NCBI GenBank assembly: GCA_963762255.1
Contig: CAVXKA010000002.1
Coordinates: 320,001-384,000 of the forward strand
Direction of reading: 5' to 3'
From: Candidatus Eiseniibacteriota bacterium
Lineage (GTDB): Bacteria > Eisenbacteria > RBG-16-71-46 > JABDJR01
Length of the DNA: 64,000 nt
In this document: in pieces, positions 1-64,000 of the stretch
Layout: each line of letters opens with the position of its first letter
Position numbering within the stretch: the stretch's first letter is position 1
Position numbers and translations under genes: made by a program
The notes under the pieces: generated by a model
Told to the model about the DNA's origin: nothing
Databases searched by the model: none
Seen by the model: only the letters and a program-made list of their open reading frames with translations

Positions 1-1012
<1,012 letters not shown>

Positions 1013-1049
1013 GGCCGTCCTTCCCTCATCGTGAACGGGGTCCGCGCCC

Positions 1050-2528
1050 TCAGGCGCTCGCGCCCACCCTCGGCTCCGCCGCCTTCTCCACGGGATCCTC
1101 GTGATGGAGATCCGCATCGCGCAGCGCAACCGGGTAGCGCCCGGTGAAACATGCATAGCAATGATCGGAGGGAGCGCGCACCGAGGCGCGCAACCCCTCC
1201 TCGGAGAGATAGCCCAACGAATCCACCCCGAGCCAGGCCTGGATCGCGTCGTGCGGACGACGCGCCGCGATCAACTCTTCCTTGCGGGGCGTGTCGATAC
1301 CGTAGTAGCAGGGCCCGGTGATGGGCGGGCTCGCCACCCGCAGGTGCACTTCCTTCACGCCGGAGCGGCGCAGGAGCGCGACCAGCTTGCGGCTGGTCGT
1401 GCCGCGCACCACCGAGTCGTCCACGACCACCACGCGCTTGCCTTCTAGGATGGGGCGCACGACGTTGTACTTCACGCGCACCCCCGCCTCGCGCAGGCTC
1501 TGCCCAGGGCGGATGAAGGTGCGTCCGATGTAGTGGTTGCGGATGAGCCCCAACTCGAACGGGATCTTCGACTGCTCGGAATAGCCGAGCGCGGCCGAGT
1601 TGGAGGAGTCGGGCACGGCGATCACGCAGTCCGCCTCGGCGGGATGCTCGACGGCGAGTTGCCTGCCGAGCCGCCGCCGCACGCGGTCCACCGACTCGCC
1701 GAACACGCGGCTGTCCGGCCGCGCGAAGTAGATGAGTTCGAATACGCACTGGTGGAGCGGCGTCGTGGGAAGCCGGCCCACCGTGCGCGGGCCGCCCGGC
1801 TCCAGCGCCACCACCTCGCCGGGCTCCACCTCGCGCACGAACTCCGCTTCGACGATGTCGAAGGCGCAGGTCTCCGAAGCGACGATCCATCCGTCGCCGA
1901 GCCGACCCAGCGCGAGCGGACGGAAACCGTGGCTGTCGCGCGCGGCGTAGACGGCATCGCCCGTCAACGCAACCAGCGAGAAGGCGCCTTCCACCTGGTG
2001 CAGGGCCCCCATGAGACGCCCCTCGAAACTTCCCGCGCGCGAGGCGGCCACGAGGTGCACCATCACCTCGCTGTCGGAGGTGGTCTGAAAGATCGAGCCG
2101 CCTTCCTCCATGCTCTTGCGCAGCGTCCACGCGTTGACGAGTTGCCCGTTGTGGGCCAGAGCGAGATCGCCGCCGTGATAGCTGACCCAGATTGGCTGCG
2201 CGTTGCGAAGGCTGGAGGATCCCTTGGTCGAGTACCGGTTGTGGCCGATGGCAAGCGCGCCGGGGAGCTGCGCGAGCTCGCCTCCCGCGAAGACGTCCGC
2301 AACAAGCCCCATCGCCTTGTGATGGTGGAACTCCCCGCCGTCGGCGGTGACGATGCCGCTCGACTCCTGCCCGCGATGCTGCAGCGCGTAGAGCGCCATG
2401 TAGGCGATCTCCGCCGCCCCCGGAACACCGCACACCCCCACCACTCCGCACTCGTCGTGAAGGTGATCGTCGTCGTGGTCCACGTCGGTCCTTTCGTGTG
2501 GCTCGAGAAGCGGACTAGTGTAGCCCAT
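1050..2528 (-). CDS. purF: Amidophosphoribosyltransferase
   Basis: Propeptide then CGVVG, LQHRGQE, HNG, PRPP-binding VVVVDDSVVRGTT and Fe-S Cys (CYYGID, CYACF). Start taken at MGYTS. Confidence 0.95.
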   Translation of the reverse strand: MGYTSPLLEPHERTDVDHDDDHLHDECGVVGVCGVPGAAEIAYMALYALQHRGQESSGIVTADGGEFHHHKAMGLVADVFAGGELAQLPGALAIGHNRYSTKGSSSLRNAQPIWVSYHGGDLALAHNGQLVNAWTLRKSMEEGGSIFQTTSDSEVMVHLVAASRAGSFEGRLMGALHQVEGAFSLVALTGDAVYAARDSHGFRPLALGRLGDGWIVASETCAFDIVEAEFVREVEPGEVVALEPGGPRTVGRLPTTPLHQCVFELIYFARPDSRVFGESVDRVRRRLGRQLAVEHPAEADCVIAVPDSSNSAALGYSEQSKIPFELGLIRNHYIGRTFIRPGQSLREAGVRVKYNVVRPILEGKRVVVVDDSVVRGTTSRKLVALLRRSGVKEVHLRVASPPITGPCYYGIDTPRKEELIAARRPHDAIQAWLGVDSLGYLSEEGLRASVRAPSDHCYACFTGRYPVALRDADLHHEDPVEKAAEPRVGASA

Positions 2529-3090
2529 GCGGAGCCGCCGCGCTCTCGCCCCAGAGCGCTCGCACCACCGCCGCCGCGTCCGGCGGATCGCCGAAGATCC
2601 GCACGTCGGCGACATGCGGGTTGGCAAGGAGCCCCCGCCCGCGCTCGCGGGCGACCGCGATCTCCTCGGCGAGGCGCGCGCGCTCGGCGCCCACCCCGGC
2701 AAGATCGAGTTCCCAGAGCGTACCCTTGCGCACGGCTGGCATGCTGCCGCTCACGAGCCCGTGGCGGCGGAGCGTCTCCTCGAGATCGCGCCCCTCCCCC
2801 GCCGTCCAGACCAGCACCCAGACGTTGCCGCGCGGCGAGAGGACGCCCGTACCGACCGCGATTTCCATGCGGTGCTTGTTGGGGTTCAGCAACAGGTTCG
2901 TCTCCCGCGCCAGCCGTTCGAGAATGGGCGCGGCCTCGACCGATTCCCCCCAGCGGAACCCCCACACCTCGGAGCGGCCCACCCCCGCGACCGTGCGGCC
3001 GTAGCCCAGCGCGCGCTGCAACGTCTCGTGCGTCGTGAGCGCGGTGGGATCGTTCACCTTGAGCCAGAGCCGGACCACCGCCTCGGTCAT
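2515..3090 (-). CDS. purS: PurS-like FGAM synthase subunit, apparently two tandem PurS domains (191 aa)
   Basis: Sits between purQ and purF. Contains DPTA..HETLQRALGY and two LL(L/A)NP C-terminal PurS-type motifs. ATGA overlap with purQ. Confidence 0.7.
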   Translation of the reverse strand: MTEAVVRLWLKVNDPTALTTHETLQRALGYGRTVAGVGRSEVWGFRWGESVEAAPILERLARETNLLLNPNKHRMEIAVGTGVLSPRGNVWVLVWTAGEGRDLEETLRRHGLVSGSMPAVRKGTLWELDLAGVGAERARLAEEIAVARERGRGLLANPHVADVRIFGDPPDAAAVVRALWGESAAAPHGLH

Positions 3091-3953
3091 GACTTCCCCT
3101 CCCGGGCGCCGCCCCAGCGTAGATAGTCCGAGAGCGACTGGAAGATCTTGAACCCGGGGCCGGGCCCGTCGAGCAGCTCGCGGCGCCGGGACGCGTCGCG
3201 GCGGCGCTCCCCCCACGGGCCGGGAAGCGTGTCCGGCACGTTGCGCAGCCGCGCCGCCCGTTCGGGATGCGGCATGAACGCCAGCACGTTCCCGGCGGGA
3301 TTGGTCATTCCCGCCGCGCCGAAGAGGGAACCGTTGGGATTGAACGGGAAGGAGGGATCGTCGTCCCCGTCGGGGGTTACGTAGCGCAACGGCACCTGGC
3401 CGTTCTCCATCCACTCGGCGAAGCGCTCGCGATCGCGCACGGTGAATCGGCCCTGCGCGTGGGCCACCGGCACCGGCACGATCTCGCCGTCCTCGAAGCG
3501 CGAGGTGAACGCGGTCTCTCGCCCCTCCTTCACGACGCGCACGTGCACCCACGCGCAGTAGTAGCCCTTCCATCCTGCGGCGTTCTCGGCGAGGGCGGTC
3601 TCCACGAATCCGGGGCGCACGCCTGGCACGAGTCCGGCCTCGACCAGAACCTGGGCGCCGTTGCAGATCCCGAGGACGGGCTTGCCCGCCTCGGCGGCGG
3701 CCGCCACGACGTCCAGCGCCTTCACCTTGGCCGCCACCGCTCCGGCGCGGATGCGGTCTTCGTAGGAGAACCCGCCCGGGATCACGTACGCGTCGAACCC
3801 CTCGAGATCCTCTGCGGGGCGGTTCCAGCGGAAGATCTCTGCGTCGAGTTCCGCGCGCTCGAGCACGGCGCGCGTTTCGTACTCGCAGTTCACGCCGGGG
3901 AGCTGGAGCACCGCCACTCTCGGCCAGGGCTCATCGAGAAGTCGCGCGCTCAT
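3087..3953 (-). CDS. purQ: Phosphoribosylformylglycinamidine synthase subunit PurQ (glutaminase)
   Basis: PGVNCE, PGGFSYED, GICNG (catalytic Cys), MPHPER. Confidence 0.95.
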   Translation of the reverse strand: MSARLLDEPWPRVAVLQLPGVNCEYETRAVLERAELDAEIFRWNRPAEDLEGFDAYVIPGGFSYEDRIRAGAVAAKVKALDVVAAAAEAGKPVLGICNGAQVLVEAGLVPGVRPGFVETALAENAAGWKGYYCAWVHVRVVKEGRETAFTSRFEDGEIVPVPVAHAQGRFTVRDRERFAEWMENGQVPLRYVTPDGDDDPSFPFNPNGSLFGAAGMTNPAGNVLAFMPHPERAARLRNVPDTLPGPWGERRRDASRRRELLDGPGPGFKIFQSLSDYLRWGGAREGKS

Positions 3954-6304
3954 CGCAACAGGTCCCCCAGCGCCGCCTCGCGGCGCGCTTCGAGGCGCTC
4001 GAGATCCAGATCGATCACCGAATCGCCGCCGCACGCGATCTCCAACTTCCGGTTTCCGCGCACGCTCCCCACCCGCTCCGCTTCGGCGCCGTGCTCGCCG
4101 CAGAGCGCGAGCAGCGCTTCCAGATGCTTCTCGTCGGTCTCGATCAGGAACCCGCCCGTTTCACTGAACAGGAACTCGTCGGGGCGCAGCCCCTGCGGGC
4201 GCGCCTCCAACTCGAGCTTGATGCCGCGCCCGCCAAGCAGCGCCATTTCCGCCGCCGCCGTCGCGAGCCCCCCCTCCGAGATGTCGTGCGCCGAGCGCAC
4301 CAGTCCGCGCTCCACCGATTGCAGGAGCGCGCCGATCTCCGCGCGCACGTCGCCGAACACGATGCGGGGAGGCGAGCCCCCCTCGACGCCCCGCGATCGC
4401 CAGTACGCGGAGCCGCCCATCTCGCGCCGCCGGCGCCCGACCAGCACCAACGCGTTCCCCTCCTCCTTCAAAGCGGGCGTGATCGTGTGCGCGTAGTTCT
4501 CGAGCACGCCGAAACAAGCCACGATCGGCGACGGAGGTATGCCCCGCCCGCGTGCGGACTGGTTGTAGAACGATACGTTGCCGCTCACCACCGGCAGCGC
4601 GACCCCCTCCTCGTTGACGATGCCGATCTCGCGAGCGGCGTCGCCGACGCCGCGCACCCCGTCGCGGAACTGCCGGAAGACCTCCGGGTCTTCGGGGTTG
4701 CCGTAGTTAAGGCAATCCGTGAGGCACCACGGGAGCGCGCCCACCGCGGCCACGTTGCGCATCGACTCCGCCACCGCGCCCGCGCCTCCCTGGTAGGGAT
4801 CCAACTCTCCATGGAACGGATTGCCGTCCACGCTCACCGCCAGCGCCACCGCACAGCCCTCGATGGGCAGGAGAAGCCCGGCGTCGGCCTCGCCGGGGCG
4901 GATCAAGGCTCGCCCCTGCACTTCGGTGTCGTAGTGGCGATAGATCGCGGCGCGCGAGGCGAGGTCTGCCCCGGTCAAGAGCGCGGCCAGCACATCGTCG
5001 AGGTCGGCGGGCGCCGCAGGCTCAGGTTCCTGCGATGCGGGCGGGGCGGGAGCGGCGACCCGCTCGTATCGAATCCCCTCGGTGATCGTCTCCACCGTGG
5101 TCGCGCACACCTCTTCGCCGGCGTGGGTCGCGCGATAGAGCGTGTCCTCGGTGCGCACCCGCCCGATCACCTGCGCGCGCGCACCCGGATAGAGATGCGG
5201 CAGCTCGAAATCGACGTTGTAGATCTGCAAGACCTTCTGCGCCCAGCGCTGCGGCACCACCCAGCAGTAGCGCTCCTGCGTCTCCGAGCAGGCGACGACC
5301 TCGGGCGGGAACGGCCCGCCGTCCTGCGCCGCGGAGGTCGAGTTCGATCTCCGCGCCGAAACCTCCCGCGGCGGCGAGTTCGCTGGTGGCGCAGGCGATG
5401 CCCCCAGCGCCCAGGTCCTTGAAGCCCACCGCGAATCCTTCGGTCCGCGCCAGCTCGAACACGCTCCGGTTGGCCTCGGTGAGCACGCGCTTGAGGAAAG
5501 GATCCGGCACCTGCACCGCGCCCTTGTTGGATTCCGCCTCGGCCTCGTCGAGCACGGCGGAGGCGAAGGACGCGCCGCCGAAGCCGGAGGCGTCGGTGGG
5601 CTTGCCCACCAGCACGAAGACGTAGGGCTCCTGTCGCGCTTCGGCCGGGACGCGGCTGCGCACCACGTCGCGCTCGCGCACGATGCCCACCGCGACGACG
5701 TTGACCAGGCAGTTGTCGTCGAAGCCGGGATGGAACGCAACGTCGCCGCCCAGGTTGGGCACGCCGAGCGCGTTGGCGTAGTGCCAGATGCCGTCGACGA
5801 CGCCGTTGGCGATCTCGCGCGAGCGCTCGCCGTGCGGTCCGTCCAGGGTCGCCGAAGCGCAGCGCGTCGAGGACGCCGATCACCTCCGCGCCCATGCAGT
5901 AGACGTCGCGCACGATGCCGCCGATCCCGGTGGCCGCGCCCTCGAACGGCACGACCTGCGAGGGATGGTTGTGGCTCTCGTGGCCCACCACCAGCGCCCA
6001 GCGCTCGCCCTTGAACGTGCGTGAAGTAGACGATGCCCGCGTCCTCGCCGGGCCCGATGATGACGTGCGGCGCCTCGGTGGGGAGAAATGCCTTGAGCGC
6101 GCCCCGGCTCGACTTGTAGGAGCAGTGCTCGCTCCAGAGCGTGTCGAAGAGGACCGCTTCGGTGCGCGAGGGGTTGCGGCCGAGAAGCGCGGCCACGCGG
6201 CGTGCCTCGTCGGGGGTGAGGCGAAGGCCCTCCCGCGAGAGCCGCTCCCGCAGTACGCGGCGTCGGTCAAGATCGGCGAACGGCACCGTCGGGCTCGTCG
6301 TCAA
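3950..6304 (-). CDS. purL: Phosphoribosylformylglycinamidine synthase subunit PurL, split by indels near 6020, 5850 and 5335
   Basis: [57 protein letters not shown] and SAHDISEGG are spread over three reading frames. Confidence 0.92.
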
Positions 6305-7608
6305 GCCTCCTCCCCCAGCACGCGCTCGAAGATCTGGTCCTACGTTGCGCAGGTTGTACGAGAGGTCGAAGATGTCGTCCACTTCGGCGGCGCCGAGCGC
6401 GCCGAGGACGCGCGGATCCTCGCGCACGCGCTCGCGGAACGTCGGCCCTCCCTCCCAGGCGGCCAGCGCGTTCTCCTGCACGATCGCGTAGGCGTCCTCC
6501 CGCCGCATGCCGCGGACGGGTCAGCTCGAGGAGGAGCCGCTGCGAGAACACGAGCCCGCCGGTGCGCTCCAGGTTCTCCATCATGCGCTCGGGGTAGACC
6601 ACGAGCCCCTCCATCACCTGCGTCATCAGGGCGAGCTGGTAGTCCACGAGGAGGAAGCTGTCGGGAAAGATCACGCGCTCGACCGAGGAGTGGGTGATGT
6701 CCCGCTCGTGCCACAGGGCCACGTTTTCGAGCGCGGCCATCGCGTTGCCCCGGACCACGCCGCGCGAGCCCGGCCACCCGCTCGCAGGTGATCGGGTTGC
6801 GCTTGTGCGGCATCGCGCTCGAGCCCTTCTGTCCCTTGGTGAAGGGCTCCTCCGCCTCCAGGATCTCGGTGCGCTGGAGGTTGCGGATCTCGGTGGCGAA
6901 CTTCTCGAGGCTCGCCGAGAGATTGGCCAGAGCGCGAGCATCATCGCCGCGTGCCGGTCGCGCTGGATGACCTGGGTGGAGACCGGAGCGGGGCTCAGCC
7001 CCAGCCGGTGGCAGACGAACTCCTCGACGCGCGGGTCGAGGTGGCTGAACGTGCCGACCGCGCCGGAGATCTTCCCGACGCGAGATGCCGCCGACGGCCT
7101 CCAGCAGTCGATCTTCCTGCCGCCCCAGCTCCGCGTACCAGAGGAGCATCTTGAGCCCGAAGGTCGTGGGCTCGGCGTGCACGCCGTGGCTGCGGCCGAC
7201 CATGGCGGTGTCGCGATGCGCCTCGGCCTGCGCCCGCACGACGGCGGCCAGCGCGCGCACCCCGGCGCGCACGAGCATGGCCGCGCGGCGCGTGGTGAGC
7301 GCGAGCGCGGTGTCGAGGAGATCGGAGGAGGTCATGCCGAAGTGCAGCCAGCGGCTCTCGTCGCCGAGACGCTCGGAGATCGAGGTGAGGAAGGCGATCA
7401 CGTCGTGCTTGAGCGTCGCCTCCAGCGCCGCCGCCCGCGCGGGGTCGATCACCGCGCGCTCGCGAATGCGCGCGGCGGTGCCCGCCGGCGCCTCGTCGTA
7501 GCGCTCCAACGCCTCCACGACCGCCAGCTCGACTTCGAGCCAGGTGCGGAGCTTCTCCTCCTCCGACCAGAGGCGGGCCATCTCGGGGCGGCAATAGCGC
7601 TCGATCAT
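6301..7608 (-). CDS. purB: Adenylosuccinate lyase, split by several indels (about 7085, 6935, 6765, 6515, 6340)
   Basis: MIERY, HDVIAF, GRSHGVHAEPTTFG, signature GSSAMPHKRNP, WHERDITHSSVER, and C-terminal REDAYAIVQENA. Confidence 0.92.
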
Positions 7609-8775
7609 GACTGTCCTCGCTGCTCTTGAGGCAACGGCTCGAGGGTCACCGGGATCTCCACCATGGCTCCCCCTGACCGCTCCACCCGGAAGGTGATCGT
7701 GTCTCCGACCCGCGCGCCGAAGATGGACCGGCGCGCCTCGGTGGCGTTCTCGACCTGGTGGCCGTTCACCGAGCGGATGACGTCCCCGAGCCGCAATCCC
7801 GCGCGGTCGGCGGGAGAGTTGCGTTCGAGGCTCCATACCACGAGGCCGGCGGCGCGTCCGCACCCCGAGCTGGTCGGCCAGCGGACCGGTCAGGGGCTGC
7901 ACCGCGATCCCCACCCACACGCCGCGCACGTGACCGTAGAGGATGAGTTCCTCGGCCGCGCCCAGCGCGATGCTGATGGGGATGGCGAAGCCGATGCCCA
8001 CCGAGCCTCCCGCGGGGCTGAAGATGAAGGTGTTGATCCCCACCACCTCGCCGTCCGCGTTCACCAGCGGGCCGCCCGAGTTTCCGGGGTTGATGGCGGC
8101 GTCGGTCTGGATCATGTCCTTGTAGATCGCCTCCCCCTCGCCGTAGCGCACGTCGCGATGGAGCGCGCTCACCACACCCACCGTCACCGAGGGGCGGGGA
8201 TCGAGGAGGTTGCCGAAGGGATTCCCAAGCGCCACCACCCATTCCCCCACCATGAGATCGTCGGCGCTGGCGATGGGAGCGGTCTCGAAGACATGGGACC
8301 CCTGCTGCTTCACCTTGATCACCGCGAGGTCGTACTTGGCATCGGTGCCCACCACCTCGGCTTCGAACTCCCGCCCGTCGGGGAGCGTCACCCAGATCTG
8401 CACGGCGTTGCCGACGAGATGATGGTTGGTGAGGAAGAAGCCCTTGGAGTCGAGCACGATTCCCGAACCGAAACGGGGAACGTACTCGGAATGGAAGGTG
8501 GGCGCGTCGGGGAAGAAACGCTGAAAGTAATCCTGCGCGCGCGGATCGACTCCGGCCACGACCTGCCGTTCGAGCGCGATCACGCTCACCACCGAGGGGG
8601 CCACGATCTCCGAGGCTCGCACGATGGCGGTTCGGCGCGTCTCGCCCACGTCGGACCCCGGTCGCGCACCGGGGAGCCCCCCATCGCGCCGGCCGAGCAC
8701 GATGCCCAGGCCGAGGGCGGCGGCCACCAGAAGGCCCAGGACTACCCCGAAGAGCAAAGCCCACCGTGTCCTCAT
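7605..8775 (-). CDS. HtrA/DegP-family serine protease with N-terminal TM anchor and one PDZ domain (indel about 7855)
   Basis: TNHH, DLAV, IQTDAAINPGNSGGPL. The PDZ part (SPADRAGLRLGDVI) is in the adjacent frame. Confidence 0.9.
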
Positions 8776-9592
8776 CAGCGTCCCGTCTCCTTTGCATCCG
8801 CCCCGGATCCCAGCCCCGCAAGCGCGGCCACCCGCGCGGCGCGATCCGTCGGCTCCTCGCCGGGGTAGCGCACCTCGGTGAGGTAGAGGCCTTCCGGCGG
8901 CGCCGGTGGCGCGGCCGCGTCCCGACCGCGCCGCTCCAGCACGCGCGCGAGGTGCCCCTCCGTTTCTCCGTTTTCCCAACCCGCGATCAGCGTGCCGGCC
9001 AGCGTGCGCACCATCCCCCACAAGAACCGATTCGCGCGGACGGCCAGGATCGCGCCATCCTCATGGACCAGCCAGCGTCCGGCGTGAATCGCGCACACCA
9101 TGCTCGTCGTCTCCGCTCCGCGCGCGCGCCAGCGACGTGCAGTCGCGCTCCCCGGTCAAGGCCGCCAGCTCTCCCGCGGCCCAGTCCGGATCGGGCAAAC
9201 GCCGCGGCGACCACCGTCGTCCTCGGAAGAACGGGTCGACCGTTCCGGCGAACGCGTAGTGATACGTTCTCGAAATCGCCCCATACCTGGCGTGAAATTC
9301 CGCATCCACGCGGGTGACCGCAAGAATCCGAAGATCCTCCGGCGAGAGCGCGCCGAGCGCCCGCTGCAGATCCTCGCGCGTCCCATTCCTTGTCGAGATC
9401 GACATGGGCCACGTTGGCCAGGGCGTGCACCCCGGCGTCGGTGCGGCCCGCGCCGGTCGGTCGCGCCCGCATCCCGAGTCGCTCCAGCGCCCCGGTCAGG
9501 GTTCCCTGAACGGTTCGCCGGTCCGGCTGCACCTGCCAGCCCGCAAAGCCGGCGCCATCGTACTCAAGGTCCAGGCGATACCGCCACCCCAT
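8775..9592 (-). CDS. truA: tRNA pseudouridine(38-40) synthase, split by indels about 9385 and 9100
   Basis: [51 protein letters not shown]. Confidence 0.92.
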
Positions 9593-10335
9593 CAGGGTCG
9601 CCCCAGACCGTAGACGCCGAGCGCCGTCGCGGCCACCAGGCCCCAGTCGAGCGCCCCCAGTCGGAAGCCGTGCGCGAAGCTCCGCTCACGATCCGGGCGA
9701 TAGCCGCGCAGGGTGAGCGCCAGCGCGAGCGCCTCGGCGCGCTCCACCACGAGGAGCACCCACACCGGACCGAGACCGGCCACCCGGCGCACGCCGCTCC
9801 ACCCGCGCCTGGGCCCTTGCCGCAGACGATCCACGTCGAGAAGTCGTCGCGCCTCCCCCAACAGGAGGGGAAGCATCCGCAGCGAGAGCACGATCGGCAG
9901 GAGCGCGCGGTGAGCGCGGCGGCGAAGTCCGGGAATGCCGCGCACGCTCCACTCCAGGCTGGAAGCCAGTTCCAGCGTGCGCGTGGTGGCCGCCGCCCAC
10001 GAGGCGACCGCGGTGAGCGCGGCGAGCCGGGCTCCCTGCGCGAGGCCGGCCGCGATCCCCTCGCGCGTGGGGCGTGCCCACCGGAGCATCTCGGGGCCGA
10101 GCCGCTCTCCGGAGATGAGGAACGCGTTCGCAAGAAGGCTCAGAAGCCAGAGCACGGCGACCGCGCGAAGTGCGGCCAGGAGTCGGGCCCGGCCCAGCCC
10201 CGCGGTCAGGAGGAGCAACCCGGCCACAGGGAGAGCCGCAAGGACGCGCGGCCCCGGCGCGACCGCCAGCGCGAAGCTCAGCGCGACCGCGGCGAGCACC
10301 TTGGCTCGCGGATCCCGGGCGCGCCAGAAGGTCAC
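9592..10335 (-). CDS. ECF transporter transmembrane (T/CbiQ-like) component
   Basis: N-terminal DPRAK, hydrophobic helices, LRMLPLL..EA and [15 protein letters not shown] coupling-helix motif. GTG start at 10335. Confidence 0.8.
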
Positions 10336-11849
10336 CGCGCGCGCCTCCTGAGCAGGGCCGTCGCGGTGAGCGCGGCGAGAAGCCCCGCCACCACCCAGAG
10401 CACCCAGTTTCCGTGTCGCGCGTAGAAGGTGAGCTCGCGTCCCAGCTCCACCGGCGCCACCAGGTTCGTCTGCTCGAAAGTGCGCGACGACAACTCGACC
10501 GCGCCGTAGGGCGTGATCACCGCCGAGATCCCGGTGTTGGCGGCTCGCGCCATCCCCATCCGGTTCTCGATCGCCCGCAGGATGTTCATCTCGAAGTGCT
10601 GGACCGGCGCCGCCGAGTCGCCGAACCACTGGTCGTTGGTGATGTTGACGAGGTAGCGCGCGCCGTTGCGCGAGAGATCCCGCGCCGGGCCCGGAAAGAT
10701 CGACTCGAAGCAGATCAGCACGCCGAACGGAACCCCGGCCTGGTCGAAGACCCCCGGCCTCGTCCCGACGGAGAAGTTGGACTGGCCGAAATCGTAGCGA
10801 TTGAGAAAGGGTAACGGAAAATATTCGCTGAACGGAACCAAATGACGTTTATCGTATTGGGCGACGATGCCGCGGCCGGGGAGGATCAGCGCCGCGGAGT
10901 TCGTCCACCGCAGCGACCCGTCGGGGAGGCGCTCGCCGTCGGGGAAGCCGGCCAGGAGCGGCACCTGCGCGCTGTCGACCAGGCTCTCGACCATCTGGCG
11001 GTAGCGCGGCTCGCGGGGAAGCCGCACCGGAATCGCGGTCTCGGGCCAGACGACGAGCGCGAGCGGAGCGCCGCGGTTGGCGGCCACCAGTTCCTCGGTG
11101 CGCTCCAGCAGCGCGATCACCACGCTGTCCCTCACCCCGAGTTGCCACTTCTCGTTGCCCACGTTCGGCTGAACGATGCCGACGTCCACCGTAGGAGACG
11201 GCTCGCTCCCCCGCAACACCCAACGGCCGTGCTGGTAGGGGGCCACCGTCACCGCGGCCAGCACGAGGAGCATGGTGATCTTGGGGAGCATCCAGCGCGC
11301 GGCGAGGTAGGAATGGACGAGCCCGCTCACCAGGACGACCCAGAGGGTCACGCCCCACACGCCGGTCAGCGATGCGAACTGGATGAGATGCGGCAAGGGG
11401 GCGAGCGCGTAGCCGAGCGAGCCCCATGGAAAACCGAACGTGCCGGTGCCGCGGAGCGCCTCCGTCAGCGTCCACACGAGCGGAAAGGAAAGGCCGAGCG
11501 GCACGCCGCGGCGCTGCAGCCACACCGCAAAGGCCGCGGCCAGCGCGGGGTAGAGCGCCAGGTAGGCGACCATCAACGCCAGCGCGGGGTACATGAGGAA
11601 CGGAACGGTCACGTTCTCCGGAGGCAGCAGCGGAATCCAATAGAGCAGGATGATGAAGAAGACGGCGCCGGTGATGTAGCCGAGACCGAACGCGCGCCGC
11701 GGGGAGACGGTTTCGCCGATCGGCCCGTGAGGGGGCTTGAGCGCGATGAGGAGCGGAAGGAGGGCGACCAGCGAGACCATGCTCAGCGAAAACTTGGGAA
11801 ACGCCAGAGCAAGGAGAACACCGGAAAGAGCGGCGAGCGCGCGCTTCAC
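10332..11849 (-). CDS. lnt: Apolipoprotein N-acyltransferase
   Basis: GFPWGSLGY, VQPNV, WPETA, YDKRHLVPFSE, ICFESIF, NITNDQWFG, RAANTGIS (E-K-C triad). Confidence 0.96.
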   Translation of the reverse strand: MKRALAALSGVLLALAFPKFSLSMVSLVALLPLLIALKPPHGPIGETVSPRRAFGLGYITGAVFFIILLYWIPLLPPENVTVPFLMYPALALMVAYLALYPALAAAFAVWLQRRGVPLGLSFPLVWTLTEALRGTGTFGFPWGSLGYALAPLPHLIQFASLTGVWGVTLWVVLVSGLVHSYLAARWMLPKITMLLVLAAVTVAPYQHGRWVLRGSEPSPTVDVGIVQPNVGNEKWQLGVRDSVVIALLERTEELVAANRGAPLALVVWPETAIPVRLPREPRYRQMVESLVDSAQVPLLAGFPDGERLPDGSLRWTNSAALILPGRGIVAQYDKRHLVPFSEYFPLPFLNRYDFGQSNFSVGTRPGVFDQAGVPFGVLICFESIFPGPARDLSRNGARYLVNITNDQWFGDSAAPVQHFEMNILRAIENRMGMARAANTGISAVITPYGAVELSSRTFEQTNLVAPVELGRELTFYARHGNWVLWVVAGLLAALTATALLRRRAR

Positions 11850-11854
11850 GAGGG

Positions 11855-12877
11855 TCAGCCGAGCCGGATCTCGCGCCCTTCCAGGGCCGACTGATAGGTC
11901 GCCTCCAGGACGCGCAGCACGATCAGAGCATCCTCCCCCGACGAGACCGGAGTGGCGTCCCCCCGCACGCAGTCCACGAAGTGACGGATTTCGTTCTCAT
12001 AAGAGAGCTTGTACGTGTTGCGTCCGGTCGTCAGCGTCGGGGTCACGTTGACCAGGCTCCCGTGCATCTCCTTGTGCAGCCGCAGGGGATTCATGAGCGC
12101 GGCGCCGCGGTCGCCGAAGAGGTTCAGGTAGGCGAAGTCGCGCTCCATGAGAAGCCCCAGCGACACCTCCAGGGTGATGGTGACACCCCCTTCCACACGC
12201 AACAGCGCGGCCGCGCTCGTCTCCAACTCGTCGCGCTGCGGGCGCGGGTACGCGTTGGCGGTCACCGCCTCCACCTTCGGCATGCCCAGAAGCCACAGGG
12301 TCGTGTCGATCATCTGGGTGCCGAGATCGAGGAGCACTCCGCCGCCGGCGTAACGCTTCTTGGTCTTCCAGCTCTCGCCCCCCCAGTTTGCGGGTTGCAT
12401 GAGCCAACCGGTCTTCGCGTAGTAGACCGTACCCAGCTCGCCCTCGGCCACGAACCGCTTGAGGATCGCCGCGTCCTCGCGATAGCGGTTGTTGAAGCCG
12501 CTCATGAGGAGCTTCTTCTGCTTCTTCGCCGCCGCCACCATCTGCTCGGCTTCCTTGCTGTTCCGCGAGAAGGGCTTCTCGCAGAGCACGTGCTTCCCCG
12601 CTTCGAGGGCGGCGATGGCGGCCGGCGCGTGCAGGTGGTTGGGAAGACAGATGTCGACCGCGTCCACTTCATCCATGTCGATGAGATCCTGAAAGGACTT
12701 GGTCACGCGGGGCACGTTGAATCGCGTGGCCACGCGCTGCCCCTTGGCGAGATCGAGATCGCACAGCGCGGTCACGCTCACCCCCGGGATGCGCGCGTAC
12801 GCCGGGAGATGACTGACCTGGGCGATTCCCCCGACTCCGATGACCCCGATCCGGATCTCGCGTTCATCCTTCACCAC
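11855..12877 (-). CDS. Gfo/Idh/MocA family NAD(P)-dependent oxidoreductase
   Basis: GVGGIA Rossmann motif, AGKHVLCEKP, GGGVLLDLG. Confidence 0.9.
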   Translation of the reverse strand: MVKDEREIRIGVIGVGGIAQVSHLPAYARIPGVSVTALCDLDLAKGQRVATRFNVPRVTKSFQDLIDMDEVDAVDICLPNHLHAPAAIAALEAGKHVLCEKPFSRNSKEAEQMVAAAKKQKKLLMSGFNNRYREDAAILKRFVAEGELGTVYYAKTGWLMQPANWGGESWKTKKRYAGGGVLLDLGTQMIDTTLWLLGMPKVEAVTANAYPRPQRDELETSAAALLRVEGGVTITLEVSLGLLMERDFAYLNLFGDRGAALMNPLRLHKEMHGSLVNVTPTLTTGRNTYKLSYENEIRHFVDCVRGDATPVSSGEDALIVLRVLEATYQSALEGREIRLG

Positions 12878-13902
12878 GACGCCCTACCCTCCATGCGCAC
12901 GGTACCGTCGCCCGGCACCACGTCGCCGATCACGAACCCGCCGAACCCGGCGCCGGTCAGCGCCTCGTCCACTCGCTCGCGGTCCACCCCAACGATCAGA
13001 CCCACGCCCATGTTGAAAGCGCGGAACATCTCCGTCTCCGGCACCTCGCCGCTTTCGGCGATGAGCTTGAAGAGCGGGGGCACGCTCCAGGCGGAGCATT
13101 TCACGCGCGCCGAGGTTCCCTCGGGGAGCACGCGGTTCAGGTTGCCGGGGATCCCGCCGCCGGTGATGTGGGCGGCCCCCTTCATGATCCCGCGCAGCGC
13201 GCGCAGGACAGGTCGATACGACCGATGCACGGCCAGCAGTGCGTCCCCCAGCGGAACCCCGGCACCGGGCACCTCGGCCTCTGGCGAGAGTCCCGCCTCA
13301 TCAAAGAGCGCGCGCCGGGCCAGCGAGTAGCCGTTGGTGTGAAGGCCCGTCGAGGGGAAGCCGAGAAGCGCGTCGCCCGGCCTGAGCGTGCGGCCGTCGA
13401 CGAAATCCTCGCGGCGCACCGTGCCCACGATGCATCCGACGAGGTCGAGATCGGGAGGGGTGTAGATGCCCGGCATCTCGGCGGTTTCCCCGCCGAGGAG
13501 CGCGCAGCCGTTGGCCCGGCACCCGCGCACCACCCCCTCCACCACCTGCTCCACCGTTGCCGGATCGAGCTTGCCCATGCCCACATAATCCAGGAAGAAG
13601 AGCGGATCGGCCCCGTGCACCCCGATGTCGCCCACGCAGTGGTTGACGAGATCCTCGCCAACGGTGTCGTAGCGGCCGAGCCGAGCCGCCACCTTCAGCT
13701 TGGTGCCTACGCCGTCCACGCTGGCCACCAGAAGGAGGTCGGGATCCCCGCCGGGAATCGTGCACACGCCGCCGAAGGAACCGAGGTCGGTGAGCACGTT
13801 GGGGCCATAGGTGGAGCGAACCCGCTCCTTGATGCGACGAACCGCCTCCCCGCCGGCGTCGATGTCCACTCCGGCGTCGCGATAGTGGAGGGGCGGCGTC
13901 AC
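12871..13902 (-). CDS. purM: Phosphoribosylformylglycinamidine cyclo-ligase (AIR synthetase)
   Basis: YRDAGVDI, DGVGTKL, GGETAEMPG, GLHTNGYSL, HITGGG, FNMGVG. Confidence 0.96.
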   Translation of the reverse strand: MTPPLHYRDAGVDIDAGGEAVRRIKERVRSTYGPNVLTDLGSFGGVCTIPGGDPDLLLVASVDGVGTKLKVAARLGRYDTVGEDLVNHCVGDIGVHGADPLFFLDYVGMGKLDPATVEQVVEGVVRGCRANGCALLGGETAEMPGIYTPPDLDLVGCIVGTVRREDFVDGRTLRPGDALLGFPSTGLHTNGYSLARRALFDEAGLSPEAEVPGAGVPLGDALLAVHRSYRPVLRALRGIMKGAAHITGGGIPGNLNRVLPEGTSARVKCSAWSVPPLFKLIAESGEVPETEMFRAFNMGVGLIVGVDRERVDEALTGAGFGGFVIGDVVPGDGTVRMEGRASW

Positions 13903-13912
13903 GGCGACCCCC

Positions 13913-15307
13913 CTACACCGTGCTCGCGCTGACGAGCTCGGGCCGGGCCAGCGGCTCCGGCTCGACCGCCGCCGGTAGCGTCGGAGTCCCCACCTTGATC
14001 TCGCCGCGGGAAACGAGACGCTCCAACGCTTCCACCACCGCCGGATCGAATTGCGATCCCGTGCAACGGCGCAGCTCGGACAATGCCTTCTCCAGCGTGA
14101 ATGCCTTGCGGTAGACCCGGTCGGAGGTCATGGCGTCAAACGCGTCCGCGACCATGACGATGCGCGCTCCCAACGGGAGATCGCGGTTCGGGAGCCGATG
14201 GTAGCCGTTTCCGTCGAGCCGCTCGTGGTGGAATCGCACCAGCGGAGCCACCGGTCGGAATGCGCGCACGCGCTCGAGGATGTCCGCGCCGAGTCCGGCG
14301 TGCAGGCTGACATGGTCCATCTCCTCGCGCGTCAGAGGGCCGGGCTTGAGGATCAGTTCCCGCTGCGAGGTCTTGATCTTGCCGATGTCGTGCAGGAGGC
14401 CGCCGTACTCGACCTTCTCCACCGCCCGCTCGGGGAGACCCATCTCGCGCCCGATCTGTCCGGCGTAGCGGCTCACCCGCTGCGAGTGCAGGCTGGTGTA
14501 GGGATCGAACTCGTCGATGACCCCCGCCAGCACGCCCGCGAAGTCGATGAGATCGCGCTTGGCTTCGGCGTAGAGCTTGAAGCTGTAGCGGGCGAGGAGG
14601 AGCGGCAGAACGAAGAGCACGACGCCCCACACGCCGAGCGCTCGGAAGGCCACCGCGAGCGCGGCACCGAAAGGCAGCGAGGCCACCATGTGGAAGATCG
14701 TCCAGACGTAGTTGATCTGCCACACCTGCCACATGCGCCGGCGCTCCGAGAGCGCGATCACGGTGCTCACGATCAGCGTGTTGAGCGTGTAGTACGCGAG
14801 CCCCATGCCGAGGATGGGGACAAGGCTCTGCGGGAACGCCAGCGCCTCGCCGGGCACGCCCCCCAGAAGCTGGAAAACCCGACCGGCCACGAGCACCGTG
14901 CCGGCGAAAGCCGCGGCGTTGAACACCGATTTCTGGAATGGCCGGCGCTGACACCCGACCTGCAGCACCAGAGTGGCCATGAACTCGGCCAGCGCGGTGG
15001 GTATCGGGCCGAGGATGAGAATGCCCGCGTAATCGACGGTGGAGGAGACGGTGATGTAGCCGCCGCCGGGCAGCGTCACCGGAGCGGCATCGGTGACAAG
15101 GATGAGCAGGGCCCAGAGAAGGATCAGAAGCCACGGTGCGCCGACGAGACCGGGGACGCTCCAACCCAGGAGAAGCAGCCCCCCGCCCACGATGAAGACG
15201 TAGTAAGGCATGAACCAGCGGGACGGTTGCACCGCAATCGATCCGGCGCAGACCGGGGACGCCGGCGCACCGTCTCTCCTCGCGCCTCCCCACAGGCGCA
15301 TCCGCAT
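13913..15307 (-). CDS. Membrane-bound HD-GYP domain protein (putative cyclic dinucleotide phosphodiesterase) with multi-TM N-terminal sensor
   Basis: About 7 hydrophobic segments, then DPYT..HSQRV, LLHDIGK, HHERLDGNGY, ARIVMVADAFDAMTSDRVYR. GGAGG upstream of ATG 15307. Confidence 0.9.
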   Translation of the reverse strand: MRMRLWGGARRDGAPASPVCAGSIAVQPSRWFMPYYVFIVGGGLLLLGWSVPGLVGAPWLLILLWALLILVTDAAPVTLPGGGYITVSSTVDYAGILILGPIPTALAEFMATLVLQVGCQRRPFQKSVFNAAAFAGTVLVAGRVFQLLGGVPGEALAFPQSLVPILGMGLAYYTLNTLIVSTVIALSERRRMWQVWQINYVWTIFHMVASLPFGAALAVAFRALGVWGVVLFVLPLLLARYSFKLYAEAKRDLIDFAGVLAGVIDEFDPYTSLHSQRVSRYAGQIGREMGLPERAVEKVEYGGLLHDIGKIKTSQRELILKPGPLTREEMDHVSLHAGLGADILERVRAFRPVAPLVRFHHERLDGNGYHRLPNRDLPLGARIVMVADAFDAMTSDRVYRKAFTLEKALSELRRCTGSQFDPAVVEALERLVSRGEIKVGTPTLPAAVEPEPLARPELVSASTV

Positions 15308-15359
15308 GGTCAGAGCCCTCCGTTAAAAATGAACCGGCCGACGAATCACTACCCTGCGA

Positions 15360-15422
15360 CTAGATCCACCCGGACTTGCCGTCAAAAATCAGGGACATAA
15401 GGCTCAAGAGAAGCTCCCACAT
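15360..15422 (-). CDS. Unannotated 20-aa peptide MWELLLSLMSLIFDGKSGWI
   Basis: Manual translation from ATG 15422 to TAG 15360. AAGGAG RBS at 15430-15435, 7 nt before the ATG. Lies in an otherwise empty intergenic gap. Confidence 0.6.
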   Translation of the reverse strand: MWELLLSLMSLIFDGKSGWI

Positions 15423-15525
15423 AGCCACACTCCTTGGTTTGGGCTTGATGCATGCTGGCTGCCGTGTGGATCGCTTCGCTCTTTCGCTTGCTTGGCTCCG
15501 TTACGCGCTTTGGTGGATGTCTGTC

Positions 15526-16290
15526 TCAGGACATGGTCGTCGGCCGGATCTCGTACTCCACCGGCTCCCGGTACCGGAGCCTGCCCAGAGTACGATTGAG
15601 GCTGTCCAACGTACCATAGACCACGGACTGCTGCAAATCGTGGCTGACCACGCAAGACCCGGTTAACGTCTTCTCGATTCGATCTTTAAAGAACTTGATT
15701 GCAACGAGAACTACCTCCTCCCCCCCGAACTCCAGAACCTCGAGATCGATCAGGGAGAGGACGTAGGAATCGTCCAGGAAGCGTGAAATGGCGGAGAGCG
15801 TCGCCTCCGCGATGAGCCGCGGCACCTGGCGCCGGGTATTGGCCCCCACCGCGTCGCCCACCGCCTCGCGATCCCCAAGCGAGAGTTCCACGCGGGCCCG
15901 GCAGGTGGACTGGTCGATACCGACGGTCACCCCCACGAACCGGAGCCGGATGGCTGCGGGTTCCTCATCGACGCGCCCCGCGGGGAGGGTCAGCACGGTG
16001 GGAAGCGTTCGGGCCGCCGGCTCGGGCACCACCTCCAGCGAGGGTTCGCGCTTCTGTGCTACCGAGATCTTTCGATAGTCGACGTCGACCTGGAACTCGG
16101 CGCGCAGAGCGGAGCGCACATCACGCACGATTTGCTTGGGAGGGCGCTGCCCTTCGGCCAGGATGCTGATCTCGGTGATCTCGCGGCCGTCTTCGGACAG
16201 CGTGATGCCGACCCCGGCGATGTCGCGGAGGCTGAGCAGAAGCTTCTCCGCTTGGGCCACCCAATCGCGGCCCCAGGACCCGTCGTTCAA
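15526..16290 (-). CDS. Conserved-looking hypothetical protein (PKQIVRD motif; C-terminal alpha/beta repeats reminiscent of the LeuA regulatory domain)
   Basis: Clean 254-aa ORF with normal composition, PPKQIVRDVRSAL..DYRKISVAQ and terminal YGTLDSLNR. Has its own promoter. Confidence 0.75.
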   Translation of the reverse strand: MNDGSWGRDWVAQAEKLLLSLRDIAGVGITLSEDGREITEISILAEGQRPPKQIVRDVRSALRAEFQVDVDYRKISVAQKREPSLEVVPEPAARTLPTVLTLPAGRVDEEPAAIRLRFVGVTVGIDQSTCRARVELSLGDREAVGDAVGANTRRQVPRLIAEATLSAISRFLDDSYVLSLIDLEVLEFGGEEVVLVAIKFFKDRIEKTLTGSCVVSHDLQQSVVYGTLDSLNRTLGRLRYREPVEYEIRPTTMS

Positions 16291-16322
16291 TCCGCCCCCT
16301 CTGCCAAGAAAGGTTGACCGTC

Positions 16323-16351
16323 TTTATACCAGAGCGGCCGGAAAGTGACAA
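16323..16351 (-). promoter_or_regulatory. sigma70-type promoter TTGTCA-N17-TATAAA
   Basis: Near-consensus hexamers with 17-nt spacing, 33 nt upstream of the 16290 start. Confidence 0.7.
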
Positions 16352-16370
16352 GGCTAGAGGGGACAACGCC

Positions 16371-17273
16371 TTAGAAAACCACCATCCGGTGCATCTCCTG
16401 AAACCGGGCCTCGATCTCCTCGCGGCTGGCGGTAGCCAGGCGCTCGAGGCTGAAGGCCTCCACCGTGAACGAGGCGAGAACGGTGCCGTAGATGGCGGCG
16501 CGGCGGACGTCCGCCTCCTGGCAGGGGGCGGGGCAGGAGGCCAAGTAGCCCAGGAACCCGCCGGCAAAGGTGTCCCCCGCTCCCGTCGGATCGTGAATGA
16601 CTTCGGTTGGGTAGGCGGGGGCGGAGAAGGTGAACTCGCGGGTGAGAACGAGCGACCCGTGCTCCCCCTTCTTGATGATGACCATGGGCGGCCCCATCTC
16701 CATGGTCTTGCGCGCAGCTCGCACCAGGTGGGGCTCTCCGGTGAGCATGCGGACTTCCTCGTCGTTGAGCAGCACCACATCCACGCGGCGCAGCGTGTCG
16801 GCGAGGGCCTCGCGGCTCCCCTCGATCCACAAGTTCATGGTGTCGAGCACCACGAGATCCGGCTTCTCCACCTGATCCAGCACCGCCGCCTGCAGCTCGG
16901 GATGGATGTTGGCCAGAAACACGTGACGGGAGCGGCGATGCTCCTCGGAAAGACGCGGCTGGAACGTGGCGAACACGTTGAGTTGCGTATCGAGGGTGCG
17001 GCGCGTGTTGAAGTCGAAGCCGTACTCCCCGGACCAGCGGAAGGACCGACCCGGCGCGACCACCAGACCGGAGATGTCGATCCCTCGCTCGCGGAAGAAG
17101 TCGATGTGCCGCCGGGGGAAGTCCTCCCCGACGACCGCCACCATCGATACGGGAGCGAAATGCTGCGCGGCCACGGAAAAGTAAGATGCCGACCCACCGA
17201 GGGCGTCGGGGGCCTCTCCGAAGGGCGTCTTTATCGAGTCCAGGGCCACCGAGCCCACCACGAGCACGCTCAC
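16371..17273 (-). CDS. PfkB-family carbohydrate/nucleoside kinase
   Basis: GSVALD, GGSASY, NDEE, DPTGAGDTFAGG signature. Confidence 0.92.
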   Translation of the reverse strand: MSVLVVGSVALDSIKTPFGEAPDALGGSASYFSVAAQHFAPVSMVAVVGEDFPRRHIDFFRERGIDISGLVVAPGRSFRWSGEYGFDFNTRRTLDTQLNVFATFQPRLSEEHRRSRHVFLANIHPELQAAVLDQVEKPDLVVLDTMNLWIEGSREALADTLRRVDVVLLNDEEVRMLTGEPHLVRAARKTMEMGPPMVIIKKGEHGSLVLTREFTFSAPAYPTEVIHDPTGAGDTFAGGFLGYLASCPAPCQEADVRRAAIYGTVLASFTVEAFSLERLATASREEIEARFQEMHRMVVF

Positions 17274-17310
17274 CTCGCTGATCCTCCTCTTCGGGCCGAG
17301 GGCCCGTTCC

Positions 17311-18962
17311 CTACATGCGCTCCGGGGCGTCGATGTCCAGGAGGGCGAGCCCGTTGGCCAGCACGAGCCGCGCTCCCTGGGTCAGAGCCAGTCGCGCGGC
17401 GCTGAGCCGGGGCTCGGCCCCCACCACGCGGCAATGGTGATAGAAGAGATGAAACGCCTGCGCGACGTCGCGGAGATACGTGGTCACCCGATGCGGCTCG
17501 CGCGCCTCGGCCGCTCCCGCCACCACCGACGGCAGCATGAGGAGGACCTTCATCAACTCCAGTTCCTGCTCCTCGACCAGGAGCGCCAGATCCGCCCCTT
17601 CCGACGACGGCGCTCCCTCTTCCGCCGCCTTGCGCAGAAGCCCCGAGATGCGGGCGTGGGCGTACTTCACGTAGAAGACCGGGTTCTCGTCGCTCTGCTT
17701 TCTGGCGAGATCCATGTCGAAGTCGAGGTGGCTCTCGGCGCGACGCTGCAGGAAGAAGAAGATCGCGGCGTCCTTGCCGACGTCCTCGAGGAGATCGACG
17801 AGGGTGATGAACTCCCCGCGGCGCTTGGACATCTTGACCGGTTGGCCGCCGGCGAGCAGGTTCACCTGTTGAACGATGAGCACTTCGAGCCAGTCGCGCC
17901 CGTAGCCCAGGGCCTCCATCCCCGCTTGCATGCGGCCGATGTAGCCGTGGTGATCGGGGCCCCAGATGTCGATGACCTTCTCGAACCCCCGCTCGTGCTT
18001 GTCCACGTGGTACGCGAGGTCGGCGAGGAAGTAGGTAGGCTCGCCGTTGGCCCGCACCAGCACGCGGTCCTGGTCGTCGCCGAAGGCCGTGGAGTGGAAC
18101 CACACCGCGCCGTCGCGTTCCTCGACCCGCCCCAACCGGCGCATCTCGTCGAGCGCATGCCACACCCGGTCCGGATAGAGCTCGCTCTGGCGGAACCAGC
18201 GGTCGAAGGTGGCGCCGTAGGCGGCGAGATCGCGCCGCTGCCAGGCCTGGATACGGTCCACGGCGATGCGGCTCATCGCCGAGCGCGGGCGCCCGCGTCG
18301 TCGAGGGCCAGCACGGAGTCGACCTCCGCCGCATCCAGCTCTCGCGCCACGTCCTTCAGGTACTCGCCCTGGTATCCCCCCTCCGGGATGACCGCCTCGC
18401 CCTCGCCGCGCGCCTCGCGCCAGCGGGCGAGAAGGCTCTCCCCGAGCAGGTCGATCTGCCGTCCCACGTTGTTCACGTAGAACTCGGAGGCCGCGTCGTA
18501 GCCCGCCGCGGCAAGCAGGCGCGTGAGCGCTCCGCCGAACGCCGCGGCGCGGGCGTTCACCACGTTCAGGGGGCCTGTGGGGTTCGCGCTCACGAACTCC
18601 ACCTGCACGCGCTTGCCGGCGCCGGTGTCGCTCTTGCCCCAGTCCGGTCCGGCGGCGAGGATCTCGCCGAGGCCCCGCTGCACGAGCGCGGGGGCGAGGC
18701 GAAGGTTGATGAAGCCGGGGCCGGCGATCTCGACCGACGCGAAGAGGTCCGCGCGCGCGCGAAGCGCGGCGGCCAGCGGCTCGGCCACCTCTCGCGGAGC
18801 CCGCCGGAGCGGCTTGGCCAGCAGCATCGCGGCGCTGGTGGCGAAGTCGCCGTGCCCCTTCTCGCGCGGGACTTCGATCTCGGCGACGATCCCGGTCTGT
18901 GCCGCCTCGGGCACCGCCTGCCGAAGCGCCTCGCTCAGCGCCTCACGAATCTGCCGTTCCAT
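17311..18962 (-). CDS. argS: Arginine--tRNA ligase, split by an indel about 18280
   Basis: HGDFAT, AGPGFIN, VEFVSANPTGPL, TYFLADLAYH, WGPDHHGY, KMSKRRG, NPVFYVKYAHAR, DALR-type C-terminus APERM. Confidence 0.93.
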
Positions 18963-19324
18963 CGTCCTTCTTCTCCAGCGGCGCGTCGGCCCACAACCGT
19001 TCCAGGGTGTAGACGTCGCGCGTGCGGGCGTGGAAGACGTGGACCACCACGTGCACGTAGTCGAGAAGCACCCACGTCCTCATCTTCATCCCCTCCACGT
19101 GCCACGGCTCTCTCCCCCGTCTCGCGCAAACCTTCCTCGATGCGCTCCGCCACCGCCGCCACCTGCGGCTCGGACTGCGCGCTCGCGATGACGAAGTAGT
19201 CGCAGACAGCGGCAGTCTTGCGCAGGTCGAGGACCACCACATCGGTGGCCAGCTTCTCGAGCGCAAGGTCCGCCGCACGGTCGGCCAGGGCGCGTGAGTC
19301 GGGGAGAGGGCGGGTCTTGTTCAC
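18943..19324 (-). CDS. rsfS: Ribosome silencing factor, indel about 19115
   Basis: DVVVLDL..CDYFVIAS in one frame; WVLLDY..VVHVF..RDVYTLERLW in the next. Confidence 0.9.
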
Positions 19325-19330
19325 GCCGGG

Positions 19331-20344
19331 CTACTGGCGCCGATCGAGAACGTACTCCACGGCGTCGTGGAGCGTGTCGCGAATGGGGTTGGAATCGAAG
19401 ACGTCGAGCAACTCGATCGCACGATCGGCGTAGCTGCGGGCGCGCTGGCGGGCGTAGGCGAGGCCGCCGTACTCGTCGGCGAAATGCGCCACCTCGGCGG
19501 CGCCCCCGTCGTCGAGATCGCCCGCGGTCATGCGCTCGCGGATGCGCTCCACCACGGCCGGCGGGGCGCTGCGCGCCGCGTGAATGAGGGGAAGCGTGAT
19601 CTTGCCGTCCCGGATGTCGGAACGTGTGTTCTTGCCCATGACATTGGCGTCACCCTCGATGTCGAGGATGTCGTCGGTGATCTGGAAGGCCATGCCGAGG
19701 TTCAGACCGAAATCGGTGAGCACCCGGCGCTCGCGCCCGTCTCCCCAGGCGAGGTAGGCGCCGATCTCGCAGGCGGCGGCCAGGAGTACCGCCGTCTTGT
19801 CCATGATCAGCCGGTTGTAGACCTCTTCGGTGAGGTCGAAGTTGAGCTGGTGCTCGAGCTCCAGCATCTCGCCCAGGCTCATGCGGTGAGTGGTGCGGGC
19901 CAGCACGTGCATCGGCTCCAACATCCCCCGCTCCACCAGCAGGAAGAAGGCCTTGGAGTAGAGATAGTCGCCCATGATCACCGAGGTCTGGTCGTTCCAG
20001 AGACTGTTCACGGTGGGAATGCCCCGGCGCAGGAAGGAGCGGTCGATGGAGTCGTCGTGGACCAGGGTGGCGGTGTGCACCAACTCCACGATGGTCGCGG
20101 CGAGAATCGCATCCGAGGAGGCCGGTCCGCGAAGACGGTTGACGAGCAACAGCAAGGTAGGGCGGAATCGCTTGCCGTTGGCCCGGAGCATGTGGGTCGA
20201 GATCTCGTTGATGAGCCGCACATCGGAGACGAAGAAGCGGGCAAGCTCTTCCCGGACCCGGGCGAGTTCGTCCCCCACCGGGCGCTGCAGGTCGTCCATG
20301 GTGACCCGAAGGCTCGCGTCCGTTCCCTGGGCTCTTTCCATCAT
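19331..20344 (-). CDS. Long-chain polyprenyl diphosphate synthase (IspB/HepT-like); start uncertain
   Basis: GKRFRP, LVHDDSID..RRG (FARM), FQITDDILD (SARM), GKITLP. Confidence 0.92.
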   Translation of the reverse strand: MMERAQGTDASLRVTMDDLQRPVGDELARVREELARFFVSDVRLINEISTHMLRANGKRFRPTLLLLVNRLRGPASSDAILAATIVELVHTATLVHDDSIDRSFLRRGIPTVNSLWNDQTSVIMGDYLYSKAFFLLVERGMLEPMHVLARTTHRMSLGEMLELEHQLNFDLTEEVYNRLIMDKTAVLLAAACEIGAYLAWGDGRERRVLTDFGLNLGMAFQITDDILDIEGDANVMGKNTRSDIRDGKITLPLIHAARSAPPAVVERIRERMTAGDLDDGGAAEVAHFADEYGGLAYARQRARSYADRAIELLDVFDSNPIRDTLHDAVEYVLDRRQ

Positions 20345-20524
20345 CGATACGGGTTCCTGGGCGCCACGGTCAACGTGCGCAGCAACGGATCGGTGTGGGT
20401 GGACCTGTGGCGGGATGGCCGCGGAGTAGCCGGCCGCGGGGGTTCGCGGCGAGCACACCAAGGACGTCGGAACCGCCGGCACGGCGGTCCCAGGGGCTCG
20501 AGCACCCGCCTGGAAATCGGACGA

Positions 20525-20553
20525 ACCGTATCAGGAGGACTTAGGAGTGTCAA
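20525..20553 (-). promoter_or_regulatory. sigma70-type promoter TTGACA-N17-TACGGT
   Basis: Perfect -35 with a 17-nt spacer, overlapping the M23 gene stop and upstream of the polyprenyl synthase. Confidence 0.55.
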
Positions 20554-21883
20554 GGCGGACCGACGCCACCGGCGGGTTCGACCACCCGTCGTTACGGAGC
20601 CGCGCCTCCCCCGGCGCCATGTCGCGCATCGCCGCGTCCACGCGAGCCATCTCGTTGTCGAAACCGGGGCGATACCGGGCCGGGATCGGTTCCGCTTCTC
20701 CCCCCTTCAGAGCCAGGGGATTCACCCAGCGTCCGCTCTGCTGCACCCGGAAGTCGAGATGGGGACCTGTGGCGAGCCCGGAGGCGCCGACGTAGCCGAT
20801 CACCTGTCCCTGGCTGACGCGGGCGCCCGCCCTGATTCCCTTGGCGTAGCCGGAGAGATGGGCGTACTGGGTCACGTAGTCGGCGTTGTGCTTGATCTTC
20901 ACCAACCGGCCGTAGCCGCCGTGCCAGCCCGCATCGACCACGCGCCCGTTGCCGAGCGCCACCACCGGCGTGCCCGACGGCGCGGCGTAGTCGATCCCGA
21001 GGTGCGGGCGCGAGCGCTTGAGGATCGGGTGGAAACGGCTCTTGCTGAAGTAGGACGAGATGCGCCGAAAGTTGAGGGGGGACTTGAGGAAGAACTTGCG
21101 GATGGAGCGACCGCCGGGCTGGTAGTAGCCGGCCTCGTCATCTCCCGCGCCCCAGGCGTAGCGGTACACACGCAAGGGCGCGGCCGCCCCCTCCGGATGA
21201 TAGGCGCCGGCCAGGATCTTTCCGTAGCCCGCCCGCTCGCCCGCCACGACGCGCTCCTCCACGAGAAGCTCGAAGCGGTCGCCGTTGCGGGTATCGGTGA
21301 AGAAGTCGAAGTCCCAGGAGAACAGATCGGCGAATTCCACCACGAGGCCGGGGTCTCCGCCCACCGCGGTGAGCGATTCGTAGAGGTTTCCGGTGACCGG
21401 GCCGGCCAGCTTCCGCACGTAGACCTCGACCGGGGCGCGCTCCACGCGGGCCAGGAAGATGTCTTCGGACGCCTCCACGATCACCCGCTCCTCGAGGTTC
21501 TTCTGGTACTCGAGACGGCGCAACTCTCCCCCGCGGGCCCGGAAGAGGGTGATGCGGTCTTCGGGCCGGACGCGACGGAGATCGACGAGACCCCCGAGAC
21601 CGGCCAGAACAGCGCTCGTCCGCGGGCGATCCACGCCGGAGTCGAGGAGGGCGCCCTCGACGGTCTGGCCCCGCCGGATGTGGAGCTCCTCGACAGAGGC
21701 GAGAAGTTCCTCGGGCATCGGCCCGAGGGCCGCGCTCTGTAATGCCTCACGCGTCGTCTCGCGCAGGAGCGCCTCGATGCCGCCGGGCTCGCCGCGCGAC
21801 AAGAGAACAAGCGCCAGCACGGCCGCAGCCACGCTCAACCATGCGGCGCCGTGTCGTACACGGCGCAAGTGGATTCCGTTCAC
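20531..21883 (-). CDS. M23 family peptidoglycan endopeptidase (MepM-like)
   Basis: N-terminal TM, FLKSPL, HLGIDYAAP (HxxxD), YAHL, GLATGPHLDF (HxH position reads HLD). Confidence 0.9.
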   Translation of the reverse strand: MNGIHLRRVRHGAAWLSVAAAVLALVLLSRGEPGGIEALLRETTREALQSAALGPMPEELLASVEELHIRRGQTVEGALLDSGVDRPRTSAVLAGLGGLVDLRRVRPEDRITLFRARGGELRRLEYQKNLEERVIVEASEDIFLARVERAPVEVYVRKLAGPVTGNLYESLTAVGGDPGLVVEFADLFSWDFDFFTDTRNGDRFELLVEERVVAGERAGYGKILAGAYHPEGAAAPLRVYRYAWGAGDDEAGYYQPGGRSIRKFFLKSPLNFRRISSYFSKSRFHPILKRSRPHLGIDYAAPSGTPVVALGNGRVVDAGWHGGYGRLVKIKHNADYVTQYAHLSGYAKGIRAGARVSQGQVIGYVGASGLATGPHLDFRVQQSGRWVNPLALKGGEAEPIPARYRPGFDNEMARVDAAMRDMAPGEARLRNDGWSNPPVASVRLDTPKSS

Positions 21884-21956
21884 CGGTCTCTTCGCCCTCC
21901 TTGCTTCAAGCCCAGGACGGATAATCGTGTGACTCTAGGGACGCCCCGCCGGGCCG

Positions 21957-23350
21957 TCAAGAAGTTCGGCCCAACTCGCCCAGGAGCGCCAACAGTCGTT
22001 CGCGTTCGTTCAGCGCCGGGTCCTCCAGCACGCGCTCGAGCAGCGCGTTCAGCGCCCTCCCCACCTCCGGACCGGGCGCGATCCCGAGCGCGCGCATCAC
22101 ATCGTCGCCCTGCACCGCAAGATCCTGCACCGCGAGCGCTTCTCGGCGGGCCAGGACCGCCCCGATGCGCTCCCGCAATTCACCCAGCGTCCCGGCGTCG
22201 TCCGACGCCACTCCCCGGGCGGCGATGTCCGCCTCTCGCAGCAGGAACAGATCGTCCATGGCCTCGGTCCCCACCCGCCGCACGAACCGCCGCACCGCGC
22301 CGTCCGACCACTCCTGCGTGTAATGAAACATATGTTCGTCCACGAGATGGCTCACGAGATCGCGATCGGTTCGCGAGAACCGCAGCCGGTCGAGGATCTC
22401 TCCGGTCATCTCCGCCCCCACGCGCTGGTGGTTGTAGAAGGTCCCCTCGCCGTCCACCACCGCGCGCGTGCGCGGCTTGCCCGACGTCGTGGAGCAGCGC
22501 GGCGAGGCGCACCAACGGCCGCTCGGCCGGCACCGCATCCACCGCGCGCAGCGTGTGCTCGTACACGTCGTGGGCGTGGAAACGGTTCTGCGTCATGCCC
22601 ACTCCGGCCAGGAGCTCGGGGAGGATCCCGTCGAGGAGCCCGGTCCGGCGAAGGAGTTCGATCCCCACCGAAGGGCGGGGCGCGCCGAGGAGCTTCAACA
22701 GCTCGTCGCGCACGCGCTCGCGCGCCACCCGCGCCACGCCGTCCCGAGCCCGCTCTATCGCGGCCAGGGTCGCCTCCTCCACCGTGAACTCGAGCACGGC
22801 GGCGAAGCGGATCCCTCGCAAGGGGCGCAGTCCGTCCTCGCGGAAGCGGGCGTCGGGGTCCCCCACCGTGCGGATCACGCGGGCGGCGAGATCCTCGAGA
22901 CCCCCTTCCGGGTCGACGCAGCGTCGCGGTCTCCGGATCGAAGGCCATCGCGTTCACGGTGAAGTCGCGCCGGGCAAGGTCCTCGGCGAGCGAAGCGCCG
23001 AAGTCCACCCAGTCGGGGTGGCGACCGTCGGTGTAGGGCCCCTCGGTGCGATACGTGGTGATCTCCACCGGTCCCTCCGGAAGCGGCAGCGTGACGGTCC
23101 CGTGGCGGACCCCGGTGGGCACCGCCCGCGGCCACAATGCCATGACCGCCGAGGGCGCCGCCGAGGTGGCGACGTCCCAGTCCCCCGTCGTTCGTCCCAG
23201 AAGCAGATCGCGGATGCCGCCCCCCACGAGCCAGGCCTCATGGCCCTGCTCGCGCAACCGGCGCAGCACCGGAAGCGCGGGTTCGTAGAAGGCGCGGGCG
23301 ACCGCCGAAGTCAACTCGGGAGGCGCGGAGCCGGGGGGATCGTGTCGCAT
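21957..23350 (-). CDS. cca: CCA-adding tRNA nucleotidyltransferase with HD domain, indels about 22920 and 22480
   Basis: VGGGIRDLL, DWDVAT, RRDFTVNAMA, EDGLRPLRGIRF, HAHDVYEH, LLHDVG. Confidence 0.88.
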
Positions 23351-23615
23351 CAACCGCTTCAATCCTCCCTCGCGCGAGGGCGTCCGACGGCGTTCACGCG
23401 CGGGGCCTCCTCGGCGAAGTTATCGGAGGGGACGCGGCCGAGCACGAGACGCGCGACGCCTGGGGCCGCCTTTCCTGGGGCATATGCCGAGGGGATCCCG
23501 GGGATTTCGACCTCCCTCCGGGGCTTGTGCCCCGGCACCGGTGAGATGGTGGACGGGGAGAGCGCTTCCGCTCGGCCCGCGCCCGGGGCAAGCCTAGCCG
23601 CTTTCGCGGCCCAGG

Positions 23616-25001
23616 TCACGCGGCGGGGAGGAGCACGCGGTAGGTGTCGCCGCGTTCCGAAGCCGGGCCCACTTCGAGGCGGCCCTGATGCCGGTCCAGA
23701 ATGCGCAGAACGACGCTGAGGGCCGCGTCGTCGGGCTCCGCCGCCTCCGGTTCGCCGGCCTCGAACGCCGAGCCCGCGGCTCGCGCGGTCAAGATCTCGA
23801 TCCCCGCGGTGCGGCGGCGCTCGTCGGTGAAGGTGCGAATGTCGAGATTACGCGTCGCCGACGAGGACTGATCGGCCATGCGCCCGAACAGGGCCAGCAG
23901 CACCTGCTGCAGCTGTCCGGGGTCCATCGTGACGCGCGGCAAGTCGGGATCGGGGTTGAAGCGAAAATTGACTCCGCGGAAGCGGGTCTGGGGGCGGACG
24001 AAGTCCACCGTCTTCTCCACGAGTTCGTTCAGGCCGGCCGGAGCCTTGCGCACCTCGCGCCGCGAGAAGTCCATGAGCCCCTTGGCCAGGCCGGCCATCT
24101 GCGACGAGAGATCGTGGACTCGGCGGGCTTCGGTCACCAGACCGTCTTCGGTGGTCTCACCGAGGCTGCGCAGAAGAAGCTGTGCGCGTCCCGACACCGC
24201 GGCCAGGTAGTTGTTGAGTTCGTGCCCGATCTCGGCGGCCATCTCCCCCTTGGCGGCCCACCGCTCGTTCTGGATCAGGCGGGACTGCGCCGCCTCGAGT
24301 TCGATGTACCGGCGCGATCCGTCGCGCACGAAGAGGAGAGGCATCACGCAGAGGAGAAGGCCGCGATACCCGAGCACTTCGTAGCAGAAGAGGGCGAGAA
24401 TGAAGACGGTGACGAGCGCCCCCGAGGTGACCACTTCGGTTTCGCTCCCGAACACTTCGCGCCAGACCCTGAGGGGAGATGCTTCTCGAGTGCGAGCGGC
24501 CATCGCGGCGCGGTGGATCTGGCTGAGCGCGATGAAGGCCACACCCGCCAGCACGAGAACTGCGATCTCCGCCGGCTCGCGGAGAAAGCGCCCGGGGGAC
24601 CCGCCGCCGATCGTGTACCCGGGAAAGCCTGTGACCCGAAAGATGGCCACCGCCGCGAGCGAGGGTATCGCACAGCCGAGGCCGTAGACCGCGGCACGGC
24701 GCCATCCCGTCGCCCGCCAAAGCAGACCGCCGGCGAATGCGGCGACAGGGACAAGGACGAGCCCCCAGGGATACGGCACCGCGACCAGAGCGGTGAGCTG
24801 CGCGGCCGGCGCCATGGTGAGGAGAGTGACCTCGTCGCGCGCGGGGTGCCAGAGCACCTCGGCAAGAAGGCAGGCTACGAACCAGGTGATCAGCACCGCC
24901 ATGAGGGAACCGTGGGTGCGATCGGGAGCAAGCAGGAACGCGGCGAGGAGACCGATCAGGAGGGCGGTCTTGAGGTGCGCGTTCAGGGGTCTTGTGGGCA
25001 T
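23616..25001 (-). CDS. Membrane sensor histidine-kinase-like protein with intact H-box and degenerate ATPase domain
   Basis: Multi-TM N-terminus and GEMAAEIGHELNNYL. HATPase fold is traceable (DPGQLQQVL..ILDRHQGRLEV..GDTYRVLLP) but has no N, G1 or G2 boxes. ATG 25001 follows GGGAGAGAG. Confidence 0.8.
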   Translation of the reverse strand: MPTRPLNAHLKTALLIGLLAAFLLAPDRTHGSLMAVLITWFVACLLAEVLWHPARDEVTLLTMAPAAQLTALVAVPYPWGLVLVPVAAFAGGLLWRATGWRRAAVYGLGCAIPSLAAVAIFRVTGFPGYTIGGGSPGRFLREPAEIAVLVLAGVAFIALSQIHRAAMAARTREASPLRVWREVFGSETEVVTSGALVTVFILALFCYEVLGYRGLLLCVMPLLFVRDGSRRYIELEAAQSRLIQNERWAAKGEMAAEIGHELNNYLAAVSGRAQLLLRSLGETTEDGLVTEARRVHDLSSQMAGLAKGLMDFSRREVRKAPAGLNELVEKTVDFVRPQTRFRGVNFRFNPDPDLPRVTMDPGQLQQVLLALFGRMADQSSSATRNLDIRTFTDERRRTAGIEILTARAAGSAFEAGEPEAAEPDDAALSVVLRILDRHQGRLEVGPASERGDTYRVLLPAA

Positions 25002-25102
25002 CTCTCTCCCCGGAAATGCGTGGGACACGCGAGCTCTGTGGGACACACCTGTTTTCGGCCCAGGAGTTGGCTGACTGAAGCCACGCGCTCGGAGGGAGGC
25101 GG

Positions 25103-25134
25103 AAAACGAGAAGCCCGGGCAGTGTCCGGGCTTC
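25103..25134 (-). terminator. Intrinsic terminator downstream of the csp gene
   Basis: GAAGCCCGG-loop-CCGGGCTTC 9-bp stem followed by TCGTTTT. Confidence 0.65.
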
Positions 25135-25234
25135 CTGGAATCTACTTTAGATCGCTCTGCTTAATCATTGTAAAATAAGGGTATAACCTCCGGTTTCCGG
25201 GCGAAAATGCCCCCGGAAACAAATTGCGACGCAT

Positions 25235-25441
25235 TCAATCCCGCGGGTTCACTCGGCGGGCCAGAGGCCCTTCGGGGCCCTCATCCAGATCGAACACGAC
25301 CCGGGATCCCGGCCGAAGCGTGCGGTAGCCGGTCATGAGGATGTCCGAGTGATGCACGTACACATCGGGGCCGTCGCTTCGCTCGATGAAGCCGTACCCC
25401 TTGACCTCGTTGAACCATTTCACGGTGCCGATTCGCTCCAT
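25235..25441 (-). CDS. Cold-shock domain protein (68 aa)
   Basis: GTVKWFNEVKGYGFI (RNP1), DVYVHHS (RNP2). AAGGAGG RBS. Confidence 0.95.
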   Translation of the reverse strand: MERIGTVKWFNEVKGYGFIERSDGPDVYVHHSDILMTGYRTLRPGSRVVFDLDEGPEGPLARRVNPRD

Positions 25442-25514
25442 CAACGACCTCCTTGTCAAGGAAGGGCGCCCGGGGGCCGCGGCGGAGACAGGCAGGAGCC
25501 CGGTCCGCGGGCAC

Positions 25515-25534
25515 AAAAAAAGCCGCACGGCGGC
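25515..25534 (-). terminator. Terminator-like hairpin in the csp leader
   Basis: GCCGC-CGT-GCGGC followed by TTTTTTT. Confidence 0.6.
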
Positions 25535-25628
25535 GGCGGAGGGCTGAGGGGATTGAGAAACCAGGGTCTTTCCGGAAAAGGTCATGCGCACCTGACTCCG
25601 GGTTGATACCACACTGGACTCGCCCTTA

Positions 25629-25657
25629 AGGGTACTCCTCGCGAGAGGCCGGGTCAA
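25629..25657 (-). promoter_or_regulatory. sigma70-type promoter TTGACC-N17-TACCCT
   Basis: Hexamers with a 17-nt spacer in the oppF-csp intergenic region. Confidence 0.55.
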
Positions 25658-25728
25658 CGATTCCGAGCGACGGAGGCTGCAACCGGTGAAGCGACTTCGA
25701 TCGTGCCATGCCGTGAGAGCGTCCGGCG

Positions 25729-28149
25729 CTATCGATGCTCCGCCGCCACCAGATCCGATTGCCACACGGGAAGCTCCGGCACGCGATGGCACGCCACCCA
25801 GTGGCCGGACTCCACTTCCACCAGCACCTGCTCGCGCGAAGCGCACTCGGGGCGCGCCTCCGGACAGCGCGGATGGAAGCGGCAGCCCGACGGCGGGTTC
25901 GCCGGGCTCGGCACGTCGCCGGCGAGAATGACGCGACGGCGGCGCTGCTCCGGATCGGGCACGGGTACCGCCGAGAGCAGCGCGCGCGTGTAGGGGTGCA
26001 GCGGGTTGCGGTAGAGGTCGTCGCGCGCGGCCAACTCGACGATGCGCCCCAGGTACATGACCGCAACCCGATCGCTGATGTGCTCGACCACGTTGAGATC
26101 GTGGGCGATGAAAAGATACGTGAGATGGAGACGGTCCTGCAGATCCTTGAGAAGGTTTACGATCTGAGCCTGGATCGACACATCGAGAGCGCTCACCGGC
26201 TCGTCGCACACGATGAGCCGCGGCTCCACCGCCAGCGCCCGCGCGATACCGATCCGCTGGCGCTGCCCCCCCGAGAACTCATGCGGGTACCGGCGCGCGT
26301 GGAAAGGCGAGAGCCCCACCATCTCGAGCAACTCCCCCACCCGGCGCTCCGCGTCCCGCCCGCGAGCGAGGCCGTGGATGCCGAGCGCCTCCTTGAGCAT
26401 CCCCTCCACCGTCATGCGCGGGTTGAGGCTCGAGTAGGGGTCCTGGAAGATGATCTGGATTTCTTTGCGCATCGCGCGCAATTCCGATGTGGTGAGCCTC
26501 GCCAGATCCACTCCGCGGTAGCGAATCGAGCCCTCGGTGGGTTCCATGAGCCGCAGGATCATCCGACCGGTGGTCGTCTTCCCGCACCCCGACTCGCCCA
26601 CCAGCCCCAGGGTCTCGCCGTCGCGCACGACCAGGTCCACGCCATCCACCGCCCGCACCGCGCCCGCCGCGCGGTTCATGAACCCATGGCGGATCGGGAA
26701 GTGCTTGACCAGTCCCTCGACGACGAGAAGCTCCTGCTCTCCACCCTCGCGGAGCCTTCCGCGCTTCGCCGCGCGGTCGATCACACGCTGGGGAGTGAGG
26801 CGGGGTCGGCGAACCGTGTAGAACAGGTGAAACCCGATCCAGAGCGTCGCGCCGAGCGCGAGCGATCCGGGCACCGGCACGCCGGCCAGCACGAACACCG
26901 CGGCCGAGAGCGCGACCGAGCCCGCAACCAAGCCCCACGCCAGCGCCCCCTTCAGTTCCCGCGCCCACGCGTCCTTGAACACGCTGAAGCCGTACGCGCC
27001 GGCCAGCCCGAACAGCGCGAGCGCACCCAGCACGACCGCGACCGGCATCCCCTCGTCGCGGGCCTCGCGTCGCGCGCCTTTCCAGAGCGGCACGGCCAGG
27101 AGCGTCGAGGCGGCGAGCACGGTGAAGAGAACGGCGATCATGCGAAGCTCACCCCCTGCGCGCGCAGCTCCGGGAACCTCGCGCCAGCGATGGCAGCGCA
27201 CGTCATGGCCGGGGGCCACCGCCTCCAGCGCAGGCGCCTCCACCCGGCAGCGATCCTGGGCGAACGGGCAGCGGGGATGGAAGGCGCAGCCGGGAGGAAA
27301 GTCGGCGGGCGAGGGGACCGTGCCCGGAATGACATGAAGGCGTTCCCTGCGCTCCGTCATGCGAGGGATCGACTCCAGGAGCCCGATCGTATAGGGATGT
27401 CGCGGATCGCCGAAGAGCGAGCGCACCTCCGCGTACTCCACGACCTTCCCCGCGTACATCACCGCCACCCGGTGCGCGGTCTCCGCCACCACCCCGAGGT
27501 CGTGAGTGATGAGGAGGATGGCCATCCCCATCCGCTCCTGGAGCGTGCGCAAGAGATCCAGGATCTGCGCCTGGATCGTCACGTCGAGCGCGGTCGTCGG
27601 CTCGTCGGCGATGAGCACGGCCGGATTGCAGGAGAGCGCCATCGCGATCATGACGCGCTGGCGCATTCCCCCCGAGAGCTGGTGCGGGTACTCGTCCACG
27701 CGCTGCTCGGGCGAGGGAATCCCCACCTGGCCGAGCATCGCGATCGCGCGCGTGCGCGCCTCGCTCTTGCCCACCTTCTGATGCAGTCGGATCGCCTCCA
27801 TGATCTGATCGCCCGCCGTGTAGACCGGATTGAGCGCGGTCATCGGCTCCTGGAACACCATGGAGATCTCGTTGCCGCGCAGCCGGCGCATCTCGTCCTC
27901 GGGAAGATCGAGCAGATTCCGGCCGCGCAGGAGCACCTCTCCCCCGGCGATGCGCCCGGGCGGCGAGGGGATGAGCCGCAGGATGCTGAAGGCGGTCACG
28001 CTCTTTCCGCACCCCGACTCCCCCACGATCCCCAGCGTCTCCCCCTCGTTCACCGCGAACGACACCCCGTTCACCGCGGTCACGTCGCCGTCGTCGGTCT
28101 GGAAGATCGTGCGCAGGCCGCGCACCTCGAGGAGCGGCGCCGCGGTCAT
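25729..28149 (-). CDS. Oligopeptide/dipeptide ABC ATPases OppD + OppF in one ORF, joined by a ~4-TM hydrophobic segment (possible separate start at ATG 27141)
   Basis: Two GESGCGK Walker A motifs, LSGGMRQR and FSGGQRQR signatures, two C-terminal GCxFHPRC oligo_HPY domains. Confidence 0.88.
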
Positions 28150-29252
28150 GGCCTTCCCTCCGTGCGGCGCGGGTCGAGAGCGTCGCGGAGACCGTCTCCC
28201 AGGAAATTGAACGCGAGCACGGTCAGGAAGATGAACACCCCGGGGGCGAGGATCCACGGAAAGCTCGTGAGCACCCGCACGTTTTGCGCCTGTTGCAGCA
28301 TGTTCCCCCACGAGGCCACCGGTTCCTGAATGCCGGCCCCGAGAAACGAGAGCGCGACCTCGCCAAGAATGTACCCGGGCACGCTCAGGGTGGCGGCCAC
28401 GATCACGAACGAAGCCGTGTTGGGGAGGATATGACGGACGATCACCCGCAGCGAGGGCATTCCGAGGGCCTCCGCCGCGACCACGTACTCGTTCTCCCGC
28501 AGGGCCAGCACCATGCCGCGAATGATCCGCGCCAGGGAGGCCCAGAGGACCAGCGACAGAATGAGGATGATGATCAGGTAGACGAGATCCGAGCGCAGAT
28601 CGTCGGGGAACGCGGCCCGCAGCGCGAGGATGAGATAGAGCGCGGGAATCGACATGACGATCTCGGAGAAGCGCATCAACAGGTTGTCGACAAGACCCCG
28701 GTAGTACCCCGCGACACCTCCCAGGAGCATACCCAGCGCGTAGGTGATCAGGATCCCAAGGAGTCCCACCGAGAGCGAGATGCGCCCTCCATAGAGCAGG
28801 CGGCTGAACACGTCCCGCCCGAACTGGTCGGCGCCGAACACGTAGATCTTCTCCGGGGCATCGACCCCGAAGAGATGCCGGTCGGCAGGGATGAAGCCCA
28901 GGAGCTTGTAGGGCGCGCCGCGCGCGAAGAATCGGAGCGGAAGCCTGACCGTCTCGTCTTCGGCGTAGAGGGTACGCAGGGAATCGGAGAGATACGCTGC
29001 GTGGATGAAGGGCGTGGACAGGCGTCCGCCGGCGTCGCGCACGTGCACCGTCGTCGGCGGCTGGAAGAACCGCTCGCGATCCTGCGCCTCCATGGCGTAG
29101 GGGGCGAGGAACGGCGCGAAGAGCGCGGAGGCGTAGAACGCGAGCAGAACCGCTCCTCCCACCACCGCGAGCGGCGATCGGCGAAACTGGCGCCAGAAGA
29201 CCATCCAGGGACTGCGCGGGGCGCGGGCGGACGCGGGAAGTCGCTCGCTCAT
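28146..29252 (-). CDS. Peptide ABC transporter permease (OppC/DppC-like)
   Basis: [40 protein letters not shown]. Confidence 0.95.
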
Positions 29253-29253
29253 C

Positions 29254-30219
29254 TCACATCCGGATCCGCGGATCGGTGACGGCGAGCAGGATGTCCGCCA
29301 CCAGGTTCCCGAGGATGAGGAGGGTGGAGGCCATCATCACCGAGCCCATGATGAGATAGAGATCGCGCGTGACGAGGGCGTCGATGGTGATGCGTCCGAG
29401 CCCGGGCCAGGACATCACGACCTCGACCAGGAACGCGCCGGAAAGGAGCGTTCCCAGCGTGTAGCCGAAGAGCGTGATCAACGGGTTGATCGCGTTGCGC
29501 ACCGCGTGCTTCAAGATCACGGTGCGCTCGGGGAGCCCCTTCGCCCGCGCGGTGGTCACGTAGTCCGCGCGCAGCACGTCGAGCAAGTTCCCGCGCATCT
29601 GCCGCATGCGGCTCGCCAGCGGCACGGTGGCCAGCACGATCGACGGAAGCACGAGATGGTGGAGCACGTCGAGGATCTTCCCCACCGCCGAGAGTTCGTC
29701 GAAGTTGAGGCTGCGCATCCCCCCGGTGGGAAACCACCCCGTCTTGGCGGCCAGGAGGAGAAACAGGAGGGCCAGGAAGACCTCGGGGATCGAGATCCCC
29801 ACGAAGGCCGCGGTTCCCGAGAGCCGGTCGATCCACGTGCGCTGGCGCACCGCGGCGAGGATCCCGAGCGGAATCGCCAGCACCCAGGTGAGGAACGCGG
29901 CGCACGCGGCGAGGAGAAAGGTGTTGAAGAGCGCGGTCCCCAGCACCGCGAACACCGGTTGGTGCCGCGAGAACGACTCCCCGAAATCGCGGTGCAGGAA
30001 GATGTTCTTGAGCCAGAGGAGGTACTGCACGTGCCACGGCTGATCGAGTCCGAAGCGCGCGCGCATGGACGCGATGGTCTCCGGGCTTACCTGCGGGTTG
30101 AGCTCCATCAGCGAGAGAAAATCGCCGGGCGCGAGCTGCATGACGAGGAACGTGAGGAACGAGATCCCCAGGAGGACCGGGATGGTATGCAGCAGCCGCC
30201 GGAGAATGAGCCTCGTCAC
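29254..30219 (-). CDS. Peptide ABC transporter permease (OppB/DppB-like)
   Basis: GLDQP..QY..WL, DYVTTARAKGL, HAVRNA, WPGLG, DPRIR. Confidence 0.95.
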   Translation of the reverse strand: MTRLILRRLLHTIPVLLGISFLTFLVMQLAPGDFLSLMELNPQVSPETIASMRARFGLDQPWHVQYLLWLKNIFLHRDFGESFSRHQPVFAVLGTALFNTFLLAACAAFLTWVLAIPLGILAAVRQRTWIDRLSGTAAFVGISIPEVFLALLFLLLAAKTGWFPTGGMRSLNFDELSAVGKILDVLHHLVLPSIVLATVPLASRMRQMRGNLLDVLRADYVTTARAKGLPERTVILKHAVRNAINPLITLFGYTLGTLLSGAFLVEVVMSWPGLGRITIDALVTRDLYLIMGSVMMASTLLILGNLVADILLAVTDPRIRM

Positions 30220-30228
30220 GTTGCCCGG

Positions 30229-32079
30229 TCAGCTCCCGTTCCGCGCGGCCAGCTCGCGACGAGCGCCCTCGGGATCATAGCTGATCGTCTCCGAGCGCCA
30301 GAGGAGCCACGGACGGAGGATGCTGGGTTCGAGCCCGGTGAATTTGTTGCGGACCGCGAGAAATCCTCTGCGGCTCACCGTGTACATCGCGGGACAGTTC
30401 TCGGTGACGATGCGCTGCACGCGATCGAAGACCACCTTGCGCGCGCTTTGGTCGGTCATGGTGACCTGGGCGTTCATGAGGCTGTCCACCGCAGCTTCCC
30501 ATGCGGTGGCGGGACGCGGTTGCTCCGGGTACCAGAAATGGGTCCGCCCCGACGACTTGAACACGTTGGCGGACATGATGGGATCGGGGGGAATCCCTCC
30601 GGTGAGGCCGAAGAGGATGGCGTCGTAGTCGAACGTCTCCCGGATGCGGGTGACCATCGCGTTGGACTCGGTGGGCACCAGCGCCATCTTGATCCCGATC
30701 TTGGCCAGATCGTCGAGGATGACGTTGGCCACCGCGATGCGCTCCTTGTTGTCGGCGTTGGTGAGGAGCGTGAAGTGGAGAGGATGCCCCTTGCTGTCCT
30801 CGCGGATTCCGTCCCCGTTGCGATCGCGCAGCCCCGCGTCCTCCAGAAGGGACCGCGACTTGTCGAGATCGTATTCGTACCGGACCACGTCCTCGCAGTA
30901 CCACTTTCTGTTCGCGGGCGGGATCGGCCCGTAGAGGGGCTCGGCCATGCCGTAGTAGACGATGTTGGAGATGGACCGGCGATCCACCGCATGCGCCACC
31001 GCGCGCCGGAACCGCAGATCGCCGAACACCGCAAGCTTCCAGGGCTCCAGATAGGGCTTGCCGGTCTTCGTGTTGCGGCTCGGGTTCAGGTTGAACCACA
31101 TGAAGTTGTTGCCCATCTCCATGCCGAGATCGATGACGGTGTAATCCCCCGCTCGCTCCCCGTCCTTCATCTGGACGTAGTCCTCGGCGCGGAAGTAGAT
31201 CTCGTCCGCGGCGCCGCTGCGGAACTTGAGGACCTCCGCGTTCTGGTCGGGCACGGTCACGTAGATGAGCTCGTCGAGGTACGGGAGACGGTTCCCCGCC
31301 GAGTCGTAGCCGTGGAACCAGGGATTCGGTCTCAGCACCACCTTCTGCTGCGGCTCATAGGAAACCAGCACCCATGGGCCTGCGGAAACGATCTCGCCGG
31401 GCGGTGTGGCCAACCCATACGCCGACTCGAACTCGCCCGCGCGGTACGCCGCCTCGAGCTTGTGCTTCGGGAGGATGTAGACCGCGCCGATCACGCTCAG
31501 GAACGGGCCGTACGGCTTGCTCAGCCCGACCCTCACCGTCACGTCGTCCACCTTCTCGAATCGGAAGGGGACTCCATCCACTCGGCAGAGATCCCCCGCC
31601 GAGGGGTGGATGTCCTCGTCGTAGAGAATCTCCGAGGTGAAGATCACATCGTCGGCGTTCAGGGGATGGCCGTCCGACCAGTGCAAGCCACGCCGCAGGT
31701 GGAAGGTCCAGGTGAGCCCGTTCTCGCTCATCTCCCAGGACTTGGCCAGACCGGGTTCGTTCTCCTGGGTCCGGTTGTTGAACGTGACCAGGCTCAGGAA
31801 GAAATGCCCGTTGGTGATGTCGGTGCTCGACGTCTCGTTCGCGGTGAGAGCATTCCAGGTCTTGGGGTCCTGCCGCTGGGTAACCACGAATCGCCCGCCG
31901 TGGACACCATGCGCGCTCTCGTAAACGAGCGGATCCTGGGGTGCGGGGAGCGAGTCCGGCCGCGCGGGCTGGCGTCCGGCGACTCGGGACGTCTTGCCCT
32001 GTCCCCCGCCGCACGCACCGAGGGTAAGGGCCAGGACGGCGAGCCCGATCGTCAAGGCCGCGAGGCCGCGTTGGCGCAT
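30229..32079 (-). CDS. Peptide ABC transporter substrate-binding lipoprotein (family 5)
   Basis: Lipobox LGAC, PGLAKSWE, WSDGHPLNADDV, FRRAVAHAVDR. Confidence 0.93.
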   Translation of the reverse strand: MRQRGLAALTIGLAVLALTLGACGGGQGKTSRVAGRQPARPDSLPAPQDPLVYESAHGVHGGRFVVTQRQDPKTWNALTANETSSTDITNGHFFLSLVTFNNRTQENEPGLAKSWEMSENGLTWTFHLRRGLHWSDGHPLNADDVIFTSEILYDEDIHPSAGDLCRVDGVPFRFEKVDDVTVRVGLSKPYGPFLSVIGAVYILPKHKLEAAYRAGEFESAYGLATPPGEIVSAGPWVLVSYEPQQKVVLRPNPWFHGYDSAGNRLPYLDELIYVTVPDQNAEVLKFRSGAADEIYFRAEDYVQMKDGERAGDYTVIDLGMEMGNNFMWFNLNPSRNTKTGKPYLEPWKLAVFGDLRFRRAVAHAVDRRSISNIVYYGMAEPLYGPIPPANRKWYCEDVVRYEYDLDKSRSLLEDAGLRDRNGDGIREDSKGHPLHFTLLTNADNKERIAVANVILDDLAKIGIKMALVPTESNAMVTRIRETFDYDAILFGLTGGIPPDPIMSANVFKSSGRTHFWYPEQPRPATAWEAAVDSLMNAQVTMTDQSARKVVFDRVQRIVTENCPAMYTVSRRGFLAVRNKFTGLEPSILRPWLLWRSETISYDPEGARRELAARNGS

Positions 32080-32146
32080 GGCGTCTCCTTGGGAAACCCG
32101 TGTCCGCGTAAGCCCTTGGTCCGAGAGGGGTAAGCCAAGTCAAAGC

Positions 32147-32176
32147 AGTATAGGAACCGCCCGCGGAGGTTGTCAA
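32147..32176 (-). promoter_or_regulatory. sigma70-type promoter TTGACA-N18-TATACT for the opp operon
   Basis: Near-perfect hexamers about 70 nt upstream of the SBP start. Confidence 0.7.
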
Positions 32177-32237
32177 CGAAGAGGGCGCGCCGGCGGTCTT
32201 TGGTGCGATCAGGGTCGGGAACCCGGTCTCGCCCCCC

Positions 32238-32280
32238 AAAAAGCAGCGACCACTCCCTCATCCGGAGAGAGTGGTCGCTG
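32238..32280 (-). terminator. Intrinsic terminator after the secreted-protein gene
   Basis: Perfect 12-bp stem CAGCGACCACTC/GAGTGGTCGCTG followed by CTTTTT. Confidence 0.8.
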
Positions 32281-32301
32281 ACGAGAACCGAGCGAGACGC
32301 T

Positions 32302-33042
32302 CTAGTTGTAGGTGCTCTTGATCCGACCCCAGGTGGACTGCTGAACCGGAACAGGGGTCTCGCAGGCGTCCAGGAAGGTGGTGCCGACGCCCAGATCATC
32401 GACTTCCCACGTCCAAACACCACCCGTCACGCTGGCCTGACGGAAGGCGTAGGCGGAGGAGAAGATGTTCGGCGTGGCGACCTCGGTCACGGTGAGCGAA
32501 GGGCTCGCTTCGCTGACCGGGTCCACCCACAGGGTTGCCTGACGGGTGTGCGGGTCGTAGCAGGTCGCGACCACGTACCAGGTGTCGTAGGCGAGTGTGG
32601 TGGGCCACACGGTGGCCGTGTTGCTGCTCACCGAAATCCCGAAGGTGAACGCCGGGCTGCTCGGGATGATGAACACCTTCGCACGGAAGTTCGAGGTGCC
32701 GGTATCCTTGAAGTGGGCGAAGTACCCGTTCACCGTGGGCGTAGTCCCCGTGAGGGCGGGGATCCGGACCTTGAAGCACGCGTAGACCCTGCTGGTCGAG
32801 TCCGGGGCGGGGCTGCTCCACGCCCGGTTGTCATCCGCTGACCTGGAGGTCATGCCCTGGATGTAGCCGCCGCTCATGACCTGAATGTCGGTAGTCCCGC
32901 TGTGGATGGCCCATCCGCCGTTGGGGACGAGGTTACCCACAGGGTAGCTGAAGTTCTCGAGGTAGATATTGGCCGCTAGGGCGGGCGACACGAGCAGCGC
33001 CGCACTACCGAGCGCGAGAAGCGCAATAGCCGTCTTTCGCAT
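32302..33042 (-). CDS. Secreted beta-rich protein with C-terminal TPV..STWGRIK..Y motif
   Basis: Sec signal peptide (MRKTAIALLALG..ALA), Thr/Ser/aromatic-rich body, AAAGGAG RBS, own terminator. Confidence 0.85.
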   Translation of the reverse strand: MRKTAIALLALGSAALLVSPALAANIYLENFSYPVGNLVPNGGWAIHSGTTDIQVMSGGYIQGMTSRSADDNRAWSSPAPDSTSRVYACFKVRIPALTGTTPTVNGYFAHFKDTGTSNFRAKVFIIPSSPAFTFGISVSSNTATVWPTTLAYDTWYVVATCYDPHTRQATLWVDPVSEASPSLTVTEVATPNIFSSAYAFRQASVTGGVWTWEVDDLGVGTTFLDACETPVPVQQSTWGRIKSTYN

Positions 33043-33431
33043 TCTGGAGTCTCTCCTTTTGGTGCTTAGCTAAGCCGGCGGCTGTATGAATGGCCGTTAG
33101 CACCCTCGCAACCCTGCCCTCCCAGAGGGAGCCAGCTAGAGGAGCGATGGCTCAAGTTGTTTCGGGCCTCCGGTCGCCGAACGGCACCCCGACAGGGGCA
33201 CCCGCTCCCGGCTTGGCCAGCGTGACTGCCGCCGACCCACATTCACCTAACCGCTGCGATAATGATACATTAGCAGGGTGGTGTGGCGCAAGTTGATTCC
33301 GTGGCCACTGGAGAGGCCCCTAGGAATACCAGGCTGCTTCGCCAACTTGTGGAAACCTCGAGCCGGTCGATCGTGTCTACGACTGGAGCCCGCTCAGGAG
33401 TCGGTAGCGCCCCGCAGGAGAACCCTCGCAG

Positions 33432-35108
33432 TTGAGCCATCAGCCTTCAGTCCCCGACCGCTCCTCCCCGCCGACGCGGAGACCTGACTGTCGGGCGGTT
33501 CTCGACCCCACGCGATCCGTTTCCGACGTCTCCCGTCTCGCATCGCTGGCCCTGGCAGGCCTCCTGCTCGGGACGTACCTCTGGCTTGCTCCACCTGTCT
33601 CCGGAGACAAGGACTCGAGCGAGTTCACCGTCGTGCTGGCAACCGGCGGGGTCCTCCATCCCACCGGCTACCCGCTGTTCACACTTGTCGGCCACGGTTT
33701 CGTGGTGTTGCTGCATGCGCTGGGGATATCTTGGCCCCGTGCCGCCAACGCGTGGTCAGGAGTCGGGGGCGGGCTCGCGCTCTTCCTCTACCACCGTCTT
33801 GCCCTCCGCTGGTTGCCTTCGGAGCCCGGTCCGGGTCGGCTTGCCAGGTTCGGGCTCGCTGCCCTCCCGGTCCTCCTTCTCGGCTTCAATCCTGTCTGGA
33901 CCGCAGTGACAACTATCGCGGAAGTGCATAGCTGGCATGTGGCTTGGGTGATCGGTCTGGCCCTCTTTCTTGATTGGGAAATGGAAGCGCTGAGACGCGG
34001 AACGCCGGTGGCCACCGACCTGGCACGTCACATGGGGGTCTGGGGTCTAATCTGCGGCGTGGGGATGGGCCATCATGTCACTGCGGTGTTCTTCGTCGCC
34101 ATCGGGACGGTGGTCTTGGGATGGGGACTTGCGCGCCGGGGGCTCTTTCGGTGGTGGGTGCCTCTGTTGTGGTTGGGCGGGGGCATGCTCCCCTTGCTGA
34201 GCTATGGGTATCTCTGGTACATGGCGAGCCGACCTGGGGAGTCGGTTGTATGGCCCATGCTCGAGCCCACTTTCCACGGCCTCCTGAACCACGTCACCGC
34301 GCTATCGTACCGACAGTACTTGGGGGGGTGGAATCCAGAGACATCGGAGCGGTCGGCTCTGATCTCCTACGTTTATCCGTTCCTCTGGCCAGGGCTCGCC
34401 CTCTATGCGTGGCACACCGTCGTCCGGCGGCGCTCCCCGACATGGGGCTCTCGGGCGGGATTTCTGCTCGCGTCCACGATGCTACTTCTGTTCACGTTCC
34501 ACTATGGCGTCACCGACCCCAGTTCGTACTTTCTCCCCTGCTTGGCGGTGGCCTTGCTGGCCCTGGTACCGACAGGGTGGGCGGCTCTATGCAGACTCCG
34601 ACGACGTCGACCGGCGACCCTGCTGTCCGGGATCGGCACAGCGGCAGCGCTCGCGATTCTCATCGTACCGTGGGTGCACACGGCAAGAGTACATACCCAA
34701 GCACTGGTAGAGATCGATGAACTCCTGCTGGGAATGTGGCGCTCCATCCCCTTCGAAAGCGGCATCGTCCTGTGGCCCAACGGCAACTACTACCGCCTGA
34801 AGGAGTATCAGAAGCTCGGGAACGAGAAGCCCGCCATCGACGTGTATGCAACCGCGGTCATCTGCAATGACTATCCGAGAAGGATGTTCATCCAGAAGTA
34901 CGGCTTCGACCCCCTGGGCAATAACGACGCCGCTCATCTGGCCGAGCCGTTGAAGCCCGAGTTCGTCATCGGACAGCAGACATCCCCGGACGAAGCCCGA
35001 TTCTTCGCCCGGATCCACGAGACCATCATCAACCGCGCACCCGTGCCGGTGGCGGCCTTTGACGCCCCCGTCGAAGTCCGGGTATACGCCCCGAGGATTG
35101 CGCGCTGA
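33432..35108 (+). CDS. DUF2723/TMEM260-like GT-C fold membrane glycosyltransferase; start uncertain
   Basis: GDKDSSEF..GVLHPTGYPLFTL signature, AEVH, GMGHH, many TM helices. Confidence 0.8.
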   Translation: MSHQPSVPDRSSPPTRRPDCRAVLDPTRSVSDVSRLASLALAGLLLGTYLWLAPPVSGDKDSSEFTVVLATGGVLHPTGYPLFTLVGHGFVVLLHALGISWPRAANAWSGVGGGLALFLYHRLALRWLPSEPGPGRLARFGLAALPVLLLGFNPVWTAVTTIAEVHSWHVAWVIGLALFLDWEMEALRRGTPVATDLARHMGVWGLICGVGMGHHVTAVFFVAIGTVVLGWGLARRGLFRWWVPLLWLGGGMLPLLSYGYLWYMASRPGESVVWPMLEPTFHGLLNHVTALSYRQYLGGWNPETSERSALISYVYPFLWPGLALYAWHTVVRRRSPTWGSRAGFLLASTMLLLFTFHYGVTDPSSYFLPCLAVALLALVPTGWAALCRLRRRRPATLLSGIGTAAALAILIVPWVHTARVHTQALVEIDELLLGMWRSIPFESGIVLWPNGNYYRLKEYQKLGNEKPAIDVYATAVICNDYPRRMFIQKYGFDPLGNNDAAHLAEPLKPEFVIGQQTSPDEARFFARIHETIINRAPVPVAAFDAPVEVRVYAPRIAR

Positions 35109-35120
35109 CCCGCGGTGCTC

Positions 35121-36389
35121 TTATCTCGACGCCTCGCGCGGCGTGCGCCAGCGCGTAACGGTGCCCCGGCGAGGCCGGCGGCCCCACCCCATCGGCGTGG
35201 CCACCACCGTGACCACCGCCATGAGCATCCAGTAGACGATCGGGTAAAACACGGCCACGTAGTAGAAACGGGATACCGTGGGGTCGTAGCGACGCTCGAG
35301 GAGGACACCCAGGAGGAGCTGGAGGAGACATGTGGTGCCGATCAGCATCCCCCACCAGTTGGGAACCGGGGAAACCCCCACCGGGACGAGCCCGACGGCG
35401 AGGGATGCGCCCCAGAGCGCGATCAGGATGACCACGCAATAGGCCCACGAGATGGAGAGGATCGCCTCCACGAAGACTGGCCAGTGCCGGCGGTTCTTCC
35501 AGTGGCGCAGGACGTCGTCGTTGCGCCGCAGCACCTGGGCCAGCCCCCGCGCCCAGCGCAGGCGTTGCCGCCACAGGCCGCTCAGGCCGGAAGGCACCTG
35601 CATCCACACCAGGGCCCGCGGCTCGTAGCGTACGTCGTAGAACGCGCGCTGGAGCTTCCAGGTCATGTCGATGTCCTCCGTGGCCATCTCTGGGCTGTAG
35701 AGACCGACGTCGATCAAGGCCGATCGCCGGAACGCCCCCACCACGCCGGACATCGTGAGGATGCGCCCCCACACACGCTGGGCGCGGCGCAGGAGGCTCA
35801 CGATCGAGGCGAATTCGATGAGTTGGAGCTTGGCCAGCAGGCTTTCCCGGTTGGCCACCCGGGGATTGCCGGTGACCGCCGCCACGCGCGCCGATCGAAA
35901 GTGCGGCACCATCCAGCGCAGGATCCCCGGGTCGGGATACGCGTCGGCGTCCATGATGAGGACGATCTCCCCGTTCACCACCGGGATCGCGTCGTTCAAG
36001 GCCATCGCCTTCCCCTCGTTGCGTCGCTTGCGAATCAGACGCACCTGGCCGCGCGCGATGTACGGGGCGATCTCCACCGCGGTGTTGTCGGTGGAGGCGT
36101 CGTCCACGATCACGATCTCCTTGAACGGATAGTCGATCTGGAGGATCCCCTCGATGGTCCGGGCGATGACCTTCTCCTCGCAATACGTGGGCACGAGCAC
36201 GGTGACCAGCGGGTACTCGTCGATCGCGTAGAGATCGCGGTTAGGGCGGCGCTCCCATCGCCAGTAGTAGACGAGAGACGTGGAGATCCAGACCAGGCTG
36301 GAAAGCACGGGGTAGAGGGCGAAGAAGAGCAGCACCGCGAAATAGGGGGGACTCTCCTGAAAGCGCAGCAGCGTGTCGTGGAGTTCCAC
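35121..36389 (-). CDS. pgaC: Poly-beta-1,6-GlcNAc synthase-like GT2 (PgaC/IcaA family)
   Basis: DDASTD, GKAMALN, DAD, TGNPRVANR, TEDID, QRLRW. GTG start 36389. Confidence 0.85.
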   Translation of the reverse strand: MELHDTLLRFQESPPYFAVLLFFALYPVLSSLVWISTSLVYYWRWERRPNRDLYAIDEYPLVTVLVPTYCEEKVIARTIEGILQIDYPFKEIVIVDDASTDNTAVEIAPYIARGQVRLIRKRRNEGKAMALNDAIPVVNGEIVLIMDADAYPDPGILRWMVPHFRSARVAAVTGNPRVANRESLLAKLQLIEFASIVSLLRRAQRVWGRILTMSGVVGAFRRSALIDVGLYSPEMATEDIDMTWKLQRAFYDVRYEPRALVWMQVPSGLSGLWRQRLRWARGLAQVLRRNDDVLRHWKNRRHWPVFVEAILSISWAYCVVILIALWGASLAVGLVPVGVSPVPNWWGMLIGTTCLLQLLLGVLLERRYDPTVSRFYYVAVFYPIVYWMLMAVVTVVATPMGWGRRPRRGTVTRWRTPREASR

Positions 36390-36391
36390 GG

Positions 36392-36817
36392 TCAGAAGGC
36401 CCTGTAGATCTTGGCGCCGGTGCGGGGATCGAGATCGATCTCCACCTCCGGCGCCATCTGAAGGGTTTCCCAGCCGGGGCCCGTCACCGGGCGGCCCAGC
36501 ACGTCGCGCGACCAGTCGCGGCTCGCCTCGCGGGAGTGAAGACGGCGATAGGCGTACCGACGGGAGAGGATCAGGTTGTGGCGAATCCACGCCGCGGTGA
36601 GGCTGACGGATACGACGAGAAGGATCGCGACGACGAGCACGCCCGCCGCGCCCTCGGCGGGCGGCGTGCGATAGAAGACGCGCCGCCAGAAGAGCGCGAA
36701 GACGATCCATCCGCCCACCGCGAGCAGGAAGTGGAATACGCCGGCTGCGCGCCCTGATTCGGTCAGGGGCGGACGATAGCGTGGATCGCGGATCGGGGAC
36801 GGCGACACGCGCGGCAA
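36392..36817 (-). CDS. Small 2-TM protein, PgaD-like accessory subunit
   Basis: Two hydrophobic helices then WIRHN..RR. Lies immediately upstream of the pgaC-like gene. Confidence 0.6.
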   Translation of the reverse strand: MPRVSPSPIRDPRYRPPLTESGRAAGVFHFLLAVGGWIVFALFWRRVFYRTPPAEGAAGVLVVAILLVVSVSLTAAWIRHNLILSRRYAYRRLHSREASRDWSRDVLGRPVTGPGWETLQMAPEVEIDLDPRTGAKIYRAF

Positions 36818-36959
36818 ACTCCTCGAAGAGATTGGGTCTAGTTCGCTTCTCTTCGAGAGTTATCGGCGGTGACGCCCTCCGGTTTGAGAGGGGCCGATAC
36901 CGCGCGGCCTGTCCTGCGCATCCGGGCGGTCAGCCTCCGGCCGGCTGCCGCCCCCCGCC

Positions 36960-38420
36960 TCAGCCCCCGGACTCTTCCGGCGACCACCGCAGCTTGAGCT
37001 TCCGCGCGGCGAGAGCCTCGTCGGGGCGGGCAACCGGCGTGGTGTGCGGCGCCCCCTTCACGAGATCGGGCGTCTCCGCCGCCTCGCGTGCGATCTGGCG
37101 CATGATCTCGATGAACCGGTCGAGCGTGGGCTTGGGCTCGCTCTCGGTCGGCTCGATCATCAACGCTTCCTCCACGATGAGCGGGAAGTACGTGGTCGGC
37201 GCGTGCATCCCGAAATCGAGAAGCCGCTTGGACACGTCGCCCGCACGCACGCCGTGCTTCTTCTGCTCCACCGCCGACAGCACGAACTCGTGCATGCACG
37301 GGCCCGGGTACTTGACGGCGTAGCTTTCGCGCAGCGCGGCGAGGAGATAGTTGGCATTCAGGATGGCGTTGCGCGTCATGGCGGTGAGCCCCGTGCCGCC
37401 CAGGCTCATGATGTAGACGAGCGCGCGCACCAGCACTCCAAAGTTCCCGTGGAACCCGTGCATGCGACCCACCGACAGCGGCCGGTCGTAATCCACGCGG
37501 TACACCCCGTCCTTTTCCTCGATCACCGGCACCGGCAGGAACGGGCGCAGATCCTCCCGCACCGCGATCGGCCCCGCGCCCGGGCCGCCGCCTCCGTGAG
37601 GCGTCGAGAAGGTCTTGTGCAGGTTCAGGTGCATCATGTCGAAGCCCATCTCACCGGGGCGAACGAGCCCGACCAACGCGTTCATGTTGGCGCCGTCGAG
37701 GTAGAGGAGCGCGCCCGCGCCGTGCACGGCAGCGGCGATCTCCTCGATGTGGGTCTCGAAAATCCCCAGCGTGTTGGGGTTGGTGACCATCATGGCCGCG
37801 GTGCGCGGTCCGAGGACCTTGCGCAGCGCTTCGAGGTCCACCTTCCCCTCGGCGTTCGATTTGATCTCCACCGCCTTCATCCCGGCGATGCGCACCGACG
37901 CCGGGTTCGTGCCGTGGGCGGAATCGGGGATGATGACCTCGTCACGATTCTCGCCACGGCTCTTGTGATAGGCGCGGGCCACCAGCATGGCGGTGAGTTC
38001 GCCCTCCGCCCCCGCCGCCGGCTGCAGGGTCACCGCGGGAAGACCTGTGATCTCGGCCAGCGCGCACTCCAGCGTCTTCAGGAGCTCCAGCGCCCCCTGC
38101 ACCTCCTCGTCGGGTGCGAGCGGATGGATCAACGCCAATCCGGGCAACGCCGCCAGCCGGTCGTTGATCTTCGGGTTGTACTTCATGGTGCACGACCCGA
38201 GGGGATAGAAGTCCTTGTCGACGTGATGATTCAGCGTCGAGAGGTTCGTGAAGTGGCGCACCACTTCCGGCTCGCTCACTTCCGGCAGGAACGGCGTGTC
38301 CGCCCGGCGAAGATTTGCCGGCACCAGCGACTCCACCCCCTTGGCCGGAATGTCCAACTCGGAAAGAAGCGCGCCCCGCACTCCCGGACGCGATTGATCG
38401 AAGATCAGCTTCTCAACCAC
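36960..38420 (-). CDS. gcvPB: Glycine dehydrogenase (decarboxylating) subunit 2
   Basis: YPLGSCTMKYNP, SAHGTNPAS, HLNLHKTFSTPHGGGGPG (PLP Lys), IEPTESE. Confidence 0.97.
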   Translation of the reverse strand: MVEKLIFDQSRPGVRGALLSELDIPAKGVESLVPANLRRADTPFLPEVSEPEVVRHFTNLSTLNHHVDKDFYPLGSCTMKYNPKINDRLAALPGLALIHPLAPDEEVQGALELLKTLECALAEITGLPAVTLQPAAGAEGELTAMLVARAYHKSRGENRDEVIIPDSAHGTNPASVRIAGMKAVEIKSNAEGKVDLEALRKVLGPRTAAMMVTNPNTLGIFETHIEEIAAAVHGAGALLYLDGANMNALVGLVRPGEMGFDMMHLNLHKTFSTPHGGGGPGAGPIAVREDLRPFLPVPVIEEKDGVYRVDYDRPLSVGRMHGFHGNFGVLVRALVYIMSLGGTGLTAMTRNAILNANYLLAALRESYAVKYPGPCMHEFVLSAVEQKKHGVRAGDVSKRLLDFGMHAPTTYFPLIVEEALMIEPTESEPKPTLDRFIEIMRQIAREAAETPDLVKGAPHTTPVARPDEALAARKLKLRWSPEESGG

Positions 38421-39789
38421 GGGCCGCCTCCTTCACCGCCTCCACCAACGCGTCGAGGTCCTCCCGAGTGTGCTTCTCCGTCGCGCAGACCAGCAGGAGG
38501 CGATCCGCCTTCGCCGGCCGCGTGCCCGGCAGCGCCTCGGGGAGCGCCCCCAGATCCACCCCGGCGAGCACGCCGCGCTTGAGCGCCCCCCGCACGATGT
38601 CCCGCGCCGGCCGCGGGCACTCCAGCACGAACTCGTGGAAAAAGGGCGCGTCGAAGGCGAGCTTGAATCCCGGCAGCGCGCCGAGTCGCTCAGCCGCGTA
38701 GTGCGCGCGCTCCAGGCAGTGCTCGGCCGTTTCGCGCATGCCCTGCGGTCCGAGAAGCGAGAGATAGATGGAGGCGCGCAGCGCGAGCAGCCCCTGGTTG
38801 GTGCAGATGTTGGAAGTCGCCTTCTCGCGCCGGATGTGCTGTTCGCGGGTCTGCAGCGTCATCACGAACGCGCGGAGCCCGTTCCGGTCCACCGTCTCGC
38901 CGACCAGGCGCCCCGGTACGTTCCGCGCGAACTCCTTCTTCGCGGTGAAGATGCCGAGCGCCGGGCCGCCGAAGCTCGGGGGCGTGCCCAAAGACATCCC
39001 TTCGCCCACCGCAAGGTCTGCGTCCATCGCTCCGGGGGTCTTGTAGATCGCAAGCGCGTGCGGTTCGAACACCGCGATCGCGCGTGCGCCCGCCGAGTGG
39101 GCCATCGCGAAGGCCTCGGTGGCGTCCTCGACGACGCCGTAGAAGTTCGGGGTCTGAACCACCACCGCGGCGGCATCGACGGAGAGGTTCGCGGCTAGCC
39201 ACGCGCGGTCGACCGTGCCGCGCTCGGCGGGATCGGCGCACACTTCGATGTCCTGCTCCCGGCAGAAGGTGCGCAGGGTCTGCAAGTAGTGGGGATGAAC
39301 CGGGCCCGCCACGAGGATGCGCTTCCGTCCCGTGGTGGACGCGGCCAGGAGCGCCGCCTCGGCGAGCGCGGTCGCGCCGTCGTAGAGCGACGCGTTGGCG
39401 ATGTCCATCCCGGTCAGCTCCGAGATCAGGGTCTGAAACTCGAAGATGACGGCGAGCGTCCCCTGCGAGACCTCGGGCTGGTACGGCGTGTACGCGGTGT
39501 AGAACTCGGAGCGGAAGCAGAGAGTGTCCACCGCCGCCGGGACGAAGTGGTCGTAGGCGCCGGCGCCGAGGAAGGAGCGGCGGTTTCCGCCGTGACCGTT
39601 CCTGGCCGCCAGCCCCTCGATGAGCCGGGCGACTTCGAACTCGCTTTTGGGGGCAGGCAAGCCGAGCGGCTCCTTGAGACGCAACTTCTGCGGCACGGGT
39701 GTGAGGAGTTCATCGAACGACGAGACCCCGATCGCCCGCAGCATCGCCTCCTCTTCGCCGTCCCCGCGCGGGATGTAGGGGAATCTCAA
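38413..39789 (-). CDS. gcvPA: Glycine dehydrogenase (decarboxylating) subunit 1
   Basis: FYTAYTPYQPEVSQG, NASLYDGAT, TREQHIRREKATSNICTN. Confidence 0.97.
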   Translation of the reverse strand: MRFPYIPRGDGEEEAMLRAIGVSSFDELLTPVPQKLRLKEPLGLPAPKSEFEVARLIEGLAARNGHGGNRRSFLGAGAYDHFVPAAVDTLCFRSEFYTAYTPYQPEVSQGTLAVIFEFQTLISELTGMDIANASLYDGATALAEAALLAASTTGRKRILVAGPVHPHYLQTLRTFCREQDIEVCADPAERGTVDRAWLAANLSVDAAAVVVQTPNFYGVVEDATEAFAMAHSAGARAIAVFEPHALAIYKTPGAMDADLAVGEGMSLGTPPSFGGPALGIFTAKKEFARNVPGRLVGETVDRNGLRAFVMTLQTREQHIRREKATSNICTNQGLLALRASIYLSLLGPQGMRETAEHCLERAHYAAERLGALPGFKLAFDAPFFHEFVLECPRPARDIVRGALKRGVLAGVDLGALPEALPGTRPAKADRLLLVCATEKHTREDLDALVEAVKEAARG

Positions 39790-39790
39790 T

Positions 39791-40177
39791 CTAGTGCCCC
39801 TCCCCCACGTGGCCGCGGTAGGCGTCGGCGTCCATGAGCTTGGCCACTTCGGCGGGATCGGCGACCTCGAGCTTGATCATCCAGCCGTCGACGTACGGAG
39901 ACTTGTTGACCTGCTCCGGCTTGTCGGCCAGGGCGGCGTTCACTTCGATCACCTTTCCCCCCACCGGGGCGAAGAGATCGCTCACCGTCTTCACCGCTTC
40001 GATGGTGCCGAAGCTCGCGCCCTGCGCGACCTCGGAACCCACCTGCGGCAACTCGATGAACACGATGTCCCCCAGTTCGCCCTGGGCGTAGTCGGTGATC
40101 CCCACCACCGCGGTCTTCCCAGTCACCCGCACCCACTCGTGATCCTCGGTGTACTTCAGTTCCTTGGGCGTTTCCAT
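39791..40177 (-). CDS. gcvH: Glycine cleavage system H protein
   Basis: YTEDHEW, GITDYAQ, EAVKTVSD (lipoyl Lys). Confidence 0.97.
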   Translation of the reverse strand: METPKELKYTEDHEWVRVTGKTAVVGITDYAQGELGDIVFIELPQVGSEVAQGASFGTIEAVKTVSDLFAPVGGKVIEVNAALADKPEQVNKSPYVDGWMIKLEVADPAEVAKLMDADAYRGHVGEGH

Positions 40178-40214
40178 GTCGTCCTCCCGGCCGCGGCCGG
40201 ATGCTCGTCCACCC

Positions 40215-41339
40215 TCACTTCACGGGCGCCTTGCGGCTCCCCTTCGTATAAAACGGAAACCGCGCCACCGCCGCCGGCTCTACCCGGCCGCGGATGTCCA
40301 CGCCGACCACTTGCCCCGGCTCGGCGTGCTTCACCTGCACGTACCCCATGCCGAGACCCTGTTCCAGCGAGGGCGCGAAGGTCCCACTGGTCACTTGCCC
40401 GATCGGTGCTCCCGCGTCCACCAGCGGGTACCCCTTGCGCGGGATGCACCGAGGGCTCTGCGGCACCAGACCGACCAGGCGGCGGCTCACGCCGCGATCC
40501 TTCTGCTTCACCAGCGCCTCGCGGCCGATGAAGCTCTCCTTGTTGAGCTTCACCGTCCACGACAGCCCCGCCTCCAGCGGCGTGGTGAAGTCGTCGATAT
40601 CGTTTCCATAGAGGCAGTAGCCCATCTCGAATCGCAGGGTGTCGCGCGCGGCGAGGCCGATGGGGACGATGCCGACGCCCTTTCCCTCCTCCATCAGGCG
40701 ATCCCAGAGATCGGCGGCCCAGCGCGCGGGCACGTAGAGTTCGAAACCGTCCTCACCGGTGTAGCCGGTGCGGGAGATGAGGACTTCGATCCCGCACACC
40801 TCGCCCCACTGCGCCGTGTAGGTCCCCATCGGATCGAGCGCTGTCTCCGTAAGGCGCTGAAGGAACGGTTGGGTCCCCGGGCCCTGCACCGCGAGCAACG
40901 CGGTGTCGTCAGACTCGTTGCGGAACTTCACGCCGGCGGGAAGATGCGCCTGCACCCAGGCTTCATCCTTGTCGATGTTGGCTCCGTTCACCACGAGCAG
41001 CACCGAGTCTTCCAGGCGGTAGACGATGAGATCGTCCACGATGCCGCCGTCCTCCCGGCACATCGGGGAGTAGACCGCCTGCCCCACCGGAATGTCGGCG
41101 ATCTTGTTGGTGACGAGACGGTCGGCCGCCTCGAGCGCACGCGCTCCGGTGAGCCGGAACTCTCCCATGTGGGAGAGGTCGAATATGCCGATGCCCTTGC
41201 GCACGGCCTCGTGCTCCGCAATCTGTCCGGAGTACTGGAGGGGCATCAAGTAGCCCGCGAAGGGAACGATCTTCGCCGCCAGGGCGAGGTGTTGATCGTA
41301 CAGGGGGGTCTTTTTCGCTTCGGTCTCTGCCGTCGCCAT
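40215..41339 (-). CDS. gcvT: Glycine cleavage system aminomethyltransferase
   Basis: KTPLY, FDLSHMG, SRTGYTGEDGFE, ARDTLRFEMG. GGAG RBS before ATG 41339. Confidence 0.97.
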   Translation of the reverse strand: MATAETEAKKTPLYDQHLALAAKIVPFAGYLMPLQYSGQIAEHEAVRKGIGIFDLSHMGEFRLTGARALEAADRLVTNKIADIPVGQAVYSPMCREDGGIVDDLIVYRLEDSVLLVVNGANIDKDEAWVQAHLPAGVKFRNESDDTALLAVQGPGTQPFLQRLTETALDPMGTYTAQWGEVCGIEVLISRTGYTGEDGFELYVPARWAADLWDRLMEEGKGVGIVPIGLAARDTLRFEMGYCLYGNDIDDFTTPLEAGLSWTVKLNKESFIGREALVKQKDRGVSRRLVGLVPQSPRCIPRKGYPLVDAGAPIGQVTSGTFAPSLEQGLGMGYVQVKHAEPGQVVGVDIRGRVEPAAVARFPFYTKGSRKAPVK

Positions 41340-41479
41340 GGATGCTCCATTGACCGCGAGGCCGTCGGAGCGAGGCAGAAGCTCCTCAGATCCTGCAGTT
41401 CCGTGTATCACGCGTTGTTCTTGGGGGCGGGCTCTTTGGACGAAAACCGACGCATGGTATCACAGGGGTCCGAGGGTGA

Positions 41480-41595
41480 GTAGCAGTCGGGGAGCCGCTT
41501 CCGCGGCTCCCCGATGCAGTCGAACATGAACCCCCCGCGCTTTGGGGGGTAGTTATCGGGGAGCCGCTTCCGCGGCTCCCCGATGCTATCGAACA
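41480..41595. repeat. Two direct copies (41480-41526 and 41549-41595) of a 47-bp GTAG-initiated palindromic REP-like element
   Basis: GTAG-NNN-TCGGGGAGCCGC-TTCC-GCGGCTCCCCGA-TGCnnTCGAACA occurs twice with a 69-bp period. Confidence 0.85.
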
Positions 41596-41627
41596 GAGCG
41601 GGCGTCGCGTCACCGCGCGACGCGTGC

Positions 41628-43280
41628 TTATCCGCGCTTTTTGCGCGATGCCTTTCGCACAGCGCGCGGTGCGGGCACGGTCGCTGCCGGCTTCGCTGCA
41701 CCGACGTTGCTGGCGGGCAGGGAGCGCAGCGAAGTCCGCGGCCCAGGCTTCGGTCCCTGGCCCGCGGGCTTCTTCCAACGGGTCAGGAACTCGGCGAGGA
41801 GCCGCACTCCGGCCCCGGTGCCGCCCAGCCCCATGATCGGACCCGGCTTCTCGTTCCAGGCCGTCCCCGCGATATCGAGATGAGCCCAGCGGTAGCCGTT
41901 GGTGAAGGCGCCCAGGAATGCCGCCGCAGTGATCGCGCCGCCGGGGCGACCGGCCGTGTTCTTGATGTCGGCGACGTCGCTCTTGACCATGTCGCGGTAT
42001 TCCGGCCAGAGAGGGAGCGGCCACGCGCGATCGCCGGAGGCCTCAGCCGCCTTGTACACCTCGTCCAGGAGCCACTCGTCGTTGGCCAGGACCCCGGACG
42101 CGGAGGAACCGAGCGCAATCACGCACGCTCCGGTGAGCGTCGCGAGATCGATCACGGCGTCCGGCTTGAACCGCTCGGCGTAGGCGAGAGCGTCGCAGAG
42201 GATGAGCCGTCCCTCGGCGTCGGTGTTCTTCACCTCGATCGTGACTCCGGCCATCGACGTCAGGATGTCGCCCGGCTTGTAGGCATCGCCATCGGGCATG
42301 TTGAACGCGGCGGGAACGATGCCGACGACCCGCAGCGGGATCTTGTTCTCGGCCACGAACCGCATGGTTCCCAGGACCGCCGCGCCGCCGCCCATGTCGA
42401 ACTTCATGAGCTCCATCGCCTCTCCCGGCTTGAGAGAGATGCCGCCGGTGTCGAAGGTGATGGCTTTCCCCACCAGGCACACCGTGCCGCGGGAGCGCGC
42501 CGGCTCGTGTTCCATGATGATGAACTTGGGCGGTGCGGCCGCGCCGCGCGCGACTCCGAGGAAGGCGCCCATGCCCAGCTTCTCGCAGTCCGCCTTCTCC
42601 AGCACCTTCACCTTGAAGCCGAACTGCCGGCCCAGACGCTTGGCGGTCTCCGCCAAATACGCGGGGGTGACTTCATTGCTGGGGCCGTTGCCGAGCTCGC
42701 GGGCCTCGTTGACCGCGTTCCCGATGCTCAGCCCAAGCGCGGCGCCCTCGCGGATCGCCTTCACCTTGGACGCCAGCTTCTCCACCACGGTCAGTTGCTC
42801 GAGCAGGAGCGGCTCCGCGCGACCGTCGCGGAAGTAGTTGTCGTAGCGGTAGAGCCCGTAGAGGAGCCCCTCGATGAGAGCCTGCGATACCTCGCGCGCG
42901 GGCTTGCCCGACTCGCCGCCATGCAGCACGGTGGCCGCCCGCTTCACCTTGAGCTTGCGGAGCACGCCGGCGAGGGTCCCGCCGAGCCGGCGAATCCCCT
43001 CGAGATCGAGCGCGTCCGCCTTGCCCAACCCCATCACCACCACGCGCTCCGGGACGCCCCGTCCCGAGACCGCGGGATAGAGAACCATGGCCTCCCCCGC
43101 CGATCCCTTGAAGTCGCCGGACGCGAGGGCGCGGGCGATGACTCCGCCCGCCGCGGCGTCCACCGCCGCGGTGGCCCCCGTCGGGTTCTTCGCCCCTTCG
43201 TAGAGGTTCACCACGACCACGGGACCACCGACATGCGCGATGTCCCCCTGCTCCACGCTCAGCTTGAACTTAACTTCCAT
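41628..43280 (-). CDS. pepA: Leucyl aminopeptidase (M17)
   Basis: GKAITFDTGG, MKFDMGG, NTDAEGRL, DLATLTGA, HLDIAG. Start MEVKF after GAGGAGG. Confidence 0.95.
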   Translation of the reverse strand: MEVKFKLSVEQGDIAHVGGPVVVVNLYEGAKNPTGATAAVDAAAGGVIARALASGDFKGSAGEAMVLYPAVSGRGVPERVVVMGLGKADALDLEGIRRLGGTLAGVLRKLKVKRAATVLHGGESGKPAREVSQALIEGLLYGLYRYDNYFRDGRAEPLLLEQLTVVEKLASKVKAIREGAALGLSIGNAVNEARELGNGPSNEVTPAYLAETAKRLGRQFGFKVKVLEKADCEKLGMGAFLGVARGAAAPPKFIIMEHEPARSRGTVCLVGKAITFDTGGISLKPGEAMELMKFDMGGGAAVLGTMRFVAENKIPLRVVGIVPAAFNMPDGDAYKPGDILTSMAGVTIEVKNTDAEGRLILCDALAYAERFKPDAVIDLATLTGACVIALGSSASGVLANDEWLLDEVYKAAEASGDRAWPLPLWPEYRDMVKSDVADIKNTAGRPGGAITAAAFLGAFTNGYRWAHLDIAGTAWNEKPGPIMGLGGTGAGVRLLAEFLTRWKKPAGQGPKPGPRTSLRSLPASNVGAAKPAATVPAPRAVRKASRKKRG

Positions 43281-46164
43281 CGCCTCCTCCTCGGGGCCGG
43301 CGCCGTGCGCGCCCCTCTGTGACCTGGGTCTTCCCGCGCGGCCGTGCCGCCGAACCGAACTCCTCCGCCAACGCGCGCCCGGTGTGGGAGGCCGCGGCCT
43401 TCGCGATCTCCTCGGGCGTTCCTTGAGCCACCACGCGCCCACCGCCGTCCCCGCCTTCGGGTCCGAGGTCGATGATGTGGTCGGCCGTCTTGATCACGTC
43501 CAGGTTATGCTCGATGACCACCACCGTATTGCCTCGATCCACGAGGCGATTCAACACCGCGAGAAGCTGGCGCACATCGTGAATGTGAAGCCCGGTGGTG
43601 GGCTCGTCGAGAATGTAAAGCGTCTTTCCCGTAGCGACCTTGGCCAGCTCCGAGGAGAGCTTCATGCGCTGCGCCTCGCCTCCGGAGAGGGTCGTGGCCG
43701 GCTGGCCCAGGTGAATGTAGCCCAAACCCACCCCTTGCAACACGTCCAACCGCCGGCGCACGGTGGGGATCGCGGCCAGGAACTCCGCCGCCTCGTCCAC
43801 CGTCATTTCCAGCACGTCATGCACGGTCTTGCCCTTGAACGTGATCTCCAGGGTTTCGCGATTGTACCGTCTCCCGTGACAACTGTCGCATCGCACGTAC
43901 ACATCGGGGAGGAAGTGCATCTCGATCTTCACGACCCCGTCCCCCGCGCAGGCTTCGCAGCGCCCCCCCTTCACGTTGAACGAGAACCGACCCGGCTTGT
44001 ACCCCCGCACCTTGGCCTCGGGAAGCTCCGCGAACAGGCTGCGGATCTCGGTGAAAATTCCGGTGTACGTCGCGGGATTGGAGCGCGGCGTGCGCCCGAT
44101 CGGGGATTGATCGATCTCCACTACCTTGTCGAGGTGCTGGAGCCCTTCGAGGCGCAGGTGGCGCCCCGCGGGCTCGGAGCCGGAGTGGAAGTGCCGCGCC
44201 GTCGCACGGAACAGGATGTCATTTACAAGCGTGCTCTTGCCCGAGCCGCTCACCCCGGTCACGCAGGTGAACACGCCGAGGGGAAAGTCCACGTCGATCT
44301 TCTTGAGGTTGTTGGCGGCGGCTTCGCGCACCACCAGTGACTTGCCATGCCCCGAGCGCCGTGCGGCGGGAAGCGGGATGGCGTCCCGTCGCGAGAGATA
44401 CCGGCCGGTGAGCGAGGTCGGGTGCGTCTCGATTTCGGCGGGAGTGCCTTCGGCGACCACTTCGCCCCCGAGCTTCCCCGCCCCGGGACCGAGATCCACG
44501 ATCCAGTCCGCCGCGCGCATGGTGTCGAGGTCATGCTCGACCACGAGCACCGTGTTTCCCAGATCCCGCATGGCGAGCAGGGTGCGCAGCAGCCGCTGGT
44601 TGTCGCGATGGTGGAGCCCGATCGAGGGCTCGTCGAGAACATAGAGCACTCCCATGAGGCGCGAGCCGACCTGGGTGGCGAGGCGGATGCGCTGGGCCTC
44701 GCCGCCGGAGAGCGTCGACGCGTTGCGGTCCAGCGTCAGGTACTCGAGCCCCACGTCGGCCATGAACCGCAGGCGCTGGCGGATCTCCTTGAGCACCTGC
44801 ACGCCGATCTTCGCCTCGCGCTCGGTGAGCTGGAGCGTGTCCACCCACGCGATCGCATCCTGGACCGCGAGCCGCACCACGTCGTGGATGGAGCGCTCGT
44901 GCACGCGAACGGCCAGGGTCTCCGGCTTGAGGCGTGCGCCGCCGCATGCGCGGCAATCGGTGGAGGCCATGTAGGCCTGGACCTGTTCGCGAACGAGTTC
45001 GCTCGTGGACTCGCGGTAGCGGCGCATGAGACCGGGGATGACCCCGCGCCACTCCTTCTTGTACTTCATGCTGAAGCGCGAGTCCTGATACTGGACGTCG
45101 ATCTCCTTGCCGCCCGCGCCCTGGAGCACCACCTGCCGGACTTTGGCCGGCAGCTTCTTCCACGGCGCGTCGAGGTCGATCCGATATGCCTTGGCCAGGG
45201 CCTTGATCTGCGAACCGAGCCAGAGAGAATCGACGCGGGTACCGTACGGGGCGATCGCGCCCTCGTTGATCGAGAGATCCGGGTTGGGGACGACGCGCTC
45301 GGGATCGATCTCCATCCGCGTCCCCAGACCGTCGCACTCGGGGCACGCGCCGTAGGGAGAGTTGAAGGAGAACATGCGCGGCTCGAGATCGGGATAGGAG
45401 AGACCGCAGGCCACGCACACCGCGTGCTCGTTCAGCACGCGGTCCTCCGCGCCGTCCACGACGACGGTGACCAGTCCACCCGAGAGCCCGAGGGCGGTCT
45501 CGATGGAGTCGGTGAGGCGCTGGCGTTGAGCGGCGTCGGGCTTGAGCCGGTCCACGACGATCTCGATGGTGTGCTTGCGCTTCTTGTCGAGCGCGGGGGC
45601 GGACTCGATCTCGACCCACGCGCCGTCGATGCGCGCGCGCAAGAACCCCTCGCGCTTCAGCTCGGCCAGCTCGGCGCGATACTCCCCTTTCCGTCCCCTC
45701 AGGATGGGAGCGAGGACTTGCGTGCGTTTGCCGGCGGCGGAGGCGAGTACGCCGTCGGCCATCTCTTGGACGGTCTGCCGGCTGATGGGGCGGTCGCACC
45801 GCGTGCAAAACTGCTTGCCCACCCGGGCGAAGAGCAGCCGGAGGTAGTCGTAGATTTCGGTGGCGGTGGCCACGGTGGAGCGGGGGTTGCGGGCGGCGGT
45901 GCGCTGCTCGATGGAGATGGCGGGCGAGAGGCCGTCGATGTGGTCGACGTCCGGCTTCTCCATCTGGCCGAGGAACTGCCGAGCGTAGGCGGAAAGGCTC
46001 TCCACGTAGCGCCGTTGCCCCTCGGCGTAGATGGTGTCGAACGCCAGGCTCGACTTGCCCGAGCCGCTCACCCCGGTGATTACCACCAGCCGGTCGCGGG
46101 GAATCTCCAGGGAGATGTTCTTGAGGTTGTGCTCGCGGGCTCCGCGAATGGAGATGGTCGCCAT
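43270..46164 (-). CDS. uvrA: Excinuclease ABC subunit A
   Basis: [10 protein letters not shown], two GVSGSGKS motifs, two LSGGEAQR motifs, zinc-finger CxxC pairs. Confidence 0.98.
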
Positions 46165-46204
46165 GGTTCTGCCTGGGGAAGGGGTCGGGAATGGAGAGCG
46201 ATAG

Positions 46205-46233
46205 AGGCTAGGACGCGTCCGGAGCGGTGTCAA
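46205..46233 (-). promoter_or_regulatory. uvrA promoter TTGACA-N17-TAGCCT
   Basis: Perfect -35 and 17-nt spacer, about 40 nt upstream of the ATG. Confidence 0.6.
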
Positions 46234-46250
46234 GGAAGCCCAACTGCTCG

Positions 46251-46279
46251 TTGACGCTCGCCATCTCGGGGCCTACCAT
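46251..46279 (+). promoter_or_regulatory. Promoter TTGACG-N17-TACCAT for the dikinase-like/maeB-like operon
   Basis: Hexamers with a 17-nt spacer, back-to-back with the uvrA promoter. Confidence 0.6.
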
Positions 46280-46326
46280 CGGCTCCGTACCGCCGGAGCG
46301 GATGCATCCCGCCACGGGGTTCGAGG

Positions 46327-49300
46327 GTGACTGAGAAACCGGGGCGGGAAACCGTCCCTTTGCACGCGCATCCGGGCACGGAACAGGCCGCCGTCGCCGG
46401 GCTCGTCGCATCGATCGTCGCGCAGTGCGCGGCGGCGATGGGCCGGCCCGAGCGCGTCGTCGAGGATTGCCGACGTCTCCGCGCGCTCCTCCCCGCTTCA
46501 CCCGCGGACTGGCCTCTCCCCGAGTTGGAGCCGCTCTTCCCTCTGCCGGCGGCCAAGTCCACCGAGTTCGCGGCGCCGGTCTGCGCGCTGATCGAGGAAG
46601 CGGCGGCCGCGATCGCCTCGCCGTGGCCCTTCTTCGACGCGCTTCTCGCCGCGCGCGACCCTGACCTCGCCGGCCGCGCCCTCGATCTCCTCGCCCGCCG
46701 CGCTCGAGACGCATCGCTGGCGATAGAACCCGAGCGGCTGCGCCGCCTTGCCGCGCGCGTCGAGGCCGAAGGCTCGCCGCTCGTCACGCCCTGCGCGCTC
46801 GACGCGCTGGGCGCGATCCTCGCCGCCGCCCGGCCCGCGCCGGCGCACGTCGCGGACGCCGCGCAAACGTTCTTCTTCGAAGCCGCCGACCCTCTCGTTC
46901 GCCGGCTTGCCGCGCGCGTGCTGGATCGATCGGGGGAACCCGCGCCGCGGGAGACCGCGATCCGTGCGCTGGGCGCCGAGGCGTTCGCGTTCCTCCACCC
47001 GTACCTCGAGTTCACGCGGGCCTCCCATCGCGATCTCCTGGAGCTCGCCTCGTCGCCGGGCGTGGTTCCCTCGCTCGCATCGCTCCAACGCGCGGAAGCG
47101 CTCGCCGGCGAGAGCGTGCTTCGCGAGGTGATCGCCCGGCTGGGCTGGCCGCACCTCAACCTGGGTCTCGAGGTCGATGCGCAGGTCGCGATCGCGCTCC
47201 CCGGCACCTTCCCGTTCCTGGTCGCCCGCGAGGAGGCGCCCTACTTCGCGGCGCTCGCGGGGGTCGAGCCGGTTCGGGAGTTGACGCTCTTCATCGCGCA
47301 CGGTGGGACGACCGGCGCCGAGGGCGCGACGGAGGATTCGGGAGGTACCGTCGCGCGCTTCCGCGGGTACAACCTCGCTCATGCCGAGGCGCTCGCCGAC
47401 ATCCTCGATCTCGCCCCGCTCACCCGCGAGAAGAGCGTGCGCATCCTCGACCGAATGGACCGCATCGTGGAGGACTTCACCGCCCTCTTCGCCCGTCACT
47501 CCGACGAGTGCGCGCGGCTCCCCGATGCGTATCGCGAACTGCGCGGCCGCGTGACGGCGGAGCTCGATCGCGACGACGGCGATACGACGCTGTCCACCGA
47601 GCTGACCCGCCTCGTGCAGATGTTCGAGGATCCGCGCTCGCTCGACGAGGTGCGCACGCTCCACGGTCTCAAGCGATACCTGCACCAGCGGGGTTTGCGA
47701 CTGGGCTTCCGATTGGTGGAGACCTCCCGGGCGACCAATCGCAGGGTCCACATCCTCCTTGCCGACCCGGACGGGCTGCGCCGCGAGTGTCCCGAGATTC
47801 GATACGTGGATTTCGAGCCGCCGGTCTCCGAGGGAGAATCGCAGATTCCGTTTCCGGTGCGCGTGGCGGTAGAAGGGTTCTCGCGACAGCTCATGCGCGG
47901 TCAGAGCGCGTTTCCGGGGCTTAGCGTGTTCTGCTACGGAAACGAGGTGCACTACTACCTCGCCTTCGGCAATCACCCGGCGTTCCTGCGCATCGACTAC
48001 TCCCCGCCTCTCCAGGGAGGCATGATCGATCTCGAGTACTTCGGGGTCAGCAAGTCCGAGCTCAATCAGCATCCCGATCCGGAACTCACCGCGCTGCGGG
48101 CCTGCTTTCGCCGCCTCGACTTCGATGTGCAGGTGGAGAGCACCCACGTGCGGGCGCGCTACGACAAGGAGCGGGCCCTCGACCTGGGGGCGATCTGCGA
48201 GAAGGCGGGCGCGCTCTTCCGCCTCGCCCCTCACCTCATGGACGTGGATTGGGCGGTGGGAGGACTGCGTCTGTCGGCGGACGCGCGCGGCAAGGTCGCC
48301 GAGGCCTGGGCCGACTTCCTGGCTCGCTGGGGAAGCCTGCCCAGCGATCGTTTCCTGACCGGCGACCGCCAAGGGATTCTGGTGGGCTTGGTGCGCGCGC
48401 CGGGGGGCCCGCGGGAGCTGGTGTGGAGCGGCGAAGGCGCGTACCAGGACCGCTTCTCGTCCCCTTTCCCCCCCGAGGCCTGGGCGCGGTGGCAGGAAGC
48501 GATCCGCGGGTTGGGGTTGGAGAGGCCGGTATCGGTCCCTGATGTCGATCGGCGCTACGCGCAACTCCGGTTCGAGCACGAGTTCCTGACCCCGCTGCGC
48601 GCGGCGAAGGCGCGCGGGCAGATCGTCGCCGAGGAGGGTACCCATCGCCGCGCCGCGGCCGACCGTTTCCGCCTCGAGCACGAGGCCGAGATCTTCGCTC
48701 GCCTTCTCGCCGGGCCCTCGGCGGCGCTCACCGGCGCGATCGCGCTGGCGCGCCTGGTGAGCCCCCTCGAGCGCACCCTGCGCTTCCAGACCACCGGCGT
48801 GGTCAACGGCCATGAGGTGCAGCGCGCGCGGCTTCCGCTGCGAGGGGAGGACATCGGCCTGTTCGTGCTGCGCGGACCGCGCGGCATCATCCGCCTCGCG
48901 CTCTACTCGCGCGACGGCGTCCTCTGGAGCCGCCGCGAGGACGCCGGCTCACCCTGGACCTTCAGCGGAGAAACCGATGCCGCGGTCCTCGCCGCGCTCC
49001 TTCGCGCGAACGGCTATCCGCCGCTCCCGTTCGATGGAAGCGCCGTGGACGCGGAAGACACCGAGGATCTCCGCCGGCGCCTGCGCCGGCTGGACCCGGC
49101 CCCGCGCCTGCGAAGCCTCTCCGGCGAGCGCGTGGTCACCGGTCTTCGCGCCTCTCCCGGACGCGCGGTCGGACCCGCGCGGCTTGGGATGGGCGGCCGC
49201 TCCCCCCGCGATTTCGCGGGCGCCATCCTCGTCACCCCGCGCGTGGGCCCCGAGGACAACGCGTTCCTCTTCAGCGCCGCCGCCATCGTCTCGACCGGAG

Positions 49301-51420
49301 GCGGCATCCTGAGCCATGCCGGACTCCTCGCCATCCAATTCCGCAAGCCGGCCCTCATCGTTCCCGGCCGCTGGTCGGTGGAAGCGGACGGCGCCCCGAC
49401 CCTGAGTCTTCCCTGTCTCGAGTACGGCGAGGAGGAGCGCGAGGTCGAGGGCTCGCGCGTCGTCCTGCGCACTGACCTTCAGGAGCGGGAGCACTCCCTG
49501 CGCGAAGGCGATCTGGTCGCGGTGGACGCGGCTGCGGGAACACTGCGCGTGTTGGGGCGCGGCCCCGAGGCGCTGGCGCTCCACGACGGGCTCTGCCGGC
49601 TCGAGGACGCCCGCCGTCGGCTGGCCGGCGATCGTCCCGACGAGGACATCCTCGTCCTGCGCGGCCATCGTCTCAAGGCGCGTCATCAGCTCGCCAAGCT
49701 CGTCGCCCGCTTCACCGATCCCGCACTGGCGCGACATACCGTGGACGAACTCCTTCTGCGCGAACCGCGTCTCGACGATCCCGATCGCGTACCGGAGACC
49801 GCGGCGCTTCTCGCCGCGCTCCTGGCGAACCCGGTGGTGGGGGCGCGCGCGCGCGAGCATGCGGCGGCGCTGACCGAGGATCTCGACCGGCGGCGGCAAG
49901 CCCTGGTGTCGCGGTCGGCGTTCCGCATCCCGACCTCGCGCTCCGCCTACGAGGTACTGCAGCTTCGCCTCGACGCGCTCCGTCTCAGCGAGGCCTTCCG
50001 CGCCGCGCGCGAACTGCTGCCGTCGGCCGAGAGTGCAGGTGTCGGCTCCGGTGCCGACGCAGCCGACCTCGATGCCCTCGCGCTCGAACAGCTCCGCCGG
50101 CTCCTCGCCGGGCGTCTGCGCACCCTGCGCGATCGTTCCTTCGACGACGCGGGACGACCCCGGCGGCGCCATCTCCTGCGGGAGGCCGAGCGGCTCGCCA
50201 AGGTCTGCGGCGGGTCGGAAGGCACCCGGCGCCGGCTGCACGCCGCACGGGCCGGACTCGCGCAGGAGGACGACGCCCGCGTTCGCTCGCTGTCCACCCG
50301 ACGAGTCCTCGGCGCGCCGGACGGCGGATTGGAGCTGCTCCCCCTGGTGGGAGGCAAGGCGGCCAACCTCGCCGAGATCGAGCGCCTGGCCGGATCGCAC
50401 GTCGTGCCGCCGTGGTTCGCGGTCACGCATCACGCTTTCGAGGAGATGCTCGCGTCACCGGTCGCGGTGCGGGCCGCCGGCCTGGAGAGCCTGATCGCCG
50501 GCGCGCACACGCTTCACGAGGCGATCGAGTCGATTCTGGGCCATAGCGAGCTTGGAATAGCACAGCGCGCTGCGGCTATTCGTTTGCTATGGGATCAGAG
50601 CCGCCTGCCCGAGGATCTCGCCGCCGAGATCCTGGAGGCGTGCGCGAAGATCCTCGCCGTCCCCGGCGACGATCAACCTCTCCCCGGTTTCGTGGCCATT
50701 CGCTCCTCCTCCCGCGAAGAGGACGCCGAGGCTGCCGCCCGCGCCGGCGAGTTCGACACGTTTCTCTTCGTGCGCGGGGAAGCCGCGGTGCTGGACCATC
50801 TCAAGCGCGCGTGGAGCGGCCTATGGTCGGAACGGGCCATCCACAACCGGGCCGTCCTCGAGAGTTCCACCGAAAAGGCCGGCGGCGGCATCGTCGTCCA
50901 ACGCATGATCTTTTCGCGGGTCGCCGGCGTCGTGCAGACGGTCAACGTGGCCGAGAACGAACCCCGCGAGTTCGTCATCAACGCCGGCCTCGGTCTCGGG
51001 GAAGGGGTGGTCTCCGGGGCGGTGGCCGCGGACCAGATCGTGGTGGCGCGCGAGGGCGATCTCGAGAAGGGGCCGCTCCGTTTCCGCTACGCCACCGCCG
51101 ACAAGACCGAGCGCGTGGTCCTGAATCGCGAGGCGGGTCTGGGGACACGGCGCGAGGAAACCCTCTACCACCAGCGCCTGCGCCCGGCGCTAGAGTACGT
51201 GGAGCTCTGCGAGCTGGTGCGCGCGGCGGCCCGCCTCGAGGAGGCCTACGGCTATCCCCTCGACCTGGAATTCGGGATCGAGGGAACGCGGCTCTGGATC
51301 CTCCAGGCGCGACCCGTTGCCGTCTTTCACGCTCTCTTGCGGGAGACTCTCGACCGTCGGCCCCTGGCCCCCCGGTCCCGATCACGGATTCCCCGAGCCC
51401 ATGAGGAGATCGCGTCATGA
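46327..51420 (+). CDS. Giant (1697 aa) PEP-utilising/dikinase-family protein: unknown N-terminus, swivelling phospho-His domain, C-terminal ATP-grasp domain
   Basis: ASPGRAVG and GGGILSHAGLLA (His997); then VGGKAANL (about 1342), AIRSSSREED..AGEFDTFL, GLGEGVVSG, LDLEFG..LWILQARP. Confidence 0.88.
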   Translation: MTEKPGRETVPLHAHPGTEQAAVAGLVASIVAQCAAAMGRPERVVEDCRRLRALLPASPADWPLPELEPLFPLPAAKSTEFAAPVCALIEEAAAAIASPWPFFDALLAARDPDLAGRALDLLARRARDASLAIEPERLRRLAARVEAEGSPLVTPCALDALGAILAAARPAPAHVADAAQTFFFEAADPLVRRLAARVLDRSGEPAPRETAIRALGAEAFAFLHPYLEFTRASHRDLLELASSPGVVPSLASLQRAEALAGESVLREVIARLGWPHLNLGLEVDAQVAIALPGTFPFLVAREEAPYFAALAGVEPVRELTLFIAHGGTTGAEGATEDSGGTVARFRGYNLAHAEALADILDLAPLTREKSVRILDRMDRIVEDFTALFARHSDECARLPDAYRELRGRVTAELDRDDGDTTLSTELTRLVQMFEDPRSLDEVRTLHGLKRYLHQRGLRLGFRLVETSRATNRRVHILLADPDGLRRECPEIRYVDFEPPVSEGESQIPFPVRVAVEGFSRQLMRGQSAFPGLSVFCYGNEVHYYLAFGNHPAFLRIDYSPPLQGGMIDLEYFGVSKSELNQHPDPELTALRACFRRLDFDVQVESTHVRARYDKERALDLGAICEKAGALFRLAPHLMDVDWAVGGLRLSADARGKVAEAWADFLARWGSLPSDRFLTGDRQGILVGLVRAPGGPRELVWSGEGAYQDRFSSPFPPEAWARWQEAIRGLGLERPVSVPDVDRRYAQLRFEHEFLTPLRAAKARGQIVAEEGTHRRAAADRFRLEHEAEIFARLLAGPSAALTGAIALARLVSPLERTLRFQTTGVVNGHEVQRARLPLRGEDIGLFVLRGPRGIIRLALYSRDGVLWSRREDAGSPWTFSGETDAAVLAALLRANGYPPLPFDGSAVDAEDTEDLRRRLRRLDPAPRLRSLSGERVVTGLRASPGRAVGPARLGMGGRSPRDFAGAILVTPRVGPEDNAFLFSAAAIVSTGGGILSHAGLLAIQFRKPALIVPGRWSVEADGAPTLSLPCLEYGEEEREVEGSRVVLRTDLQEREHSLREGDLVAVDAAAGTLRVLGRGPEALALHDGLCRLEDARRRLAGDRPDEDILVLRGHRLKARHQLAKLVARFTDPALARHTVDELLLREPRLDDPDRVPETAALLAALLANPVVGARAREHAAALTEDLDRRRQALVSRSAFRIPTSRSAYEVLQLRLDALRLSEAFRAARELLPSAESAGVGSGADAADLDALALEQLRRLLAGRLRTLRDRSFDDAGRPRRRHLLREAERLAKVCGGSEGTRRRLHAARAGLAQEDDARVRSLSTRRVLGAPDGGLELLPLVGGKAANLAEIERLAGSHVVPPWFAVTHHAFEEMLASPVAVRAAGLESLIAGAHTLHEAIESILGHSELGIAQRAAAIRLLWDQSRLPEDLAAEILEACAKILAVPGDDQPLPGFVAIRSSSREEDAEAAARAGEFDTFLFVRGEAAVLDHLKRAWSGLWSERAIHNRAVLESSTEKAGGGIVVQRMIFSRVAGVVQTVNVAENEPREFVINAGLGLGEGVVSGAVAADQIVVAREGDLEKGPLRFRYATADKTERVVLNREAGLGTRREETLYHQRLRPALEYVELCELVRAAARLEEAYGYPLDLEFGIEGTRLWILQARPVAVFHALLRETLDRRPLAPRSRSRIPRAHEEIAS

Positions 51421-53681
51421 TCCGCCGAGAGGAATCGCTCAAGTACCACTCGCTCGACCGCCCGGGAAAGATCGAGGTGCGGGCCACCAAGCCCTGCCTC
51501 ACTCCGCGCGAGATGCGCCAGGCCTACCTCCCGGGCGCCTCGTACCCGGCCGAGGAGATCCACCGCGATGTCTCCTCTGTCTTCAAGTACACGGCTCGCG
51601 GCAACCTCGTCGGTGTGATCACCAACGGCTCGGCCGTGCCCGGCCTCGGAGCTGTGGGGCCCTATGCGGCCAAGCCGATGCAGGAAGGGATGGCGGTCCT
51701 CTTCAAGCGCCTCGCCGACATCGACGTGTTCGACCTCGAACTCGACACCGCCGACCCCGACCGGTTCATCGAGACGGTGAAGCTCCTCGAGCCGACCTTC
51801 GGCGGGATCAACCTGAAGGACATTCGCGCGCCGGAGGGGCTCTACATCCACGACCGGCTCACGGAACTCCTGGAGATCCCGGTCTTCCACGAGAACCTCT
51901 ACGGGACCGCGGTGGTGGCGGCGGCGGCGCTGCTGAACGCGCTCGATCTGGTGGAGAAGCCGATCGACGCGGTGGACGTCGTGATCTCCGGCGCGGGAAC
52001 GGTCGGCACCGGGTGCGCCCGCCTTCTGGTCGCTCTCGGCGTGCGCCCGGAGCGCCTGCGCGTGTACGACGTGGCCGGGCTGATTCGCCCGGACCGCGGC
52101 GATCTTCACGACTATCAGCGCCCCTTCGCGCGCGAAGACGCACCGCGGGATCTCGCCGAGGGTCTGCGCGGCGCCGACGTGTTTGTGGGCGCCTCCGCCG
52201 GCGGCGTGCTCACTCCCGACATGGTCCGGGGCATGGGGCGCTATCCCATCGTCCTCGCCCTGGCTACCCCCGAGCCGGAGATCACCTACGACGCCGCGCG
52301 CGCCAGCCGCCGCGACGTGGTGGCGGCCACCGCCGTCGCAGGCTCCCCCAACGCGGTGCTGGATGTGCTGAGTTTCCCCTACATCTTCCGCGGGGCTCTT
52401 GACGTGCAGGCCCGCCGCATCACGCAGGGAATGCTGGTGGCGGCGGCGCGCGCGCTGGCCGATCTCGCGCGCGAGGACGTGGTCGAGGAGGTGGAACGCG
52501 CCTACGGAGCCGGCCGGTTCAGCTTCGGCCCGGAGTACCTGCTCCCCAAAGCGATCGACCCGCGCATCCTGGTATGGGAATCCTCCGCCGTGGCCCAGCA
52601 GGCGATCCTGGACGGGGTGGCGAGCCGGCCGACGGCCGCCGAACCGCACCGCGATTCCCTGGCCGCGCGGCTCGGAACCGGCCGTGAGACGCTGCGCAGC
52701 ATGATCCTCGCCGCGCGCCGAAGCAAGCTGCGCGCGGTCTTCTCGGAGGGGACCAACGAAACAATTCTGCGCGCGTGCAGCATCCTCGCCGACGAAGGAA
52801 TCGCGAGCCCGATTCTTCTCGGACGCGAGGACGAGGTGCGGGCGGCCATCGAGGAACTCCGCCTGGATCTCCCCGGCGTGCCGATCATCGACCCCGCCCG
52901 GAGCCCGCGCCTGGAGACGTACACCGAATCCTACTTCGCTCTGCGCGGCCGGCGCGGCGTCATGCGCGCGGCCGCTACGCAGCGCCTGCTCAGGCGCGAG
53001 TACTACGCCGCGATGATGCTCCACTGCGGCGACGCCGACCTCATGGTCTCCGGCGTCTCCGCCCACTATGCGGAATCGCTGCGCACGATCCTCGAGGTGA
53101 TCGGGACCGCGCCCGGCATCCGTCGGGTCTCCGGGCACTACCTCGTGCTGTTGCCCAAACGCATGTTCGTGCTCGCCGATTGCGCGGTCAATATCAACCC
53201 GGACGCCGAGGAGCTCGCCGAGATCGCGCTTCTCGCCGCCGACCTCGCGCGGTCGCTCGGAGAAAAGCCGCGTGTAGCCATGCTTTCCTTCTCGAACTTC
53301 GGGAGCGTGGATCATCCGGTCACGCGCAAGGTGCGCCGCGCCGCGGAGATCGTGAAGCAGCGCGCTCCGGATCTGGAGATCGACGGGGAGATGCAGCTCC
53401 CCATCGCGCTGGACGGGGAGATGCGCCGCCGGTACTTCCCCTTCTCCTCCCTGGGGGACGACGCCAACGTGCTGGTCTTCCCGGGACTCGAGCCGGGGAA
53501 CCTGGCCCTCCACCTGCTGCAACACCTGGGGGGCGCGGTGCCGGTGGGGCCGATCCTCCTCGGCACGCGCTTCCCCGCACACGTGCTGCAGTTCGGCTAC
53601 TCCGTGGAAGAGGTGGTCAACCTCACCACGGTGGCGGCGGTGCAGGCGGCGGCGGGGCGACGCTCTACTGAAGCATCGTGA
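51417..53681 (+). CDS. maeB: MaeB-like malic enzyme-phosphotransacetylase fusion with degenerate malic-enzyme active site
   Basis: PGKIEV..TKP, YTARGNLV, FPYIFRGALDV, FGPEYLLPK; PTA domain with AMLSFSNFGS and IDGEMQ. Catalytic motifs are altered (EGM, LKDI, HENLY). Confidence 0.85.
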   Translation: MIRREESLKYHSLDRPGKIEVRATKPCLTPREMRQAYLPGASYPAEEIHRDVSSVFKYTARGNLVGVITNGSAVPGLGAVGPYAAKPMQEGMAVLFKRLADIDVFDLELDTADPDRFIETVKLLEPTFGGINLKDIRAPEGLYIHDRLTELLEIPVFHENLYGTAVVAAAALLNALDLVEKPIDAVDVVISGAGTVGTGCARLLVALGVRPERLRVYDVAGLIRPDRGDLHDYQRPFAREDAPRDLAEGLRGADVFVGASAGGVLTPDMVRGMGRYPIVLALATPEPEITYDAARASRRDVVAATAVAGSPNAVLDVLSFPYIFRGALDVQARRITQGMLVAAARALADLAREDVVEEVERAYGAGRFSFGPEYLLPKAIDPRILVWESSAVAQQAILDGVASRPTAAEPHRDSLAARLGTGRETLRSMILAARRSKLRAVFSEGTNETILRACSILADEGIASPILLGREDEVRAAIEELRLDLPGVPIIDPARSPRLETYTESYFALRGRRGVMRAAATQRLLRREYYAAMMLHCGDADLMVSGVSAHYAESLRTILEVIGTAPGIRRVSGHYLVLLPKRMFVLADCAVNINPDAEELAEIALLAADLARSLGEKPRVAMLSFSNFGSVDHPVTRKVRRAAEIVKQRAPDLEIDGEMQLPIALDGEMRRRYFPFSSLGDDANVLVFPGLEPGNLALHLLQHLGGAVPVGPILLGTRFPAHVLQFGYSVEEVVNLTTVAAVQAAAGRRSTEAS

Positions 53682-54792
53682 GGAAGACGCCTGCCACCAT
53701 CGCCGTGCCGATCACGCCGGCCACGTTCGGTCCCATGGCGGGCATGAGGGGGTTCACCCGCCCCTCGGTCTCGTCGGACACGAGCTTCTGAACCACCCGC
53801 GCAGCCATGGGCACCGCCGACACCCCGGCGGCGCCGATGCAAGGATTGATCTTCTTCCCCTCGGGCAGCAAGAGGTTCAAGAACTTGCCGAGGAGTACGC
53901 CGCCGGCAGTGCTGAAGATGAACGCCACCGCGCCCAGGAGCAGGATGAGAATCGTCTTCACGGTGAGGAAGTTCGCCGCGTCCATGGTGGCCCCGACTGC
54001 GAGACCGAGGAACATCGTCACGATGTCGATCAACGCAGACCCGGCGGTCTTGCGTAGCCGCTCGGTCACCCCGCACTCCCGCAGGAGATTCCCGAACATG
54101 AGCATGGCCATCAGGGCGGCCGAAGACGGAACCGCCAGCGAGGCCAGCGTCCCGGTGATGATCGGGAAGAGCACCACCGCCACCTTGCTCACTTCCTTCG
54201 GCTGCGGCATGTCGATGCCCCGCTCCCGGCGCGTGGTCAGCAACCGGATCACAGGGGGCTGGATGATCGGAACCAGCGACATGTAGCTGTACGCGGCCAC
54301 GGCGATCGGCCCCAGAAGATGGGGCGCCAGGCGGGTGGCGAGATAGATCGAGGTCGGGCCGTCGGCGCCGCCGATGATGCCGATGCTCGCCCCCTCCTGC
54401 GGCGTGAACCCCAGGAGATACACCGCCCCCATGCCGGCTACGAAGACGCCTAGCTGGGCGGCCGCTCCGAGGAGGAACGTCAGGGGCTGGGCGAGCAGCG
54501 GACGAAAATCGGTCAGCGCCCCGACTCCCAGGAAGATCACGGGGGGGAGCAGATCGGTGAGGATCCCCTGCCGGTAGACGAGGTTGATGATCCCGGTGTC
54601 GTGAGAACCGAGTTCGGCGAGCGGTAAGTTGGCGATGAGGATGCCGAACCCGATCGGGATCAGCAGCAACGGTTCGTAGTCCTTGGCCACGGCCAGATAG
54701 AGCAGCACGCCGGCGACCACGTACATGATCGCGTTGCCAAGGCTCAGGTGAGCGAAGCCCGACTGGGTGACGAGCTGCTGGACGGTCTCCAT
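53665..54792 (-). CDS. oadB: Na+-translocating decarboxylase beta subunit
   Basis: YEPLLLIPIGFG, IGIIGGADGPTSIY, AAYSYMSLVPIIQPP, GVSAVPMAAR, MGPNVAGVIG. Confidence 0.95.
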   Translation of the reverse strand: METVQQLVTQSGFAHLSLGNAIMYVVAGVLLYLAVAKDYEPLLLIPIGFGILIANLPLAELGSHDTGIINLVYRQGILTDLLPPVIFLGVGALTDFRPLLAQPLTFLLGAAAQLGVFVAGMGAVYLLGFTPQEGASIGIIGGADGPTSIYLATRLAPHLLGPIAVAAYSYMSLVPIIQPPVIRLLTTRRERGIDMPQPKEVSKVAVVLFPIITGTLASLAVPSSAALMAMLMFGNLLRECGVTERLRKTAGSALIDIVTMFLGLAVGATMDAANFLTVKTILILLLGAVAFIFSTAGGVLLGKFLNLLLPEGKKINPCIGAAGVSAVPMAARVVQKLVSDETEGRVNPLMPAMGPNVAGVIGTAMVAGVFLTMLQ

Positions 54793-54804
54793 GAACCCGC
54801 CTCC

Positions 54805-56679
54805 CTAGGAAAGCACCAGGATCGGCTGCGTCGAATCGATCTCTTGACCGACCGCGGCGTTCACCGCCACCACAACGCCGTCGACAGGGGCGCGGATGTC
54901 GTGCTTGGCCTTCATCGCTTCGACCGCGGCCACCGTTTGCCCCTTCTTCACGTGGTCCCCCACCTTCACGGAGACCCCCACCACCTCGACGCGGCCCCCG
55001 AACGGGGAGCGCACCGCCACCGAACCGCCACCCGAAGGTGGCGCACTCGCAGGCGTGCCGGCCGCCGGGGCCGCCGCCGGCGCAGGCGCCGGGACTCCCG
55101 CCCCGAGGCCCATAGTCGCCGCCGGCTCCAGCGTGATCGTGAACACGCGCGCGCGGCCGTTCTCCTCCACCGTGCATCGAGTCTGCGTCGGGCCGGCGAC
55201 CGGCGCGGCGGGCGCCGGCGCTGGCGGCGTCGCCTGACCCTCCGTCCCCTTCTTCTTCAGGGGGACATCGATCTTCGGTTTGCCGGTCAGGAGGCGAATG
55301 CCTTCGTTCATCTCCAGCGGCATCCCCGGCACGATCGCGGAGAGAACCAGGAACACGTTCTCATCGGTGACCGGAAGGCCGCGCTCGGCAAGCGCGCTCC
55401 GAGCGGTCACGATGTGATTGGGGGCCGCCTCGAGGGGATCCCCGTCGAAGGGCGGCAACTCCAGCTCCTCCGACGCCTTTTTCACGACCATCGGGTCGGG
55501 AGGCAGCGGGGTCTTGCCGAAGTAGCCCAGCACGGCGCGCGCGTAGCCGTCCTCGATGCGCTCCCAGCGTCCGTAGAGAACGTTGTTGAACGCCTGGAGC
55601 CAGTATTGCTGGCTGCCCGGCGTGACGCTGGTCCAGGCTCCGCCGGCCTCCACGACCACCGGGAACTCGGCCAGCACCTCGCCGTACTTCTCCAGAATCC
55701 CCGCCTTCACCATCATGTGGACGTTGGGACCGATCGCGCCTCCGGGCATGGGGAAACCGACCACCCGCGCGTCGGCGGTGGTCGTGGCCGGATTGAAGGC
55801 GTAGTCCTTGAGCAGGTCGGTGAGGCACTCTTCGATCGGGTTCATGGATGCCGGGTCGATGTCGAGCGAGTAGCCGGTCCCCTTCAGGGCGTGGGCCATG
55901 GAGCGCACATCCGGCTGAACGGTGCCGCTGGCCAGCGGGCGCACAGAGAGATCGATTCCGTCAGCCCCTCCCTCGATGCCCGCCATATAGCAGGCCACCG
56001 CCATGCTCGCGGTGTCGTGGGTGTGGATCCAGAGCGGCATCTCCGGGGGCATCAGCTTGCGGACCCCCACGGCCGTCTCGTAGACCGTGCGCGGGTCGCA
56101 GGTGCCGCTCGCGTCTTTCAGGCAGAGGCTATCGATGCGCACCCCGCCGGCGAGCAAGCGCCGCGCGATGTCGATGTAGAACCCCGACGTATGGACGCGA
56201 TCCGACACGAAGGGGAGACCCATGAGGGCCACGCACGCCTGGTGGTGCATCCCCGCCTCGACGATCGGTCGCGCGGTGTTGATGAGGTTGCGCACATCGT
56301 TCATGTAGTCGAAGTTGCGGTCCCAGGTGGTCCCGTGCTTCTTCATCAGCTTGGCCTGGAGCCGCAGCGCCTCCAACGACTGCGTGGTGAGGGTGACCCC
56401 CGACACCGATCGCGTGAGGATCTGCAAGTCCGCGTCCGGCCCCACCGCATCGCGGATCGCCTGCATGTCGGCGAAGGGATCCTCCCCGAGATAGAAGTAG
56501 GGTGCCTGGTAGCGGGCGCCGCCTCCGAACTCGAAGTGGCGGATCCCGAGACGGGAGGAGAGCTTCACCGCCTCCAGGAAATCAGCCAACCGGACCTTGC
56601 CGCCGAACGCGCTTTGCAGACCGTCGCGGAAGGCCGTCATCATGACCCGGATCTGCTTGGGCTTCTCGGTGCGGATCAT
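54805..56679 (-). CDS. oadA: Oxaloacetate decarboxylase alpha subunit (carboxyltransferase + biotinyl domain)
   Basis: FRDGLQS, LKDASG, HTH metal motif, MPGG, VTPGSQ, Pro/Ala linker, EAMK biotinylation site. Confidence 0.9.
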   Translation of the reverse strand: MIRTEKPKQIRVMMTAFRDGLQSAFGGKVRLADFLEAVKLSSRLGIRHFEFGGGARYQAPYFYLGEDPFADMQAIRDAVGPDADLQILTRSVSGVTLTTQSLEALRLQAKLMKKHGTTWDRNFDYMNDVRNLINTARPIVEAGMHHQACVALMGLPFVSDRVHTSGFYIDIARRLLAGGVRIDSLCLKDASGTCDPRTVYETAVGVRKLMPPEMPLWIHTHDTASMAVACYMAGIEGGADGIDLSVRPLASGTVQPDVRSMAHALKGTGYSLDIDPASMNPIEECLTDLLKDYAFNPATTTADARVVGFPMPGGAIGPNVHMMVKAGILEKYGEVLAEFPVVVEAGGAWTSVTPGSQQYWLQAFNNVLYGRWERIEDGYARAVLGYFGKTPLPPDPMVVKKASEELELPPFDGDPLEAAPNHIVTARSALAERGLPVTDENVFLVLSAIVPGMPLEMNEGIRLLTGKPKIDVPLKKKGTEGQATPPAPAPAAPVAGPTQTRCTVEENGRARVFTITLEPAATMGLGAGVPAPAPAAAPAAGTPASAPPSGGGSVAVRSPFGGRVEVVGVSVKVGDHVKKGQTVAAVEAMKAKHDIRAPVDGVVVAVNAAVGQEIDSTQPILVLS

Positions 56680-56888
56680 CGTTCCTCCTCCACCCTCGTC
56701 ACCTTCGTCCCCGGATAGGCCTGTTGCGCGGCGGCCGTGACTGCCGCCAGTACCGCGCCGTCGCTCGAGTCCGCGCGCACCGGGAAGGCCAGCGCGATGA
56801 GGCGGAACACGACGGCGAGCGCCCCGAGCAGCACGAAGACCGTCACCACCCCCACGAAACAGACGGTCAAGAAGCTGGGTGCATTCAT
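56676..56888 (-). CDS. oadG: Decarboxylase gamma subunit-like single-TM protein
   Basis: GVVTVFVLL TM helix and AVLAAVTAA motif. First gene of the oad operon, with ATGA overlap. Confidence 0.75.
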   Translation of the reverse strand: MNAPSFLTVCFVGVVTVFVLLGALAVVFRLIALAFPVRADSSDGAVLAAVTAAAQQAYPGTKVTRVEEER

Positions 56889-57006
56889 GGCGGCATCATA
56901 CGCGCGTCCGTGATGAATTGAATACCTCTTCGTTGAATTTTCTTGTCGTATACATACCGCTCAATTTTTGCGGAGGACCACATGGTGATCGATGACAAAG
57001 GAGATA

Positions 57007-57951
57007 TCAAACTCCGGATGCCGGCTCCCCGAGCACGACCACCCGTCCGCGCCGAATGGGGGCGGCGATCCCCTCGATCCGCAGCCCCAGGTCCTCGGCG
57101 ATCTCCGTCACCGCTCCGCGGGCCACCTCCTTTCCCCCCGGAACGTCTTCGTAGATAGCGACTTGCCGCCCCAGTACGGTCGACCGGCGCCGGTAGACGG
57201 CGAGTATCTCTCCGAATCCCCCCGCCTGCAGCTCGTCCAGCCGCACGCGCAACGCGCAGATTACTGCACCGAACAGATCCGCCAGGGAGCACGATACTGA
57301 AGGTCCGGCGTAGTCGCGAAGCGCTGCCACGCGAGGCACGAAGATGTCCGGCTCCACCTGGGGGGTGCGTTCCACATCGAGGCCGATGCCCAGGATGGCA
57401 TCCGTGAGCCGTGATCCCTGAGACCGGGTCCGGACGATGACACCCCCCACCTTGGCGCCGTCGAGCATCGCGTCATTGATCCAGCGGATCCCGGCTTTGC
57501 CCTCCAGCCCCGGAACCGCATCGATCGCGTCGAGCAGAGCGACCGCGGGCGCGATGAGCATGCTTGCTCCCCCCTCTCGGGCGGACACGTCGACGCGTGA
57601 GCCGGCCACGAGGTGCAGGTTCCCTGGAACCGCCACCCATCGGCGGCCTTCCCACCCGTGGAATTCGCTCCCGGTTTCCGCGACGGCCAGAAGACGGTCT
57701 CCGGCTTCTCCCGCCTCGAGCAGCGATGCCAGGACGTCGAACTGCGATCGCGCGGCGTGGCCCGCCACGAAGAGACGCTTCCATCCGATCTCTCCGTCGA
57801 TGGTGCCCGTGAACCACTCCGACCCGGAGAGAAGAGCCGTCGCGACCGCGCGATCCTCCGGGGTCAAATCACGGGCGGCGACGCCTCGCCAGGATGCGCG
57901 CCGGCCGATCAAGCGCTCGGCGAACGGGAGCCGATCCGTGCAGATCCACAT
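57007..57951 (-). CDS. Divergent biotin--protein ligase (BPL/BirA-like, no HTH)
   Basis: G..GRRW...GNLH, RWINDA....KVGGV, LGIGLDV, C-terminal SH3-like segment. Adjacent to the biotin-dependent oad operon. Confidence 0.75.
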   Translation of the reverse strand: MWICTDRLPFAERLIGRRASWRGVAARDLTPEDRAVATALLSGSEWFTGTIDGEIGWKRLFVAGHAARSQFDVLASLLEAGEAGDRLLAVAETGSEFHGWEGRRWVAVPGNLHLVAGSRVDVSAREGGASMLIAPAVALLDAIDAVPGLEGKAGIRWINDAMLDGAKVGGVIVRTRSQGSRLTDAILGIGLDVERTPQVEPDIFVPRVAALRDYAGPSVSCSLADLFGAVICALRVRLDELQAGGFGEILAVYRRRSTVLGRQVAIYEDVPGGKEVARGAVTEIAEDLGLRIEGIAAPIRRGRVVVLGEPASGV

Positions 57952-58019
57952 CGCTTCGACCTTACACAACCCGCCGCGCCGCGGCTATCCTCTTACCCTT
58001 CGTCGACAAGGAGGATCCG

Positions 58020-59099
58020 ATGCGCACCGCCCGATCGAGAGCGCCTTTCATCGTCGTCACGGCGGCGTGGGTTCTCGCCGCCCTGCTGGTCCGTCCCGCC
58101 GCCGCCCAGAGCGCCCGGGTTTCCTCGGCGCTTCTGGAAGACGAGCGCAACACGATCGAGCTGTTCCGGCGGGTGTCGCCGTCGGTGGCCTTCATCACCA
58201 ACAAGCAGCTTCGCCGCGACGTCTTCAGCCTCAACGTCTTCGAGATCCCGGCGGGAACGGGGTCGGGCTTCGTATGGGACGACCGCGGCCACGTGGTCAC
58301 CAACTTCCACGTGATTCAGGGCGGAAACGCCTTCTCGGTGACGCTGGCCGGCGGCAAGACCTACGAGGCCAAACTCGTGGGCTCGGAGCCCACCAAGGAT
58401 CTCGCGGTACTGCGCATCGACGCGCCCGGCGAGGAACTCGTGCCGATCGAGCCCGGCGACTCGGGTCCCCTGCTCGTCGGCCAGAAGGTCCTGGCGGTCG
58501 GCAATCCCTTCGGCCTCGACCAGACGCTCACCACCGGCATCATCAGCGCGCTCGGCCGCGAGATCCGCTCCGTGGCGGGCAACCTCATCGACAACGTGAT
58601 CCAGACCGACGCGTCGATCAATCCCGGCAACTCGGGGGGGCCCCTCCTTGACTCGGCGGGCCGGCTCATCGGCGTGAACACCGCCATCGTGAGCCCCTCC
58701 GGATCGAGCGCGGGCGTGGGGTTCGCGGTGCCGGTCAACACGGTGAAGCGGATCGTTCCTCAGCTCATCCGCTTCGGCAAGATCAAGCACGCCGGAATCG
58801 CGGTGAACATCCTTCCCGACGATCTCGCCCGCCGCTGGGGTGTGACCGGAGTGATTCTCCGCCAGGTGGAGCCGGGAGGCCCCGCGGACCGGGCGGGCAT
58901 GAAGTCGCTGCAGATGGACCGCTGGGGGCGCGTGTTGTCGTTCGACGTGCTGGTCGGCATCGACGACCGCGAAATTCGGGGGTACGACGACATGTTCTCC
59001 GCCCTCGACGGGCGCGAACCGGGGGAAACCGTGACGCTGCGTTTCCGGCGAGGCAGCGAGGAATTCACCGCAAGCACGAAGCTCAAGGAGCTGGACTAG
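58020..59099 (+). CDS. HtrA/DegQ-family serine protease with PDZ domain
   Basis: Signal peptide, GTGSGFVWD, TNFHV, DLAVL, IQTDASINPGNSGGPL. AAGGAGG RBS. Confidence 0.93.
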   Translation: MRTARSRAPFIVVTAAWVLAALLVRPAAAQSARVSSALLEDERNTIELFRRVSPSVAFITNKQLRRDVFSLNVFEIPAGTGSGFVWDDRGHVVTNFHVIQGGNAFSVTLAGGKTYEAKLVGSEPTKDLAVLRIDAPGEELVPIEPGDSGPLLVGQKVLAVGNPFGLDQTLTTGIISALGREIRSVAGNLIDNVIQTDASINPGNSGGPLLDSAGRLIGVNTAIVSPSGSSAGVGFAVPVNTVKRIVPQLIRFGKIKHAGIAVNILPDDLARRWGVTGVILRQVEPGGPADRAGMKSLQMDRWGRVLSFDVLVGIDDREIRGYDDMFSALDGREPGETVTLRFRRGSEEFTASTKLKELD

Positions 59100-59105
59100 A
59101 GGCGG

Positions 59106-60353
59106 CTACTCGTAGCGCAGCGCATCGACCGGGTCGAGCTTGGAGGCGCGCACCGCCGGCCACATGCCGAAGAAGAGCCCCACCCCCACCGACACCGAGA
59201 TCGCAGCGACGTAGGCCCAGATCGGGACATAGGATGGGAGCGGGGTCAGCAGGTCCACCAGCTTGCCGATCAGGAAGCCGAGGACCATTCCCAGGATGCC
59301 GCCGGCGCCGGTGAGCACCACCGCCTCGGCGAGGAACTGCGCCAGGATCTGCCGCCGTGTGGCCCCCAACGCCTTGCGCACCCCGATCTCGCGCGTCCGC
59401 TCGGTGACCGAGACCAGCATGATGTTCATCACCCCGATCCCACCCACCAGCAGCGCCACCGAGGCGATCGCCACCATCACGACGAAGAACGCTCCGGTGA
59501 TCTGCTTGTAGAGCGACACCAGACTCTGCTGGGTCACCACCGAAAAGTCGTTCTCATCCTGCGGGCGAAGCTGCCGCGTGCGGCGGAGCGACTCGGTGAT
59601 CTCCTCGATGGCCGCGTCGAGGCGCTCCGGCTGAACCGGCTTGGCGCTGATGTAGAGTCGCATGCGCGGCGAACCGAAGTACTTCCGCAGCGCTTCCTTG
59701 GGAATGAGGACGACGTTGTCGAGGCTCCCTCCGAGGATCTTGCCCCGCGCCGTCAACACGCCGGTCACCTCGAACTTCTGGTTCCCGATGGTCAAGGACT
59801 GTCCCACCGGATCCACCCCGCCGAAGAGTTCGGTCTCCACCTCGGCCCCCACCATCGCCACCCGCGCGCCGCCGCGGATCTCCGGATCGGTGAAGGGGCG
59901 CCCCGATTCGAGGGACAGGGCATTGACGATGAGGTGATAGGCGTCGATCCCCTCGATCTCGGTCCGCCGGCTCGACTCCACGCCGTACTCGAGCCGTTGG
60001 CTGGTGTAGAAGCTCTCCGAGACGGCCAGCACCGACGGGCAGGTCTCGCGGATCCCTATGGCGTCCTGACTGTCGAACTGACGGCGCTTGCGCAGCGAAT
60101 CCGGAATTTCACCGACGAACACCCCCGGATCGAACCTGCGGATGATGATGGTGTCGGTGCCCAGCGACTCGAGCTGCTTCATCATGGATCGGTTGAGCCC
60201 CTGCACGAGGCTCACCATCCCCACGACCGACGTGATGCCGATGACGATGCCCAGCACCGTGAGCCCGCCCCGAAGCTTGTGCGCGACGAGGCTCTGCAGC
60301 GCCAGCCGCCCGATCTCTCCCTCCATGCCCCGCAGGGGCAATCTGAACCGCAT
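59106..60353 (-). CDS. MacB/FtsX-family ABC permease
   Basis: LTVLGIVIG, VGGIGVMNIMLVSVTERTREIG, LDPVDALRYE. Confidence 0.95.
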   Translation of the reverse strand: MRFRLPLRGMEGEIGRLALQSLVAHKLRGGLTVLGIVIGITSVVGMVSLVQGLNRSMMKQLESLGTDTIIIRRFDPGVFVGEIPDSLRKRRQFDSQDAIGIRETCPSVLAVSESFYTSQRLEYGVESSRRTEIEGIDAYHLIVNALSLESGRPFTDPEIRGGARVAMVGAEVETELFGGVDPVGQSLTIGNQKFEVTGVLTARGKILGGSLDNVVLIPKEALRKYFGSPRMRLYISAKPVQPERLDAAIEEITESLRRTRQLRPQDENDFSVVTQQSLVSLYKQITGAFFVVMVAIASVALLVGGIGVMNIMLVSVTERTREIGVRKALGATRRQILAQFLAEAVVLTGAGGILGMVLGFLIGKLVDLLTPLPSYVPIWAYVAAISVSVGVGLFFGMWPAVRASKLDPVDALRYE

Positions 60354-60356
60354 GGC

Positions 60357-61577
60357 CTACTCCGCCCGCAGTGCGGTCACCGGGTCGAGCCGGGCCGCGC
60401 GTGATGCGGGAAAAATGCCGAAGAAGAGCCCCACCGCAGCGGACACACCAAATCCCAGCAGGGTCGCGCTGAGCGTGATACGCGCGGGGAAGCCGGTCGT
60501 CGCGGAGACGATCGAACTCACCGCGAACCCGATCAGGATGCCGACCAGTCCCCCGGTGATGGTGACCACGAGAGACTCCATGAGGAACTGGTTAAGAACG
60601 TCCCGGCGGCGCGCCCCCACCGCCTTGCGCACTCCGATCTCCCGGGTGCGTTCGGTCACCGACACCAGCATGATGTTCATGATCACGATCCCGCCCACCA
60701 CCAGCGAGATGCTCCCCACACCCAAGAGCACCAGGAAGATGCCCTTGGTGAGGTTCTCGTAAAGATCCATGAGCGCGTTGGAGGAGAACACTTCGAAGTT
60801 GTCGCCTTCGGCCGGCCGCAGCCCCCGCGACGCGCGCAGGATCCAGCGCATCTCGGCCAACGCCTCCTCGGTGGGCACGCCGACCGCCGGCTGCGCGAGG
60901 ATGGTGAAGCTCTGCCGGTCCCGGTACCAACCCATGAGCTCGGTGATGGGGATGGCCACGAAGTTGTCGGTGCTCTGCCCGAAGATCTTCCCCCGCTCCC
61001 CGAATACGCCGATCACGCTATAGCGGCGGCTTCCCACCCGGATGTCCTGCCCTACCGGGTCGCCGATCGGGAAGAGTTCCTTCGCGACCTCGCTTCCCAG
61101 CATGGCCACGCGCCGTCTTCCCCGCACGTCCTCCTCCCGCAGCGGCCGCCCGTTGACGAGAGGGTAGGGATCGTAGAAGGGGTTCTCCGAGGTGAGGCCG
61201 ACCACGCCGATTCCGCTCAGCTTGCGCTTCTCGTGCTTCACCTGGGCCCCGGTTTGCAGGAGCGCGCCTACGGAAGCCAGGCTCTCGCTGCGCTCGCGCA
61301 GGAACTCGTAGTCGTCGAGATCGAGGTCCGGACGCTTGAGGCGCTCGAAGTAGGTGTCCTCGTTGAAGGCGAGCCCGATCTTGTCGGCCTGAAGGAGCTG
61401 CGCGCCCTGCATGAGGATCTTCTCCGACACGTACTGGTTGAGCCCCTGAATGAGGCTCACCAGCGTGATGACGGTGATGACTCCCATGATGTGCCCGAGG
61501 AGGGTCAGGAAGGTGCGGAGCTTGTGGTTCCAGAGGGCGGTCAGCCCGAGCCTGAGCCCCTCCCAGAGGAGACGCAT
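60357..61577 (-). CDS. MacB/FtsX-family ABC permease (second paralogue)
   Basis: KLRTFLTLLG, VGGIVIMNIMLVSVTERTREIG, LDPVTALRAE. Confidence 0.95.
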   Translation of the reverse strand: MRLLWEGLRLGLTALWNHKLRTFLTLLGHIMGVITVITLVSLIQGLNQYVSEKILMQGAQLLQADKIGLAFNEDTYFERLKRPDLDLDDYEFLRERSESLASVGALLQTGAQVKHEKRKLSGIGVVGLTSENPFYDPYPLVNGRPLREEDVRGRRRVAMLGSEVAKELFPIGDPVGQDIRVGSRRYSVIGVFGERGKIFGQSTDNFVAIPITELMGWYRDRQSFTILAQPAVGVPTEEALAEMRWILRASRGLRPAEGDNFEVFSSNALMDLYENLTKGIFLVLLGVGSISLVVGGIVIMNIMLVSVTERTREIGVRKAVGARRRDVLNQFLMESLVVTITGGLVGILIGFAVSSIVSATTGFPARITLSATLLGFGVSAAVGLFFGIFPASRAARLDPVTALRAE

Positions 61578-62263
61578 CAGCGTGCTCCCGCGGTGGTGTC
61601 GCTTTCGATCCGCCCGTCTTTGAGCCGGACGCGGCGGTGGGCGTGAGCGGCGATGTCCTCCTCGTGGGTCACCAGGATCACGGTGTTCCCCTCGGCGTGG
61701 ATGCGGTCGAAGGCGACCATGATCTCCGTGCTGGTCCGGGAGTCGAGGTTGCCTGTGGGTTCGTCGGCAAGAATCAGCGAGGGGTTGTTGACGAGGGCGC
61801 GCGCAATCGCCACGCGCTGCCGTTGTCCGCCGGAGAGTTCGTTCGGACGGTGGTGGCCGCGGTCGGCCAGCCCCACCATCTCCAGCGCGCGATCGACCCG
61901 CCCTCGCCGTTCGGCTCGCGGCACCCCGGCGTAGATGAGTGGAAGCTCCACGTTGCGGAAGGAGTCGGAGCGCGCCAGCAGGTTGAAGGTCTGGAAGACG
62001 AACCCGATCCGACGGTTCCGGATCGCGGCAAGGGCATCGTCGTCGAGGCTGGAGACGGTCTCGCCGTCCAGGACGTAGGTGCCGGAGGTGGGGGTGTCGA
62101 GGCATCCCACGATGTTCATGAGCGTGGACTTCCCGCTCCCCGACGCCCCCATGACCGCCACGTACTCGCCGCGGGCGATGTCGAGATCGACGCCGTCCAG
62201 CGCGCGGACCTCCGTCGTCCCCATCTCGTAGATCTTCGTGAGCGAGCGGATCTCGATGAGCAC
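61577..62263 (-). CDS. MacB/LolD-type ABC ATP-binding protein
   Basis: [36 protein letters not shown]. Confidence 0.96.
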
Positions 62264-63573
62264 TAGTCCGCGTCCTTGTCCTTGTCCTTACCGCCGCTCT
62301 TGAGTTCCTTGACCTTCACCCCGTCCTTGAGATCCTTCAGAACCCCATACGGGCCGCTCACGATGAGGTCTTCCGGGCTCAGTTCCCCCTTCACCTCGAT
62401 GCGCGTGTCGTCGGCGATGCCCGAGGTCACCGGGACGAAGGTCGCCTTCCCGTCCACCAGCTTGTAGACCCCTTCGACGATCTCCTTGTCGCGCTTCTCG
62501 CGCGCGGTCTCGTCCAGCGTATCCGCAGGGGCCGCCGCCTTGCGCCCGCCCTTCTTCTCGCGGCGATCGACCGCGGCGCGATCCCGATCGAGGGCGCCGC
62601 GGCTGCGCGCCACCAGAGCCTGAATCGGGACGGTCAACACGTCCGTGCGTGTCTCGGTCTCGATGTCCACGTCGGCGGTCATACCCGGCTTGAGCCGCGG
62701 GTCGGGCGTCACGAATCGGACCTCGACCTCGAAGTTGATGGCCTCGTCCACGGTGCCCAACCCGCTGCCGCGGCCGGAGCTTCCCACCGAGACCACGGCG
62801 CCGTCGAAGCTGGTGTCGGGAATCGCGTCGACGGTGATCTTGGCCTTCTGCCCCACCGCCACGTGGATGATGTCCGCCTCGTCCACTTCGGCCACCACCT
62901 GCATCTCGGCGAGATCCGATATGGTGAGGATCACCGTACCCGGGTTGTTCATCGTCCCCACGATGGCCATCTCCCCCTCTTCGATGTTGAGGCGGGAGAT
63001 GACACCGGAAACCGGCGCCCGGTACTCGGTCTTCTTGAGGTCGTCGCGGCTGTCGCGGACAGACGCCTCCATGCGCGCCACATCCTGCCGCTGCGCTTCC
63101 ACCTGAGCCACCTGAACCTGGTAGTCGGTGCGAGCCCGGTCGAGCGCCTCCGCCGAGGTGAGGCCCTTCTCGTTCATGGCCTCCTGGCGGTCCTTGTCAC
63201 GGGAGAGCTTATCGAGCTGGGCCTCGGCGAGCCGCAGACTCGCCCGCGTGCTGTTGAGTCCCGCCTGGGCCTGCGCCACCCGGCTGCGATACTGCTCGGC
63301 GTCGAGAACGAGAAGCAGGTCGTCCTTCTTCACCGAGTCCCCTTCCGCCACATGCAACGTCTGCACCCGCCCCGGTACCTCGGCGCTCAAGTCGACCGAG
63401 GCCACCGCTTCGACCTTGCCCGGCGCGTTGGTGCGCGCGGTCACGTCGCCGCGCTCCACCTTGGCGGTCCTCGCCTTGACCGAGGGAGTGGAGGACCGGG
63501 AGAGGTTGGCGATCACGAGAACCGCCACGACCACGACACCGGCGCCAATCAGCAACCATTTCTTCACGGTCAT
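62263..63573 (-). CDS. MacA-like periplasmic adaptor (membrane fusion protein)
   Basis: N-terminal TM, lipoyl halves ([16 protein letters not shown]; APVSGVI), coiled hairpin, LKPGMTADV. Confidence 0.93.
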
Positions 63574-63647
63574 TCCCCCCTGGCGACTCAGCCAGCCTCC
63601 TCGTGCGGACACGTGAGCGCGCTTCGAGCTCCGCGTCCGCCTCCGTG

Positions 63648-64000
63648 TTACTCGGGAAGCGGGGCGCCGCGCGCCTTGTCCAGCGCCGCTTCGGAAATCT
63701 TGAGCCCGGTCTGGGCATTGACGAGGTTGTTGCGCGCCGTCGTGAGGCTCACCTGGGATTGGAGCAGTTCGAGCACGGTTCCCAGCCCCTGCTCGTAGCG
63801 TTGCTCGGAGAGACGCAGGTCCTCTTGCGAGGCCTCCACGCCGCGTTGCGCGGTCTCGATCGCGGCGATGGATGCGCGATAGTTCAGGATCGCCTCCTCG
63901 ACCTCCTGCTGCACCGCCAGCTTCAGATCCTGAATGTGGTAGTCGGCCTGGCGCGCCGCGGCCCGGGCCTGCTTGTCGTCGCCGAAATTGAAGAACGCGT
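63648..64000 (-). CDS. TolC-family outer membrane efflux protein, C-terminal fragment (5' end outside window)
   Basis: RYEQGLGTVLELLQSQ..ALDKARG OEP motif. Directly upstream of the MFP gene. Confidence 0.88.
   Translation of the reverse strand, partial: AFFNFGDDKQARAAARQADYHIQDLKLAVQQEVEEAILNYRASIAAIETAQRGVEASQEDLRLSEQRYEQGLGTVLELLQSQVSLTTARNNLVNAQTGLKISEAALDKARGAPLPE

Follow-up and report, generated by a model that had tools for sequence, protein, structure and literature searches.

A small open reading frame (sORF) lying between a gene for a two-domain protein (gene A) and a gene for a membrane HD-GYP protein (gene B) is, as judged by sequence comparison, apparently a conserved coding gene and not a chance occurrence. 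Since at least six bacterial phyla have kept it, within a folded RNA that is itself conserved, it seems to mark an undescribed three-gene signalling module, consisting of gene A, the sORF with its RNA, and gene B. The explanation that we favour, while granting it a little short of an even chance, is that the sORF peptide is a trans-acting micropeptide partner of the MASE9 membrane sensor and that its synthesis is gated by the RNA.

Results

The module was examined in the window, a 64,000-nucleotide stretch of DNA from a Candidatus Eiseniibacteriota bacterium. Read from the sequence, the minus strand carries in order a promoter-like site, gene A, the sORF and gene B (Table 1). An earlier sequence-only reading had named a promoter, a gene encoding a PKQIVRD motif, an ORF led by a Shine-Dalgarno sequence (SD) and an HD-GYP gene here, and every one of these features was found, all on the minus strand. 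A TTGnnn-N17/18-TATAA[AC] pair stands at the equivalent place 5′ of gene A in seven of eight relatives inspected (three located by regular expression, the other four by reading the sequence by eye); the remaining one, locus L007, lacks it. The window's promoter-like site is absent from the output of a consensus scanner because the scanner accepts a −10 hexamer only if its sixth base is T. Gene A and the sORF are present in one copy each in this genome, and the genes neighbouring the sORF are gene A, the HD-GYP gene, purM and a pfkB kinase gene.

Table 1. Features of the module in the window, in order of transcription, followed by matching RNA-library contigs
Feature	Position	Strand	Basis
Promoter-like site, TTGTCA (16351-16346), 17-nt spacer, TATAAA (16328-16323), upstream of gene A	16323..16351	-	sequence reading; putative function
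Gene A, 254-aa ORF with PKQIVRD motif, TTG start, cytosolic two-domain protein	15526..16290	-	ORF list
P1 5′ arm, CCGGCCGACGA, within the last codons of gene A	15537..15547	-	complementary to 15344-15334
Motif AGCGAAGCG (15480-15472) with degenerate copy AAGCGAAAG (15489-15481) just before it	15472..15489	-	motif enrichment
Anti-SD strand CCACAC, immediately 3′ of the motif	15464..15469	-	pairs with GTGTGG (15430-15425)
SD AAGGAG (15435-15430) and GTGTGG spacer; 7 nt from AAGGAG to the sORF ATG	15425..15435	-	sequence reading
sORF, ATG MWELLLSLMSLIFDGKSGWI and stop, 20 codons	15360..15422	-	sequence and ORF list; conserved in 89/97 loci
P1 3′ arm, TCGTCGGCCGG	15334..15344	-	complementarity and covariation
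T-rich run TTCATTTTT, right after the P1 3′ arm, 4 nt before the gene B SD	15325..15333	-	sequence reading
Gene B, 464-aa multi-pass membrane HD-GYP-type protein with MASE9-like membrane domain	13913..15307	-	ORF list and Pfam
RNA-library contig X2	15381-15642		covers leader/sORF
RNA-library contig X3	15393-15558		covers leader/sORF
RNA-library contig X8 (record 8)	15337-15481		covers the whole sORF

An SD-led, in-frame ORF of 13–45 codons occupies the equivalent place in 89 of 97 distinct gene-A loci from six named phyla, where the denominator counts each distinct A-centred locus whose sequence continues for 300 nt or more beyond gene A and the numerator comprises 88 loci found by script plus one, L094, added by eye. 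SD-like sequences precede the sORF in the listed relatives' loci as well. In the window, the ORF list starts the same frame at an upstream GTG (15360..15428).

The pattern of substitution points to translation. Variable sites at codon positions 1, 2 and 3 number 6, 2 and 15 in the window's family, and 9, 8 and 20, 15, 8 and 21, and 10, 5 and 14 in three other groups; pooled over the four groups, the third-position excess gives a chi-square p of 2.8e-6. Close relatives use TAA, TAG and TGA alike as the sORF stop, and the length variants in one Eisenbacteria group (13, 16, 17 and 18 aa) differ by whole codons. By our reading, synonymous changes in the A-G-G-A codons of L075 and L092 disrupt a possible RNA pairing and keep the residues. 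With its recurrence across loci and its third-position substitution excess, the hidden small ORF of the sequence-only reading thus proves to be a conserved, apparently coding gene, and ORFs led by a ribosome-binding site (RBS) and ending in G-x(1-3)-W, which that reading had proposed to look for in homologous loci, do occur in the window's phylum, with endings of the form G-[KR]-[AS]-G-W(-x). RNA-library contigs from three studies span the leader and the sORF at 98–100% identity, which is a hint of transcription, although strand, ends and translation are not readable from such contigs and the libraries may contain DNA.

The 84 distinct sORF peptides are 13–45 aa long (median 24). An aromatic residue falls within the final five positions in 81 of the 84, a Gly-rich motif within the final ten in 72, and W within the final three in 65; W is the final residue itself in 39, the remaining peptides ending in many different residues. 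Some single peptides contain the C-terminal unit more than once, as with three copies of DGK[GA]GW in L037, three of GGHAWW in L012 and two of GGHTWW in L013, and these repeats suggest that it works as a functional module. The prediction for most phyla is a basic-headed, hydrophobic, single-helix membrane peptide; outside Eisenbacteria, the basic head is followed by a hydrophobic stretch of about 16–19 residues (our count from the listed peptides), in a signal-peptide grammar of M-K-[KR], hydrophobic stretch, L-A-G-G-A and then 3–6 residues. In Eisenbacteria, the window's peptide and most others are amphipathic, 13–20 aa long and acidic at the N-terminus, and the predicted form in this phylum is an amphipathic acidic helix that closes with G-K-[AS]-G-W. 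Peptide chemistry is kept across phyla although the nucleotides diverge. No Pfam or NCBIfam family matches the peptide.

The sORF is embedded in a structured leader RNA of about 215 nt in the window and about 180–310 nt (median 228) across loci; this structure was not recognised in the earlier reading. A long-range helix, P1, joins the stop-codon region of gene A to a segment just beyond the sORF stop and so encloses the sORF, with the 3′ arm beginning a median of 16 nt after that stop. Helix scores are 28.9 for arms from the same locus versus 19.9 for arms from different loci and 19.6 for shuffled sequences. Compensatory changes occur in seven of nine pairs, and 41 double-change cells were observed versus 9.7 ± 2.5 in shuffles, none of 500 shuffles reaching the observed count. 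P1 is found in 19 Eisenbacteria sequences and in nine Actinomycetota sequences as well; the sequence sets were cut at the helix ends returned by the helix search, and the 100% pairing in P1 is therefore partly a product of construction, whereas the covariation is not.

Inside P1, one to three AGCGRAGCG motifs lie 5′ of the strand that pairs with the sORF ribosome-binding region. The leaders of 83 loci contain GCGRARCG at 10.08 per kb, versus 0.145 per kb elsewhere in those loci, an enrichment of about 70-fold; for AGCGRAGCG, the density over the whole genome is 0.025 per kb. The GTGTGG that pairs with the anti-SD strand in the window overlaps the last base of the SD and extends toward the start codon. 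In other clades, the anti-SD strand differs in sequence and complementarity is retained, giving the helix versions GAGAAGAC:GUCUUCUC, GAUAUAGCCU:AGGCUAUAUC, GCGGUAAA:UUUACCGC and GGACCCAUCU:AGGUGGGUCU. Predicted folds sequester the sORF start region and contain internal hairpins. The last sORF codons can also pair weakly with the P1 3′ arm (score 14.7 versus 13.1 shuffled, p 5e-4), and conservation of the peptide's C-terminus could therefore be partly RNA-driven; in L008, pairing of the K-A-G-W codons with the arm would give an 8-bp hairpin, and T7 comes directly after it. T-rich tails after the arm recur in relatives (mean 4.7 T per 15 nt). The promoter/terminator scanner reports no terminator at the P1 3′ arm site in the window. 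Rfam gave no match at E ≤ 1 in positions 13000–17500 of the window or in the A–B gap of nine loci, and none at the gathering score in 20 further loci.

Both the sORF and gene B follow gene A in 76 of 85 loci, and a B-type membrane HD-GYP gene lies within about 1.3 kb in 77 of them, so that the association of PKQIVRD genes with HD-GYP genes, which the sequence-only reading had mentioned, is real. The 85 are the loci in which 1400 nt or more follow gene A (L094 corrected by eye), and these figures are A-centred because the loci were gathered via gene A. The sORF/RNA element is linked to gene A at least as tightly as to the HD-GYP gene. The sORF stop and the gene B start may be a few tens of nt or over 400 nt apart, and in the genome of L060 the gap reaches 4.5 kb; Gemmatimonadota loci carry an intrinsic-terminator-like hairpin in this gap. 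In many loci, including the window and many from Bacillota and Actinomycetota, the SD of gene B comes only about 10–50 nt past the P1 3′ arm.

HD-GYP phosphodiesterases with membrane sensor domains are common, and gene B has an HD-superfamily domain of the HD_5 type (Pfam HD_5, E 9.4e-30; HD, E 3.4e-19) and a partial NCBIfam match to the NosR-family c-di-GMP phosphodiesterase. Its signature reads HHERLDGNGYH where HHExxDGxGYP is expected, with the Tyr kept and the Pro changed to His; 16 of 20 gene B orthologues have GYP, and two further members of the window's family share GYH. The window's B scores 18.2 bits against MASE9 (PF20972), or 20.2 bits in a six-frame search, both below the cut-off of 24.3, and six of 11 orthologues from other loci score above it (25.5–48.1 bits). 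By these profile matches, the gene B orthologues would be MASE9-HD-GYP proteins. We know of no input signal for the MASE9 class.

Protein A matches no Pfam family at E ≤ 0.01 and no NCBIfam family, yet its AF2 model (mean pLDDT 85.6) suggests what its domains may be. The N-domain is modelled as a ferredoxin-like alpha-beta-beta-alpha-beta fold and the C-domain as the 2 × (beta-beta-beta-alpha) fold of the LeuA/citramalate-synthase regulatory domain. With this model, Foldseek matches the LeuA regulatory domain 1sr9_B (E 1e-5), VIA-align superposes residues 114–236 on 3f6g_B (Z 9.3, rmsd 2.9 Å, 109 of 115 residues aligned), and the C-domain aligns with 3fig_A at Z 7.9. The assignment belongs to the predicted fold: the sequence does not match Pfam LeuA_dimer, and a PDB search with the family's sequence profile returned nothing better than E 0.49. 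Gene A is present in 33 of 41 genomes of the class, and 4005 cluster representatives match the protein A family at E ≤ 0.001.

Discussion

In the explanation that we favour, the sORF would be a genuine, translated micropeptide gene, the middle member between gene A and the MASE9-type phosphodiesterase gene B. The RNA would gate synthesis of the peptide, and the gate might open by either of two routes: a ribosome completing gene A may melt the 5′ arm of P1, or a factor on the AGCGRAGCG motifs, possibly protein A acting via its ligand-binding domain, may free the SD. The released peptide would then set the level of c-di-GMP hydrolysis by acting in trans, either on B through its MASE9 domain or on A. 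Conservation of the SD, the frame, the C-terminal unit, the coding pattern and the synteny with MASE9-HD-GYP genes argues for such a peptide. Against it, the peptides of the window's family are shorter and more acidic than a membrane-spanning helix allows, and the SD of gene B near the P1 3′ arm, together with the T-rich run in Eisenbacteria, has the look of a cis-acting switch. A single mechanism, such as an intramembrane plug, cannot hold unchanged over all phyla. The specific version in which protein A senses a small molecule, binds AGCGRAGCG mini-hairpins and opens the P1/anti-SD clamp, after which the micropeptide switches the MASE9 HD-GYP enzyme, we consider improbable.

Since the sORF sits inside a conserved structured RNA that sequesters its RBS, a cis-regulatory leader-peptide role is a serious alternative and the main rival, one that we regard as possible but unlikely. 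Here, translation of the sORF would in itself be what counts, with no role for the free peptide: depending on whether a ribosome occupies the last sORF codons, the 3′ arm would pair either with the distant P1 5′ arm or with the sORF 3′ end, termination or translation of the HD-GYP gene would be set as a result, and the conserved C-terminus would serve for stalling or for RNA pairing. The placement of the whole sORF within a covarying structure is consistent with this, as are the short distances from sORF stop to 3′ arm and from there to the gene B SD, the T-rich runs of Eisenbacteria, the L008 hairpin, the alternative pairing slightly above shuffles and the frequency of W near the end. However, the final residue and stop codon vary, synonymous third-position changes throughout argue for amino-acid-level constraint over the entire peptide, and the C-terminal unit is present two or three times in some peptides; the long and variable distance to B, the separate terminator-like hairpins of Gemmatimonadota and the scanner's lack of a terminator at the window site also weigh against it. 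A structured RNA that merely tolerates an ORF, functioning as a protein- or ligand-binding element of the A–B operon, would account for the P1 covariation, the enriched motifs, the internal hairpins and the sequestered start region, and by our reading a single case, L007, has codon 2 changed from TGG to GTC together with a complementary anti-SD sequence. The third-position excess in four independent groups, the retention of frame, SD and start across most loci, the whole-codon length variants and the constancy of peptide chemistry while nucleotides differ between phyla make this very improbable.

Two further alternatives take the peptide to be real and give it another job. The sequence-only reading had suggested a pheromone precursor with a quorum-like signal; in such a scheme, the N-terminal part would serve for export, and a brief C-terminal piece such as xF[KR]W would be released and sensed by the membrane domain of B. 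The signal-peptide grammar outside Eisenbacteria and the C-terminal repeats, which recall multi-copy precursors, are in keeping with this, and the N-terminus of one peptide weakly matches the PhrK pheromone family (E 0.048), but that match is far under the cut-off (13.9 versus 35 bits). The idea fares badly in the window's family, whose peptides are 16–20 residues long, acidic at the N-terminus like most Eisenbacteria peptides, and unlike a signal peptide; among the ORFs of positions 11000–19500 (five scanned against Pfam), no exporter, processing protease or RRNPP/Rgg-type receptor was noticed. We therefore find an exported signal quite unlikely. A type I toxin-like membrane peptide, its mRNA kept inert by a 5′–3′ fold-back and SD sequestration as in hok and aapA1, agrees with the small hydrophobic single-helix peptide of most phyla, the long-range helix and the sequestered SD, but single copy number and fixed synteny between two signalling genes over six phyla, and a window peptide that is acidic and amphipathic instead of a transmembrane helix, leave it with hardly any likelihood.

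Small membrane proteins that modulate membrane sensors or pumps are well known from MgrB-PhoQ, SafA-PhoQ, AcrZ-AcrB and KdpF-KdpABC. The sORF peptide resembles these in being tens of residues long, mostly a basic-headed hydrophobic helix, and encoded beside a candidate membrane partner; it differs in that this partner would be a MASE9-HD-GYP phosphodiesterase, in that its gene lies within a structured, conserved RNA and is linked to a third one, gene A, and in the acidity and shortness of the window's peptide. Like the leader and arrest peptides TnaC, SpeFL, ErmCL and PepNL, the sORF is a short frame in a structured leader ahead of a gene that would be regulated, its product often has Trp at or near the end, and it is short enough for the ribosomal tunnel. 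Unlike them, it has a variable terminal residue and stop codon, constraint over the whole peptide, a repeatable C-terminal unit, a highly variable gap to the downstream gene and an enclosing helix that begins at the upstream gene's stop codon. A TnaC-type termination arrest, with its invariant C-terminus and fixed stop, fits poorly, given that W is last in fewer than half of the peptides and three stops are used. With the type I toxin mRNAs hok and aapA1 and the dual-function RNAs SgrS/SgrT and RNAIII/hld, the element shares a long-range 5′–3′ helix, SD sequestration and a small ORF for a hydrophobic peptide, but the sORF is chromosomal, single-copy and syntenic across phyla. Type I toxin loci are mobile, multi-copy and fast-evolving, and membership was set aside on copy number and synteny. 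The peptides' form also resembles SHP/XIP and Phr precursors; an RRNPP/Rgg-type system was set aside, as the genes next to the sORF (gene A, which has no Pfam family, the HD-GYP gene, purM and the pfkB kinase gene) include no TPR-type receptor with an export route.

Gene B orthologues are like known MASE9-HD-GYP proteins in having MASE9 and a complete HHExxDGxGYP, and the window's B departs from them in its sub-threshold MASE9 score and its GYH. Protein A shares the predicted C-domain fold with LeuA/citramalate synthase (1sr9, 3fig, 3f6g) but lacks the catalytic TIM barrel and has a ferredoxin-like N-domain fused instead. To our knowledge, no micropeptide partner has been described for the MASE9-HD-GYP class, and our literature search found neither such a partner nor a description of the module. 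In the consulted passages of their preprint, Galperin and Chou (10.1101/2021.11.05.467447) propose that MASE9 probably binds its ligand within the membrane, which fits a peptide regulator, and those passages mention no accessory peptide, leader RNA or partner gene for MASE9-HD-GYP proteins.

Three undescribed families come together here: the micropeptide, a 180–310-nt AGCGRAGCG RNA without an Rfam match, and the two-domain protein A family. Bench tests of the module are feasible, since its carriers include several anaerobes in culture; cultured carriers are, for example, Desulfosporosinus, Geosporobacter subterraneus, Caloranaerobacter azorensis and Thermosediminibacter litoriperuensis. A micropeptide gene before MASE9 enzymes in six phyla is a testable candidate for the input of these enzymes, or for control of their synthesis. 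If the protein-gated scheme is true, the module would be a self-contained signalling device shared across phyla, in which an RNA switch puts out a peptide that regulates c-di-GMP turnover.

Results

Layout of the locus

The sequence elements listed by an earlier sequence-only reading of this locus are all present in the window: a promoter-like pair, gene A (the PKQIVRD-motif gene), a Shine-Dalgarno (SD) sequence, a small ORF (sORF) and gene B (the membrane HD-GYP gene). The gap between A and B has a G+C content of 0.52-0.57, against about 0.65-0.75 in its surroundings. A scanner for consensus promoters and terminators reported zero promoters and, within gene B, a sole terminator-like site, a smaller number than in shuffled sequence; the promoter-like site goes unlisted because this scanner demands T as the final -10 base. 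In seven of eight relatives a TTGnnn-N17/18-TATAA[AC] pair occupies the same place upstream of A (three by regular expression, four read by eye). Five fetched relatives without sORF and B (L010, L028, L069, L088 and L096) have A directly followed by purM, and because A adjoins purM where the pair is absent, sORF-B appears either to have entered an A-purM arrangement or to have been lost from one.

Features of the module in the window
Feature	Position	Strand	Details
Promoter-like TTGTCA-N17-TATAAA	16351-16323	minus	sequence reading
Gene A	16290-15526	minus	254 aa, TTG start behind GAGGGGG
P1 helix, 5' arm	15547-15537	minus	CCGGCCGACGA, within final A codons
A-B gap	between 15526 and 15307	minus	218 nt
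Anti-SD pairing	15469-15464 with 15430-15425	minus	CCACAC with GUGUGG
sORF	15422-15360	minus	AAGGAG, 7 nt, ATG MWELLLSLMSLIFDGKSGWI TAG
P1 helix, 3' arm	15344-15334	minus	TCGTCGGCCGG, complementary to 5' arm
Gene B	15307-13913	minus	464 aa
purM	GTG start at 13902	minus	10 nt past B stop codon

Conservation of the sORF and its peptide

We gathered loci of relatives via gene A, and the sample is hence A-centred. Thirty loci came from 41 genomes of the window's class, 33 of which have gene A, and a further 80, with one genome per species, are the best 80 of 578 A-relative stretches. The phyla represented are Candidatus Eisenbacteria (the window's group), Gemmatimonadota, Bacillota, Actinomycetota, Armatimonadota and Atribacterota. 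Carriers available in culture include Desulfosporosinus acididurans, D. paludis, Geosporobacter subterraneus DSM 17957, Caloranaerobacter azorensis DSM 13643 and Thermosediminibacter litoriperuensis DSM 16647. Deduplication left 104 distinct loci; in 97, the sequence extends 300 nt or more past gene A. Of these 97 A-centred loci, 89 contain an SD-led ORF of 13-45 codons in the gap (88 found by script and L094 by eye), which places the small ORF picked out in the window above chance; the other eight (L010, L018, L023, L024, L028, L069, L088 and L096) have no such sORF.

The 84 distinct sORF peptides sort into recognisable styles. The window's family follows M-W-E-L-L-L-x-L-x-S-x-I-F-[DE]-G-K-S-G-W-[MI], other Eisenbacteria have M-[DE]-hydrophobic/acidic-L-G-[KR]-A-G-W, peptides of Bacillota, Actinomycetota and Atribacterota run M-K-[KR], about 15 hydrophobic residues, then L-A-G-G-A-x-[FYW]-[KR]-x, and those of Gemmatimonadota end in G-G-R-N-D-W. 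An aromatic residue falls within the final five positions of 81 of the 84 peptides; Trp is among the final three residues in 65 and is terminal in 39. Three Eisenbacteria sORFs repeat the C-terminal unit, as three copies of GGHAWW in L012 (L012:2293-2415), two of GGHTWW in the 35-aa sORF of L013 and three of DGK[GA]GW in L037 (L037:3892-4029). Pfam and NCBIfam gave zero family matches for the sORF peptides. Gene A and the sORF are both single-copy in the window's genome, where G[KR][AS]GW(x)-stop closes seven frames, of which the sORF is the only hydrophobic, A-adjacent one.

To characterize the coding signal, we compared four groups of relatives with equal sORF length. The variable sites at codon positions 1, 2 and 3 number 9, 8 and 20; 6, 2 and 15; 15, 8 and 21; and 10, 5 and 14, which pool to 40, 23 and 70 (chi-square p = 2.8e-6). 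As judged from these comparisons, the substitution pattern is that of selection on a translated peptide. Among close relatives TAA, TAG and TGA are all used at the same site, and the sORFs of an Eisenbacteria short group have 13, 16, 17 and 18 codons, so that length variants differ by whole codons. The invariant residues V-L-V-T-L-V-L-A-G-G-A of Desulfosporosinus are encoded by differing codons.

A long-range helix around the sORF

The sORF is enclosed by a predicted long-range helix, P1, which pairs a strand at the A stop codon with one shortly past the sORF stop. Its GGCCGAC/GUCGGCC core is conserved, and the flanks vary by clade yet remain complementary (UUUGGCCGAC/GUCGGCCAAA, UGGGCCAACGCCG/CGGCGUUGGCCCA, UAUUUUAGGUCGGC/GCCGACCUAAAAUA and GAGACCGACAUC/GAUGUCGGUCUC). 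Over 83 loci, the best P1 helix score averages 28.9 within a locus, compared with 19.9 when the 3' window is taken from another locus and 19.6 in shuffled sequence. RNAalifold predicts P1 on 25 non-Eisenbacteria sequences. In the pair count, 214 of 214 cells are paired, which is partly by construction because the sequences were cut at the searched helix ends; the covariation and the cross-locus control are free of this effect. Compensatory changes occur at seven of nine pairs, with 41 double-change cells versus 9.7 +/- 2.5 after shuffling, and 0 of 500 shuffles reach 41. P1 was found likewise in 19 Eisenbacteria sequences (11 pairs) and in nine Actinomycetota sequences. Because a cross-phylum MAFFT alignment (A3) yields P1 alone, internal helices were resolved in clade-level alignments.

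In the 51 of 83 loci that match the strict core pattern, the span from P1 arm to P1 arm is 181-311 nt (median 228), the 5' arm starts between -44 and +42 from the A stop (median +8) and the 3' arm starts a median of 16 nt past the sORF stop. The Eisenbacteria 5' arm is encoded in the last codons of A, which specify a conserved ...E-Y-E-x-R-P-T-S end; this holds for the window and for L008, L013, L015, L017, L049 and L050, and the stretch is therefore constrained as protein and as RNA. The 5' arm of Bacillota and Actinomycetota begins 3-12 nt past the A stop.

Motifs and pairing of the ribosome-binding site

Between P1 and the sORF, the leader (the folded RNA between A and B) carries one to three copies of an AGCGRAGCG(G) motif, with one copy in 31 loci, two in 28 and three in 12; a further 12 loci have none. 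The motif core occurs at 10.08 per kb in leaders versus 0.145 elsewhere in the same loci, counting both strands, and the genome-wide density of AGCGRAGCG in the window's genome is 0.025 per kb. Directly 3' of the last motif lies an anti-SD strand that is predicted to pair with the spacer between SD and start codon. These pairs vary by clade and are complementary in each, and the helix score averages 17.7 within a locus versus 15.0 across loci. A hand-made anti-SD pairing on alignment A4 fits many Eisenbacteria rows and is misaligned for the window's family. The Actinomycetota consensus fold consists of P1, a hairpin with the first motif, a ACUAGCGG-loop hairpin and an 8-bp anti-SD helix, and the ACUAGCGG-loop hairpin has a compensatory change at one pair in three of nine sequences. 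One relative, L007, has GTC (V) rather than TGG (W) as the second sORF codon, and the strand past its AGCGAAGCG motif is GACC, the complement of GGTC; this single case looks like a compensatory change linking the anti-SD strand with the beginning of the coding sequence.

Rfam returned zero leader matches in the window or in the other loci searched. We considered raiA RNA as a part of the module, since it lies upstream of A in two loci of different phyla, L078 and L106 (172 and 169 bits; L106:2000-2216). It did not recur in 20 further loci, and because of this absence we take its position upstream of A to be probably incidental. A c-di-GMP-I riboswitch (71 bits) also lies upstream of A in L078, where these two RNAs occupy L078:127-371 and 579-664.

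RNA-library contigs

Contigs were compared from four RNA libraries of four studies, among 21 listed runs; such contigs cannot show strand, ends or level, the libraries may contain DNA, and uncovered parts carry no meaning. Library X3 has a 166-nt contig identical to 15393-15558 at a word depth of 46, and a contig covering the start of B at a depth of 3. A 262-nt contig of X2 (15381-15642, two differences) reaches from the last part of A through the leader into the sORF, of which it covers the first two thirds; a 145-nt contig of X8 (15337-15481, two differences) covers the entire sORF and part of the P1 3' arm; and X1 gives cover of gene A with an identity of about 95%. These contigs are a weak hint that the element is transcribed, perhaps abundantly. 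Contig ends in X3 (15558) and X8 (15553) are no more than 5 nt apart and lie a few bases before the P1 5' arm. In X8, one contig runs on into unlike sequence at 15553-15558, so there is a relative whose upstream context differs.

Gene B and the tightness of the module

In gene B, Pfam recognises HD_5 and HD domains, and the N-terminal half is multi-pass. MASE9, a membrane sensor domain of HD-GYP c-di-GMP phosphodiesterases, scores 18.2 bits in the window's B, under the cut-off of 24.3, and 25.5-48.1 bits in six of 11 B orthologues. Thermotoga maritima and Thermus thermophilus carry MASE9 as well. Sixteen of 20 orthologues of B show the full HHExxDGxGYP signature; in the window's family it ends in GYH, which retains the Tyr. 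The description of MASE9 gives it eight predicted membrane segments, and its authors suggest that it binds a ligand inside the membrane (Galperin and Chou, 10.1101/2021.11.05.467447). A complex prediction of the MASE9 domain of L012 B (alignment A5) with the 40-aa L012 peptide scored 0.01, which is uninformative either way.

Among 85 distinct loci with at least 1400 nt past A, 76 have the sORF and B together, three have the sORF without B inside about 1.3 kb (L025, L059 and L060), one has B without a recognisable sORF (L018) and five have neither, four of which (L028, L069, L088 and L096) have purM directly after A. The L060 genome does have a same-strand B orthologue, at a distance of about 4.5 kb further downstream, and in Gemmatimonadota a strong terminator-like hairpin separates the element from B. 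We also searched from the side of B, in 11 class genomes with an absent or weak A match; here the sORF occurs at one of 11 MASE9-like loci (L124), together with motif-like sequence, and gene A is absent within 1.3 kb upstream. The window's own genome has a second MASE9-like gene (L131, G000:C1:433123-433665, plus strand, in a 489-aa frame), which scores 25.1 bits, slightly over the cut-off; upstream of it we found neither sORF, motif nor gene A. Because of these B-centred counts, the sORF and RNA belong to those MASE9-HD-GYP genes that form an A-linked subfamily and are not a feature of MASE9 genes at large. TGGCAC-N5-TTGC, of the sigma-54 promoter type, precedes the MASE9-like genes L119-L123 in place of the sORF leader; these come from G016, G023, G029, G035 and G040, genomes of an Eisenbacteria family without gene A.

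The protein encoded by gene A

Pfam and NCBIfam gave zero family matches for protein A, and the best hit of a PDB sequence search with the A-family profile had an E of 0.49. In an AF2 model (mean pLDDT 85.6, pTM 0.53), the N-domain is alpha-beta-beta-alpha-beta and has generic fold matches only (Z about 8), e.g. to EscJ/PrgK ring modules, cation-diffusion-facilitator C-terminal domains and ANL C-domains. The modelled C-domain, 2 x (beta-beta-beta-alpha), matches the regulatory domains that bind isoleucine and leucine in citramalate synthase and LeuA (3f6g_B, Z 9.3 with 109 of 115 residues aligned; 3fig_A, Z 7.9; 1sr9_B, Foldseek E 1e-5), and the automatic name of the nearest ESM Atlas cluster agrees with a domain of this type. 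At E<=0.001 the family counts 4005 cluster representatives, falling to 2747 at 1e-10 and to 643 at 1e-30; nearly all of the top 150 matches listed are stand-alone proteins of about 210-320 aa. Invariant residues include the arginines R49, R56, R115 and R233.

Discussion

Judged from comparative sequence analysis, the locus holds a conserved, coding-like micropeptide gene in a conserved RNA fold that would hide its ribosome-binding site, and this element is flanked by A and a MASE9-HD-GYP gene. The listings and abstracts that make up most of the literature we searched describe neither a small ORF nor an RNA motif before HD-GYP genes. As far as we have seen, the link to gene A and the LeuA-type fold of A appear to be new, as do the leader motif AGCGRAGCG, the anchoring of P1 at the stop codon of A, the spread over six phyla, the presence of several C-terminal units in one peptide and the B-centred control.

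We tentatively favour a peptide that acts in trans and whose synthesis would be gated by the RNA, because amino-acid-level constraint extends over the entire peptide, one peptide can carry two or three C-terminal units (L012, L013 and L037), the last residue and the stop codon are free, and the distance to B is loose. The main rival is a leader-peptide switch acting in cis, which we regard as possible and rather doubtful. It draws on the SD of B, which lies about 10-50 nt past the P1 3' arm in the window and many loci of Bacillota and Actinomycetota, and on a T-rich run after that arm in Eisenbacteria. The last sORF codons could also pair with the P1 3' arm in an alternative hairpin (14.7 versus 13.1 in shuffles), an excess that is only small. 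The cis switch and the trans-acting peptide are not exclusive.

The pheromone idea of the sequence-only reading, in which the 20-aa peptide would give a quorum-like signal to the HD-GYP sensor, fares less well. Peptides outside Eisenbacteria do show a signal-peptide-like grammar, as it would lead one to expect, but those of Eisenbacteria are acidic and have 16-20 residues, and neither export nor receptor genes were noticed among the neighbouring ORFs; we consider a pheromone improbable. We also judge it unlikely that the element functions as RNA only or that the peptide resembles a type I toxin.

For a trans-acting peptide with RNA-gated synthesis, two control steps can be envisaged. With its 5' arm at the A stop codon, P1 may be melted by a ribosome that completes A, which would couple translation of the sORF to that of A. 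The repeated AGCGRAGCG motifs beside the anti-SD strand suggest that a factor may bind there, and protein A would be the obvious candidate.

Follow-up and report, generated by a model that had tools for sequence, protein, structure and literature searches.

Very large putative swivelling-His dikinases with a new N-terminal region form a conserved bacterial family encoded next to maeB

The canonical mode of binding pyruvate or PEP is a TIM barrel, and VadK (Rv1127c), a short protein with its ATP-grasp domain first, has no separate acceptor domain. The described members of the swivelling-His (PEP-utilising) superfamily differ in the arrangement of their parts. RPH, PEPS and PPDK begin with the ATP-grasp domain (PMC4844700), and the order in PpsA and PPDK is ATP-grasp, His and acceptor domain. 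Potato GWD1 runs from two CBM45 domains through a central domain of 20 helices to the His domain (H992) and the ATP-binding domain (PMC13553574). In the HpeHI type (substrate and His domains / ATP-grasp domain), HpeH carries a non-TIM acceptor domain immediately ahead of the swivel His domain (PMC12167813). VadK, a relative of the PEP-utilisers that lacks the TIM barrel and is tied to central-metabolism enzymes, has been described as a PPDK-derived, autophosphorylating histidine kinase (PMC13400623).

The window analyzed here, a stretch of 64,000 nucleotides from a Candidatus Eiseniibacteriota assembly, contains a gene (P0001; Table 1) whose product shares with PpsA homologous ATP-grasp and swivel His domains, a presumed conversion of ATP to AMP and Pi via phospho-His and, plausibly, the same pyruvate/PEP neighbourhood. 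It departs from PpsA and PPDK in placing the His domain ahead of the ATP-grasp domain and in lacking their PEP-utilizers_C TIM barrel (Pfam, E ≤ 1), and it exceeds PpsA by a helical linker of 250 aa and by 930 N-terminal residues. The succession of acceptor side, His domain and C-terminal ATP-binding domain is that of GWD1 and PWD, which are also similar in size and have their catalytic His near 990-1000 (PMC13553574). The HpeHI type is as close an analogue as GWD, and the fusion of an HpeH-like with an HpeI-like protein would yield the present domain order (PMC12167813). RPH, with its ATP-grasp domain first, does not share this order, and neither does VadK, which also differs from the present protein in having no large conserved N-terminal region.

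An earlier note on this DNA had described a gene for a protein of 1697 aa, and an intact ORF with a GTG start, uninterrupted by stops, is found at the same coordinates. Its third-position GC (0.85) is like that of neighbouring genes. Since the GTG has nearly zero spacer to its GAGG, the true start may instead be a TTG at 46357, about 10 codons 3' of the GTG, and the other conclusions are unaffected either way. The sigma-70-like match listed in Table 1 is the sole promoter-like site in 46000-54200, where shuffled sequences average 0.3.

Table 1. Features of the dikinase-maeB locus, in window coordinates
Feature	Position	Strand	Basis and remarks
Sigma-70-like promoter match, TTGACG-17-TACCAT	46251..46279	+	Consensus match only; lies in the 93 nt that separate the divergently oriented uvrA and dikinase genes
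Dikinase-like gene P0001, whole	46327..51420	+	1,697-aa multidomain protein; ORF, Pfam, homologues
All-helical ARM/HEAT-like solenoid	46378..47151 (aa 18-275)	+	AF2 model, Foldseek, conservation
Conserved core of new alpha/beta region, proposed acceptor site	47152..48546 (aa 276-740)	+	Model, conservation
Last part of new region: helices and five-stranded sheet	48547..49101 (aa 741-925)	+	Model; 39% identity
Phospho-His swivel domain	49117..49551 (aa 931-1075)	+	Pfam, model, Foldseek 2fm4, HMMER alignment
Nine-helix Ala/Arg/Leu-rich linker	49564..50301 (aa 1080-1325)	+	Model, composition, conservation
ATP-grasp nucleotide-binding domain	50329..51336 (aa 1335-1670)	+	Pfam, Foldseek, alignment to RPH residues
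maeB, 754-aa NADP-malic enzyme with C-terminal PTA-like domain	51417..53681	+	Pfam, PDB, NCBIfam
Na+-translocating decarboxylase beta subunit (OAD beta)	53665..54792	-	Convergent with maeB; TIGR01109
Oxaloacetate decarboxylase alpha-like subunit, carboxyltransferase and biotinyl domain	54805..56679	-	Below equivalog cut-offs

Catalytic domains and their order

A Pfam scan of the dikinase at E ≤ 1 returns two families, PEP-utilizers for the His swivel (aa 965-1070, E 7.6e-8; its 32.3 bits exceed the cut-off of 23.1) and PPDK_N for the ATP-grasp domain (aa 1339-1666, E 4e-58). This is the succession of a His domain with His997, a linker and a C-terminal ATP-grasp domain that the earlier note had read from the sequence, and the contrast that it drew, with ATP-grasp first in PpsA, PPDK and RPH and His followed by ATP-grasp in plant GWD, agrees with the literature (PMC4844700, PMC13553574). 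Residues 989-1000 read STGGGILSHAGL, with the catalytic His997 encoded at 49315-49317, and S989-T-G-G992-G993-I-L-S-H997 fits the wording T/S-x-x-G-G-x-x-x-H given for the catalytic-His motif (PMC12167813). When chains of PPDK and PpsA are aligned by HMMER, the catalytic His in their GGMTSH motif falls opposite H997, and the Thr of that motif opposite L995. The regulatory Thr that PpsA and PPDK carry two residues before the catalytic His is thus replaced by Leu, as had been claimed, and this Leu is kept in at least 97% of 59 sequences; RPH and HpeHI/CreHI/PpsAB also lack the Thr. The swivel domain bears a beta-hairpin insertion of about 35 aa (aa 1024-1058), and Foldseek matches it to the PPDK His domain 2fm4 at 1.6e-3.

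In the ATP-grasp domain, K1344, R1459, T1478 and E1648 are invariant across 30 sequences and align with the phosphate-binding Lys22, Arg117 and Thr136 and the Mg-binding Glu297 of the RPH ATP site (PMC4844700). The model of the C-terminal half (pLDDT 83, pTM 0.83; the models of both halves were built from 45-row alignments) finds RPH (5hv1, 1.8e-16) and HpeI (9goj, 6.3e-16) as its best structural matches, followed by PpsA (2ols, 2.6e-15). By sequence, the top PDB matches of the domain are true PEP synthases (8a8e, 208 bits, 1.2e-60; 9dae, 176 bits, 7.8e-51), with RPH below them at 142 bits, scores that provide a crude stand-in for a phylogeny. All 21 NCBIfam hits lie far under their cut-offs (e.g. 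196.7 vs 598 for the PpsA equivalog, or 39.2 vs 843). Judged by its ATP-grasp domain and His motif, the protein belongs to the swivelling-His superfamily and its catalytic machinery is intact; from the conserved residues we infer a dikinase chemistry releasing AMP and Pi.

The linker between the two catalytic domains conforms to its earlier description as helical and rich in Ala, Arg and Leu, since these residues make up 52.4% of aa 1080-1325 (40.1% of the entire protein) and nine helices are modelled. The segment has no match among PDB sequences, the lone hit being uL29 of 9hig at E 0.39, and its 250 aa contrast with the short connection of GWD between His and ATP-binding domains (aa 1050-1069; PMC13553574). 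A search with the ATP-grasp part for shorter forms of the protein gave 426 matches at E ≤ 1e-10 of 8000 scored. The 120 matches listed, all at least 48% identical, lie mainly on short contigs and on few long ones; we read them as likely pieces of the same dikinase family, and no natural two-component form was seen among them.

The N-terminal region

Ahead of the His domain the protein carries about 930 aa that had been described as HEAT-like and helical at first and alpha/beta thereafter, a description that the models reproduce. Helices at aa 19-272 form a solenoid (block pLDDT mostly 84-96), and the N-terminal model as a whole (pLDDT 83.8, pTM 0.82) places about 25 strands in aa 280-870, with the motifs YGNEVHYY, FLRIDYSPP and GGMIDLEYFGVS on modelled strands 531-572. 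The parts of the protein are conserved to different degrees. Mean identity is 58% in the ATP-grasp domain and 54% in the His domain; the core at aa 276-740 is similar to these catalytic domains with 51%, and the solenoid averages 36% to 58 relatives, with only the linker (32%) less conserved. The core contains 52 positions kept in at least 97% of 59 sequences, many of them charged, and R346, H352, R428, H446, K449, R450, H453, Q454, E540, H550, R555, D568, H582, R611, D613, K614 and D641 are near-invariant. Because a confident model coincides with this level of identity and with so many near-invariant positions, the region looks like an enzyme domain, not a spacer.

No relative of aa 1-930 was found in Pfam, NCBIfam, PDB sequence profiles or PDB folds (Foldseek), as the earlier note had supposed. 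A PDB profile search with the region gave no hits at E ≤ 10, and a Pfam scan of aa 276-925 in 56 members, made with a domain-only alignment of these sequences, revealed no PEP-utilizers_C and no carbohydrate-binding family at E ≤ 10. Foldseek of the N-terminal model gave no PDB hits at E ≤ 1e-3, the query being the whole 940-aa model, in which a weak subdomain match might be outranked by those of the solenoid; the PDB matches returned were only ARM/HEAT repeat proteins (E 0.06-0.4, e.g. 3o2t, prob 0.94). The BFVD viral models gave no hits at E ≤ 1e-3, and ESM Atlas searches with aa 275-930 and 468-720 yielded nothing usable. A pyruvate-binding TIM barrel at the N-terminus can be rejected, as the modelled secondary structure is not (beta/alpha)8 and Pfam is silent, and no other characterised family was recovered there. 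The new region was also considered as a cryptic internal copy and rejected, with hhalign giving a probability of 0.3% for aa 276-925 against each of the family alignments of the ATP-grasp and His domains. When 1.84 billion representatives were searched by profile, 230 reached E ≤ 1e-3; the best 150 of these all carry the region at the same place or are fragments, and among them the alpha/beta region is confined to this architecture.

The earlier likening to GWD holds for the domain order and fails on the acceptor side, where GWD has its CBM45 domains and 20 helices and the present protein a solenoid and an alpha/beta region. The all-helical central domain of GWD is set apart from the modelled strands here by description only (PMC13553574), and no homology on the acceptor side was detected, with 9HA9 and 9QVI not among the listed Foldseek matches of a library that possibly lacks them. 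The RIF-binding/HpeH substrate domain is likewise unrelated as far as detected, with no RPH among the 49 listed Foldseek matches.

Distribution of the family and its maeB partner

By its sequence, the protein is a member of a conserved, undescribed and unnamed family of very large putative swivelling-His dikinases. Its 229 relatives among 185,579 species genomes belong to at least 12 phyla, including Acidobacteriota, Eisenbacteria, Desulfobacterota, Bacteroidota/Ignavibacteriota, Calditrichota, Planctomycetota and Verrucomicrobiota, and identity within the family is 45-55% over the full length. The full-length homologues number more than 119, range from 1,419 to 1,733 aa and span 84-100% of the dikinase, and 59 full-length family ORFs come from independent genomes; no additional Pfam domain is fused to the six longest members. 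Current database names are generic ('PEP/pyruvate-binding domain-containing protein', 'pyruvate, water dikinase') and are not justified by the architecture described above. A search of the main texts of openly available papers found nothing on the family or on the dikinase-maeB pair. The family itself, its spread over at least 12 phyla and its invariant pairing with maeB are new here.

This pairing was analyzed in 79 loci kept from the 229 relatives, all of them from MAGs. Sixteen of the 79 end too soon for the presence of maeB to be judged, and in all 63 related loci whose sequence continues for 477 nt or more beyond the dikinase gene, a maeB-like ORF follows it immediately in the same orientation. 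In the window the ATG of maeB overlaps the TGA of the dikinase gene (ATGA); this ATG is preceded, at a distance of 8 nt, by a GAGGAG set within the final dikinase codons. Overlap is found at 39 of 63 junctions (62 loci and the window), 34 of them as ATGA; a further 11 junctions are spaced by 0-30 nt, eight by 31-100 nt and five by more than 100 nt. The partner protein has the Pfam domains malic, Malic_M and PTA_PTB, matches solved MaeBs over aa 5-745 (6zng, 5.6e-198; 8jzo, 2.5e-181) and scores 688.9 bits against the NCBIfam subfamily model NF009501, under its cut-off of 1178. Sequence comparison thus identifies it as a bona fide MaeB-type hybrid malic enzyme, and it is 59-75% identical between phyla. 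A complex prediction, limited to MaeB aa 5-745 and the solenoid aa 18-275, scored 0.00 (mark 0.32) and weighs neither way.

Other neighbours recur less often. OAD beta, which scores 444.5 bits against TIGR01109 (cut-off 190.6), also neighbours the gene pair in four related loci. OAD alpha is adjacent in the window and in five related loci, of which L007 and L061 have it on the same strand; in L054 an MFS transporter intervenes between the two genes, and an acetyl-CoA synthetase gene is found nearby in five loci. The decarboxylase, transporter and synthetase are consistent with a pyruvate theme. FlgD_ig-tagged proteins, PAS histidine kinases, Ser/Thr kinases and ABC ATPases recur nearby as well, and these promiscuous families were judged uninformative. 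Across the related loci, glycogen or glycan genes are not among the recurrent neighbours.

Acceptor and role of the dikinase

Because maeB always lies directly downstream, the dikinase probably has its place in central metabolism where malate, pyruvate and PEP meet. The earlier note had proposed a dikinase with a polymer, a protein or a small molecule as acceptor; the sequence features behind that proposal are present, and the invariant MaeB gene makes a polymer unlikely and indicates the pyruvate/malate node. The explanation that we favour, if tentatively, is that of a dikinase of the swivelling-His type whose acceptor domain is new and which would function as a unit with MaeB and would most likely convert pyruvate into PEP. 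Mg-ATP would be bound by its C-terminal ATP-grasp domain and attacked at the beta-phosphate by His997 of the mobile swivel domain, the gamma-phosphate going to water and AMP being released. Held by a short connection on its N-terminal side and by the long helical linker on the other, the phospho-His domain could swing to the conserved core of the N-terminal region (aa 276-740) and hand its phosphate to an acceptor held by the invariant Arg/Lys/His/Asp/Glu cluster. Dikinase and MaeB would be co-transcribed and translationally coupled, and the acceptor would most likely be pyruvate, which both MaeB and the neighbouring oxaloacetate decarboxylase are expected to produce, with PEP as the outcome. 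The pair might thus perform malate -> pyruvate -> PEP, matching the two steps of NADP-ME and PPDK in C4 plants, and in anaerobes the pathway might run backwards. The absence of the TIM barrel from the protein counts against pyruvate and PEP, and so does the need for a new module of about 900 aa for a chemistry that is already served.

Somewhat unlikely, on balance, is the use of another small anionic metabolite of the node, or of a MaeB ligand, as acceptor, with a phospho-metabolite new to this enzyme class, and perhaps to biochemistry, as product; malate, oxaloacetate, lactate, CoA or NAD(P) species and some unknown compound would all be candidates. The acceptor region is related neither to the pyruvate TIM barrel nor to any known acceptor domain, which argues for a new specificity rather than a re-invented PEP synthase, and the invariant basic residues R346, R428, K449, R450, R555, R611, K614 and R849 would suit any polyanion. 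The superfamily has also taken up acceptors as diverse as rifampin, phenols and glucans (PMC4844700, PMC12167813, PMC13553574). The substrates of the RPH/HpeHI type are hydrophobic aromatics, and the present gene context is that of central carbon metabolism. No result points, however, to any particular candidate, whereas MaeB in every locus with room for it and the decarboxylase in several converge on pyruvate.

Two further proposals are less probable still. Dikinase and MaeB could be joined in a single physical machine for the direct interconversion of malate and PEP via enolpyruvate, the new-fold acceptor domain phosphorylating the enolpyruvate made by the malic enzyme; in reverse, enolpyruvate from PEP would undergo reductive carboxylation, with its phosphate bond saved as ATP. 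We regard such a machine as improbable, and give about the same small weight to a regulatory role, in which the protein would autophosphorylate on His997, bind or phosphorylate MaeB or sense a metabolite through its N-terminal region, and thereby control malic enzyme flux. Strict adjacency and stop/start overlap, as seen here with maeB, are typical for proteins produced in a fixed ratio, and the ARM/HEAT solenoid is a common protein-binding module; this solenoid is, however, among the least conserved parts of the protein, and 1,700 aa would be a costly means of controlling an enzyme of 750 aa. A region of 650 aa is conserved here as strongly as the catalytic domains, while VadK has no acceptor domain. 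VadK does provide a precedent for such a role, as an autophosphorylating kinase found to interact with both methylcitrate synthase and methylcitrate dehydratase (PMC13400623).

That the protein is a bacterial counterpart of plant GWD/PWD, with a polymer (glycogen or a different glycan, for example) as its phosphate acceptor, is very improbable, even though the two share their domain order and H997 lies at nearly the same position as H992 of StGWD1 (PMC13553574). It carries no CBM45, CBM20 or other carbohydrate-binding family, where GWD has two CBM45 domains, and its central part is alpha/beta, where that of GWD has 20 helices (PMC13553574); glycogen and glycan genes are not recurrent nearby and, unlike in GWD, the invariant partner is a malic enzyme. 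Finally, the chance that the ORF is an artefact (a misassembly chimera or a run-through of two genes) is negligible and the idea is rejected, for although some housekeeping genes of the window appear frame-shifted (e.g. ArgRS, split at 18276) and high-GC DNA yields long spurious ORFs, the full-length homologues share the same architecture, the codon-position GC is like that of real genes and both halves model with high confidence.

The choice between catabolism, gluconeogenesis and anaplerosis is made at the PEP-pyruvate-oxaloacetate/malate node, whose set of enzymes is, to our knowledge, regarded as complete. Should the dikinase make PEP, as we tentatively favour, it would constitute a second, non-TIM solution for the phosphorylation of pyruvate, and genome-scale models of these uncultured lineages would mis-assign or miss a gluconeogenic step. 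Were dikinase and MaeB instead a single machine, an undescribed PEP-pyruvate-oxaloacetate route would exist in many uncultured anaerobic and soil phyla. If the dikinase acts otherwise, it would point to a new reaction or to a new mode of malic enzyme control. The acceptor region of 650 aa also has a confident model that is unmatched in the solved-structure and viral-model libraries searched.

Linkage of the dikinase gene to maeB

The principal new result of our analysis is the conserved adjacency of the dikinase gene and maeB. In the window, the dikinase gene is flanked by a divergent uvrA and by a downstream maeB, whose ATG overlaps the dikinase TGA in an ATGA (window 51400-51420) and follows by 8 nt a Shine-Dalgarno-like GAGGAG lying within the dikinase's own Glu-Glu codons. 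This maeB encodes a MaeB-type NADP-malic enzyme of 754 aa that carries a PTA-like domain and matches the Bdellovibrio-type MaeB 6zng (5.6e-198) and 8jzo (2.5e-181). All-against-all clustering of the ORFs from the 79 kept loci found a maeB-like ORF next downstream of the dikinase gene and in the same orientation in all 63 loci where 477 nt or more follow that gene; the remaining 16 loci, which end within 157 nt of it, were left out of this count. Across phyla, the MaeB partners share 59-75% identity with that of the window. Junctions were measured in 62 loci plus the window, since in locus L066 maeB has no clear start. The two genes overlap in 39 of these 63 junctions, by ATGA in 34 (the window and 33 related loci), and the others lie at 0-30 nt (11), 31-100 nt (8) or wider (5). 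The 1.4-kb gap of L054, from Eisenbacteria, holds an MFS transporter gene on the same strand (MFS_1, E 3e-62), which fits a small-molecule metabolic operon.

The same clustering revealed no general neighbour other than maeB, and genes of the same metabolic corner as MaeB are present in several loci. Genes for the Na+-translocating oxaloacetate decarboxylase (OAD) or biotin-ligase-like proteins flank the pair in five of them (L007, L015, L032, L040 and L061), and both OAD subunits share its strand in L007 and L061. The biotin-ligase-like ORF of the window has no Pfam match itself and clusters with L007:5604-6593, which has BPL_LplA_LipB. An acetyl-CoA synthetase lies near the pair in 5 loci and a GAF/sigma-54 activator family in 9; in two Syntrophobacter loci, a GAF sigma-54 enhancer-binding gene sits just upstream on the same strand, hinting at sigma-54 control of the pair in this lineage.

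The dikinase ORF itself is real and intact. The frame runs uninterrupted from a GTG start through the 1,697 residues given in the earlier note, and its codon-position GC (GC3 0.85, GC2 0.51) is the same as that of the adjoining housekeeping genes; the chance that it is an artefact is negligible. The sole uncertain detail is the start codon, because a purine-rich stretch better spaced than that of the GTG precedes a TTG ten codons downstream. The remaining window is ordinary chromosome, with genes for purine synthesis, glycine cleavage, tRNA synthetases and an oligopeptide ABC transporter. No mobile elements, tRNA genes or Rfam families at gathering score were found over the whole 64 kb, and GC lies within 64-72% everywhere, without a compositional island at the dikinase gene. 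Elsewhere in the window, arginyl-tRNA synthetase appears divided between two ORFs whose frames differ, one with the N-terminal domain and the other with the second catalytic half and the DALR domain; one indel or frameshift, genuine or a sequencing error, is the probable cause. The truA-like (108 aa) and CCA-enzyme-like (193 aa) ORFs seem too short.

Coordinates of genes and protein regions (aa, residues of the dikinase; mean identity is to the window protein over 58 relatives)
Feature	Position	Strand	Mean identity	Remark
truA-like ORF	window 8778-9101			
Arginyl-tRNA synthetase, two ORFs	window 17314-18276; 18276-18962	-		
CCA-enzyme-like ORF	window 21960-22538			
uvrA	window 43270-46233	-		
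Dikinase gene	window 46327-51420	+		
maeB	window 51417-53681	+		
OAD beta subunit	window 53665-54792	-		also in 4 related loci
OAD alpha subunit	window 54805-56679	-		also in 5 related loci
Biotin-ligase-like ORF	window 57007-57969	-		also in 3 related loci
GAF sigma-54 gene, Syntrophobacter	L016 7838-9451	+		
GAF sigma-54 gene, Syntrophobacter	L019 7833-9551	+		
MFS transporter gene, Eisenbacteria	L054 14903-16129	+		
Solenoid	aa 18-275		36%	
New region, first part	aa 276-468		51%	
New region, second part	aa 469-740		51%	
New region, third part	aa 741-925		39%	
His swivel (PEP-utilising mobile domain)	aa 965-1070		54%	Pfam
Swivel-domain insertion	aa 1024-1058; window 49396-49500			
Linker	aa 1080-1325		32%	
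PPDK_N ATP-grasp domain	aa 1339-1666		58%	Pfam

Domain architecture of the dikinase

At E<=1, Pfam recognises only the His swivel and the ATP-grasp domain in the window protein, and their positions therefore bear out the order described in the earlier note, with His preceding ATP-grasp. Alignment by HMMER with chains of PPDK and PEP synthase upholds two further claims, namely that His997, within residues 989-1000 (STGGGILSHAGL), is the catalytic position, since it pairs with the His of GGMTSH, and that Leu replaces the regulatory Thr, L995 being the residue aligned to it. The Ala/Arg/Leu-rich helical linker was likewise recovered (52% Ala+Arg+Leu, nine modelled helices). Two AlphaFold2 models built on 45-row alignments together span the protein, and that of residues 900-1697 (pLDDT 83.0, pTM 0.83) matches rifampin phosphotransferase (RPH) 5hv1 (E 1.8e-16), HpeI 9goj (E 6.3e-16), PEP synthase 2ols (E 2.6e-15) and the PPDK phospho-carrier domain 2fm4 (E 1.6e-3). 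In its ATP site RPH has Lys22, Arg117, Thr136 and Glu297 (PMC4844700), and these align with K1344, R1459, T1478 and E1648 respectively, all invariant in a 30-sequence alignment. Our analysis shows a complete ATP site and a catalytic His on the swivel domain. Relative to the Pfam model, this domain carries an insertion of roughly 35 residues, partly conserved in the family and modelled as a long beta hairpin of two long antiparallel strands; it may serve to dock or to gate the swivel.

The model of residues 1-940 (pLDDT 83.8, pTM 0.82) consists of two parts, an all-helical solenoid (residues 19-272), whose only Foldseek matches are weak ones to ARM/HEAT repeat proteins (E 0.06-0.4), and a mixed alpha/beta region (residues 280-925), in which NEVHYY, RIDY, DLEY and ARYDKE, all conserved motifs, fall on successive modelled strands with alternate charged residues on one face. 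This agrees with the HEAT-like and alpha/beta succession described in the earlier note. With the whole 940-aa model as query, which may hide weak subdomain likeness, Foldseek returned nothing at E<=1e-3 from 350,542 PDB chains, nor did it against BFVD at the same threshold, and the ESM Atlas look-up gave no usable match. Against PDB sequences, positions 1-927 of the family profile matched only a designed helical protein (E 0.33), and a profile of aa 276-925 matched nothing at E<=10; at that threshold, no Pfam family was common to more than 3 of 56 family members. Since fold, sequence and family searches gave no match, neither a pyruvate-binding TIM barrel nor another characterised family, the alternatives named in the earlier note, was found here. 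An internal-duplicate origin of the new region was also considered, and it is rejected because hhalign gave a probability of 0.3% when the region was compared with the ATP-grasp and His domains of the same family.

Distribution and conservation of the family

A word-indexed search gave 396 relatives at E<=1e-3 among 7,999 scored, and the best 119 (self excluded) are proteins of 1,419-1,733 aa with 45-55% identity, 84-100% query coverage, the same two Pfam domains and generic names only. With one genome scanned for each of 185,579 species, 229 relatives were recovered, and all 79 loci kept are from MAGs. The 57 full-length tree sequences whose phylum is named represent 12 phylum-level groups. 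By record title, carriers of the family include Acidobacteriota, Eisenbacteria, Desulfobacterota (including Syntrophobacter), Bacteroidota, Ignavibacteriota, Calditrichota, Planctomycetota, Verrucomicrobiota, Krumholzibacteriota, Zixibacteria, Gemmatimonadota and Marinimicrobia, with additional partial loci from Candidatus Neomarinimicrobiota and Cytophagales. A FastTree of 59 full-length sequences has short deep branches and roughly tracks phyla, with 18 label changes where the minimum would be 11 and shuffling gives a mean of 36.2. On this evidence the family appears ancient and passed on mainly by vertical descent, apart from some transfers or mis-binned contigs. It is widespread and uncharacterised; the literature searched yielded no description of the family or of its pairing with maeB.

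Among 1.84 billion representative proteins, the profile of aa 276-925 has 230 matches at E<=1e-3. The best 150 are either proteins of the same architecture (about 1,400-1,940 aa, the region starting at about residue 180-335) or shorter pieces, so the new region seems, among these, to exist only in this protein type; the six longest proteins carrying it have no further domain. Conservation at active-site level is shown for this third region of the dikinase, which holds, within residues 276-740, 52 of the 112 positions conserved in at least 97% of the 59 sequences.

Among full-length relatives of the dikinase in the protein collection, identity reaches no more than 55%; a genome locus (L001) reaches 74% and a fragment (P0268) 94%. 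For the uvrA product, the nearest named relatives, from Candidatus Eisenbacteria, show 66-68% identity and others 73-96%. Close relatives may retain the dikinase only patchily, or their genomes may be incomplete.

Proposed reaction and its alternatives

Both defining domains of the swivelling-His dikinase superfamily were tested and found, which makes the protein a member of this known enzyme kind, and its family a new form of it. By family criteria the protein is neither a PEP synthase nor a PPDK, since it lacks their TIM barrel, domain order, regulatory Thr and curated cut-off score (196.7 bits against 598 for the NCBIfam PEP synthase model; the 21 NCBIfam matches, each of them partial, fall far below their cut-offs). 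A fused HpeH and HpeI, the phenol-type dikinase, would conceptually have the same domain order, but their RIF-binding-type domain is not found in the dikinase. By analogy with PPDK, PEP synthase, RPH, HpeHI and plant glucan water dikinase (GWD), as described in PMC4844700, PMC12167813 and PMC13553574, the ATP-grasp domain would pass the beta-phosphate of ATP to His997 and the gamma-phosphate to water, and the phospho-His domain would then swing to the N-terminal region and phosphorylate the bound acceptor.

A small anion with Mg2+ is suggested as acceptor by the abundance of invariant Arg, Lys and His alongside Asp and Glu. Conversion of pyruvate to PEP would be the most likely reaction, because the invariant MaeB, coupled to the dikinase in translation, and the recurrent OAD both make pyruvate. 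Another anionic metabolite would suit the same charged residues and is an unlikely, if sizeable, alternative. Less likely still, the invariant pairing might reflect a VadK-like regulator of MaeB (PMC13400623). A GWD-like polymer dikinase is very improbable: the domain order is that of plant GWD, as the earlier note had recognised, but no CBM is found, and the modelled alpha/beta region is unlike the helical central domain described for the plant enzyme.

We hold with good confidence that this is a dikinase with a new acceptor domain functionally tied to MaeB; the full statement, a swivelling-His dikinase with a new acceptor region, coupled to MaeB and converting pyruvate to PEP, is tentative, at somewhat under an even chance. 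On the pyruvate reading, the dikinase-maeB operon would encode the route from malate through pyruvate to PEP, which may run in either direction in vivo. The same two steps are carried out by NADP-malic enzyme and PPDK in C4 leaves. Our analysis provides a clear and testable functional hypothesis for the dikinase-MaeB pair.

Follow-up and report, generated by a model that had tools for sequence, protein, structure and literature searches.

A MaeB-like protein with a rebuilt malic-enzyme pocket and its invariant pairing with a giant dikinase-like gene

Hybrid malic enzymes serve as a model of long-range allostery and are a textbook example of control in central carbon metabolism. The locus considered here raises the question of what such a protein does once the residues that make it a malic enzyme have been replaced. 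The window, i.e., the whole stretch of 64,000 nucleotides that was analysed, comes from a Candidatus Eiseniibacteriota bacterium and carries an intact open frame of 754 codons plus stop (51417..53681, + strand). From the letters of the window alone, a first-pass annotation had recognised in it a MaeB homologue with the catalytic Lys and metal ligands exchanged, and had argued for selection towards a function that is altered or no longer catalytic, and not decay.

The frame has a GC3 of 0.88, versus 0.73 in the long antisense ORF. In Pfam searches the protein scores 50.5 bits with malic, 63 bits with Malic_M, and 319 bits with PTA_PTB; as PF00390, PF03949, and PF01515 are each above cut-off, the three-domain architecture of MaeB is met. 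HMMER aligns it end to end with the MaeB proteins of Bdellovibrio bacteriovorus (Bd; 6zng, 663 bits) and E. coli (8jzo, 608 bits), without gaps across the catalytic motifs, while its score with the NCBIfam MaeB model NF009501 is 688.9 bits, under the cut-off of 1178. The malic-enzyme-like domain, with its rebuilt pocket, spans aa 1-420 (51417..52676, +), as supported by Pfam, the alignment, and the clade columns described below, and the PTA-like domain spans aa 430-741 (52704..53639, +), as supported by the PTA_PTB match. Compared with the known MaeB structures (6zng/6znj and 8jzo), the protein shares architecture, length, the cross-subunit Tyr, the GxGxxG loop, the D233 and R242 equivalents, the hook region, and most acetyl-CoA contacts of the PTA domain; it differs in the pocket.

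The differences lie in four motif strings (aa 86-97, 131-136, 157-164, and 305-316) and at two cofactor positions. The catalytic residues of Bd MaeB, an enzyme that requires a divalent cation, are Y52, K107, E149, and D174 (PMC7902834); its numbering is that of the MaeB-like protein plus 15, and the counterparts are Y37, M92, K134, and E159. In the alignments to 6zng and 8jzo, Met92 (first codon position 51690, + strand as for all codons given here) falls on the Lys of KPVMEGK, Lys134 (51816, with Asp135 next) on the Glu of INLEDI, and Glu159-Asn160 on the DD of FHDDQHGT (Glu159-Asn160-Leu161 codons, 51891-51899), the QH that follows being LY. Canonical GRSDYPNQVNN reads AVAGSPNAVLD, so that the substrate motif QxNN has become AxLD (Ala313, 52353; Asp316, 52362). 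The acidic metal-site residues (Bd E149, D174, and the next Asp) correspond to Lys134, Glu159, and Asn160, and Asp135 alone is retained. That the second and third acidic metal residues act as ligands is known from work on eukaryotic malic enzymes. Tyr37 (51525) and G192/G194/G197 of the GxGxxG loop (aa 192-197) are kept. The alignment therefore upholds what the first-pass annotation had listed, namely the replacements at Met92, Lys134, Asn160, and the TGRSD motif, and the retention of Tyr37, the dinucleotide loop, the PTA domain, and the intact frame. Its list was incomplete, as neither Asp of the DD pair survives, QH is LY, and two NADP-contacting residues of Bd MaeB are replaced: the Lys that binds the 2'-phosphate (K250) by Gln234 (52116), and the Asn in contact with the nicotinamide (N300) by Thr284 (52266). 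Other NADP contacts remain, i.e., GxGxxG, D218, R227, and V314 (equivalents of Bd D233, R242, and V330). Judging by these residues, and without binding data, we consider it possible that the protein binds a dinucleotide and unlikely that it is specific for NADP.

The PTA domain of MaeB forms an acetyl-CoA-sensing hexamer core; it acts as a sensor that rotates the malic domains, and lacks the catalytic residues of active Pta (PMC7902834). Contacts were mapped by eye from the HMMER alignment using the residue list in PMC7902834, with frequencies taken over the 192 variant sequences introduced below. Eight of the 11 acetyl-CoA contacts of Bd MaeB are identical or conservative in the MaeB-like protein and highly conserved in its clade (R510, R513, Y551, R556, N592, N695, P712, and Q725). 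The other three lie in the acyl pocket and are changed (A590, T->A; L698, Y->L; H699, K->H), and the ligand is therefore perhaps not acetyl-CoA. The PTA_PTB fold is shared with Pta, although scores with the Pta models stay under their cut-offs (TIGR00651, 245.4 vs 311.2; NF007233, 278.5 vs 310; NF004167, 261.8 vs 418). A stand-alone Pta is absent from the source genome.

Whether these replacements are peculiar to one sequence was answered with a set of 192 variant sequences covering no fewer than 13 named phyla and a comparison set of 24 canonical MaeB sequences. At the columns in question all 24 canonical proteins have K, E, D, D, Q, N, and N, and for this reason the replacements cannot be put down to chance. 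In the variant set, the Lys column holds a hydrophobic residue in 189/192 (M 82, I 53, V 47, L 7), the Glu column K in 176/192 (S, R, or L in others), and the DD pair E in 183 and N at position 160 in 189. New pocket residues are nearly invariant (Leu161 in 187/192, Asp316 in 191/192), as is Gln at position 234 (187/192), with Thr at position 284 in 164/192. Polar substrate-binding positions are altered (R307->L/S, N315->L/V/M, Q313->A), and the GRSD stretch is variable. What is kept comprises Tyr37 (192/192), Asp135 (188/192), and the GxGxxG loop. The earlier suggestion that Lys134 stands in for the charge of the metal ion stays a conjecture; this Lys is common and not universal (176/192).

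The variant sequences form one clade (41/41 variant rows, SH-aLRT 99) with a stem of 0.59 and short internal branches. All 14 clade-discriminating positions are in the malic domain and none is in the PTA domain, while 89 malic-domain positions are conserved in variant and canonical clades alike. Variant sequences are 60-78% identical to one another across phyla. For the 10 close within-family pairs that yielded a value, dN/dS of the malic-like domain is 0.023-0.119, not above that of the PTA domain. A 50%-identity library held one full-length variant representative (981 bits), followed by a canonical MaeB (657 bits). The protein from the window carries the signature of the clade (KP[ML]QEG[MVI], an INLKDI-like string, FHENL, and PNA[VIL]xD, with a giant dikinase-like gene as the immediate upstream neighbour). 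These data show that the gene is under purifying selection and that its replacements are fixed. The decay reading, which would have had the closest homologues keep K/E/D, failed on both counts, as these homologues lack them and dN/dS is low; the proposal of selection for an altered function is thereby supported, with the non-catalytic status itself undecided. We found no description of this family in the full-text literature searched, and all 80 loci examined come from metagenome-assembled genomes, with no cultured carrier seen.

The source genome has not dispensed with ordinary malic enzymes. A second, canonical maeB, which the first-pass annotation had proposed looking for, is present (C1:813048-815369) with all motifs canonical, and is ~48% identical to the MaeB-like protein; a large-type malic enzyme is encoded as well. 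Copies of MaeB with canonical motifs also occur in 6/6 relatives carrying the module.

The decisive context, missed by the first-pass annotation, is an obligatory giant dikinase-like gene upstream (46327..51420, +; 1697 aa, GC3 0.85), with Pfam matches to PEP-utilizers (aa 965-1070) and PPDK_N (aa 1339-1666, 197.7 bits). Its product consists of N-terminal helical repeats, a conserved central region, a phospho-histidine swivel, a helical linker, and a C-terminal ATP-grasp of the PEP-synthase type. The swivel (aa 925-1078; 49099..49560, +) matches PPDK 5jvn in a profile search (E 8.8e-20) and contains a GGILSH motif with His997 at codon 49315-49317; G992, L995, S996, and H997 are invariant in 30/30 orthologues. 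The ATP-grasp (aa 1335-1690; 50329..51396, +), with its RSSSxEED motif, matches PEP synthase 8a8e (E 2.7e-73), and K1344, R1459-S1461, E1465-D1466, E1648, Q1660, and R1662 are likewise invariant in 30/30. The central region (aa 200-930; 46924..49116, +) is supported by its conservation profile, invariant columns, and an AF2 model; conservation in the core (aa ~440-680) equals that of the ATP-grasp, and His, Lys, Arg, and Asp residues there are invariant. The model is confident (pLDDT 86.6, pTM 0.85), and Foldseek returned no match in the PDB at E<=0.001. There was no PDB sequence match for this region and no Pfam match for aa 1-958 at E<=10. The fold library runs to 8 April 2026 and possibly lacks 9QVI, an entry for the central domain of an alpha-glucan, water dikinase (GWD). 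We infer that the central region is a putative phosphoryl-acceptor domain, whose acceptor is unidentified.

Two known systems help to place the giant protein. With StGWD1 it shares its size class and the order of acceptor-side domains, His domain, and C-terminal PPDK/PEP-synthase-type ATP-binding domain; the His domain directly follows the central domain in both (aa ~925-1078 with H997, vs aa 931-1050 with H992 in StGWD1; PMC13553574). Unlike GWD, it has no CBM45 or other carbohydrate module detectable with Pfam, its central region lacks a match in the PDB copies searched (possibly without 9QVI), and an additional helical linker of ~260 aa precedes the ATP-grasp. Compared with PEP synthase and pyruvate phosphate dikinase, the ATP-grasp is PEP-synthase-like and the swivel His PPDK-like, whereas the order is permuted, with His before ATP-grasp, and the PEP-utilizers_C TIM barrel is missing. 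An identity as PEP synthase or PPDK is disfavoured by this order, by the missing PF02896, and by NCBIfam scores, all of them far under cut-off (the best PEP-synthase model, NF005057, gives 196.7 vs 598). A separate PPDK-type locus with PEP-utilizers_C exists in the source genome (C3:720022-722714).

The pairing, new in this follow-up, is invariant: a giant homologue lies immediately upstream of the MaeB-like gene in 80/80 loci from 13 named phyla, and in 5/5 relatives checked. The surroundings of canonical maeB genes lie outside this comparison. In the window the genes overlap by four bases (ATGA, 51417..51420, +), an arrangement found in 42/80 loci that suggests translational coupling; other overlaps (6/80) and gaps of 0-50 nt (23/80) bring overlaps and gaps of up to 50 nt to 71/80. 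A Shine-Dalgarno-like GAGGAG (51403..51408, +), read from the sequence, sits inside the 3' end of the giant gene, 8 nt before the MaeB-like ATG. Between positions 46000 and 54000 a single sigma-70-like site was found versus 0.3 expected; this match, by consensus only, is upstream of the giant gene (46251..46279, +), and no such site separates the two genes. In a survey of 40 relatives, variant-type matches came only from genomes in which the giant central domain was found as well (G004-G007, G022, and, with frameshifts, G021); the G001 contig stops within the giant gene. The pair has no other conserved neighbour, no further family appearing in more than 11/80 loci. Such strict pairing across many phyla indicates that the two proteins probably work together in a manner not yet described.

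Our preferred reading, to which we assign a probability of roughly 0.55, is that the MaeB-like protein is no longer a malic enzyme and serves as the CoA-ester- and dinucleotide-sensing partner of the giant dikinase. It would be a selected, full-length MaeB paralogue without malate oxidative decarboxylation, in which the scaffold is retained (a dimer-forming malic fold, the cross-subunit Tyr, the Rossmann GxGxxG, and a PTA domain with most CoA contacts) and the metal/malate site is re-lined by Lys134, Glu159, Asn160, Leu161, Ala313, Asp316, and a hydrophobic residue at 92. A translationally coupled two-gene operon would supply it together with the dikinase-like protein of ~1,700 aa. If the giant protein works like PEP synthase and glucan water dikinase, it would transfer the beta-phosphate of ATP to His997 and from there to an acceptor bound in its own, novel central domain. 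The MaeB-like protein would be its obligate partner, most likely a sensor or regulatory subunit, whose PTA core binds a CoA thioester and whose malic-like domain binds a dinucleotide, and which relays the metabolic state to the dikinase through a domain rotation of the MaeB type. That malic activity is lost, that ligands are bound, that the two proteins associate physically, and that the role is regulatory are all inferences; there are no biochemical data, and association of the two proteins has not been demonstrated. A further objection is that a sensor or scaffold has no obvious need of near-invariant Asn160, Asp316, Leu161, and Tyr37; a new catalytic site or specific ligand site fits these residues equally well.

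The main rival, which remains possible, is a neofunctionalised enzyme whose malic-like domain runs a different, metal-independent reaction, such as NAD-linked chemistry without decarboxylation, or one that takes up the phosphorylated product, or the substrate, of the giant protein. Under this view the pair would code for successive steps or for two enzymes in a channelled complex. It is favoured by the high conservation of Asn160, Asp316, Leu161, Glu159, and Lys134, by the universal Tyr and the intact GxGxxG, and by the strict pairing. The exchange of Bd K250 for Gln also favours it, being of the type seen between NAD- and NADP-preferring malic enzymes; Gln362 of human ME2, versus Lys362, separates the two. 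A last point in its favour is that the oxaloacetate decarboxylase genes oadB and oadA adjoin the module in 7 and 6 of the 80 loci and are also present in the window, a hint at C3/C4 acid metabolism. Against it, the general acid/base Lys has given way to variable hydrophobic residues, the substrate positions are hydrophobic or variable, the nicotinamide-contact Asn is mostly Thr, and the data name no candidate reaction.

Mere co-regulation, in which the MaeB-like protein acts alone, e.g., as a stand-alone metabolite binder that shares the operon of the giant gene, is unlikely. In its favour, the evidence for coupling is purely genomic and no reliable natural fusion was found. Two apparent fusions are unreliable, L113 because its ATP-grasp matches in another frame than the rest, and P0271 because the C-terminal part of its ATP-grasp has no match. 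Against co-regulation stand the unbroken adjacency in 13 named phyla with variable surroundings, the frequent 4-base overlap, and the confinement of variant-type matches to relatives with the giant central domain.

Continued malic-enzyme activity through alternative catalytic residues, or a malolactic or oxaloacetate-decarboxylating version of it, is very unlikely: the fold, Tyr37, Asp135, and the Rossmann loop speak for it, but the protein has lost the general base Lys, both Asn of the substrate motif, and two out of three acidic ligands of the metal, and the source genome already has two canonical malic enzymes. A decaying duplicate (a nascent pseudogene) or a sequencing artefact is all but excluded, as nothing in the source genome favours it. 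One relative, G021, has a broken copy, with several frameshifts in the MaeB-like gene and towards the 3' end of the giant gene, which could reflect local decay or assembly error; against this reading stand an intact frame, low dN/dS, and replacements conserved across phyla.

A bolder reading, against which the balance tips slightly, is an unrecognised two-protein phosphotransfer machine, widely distributed among uncultured, anaerobe-rich phyla, made of a permuted dikinase and a dead MaeB hexamer as allosteric module. Here the giant central region would receive the phosphate from His997, and the hexamer would either gate the dikinase by CoA thioester and NAD(H) levels or offer it the acceptor from the rebuilt pocket. 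If true, no earlier case would exist of a malic enzyme taken over as a non-catalytic subunit, and, given the recurrent oadB and oadA neighbours, a new reaction at the PEP-pyruvate-oxaloacetate node is possible. Identifying the acceptor could reveal a new phosphorylation reaction. For the central ~700 residues of the giant protein, the PDB copies searched offered no relative by sequence or by fold.

In broader terms, a deep, conserved sister clade without the catalytic Lys and the metal site, and with the sensor architecture, points to a MaeB scaffold reused for something else, and the pair constitutes a two-gene system of undescribed function whose carriers span 13 or more named phyla, most of them known only from metagenomes. 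Members of the clade now bear the automatic names "NADP-dependent malic enzyme", "malate dehydrogenase (oxaloacetate-decarboxylating)(NADP+)", and "phosphate acyltransferase". Since automatic annotation calls variant proteins malic enzymes, reconstructions of the carrier lineages probably over-count these enzymes.

The MaeB-like protein (P0001), encoded at 51417..53681 on the + strand, belongs to a variant clade that is widespread, strongly conserved and mis-annotated, as its members are named ordinary malic enzymes or phosphate acyltransferases in the source databases. Its partner, a 1697-aa dikinase-like protein encoded at 46327..51420 (+) and hereafter called the giant protein, has a large region without recognisable relatives. 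Neither the variant clade nor its pairing with a dikinase was found described in the open-access literature searched, which leaves out most subscription journals and supplements, and if the dikinase reaction proves novel, the pair of genes may form a categorically new system.

The MaeB-like gene is a 754-aa frame without interruption, as judged from the ORF listing and its translation, and its GC3 of 0.88 is typical for the real genes of the window (~68% GC). Pfam recognises the malic (50.5 bits), Malic_M (63 bits) and PTA_PTB (319 bits) families in the protein, while a phmmer search of the PDB sequences aligns it end-to-end with the MaeBs of Bdellovibrio (6zng, 663 bits) and E. coli (8jzo, 608 bits). 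With NCBIfam it falls under every curated cut-off, including those of the MaeB model (688.9 vs 1178) and the Pta equivalog (245.4 vs 311.2). In the phmmer alignments with the two solved MaeBs, KPVMEGKGxLFK stands opposite KPMQEGMAVLFK, INLEDI opposite INLKDI, FHDDQHGT opposite FHENLYGT, and TGRSDYPNQVNN opposite TAVAGSPNAVLD. A 751-aa antisense ORF (51327-53582, - strand) covers the whole gene and is regarded as a high-GC artefact, because its GC3 is 0.73 vs 0.88 in the sense frame.

The catalytic residues of Bdellovibrio MaeB are Y52, K107, E149 and D174, those for NADP specificity are K250, R242 and D233, and the nicotinamide contacts are N300 and V330 (PMC7902834). Its numbering is that of the MaeB-like protein plus 15, or plus 16 past a one-residue gap near aa 227. 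On this mapping, Y52, R242, D233 and V330 are kept as Tyr37, Arg227, Asp218 and Val314, and the changed positions are K107 (Met92), E149 (Lys134), D174 (Glu159), D175 (Asn160), K250 (Gln234) and N300 (Thr284). The first-pass annotation had called the protein a pseudo-enzyme with its catalytic Lys and metal ligands replaced; the residues and numbers that it gave are correct, because the alignments with both solved MaeBs and the mapping to the Bdellovibrio residues agree with them, and its list was incomplete, as more positions are changed than it named.

These replacements are a property of a family. A word-indexed search with residues 1-420 gave 119 further 90%-identity clusters at 69-78% identity, and the replacements are present also in those clusters whose sequences were inspected. 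For a comparison by column, 192 variant-type sequences (the query, 75 derived from loci and 116 database proteins of 740-775 aa) were set against 24 canonical MaeBs, i.e., those with the ordinary motifs. Five of the 80 loci were left out of this set because the match did not start from residue 1, stopped short of residue 735, or lay in an ORF of >800 aa; some proteins may be counted twice, once per source, and relatives do not count as independent. Tyr37 is present in 192/192 variant and 24/24 canonical sequences, and Asp135 in 188/192 and 24/24. At the other columns inspected, all 24 canonical sequences carry Lys92, Glu134, Asp159, Asp160, Gln161, Lys234, Asn284, Gln313 and Asn316, whereas the variant set has Met (82), Ile (53), Val (47) or Leu (7) at column 92, and Lys134 (176/192), Glu159 (183/192), Asn160 (189/192), Leu161 (187/192), Gln234 (187/192), Thr284 (164/192), Ala313 (177/192) and Asp316 (191/192). 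Fourteen positions are fixed (≥90%) to differing residues in the two groups, all of them in the malic-like domain and none in the PTA domain, and 89 malic-domain positions are conserved in both groups.

The variant family also stands apart in an exhaustive search of a 50%-identity library, where it comes down to fragments and a single full-length representative, P0121 (981 bits, 61% identity), and the next score, 657 bits at 43% identity, is that of a canonical MaeB. At all four motifs, 25 of the 32 full-length representatives are canonical, and three others are of the variant type; of the remaining four, P0140 and P0142 are independently degenerate, another deviates only at the last motif, and the fourth has no N-terminus. 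For the malic domain, a maximum-likelihood tree was built by quick search from 66 rows (41 variant, taking every second loci-derived sequence, 19 canonical and six small malic enzymes). With the root unresolved, all 41 variant rows fall on the same side of a branch of length 0.59 (SH-aLRT 99), and the internal branches of the clade are short. The nearest variant sequences to the query come from Acidobacteriota MAGs, in what is a gene tree only. Nei-Gojobori dN/dS was computed for 14 pairs, 12 of which gave malic-domain values and two of which were saturated: it is 0.023-0.119 in ten close within-family pairs and 0.17-0.20 in two query pairs at ~75% identity, and the PTA-domain values are similar (0.031-0.226). 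As a side observation, P0140 and P0142 are full-length MaeB-like proteins, in one example with KPxxEGR and the FHDDQHGT motif lost, and the branch of P0140 is very long (5.28); it is possible that they represent additional pseudo-malic-enzyme lineages.

The window's genome (4.14 Mb, three contigs) has three malic-domain loci, namely the variant, a 614-aa large-type malic enzyme, and a canonical MaeB. The last is the second maeB that the first-pass annotation had proposed looking for, and it lies at C1:813048-815369 with KPVMEGK, INLEDI, FHDDQHGT and GRSDYPNQVNN. A canonical-motif MaeB also occurs in 6/6 relatives with a variant-type match (G004-G007, G021 and G022). No stand-alone Pta was found in the window's genome.

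The main new result is the gene context, in which the giant gene always stands upstream of the MaeB-like gene. On the + strand the latter comes second of just two genes, and the giant gene ends in ATGA, whose ATG opens the MaeB-like gene, with GAGGAG 8 nt upstream; the sole promoter-like match in 46000-54000 stands before the giant gene. When one genome per species was scanned for peptide patterns specific to the clade, 178 relatives were found; the best 80 loci, from MAGs of 13 named phyla (10 loci being unnamed), were analysed. By tblastn a homologue of the giant protein is encoded directly upstream on the same strand in 80/80. The two genes overlap by 4 bases in 42 of these loci and by other lengths in six, stand 0-50 nt apart in 23, and are irregularly spaced in nine, mostly frameshifted assemblies. 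Adjacency was likewise found in 5/5 relatives checked. In a set of 40 relatives, the central region of the giant protein occurs in G001, G004-G007, G021 and G022 (a 19-bit match in G020 was disregarded). The genomes that carry a variant-type MaeB are the same ones without G001, whose contig breaks off within the giant gene. In one of them (locus L116, G021:C1:2149500-2159500) the giant gene has an intact central region, and its 3' part and all of the MaeB-like gene give matches spread over three different frames, interrupted by TGA stops; module decay and long-read assembly errors are both possible causes.

Beyond the pair, all-against-all ORF clustering of the 80 loci gave no further conserved neighbour. 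The next real family, a peptidase, is found in 11/80, and no other exceeds this; a 75-locus "family" came from shadow ORFs like the antisense frame described earlier. In the window, a UvrA-like gene is upstream and divergent, and oadB and oadA are downstream and convergent. The former of these two, encoding the Na+-translocating oxaloacetate decarboxylase beta subunit (OAD_beta, 475.7 bits; 53665-54792, - strand), overlaps the 3' end of the MaeB-like gene by 17 nt, and the alpha/biotin-carrier subunits are encoded at 54805-56679 (-). Besides the window, oadB is next to the module in 7/80 loci and oadA in 6/80 (e.g., L046, L056, L057, L061 and L066); since four such loci are related Ignavibacteriales, this recurrence is a mere hint towards oxaloacetate/pyruvate metabolism. 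The minus-strand genes at 36960-46233, which encode the UvrA-like ABC ATPase (987 aa), an M17 leucyl aminopeptidase and the glycine-cleavage T and P (two-subunit) proteins, are ordinary housekeeping genes without conserved adjacency to the module.

Natural fusions of the two proteins are unreliable as Rosetta-stone evidence. The 2430-aa ORF at L113:2985-10274, found in the ORF scan, is probably a frameshift or high-GC artefact, because its ATP-grasp matches lie in a frame other than the rest. The 2410-aa protein P0271, from a search for longer proteins, is not relied on, as the C-terminal part of its ATP-grasp has no match, nor is the fragment P0127, which joins the C-terminus of the giant protein to the N-terminus of a MaeB-like one. 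In a complex prediction the chains, each supplied with its alignment, were the His domain (925-1078), ATP-grasp (1335-1690) and malic-like domain (1-405); it scored 0.00 in two runs without controls and counts neither way.

According to profile searches with Pfam and the PDB, aa ~925-1078 of the giant protein form a PPDK-type swivel domain, whose GGILSH and His997 are invariant in 30/30 orthologues, and aa ~1335-1690 an ATP-grasp of PEP-synthase type, in which RSSSxEED and other motifs are invariant. Unlike PEP synthase and PPDK, it lacks the PEP-utilizers_C barrel and has a permuted domain order; the order of glucan water dikinase, i.e., acceptor-side domains, His domain and C-terminal ATP domain, is the same as its own (PMC13553574). 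Residues 1-200 resemble helical repeats and match a designed repeat protein weakly; conservation extends over residues ~200-930, and in the core (~440-680) it reaches the level of the ATP-grasp. Nothing in Pfam matches aa 1-958 at E≤10, the central region has no PDB sequence match and no significant Foldseek match, and aa 200-930 gave no usable ESM Atlas match; the AF2 models of the central region are confident (pLDDT 86.6 and 83.7). We infer a putative autophosphorylating dikinase with its acceptor site in the novel central region; there are no activity data, and the acceptor is unidentified. With a permuted dikinase architecture and a ~700-aa conserved central region, this protein merits its own study.

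The function of the MaeB-like protein is inferred from sequence and context only. It retains the cross-subunit Tyr, those malic-domain positions that are conserved in both groups, the Rossmann loop and the PTA domain. In MaeB, the hexamer made by the PTA domains is an acetyl-CoA sensor, which turns the malic domains by ~70 degrees (PMC7902834), and 8 of the 11 acetyl-CoA contacts of Bdellovibrio MaeB, read by eye from the HMMER alignment, are identical or conservative (R510, R513, Y551, R556, N592, N695, P712 and Q725) and highly conserved in the variant clade; the acyl-pocket residues A590, L698 and H699 differ. The protein has lost the general base, two acidic residues of the metal site, both Asn of the substrate motif, the GRSD Arg and the Lys for the NADP 2'-phosphate. 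Several lost positions are now hydrophobic, and Lys134 lies beside Asp135, Glu159 and Asp316. Such a rebuilt pocket would fit a loss of metal-malate binding, and it may be either shut by a salt-bridge network or bind another ligand; the earlier suggestion that the Lys replaces the metal survives as an untested possibility in the form of this salt-bridge closure. Because of the retained and lost residues and the strict, translationally coupled pairing, our best reading, which we hold slightly more likely than not (~0.55), is that the protein would sense a CoA ester and a dinucleotide as the obligate partner of the dikinase.

The rival that survives best is a new catalytic or acceptor-presenting role, which remains possible and is kept alive by the near-invariant Asn160, Asp316, Leu161 and Tyr37. 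An independent function, with the operon merely shared with the giant gene, is unlikely in view of that strict pairing, and a residual malic enzyme is very unlikely given the residues lost. The first-pass annotation would have been refuted by closest homologues that keep K/E/D together with relaxed selection, which is not the case, and a decaying duplicate is all but excluded, as the homologues are themselves variant and dN/dS is low.

Besides the giant gene, the window's genome has a PPDK-type locus, an Enzyme I and a further PPDK_N protein, and because of these the giant protein is not simply the organism's PEP-forming enzyme; its role as a replacement of PEP synthase or PPDK is unsupported, given the first two. 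At the PPDK-type locus (G000:C3:720022-722714, - strand), PPDK_N and PEP-utilizers_C lie in separate open frames of 795, 364 and 179 aa, which may reflect a frameshift or merely domain-wise matches. The other PPDK_N protein is encoded at G000:C2:1350695-1351819 (-), within a 1092-aa open frame.
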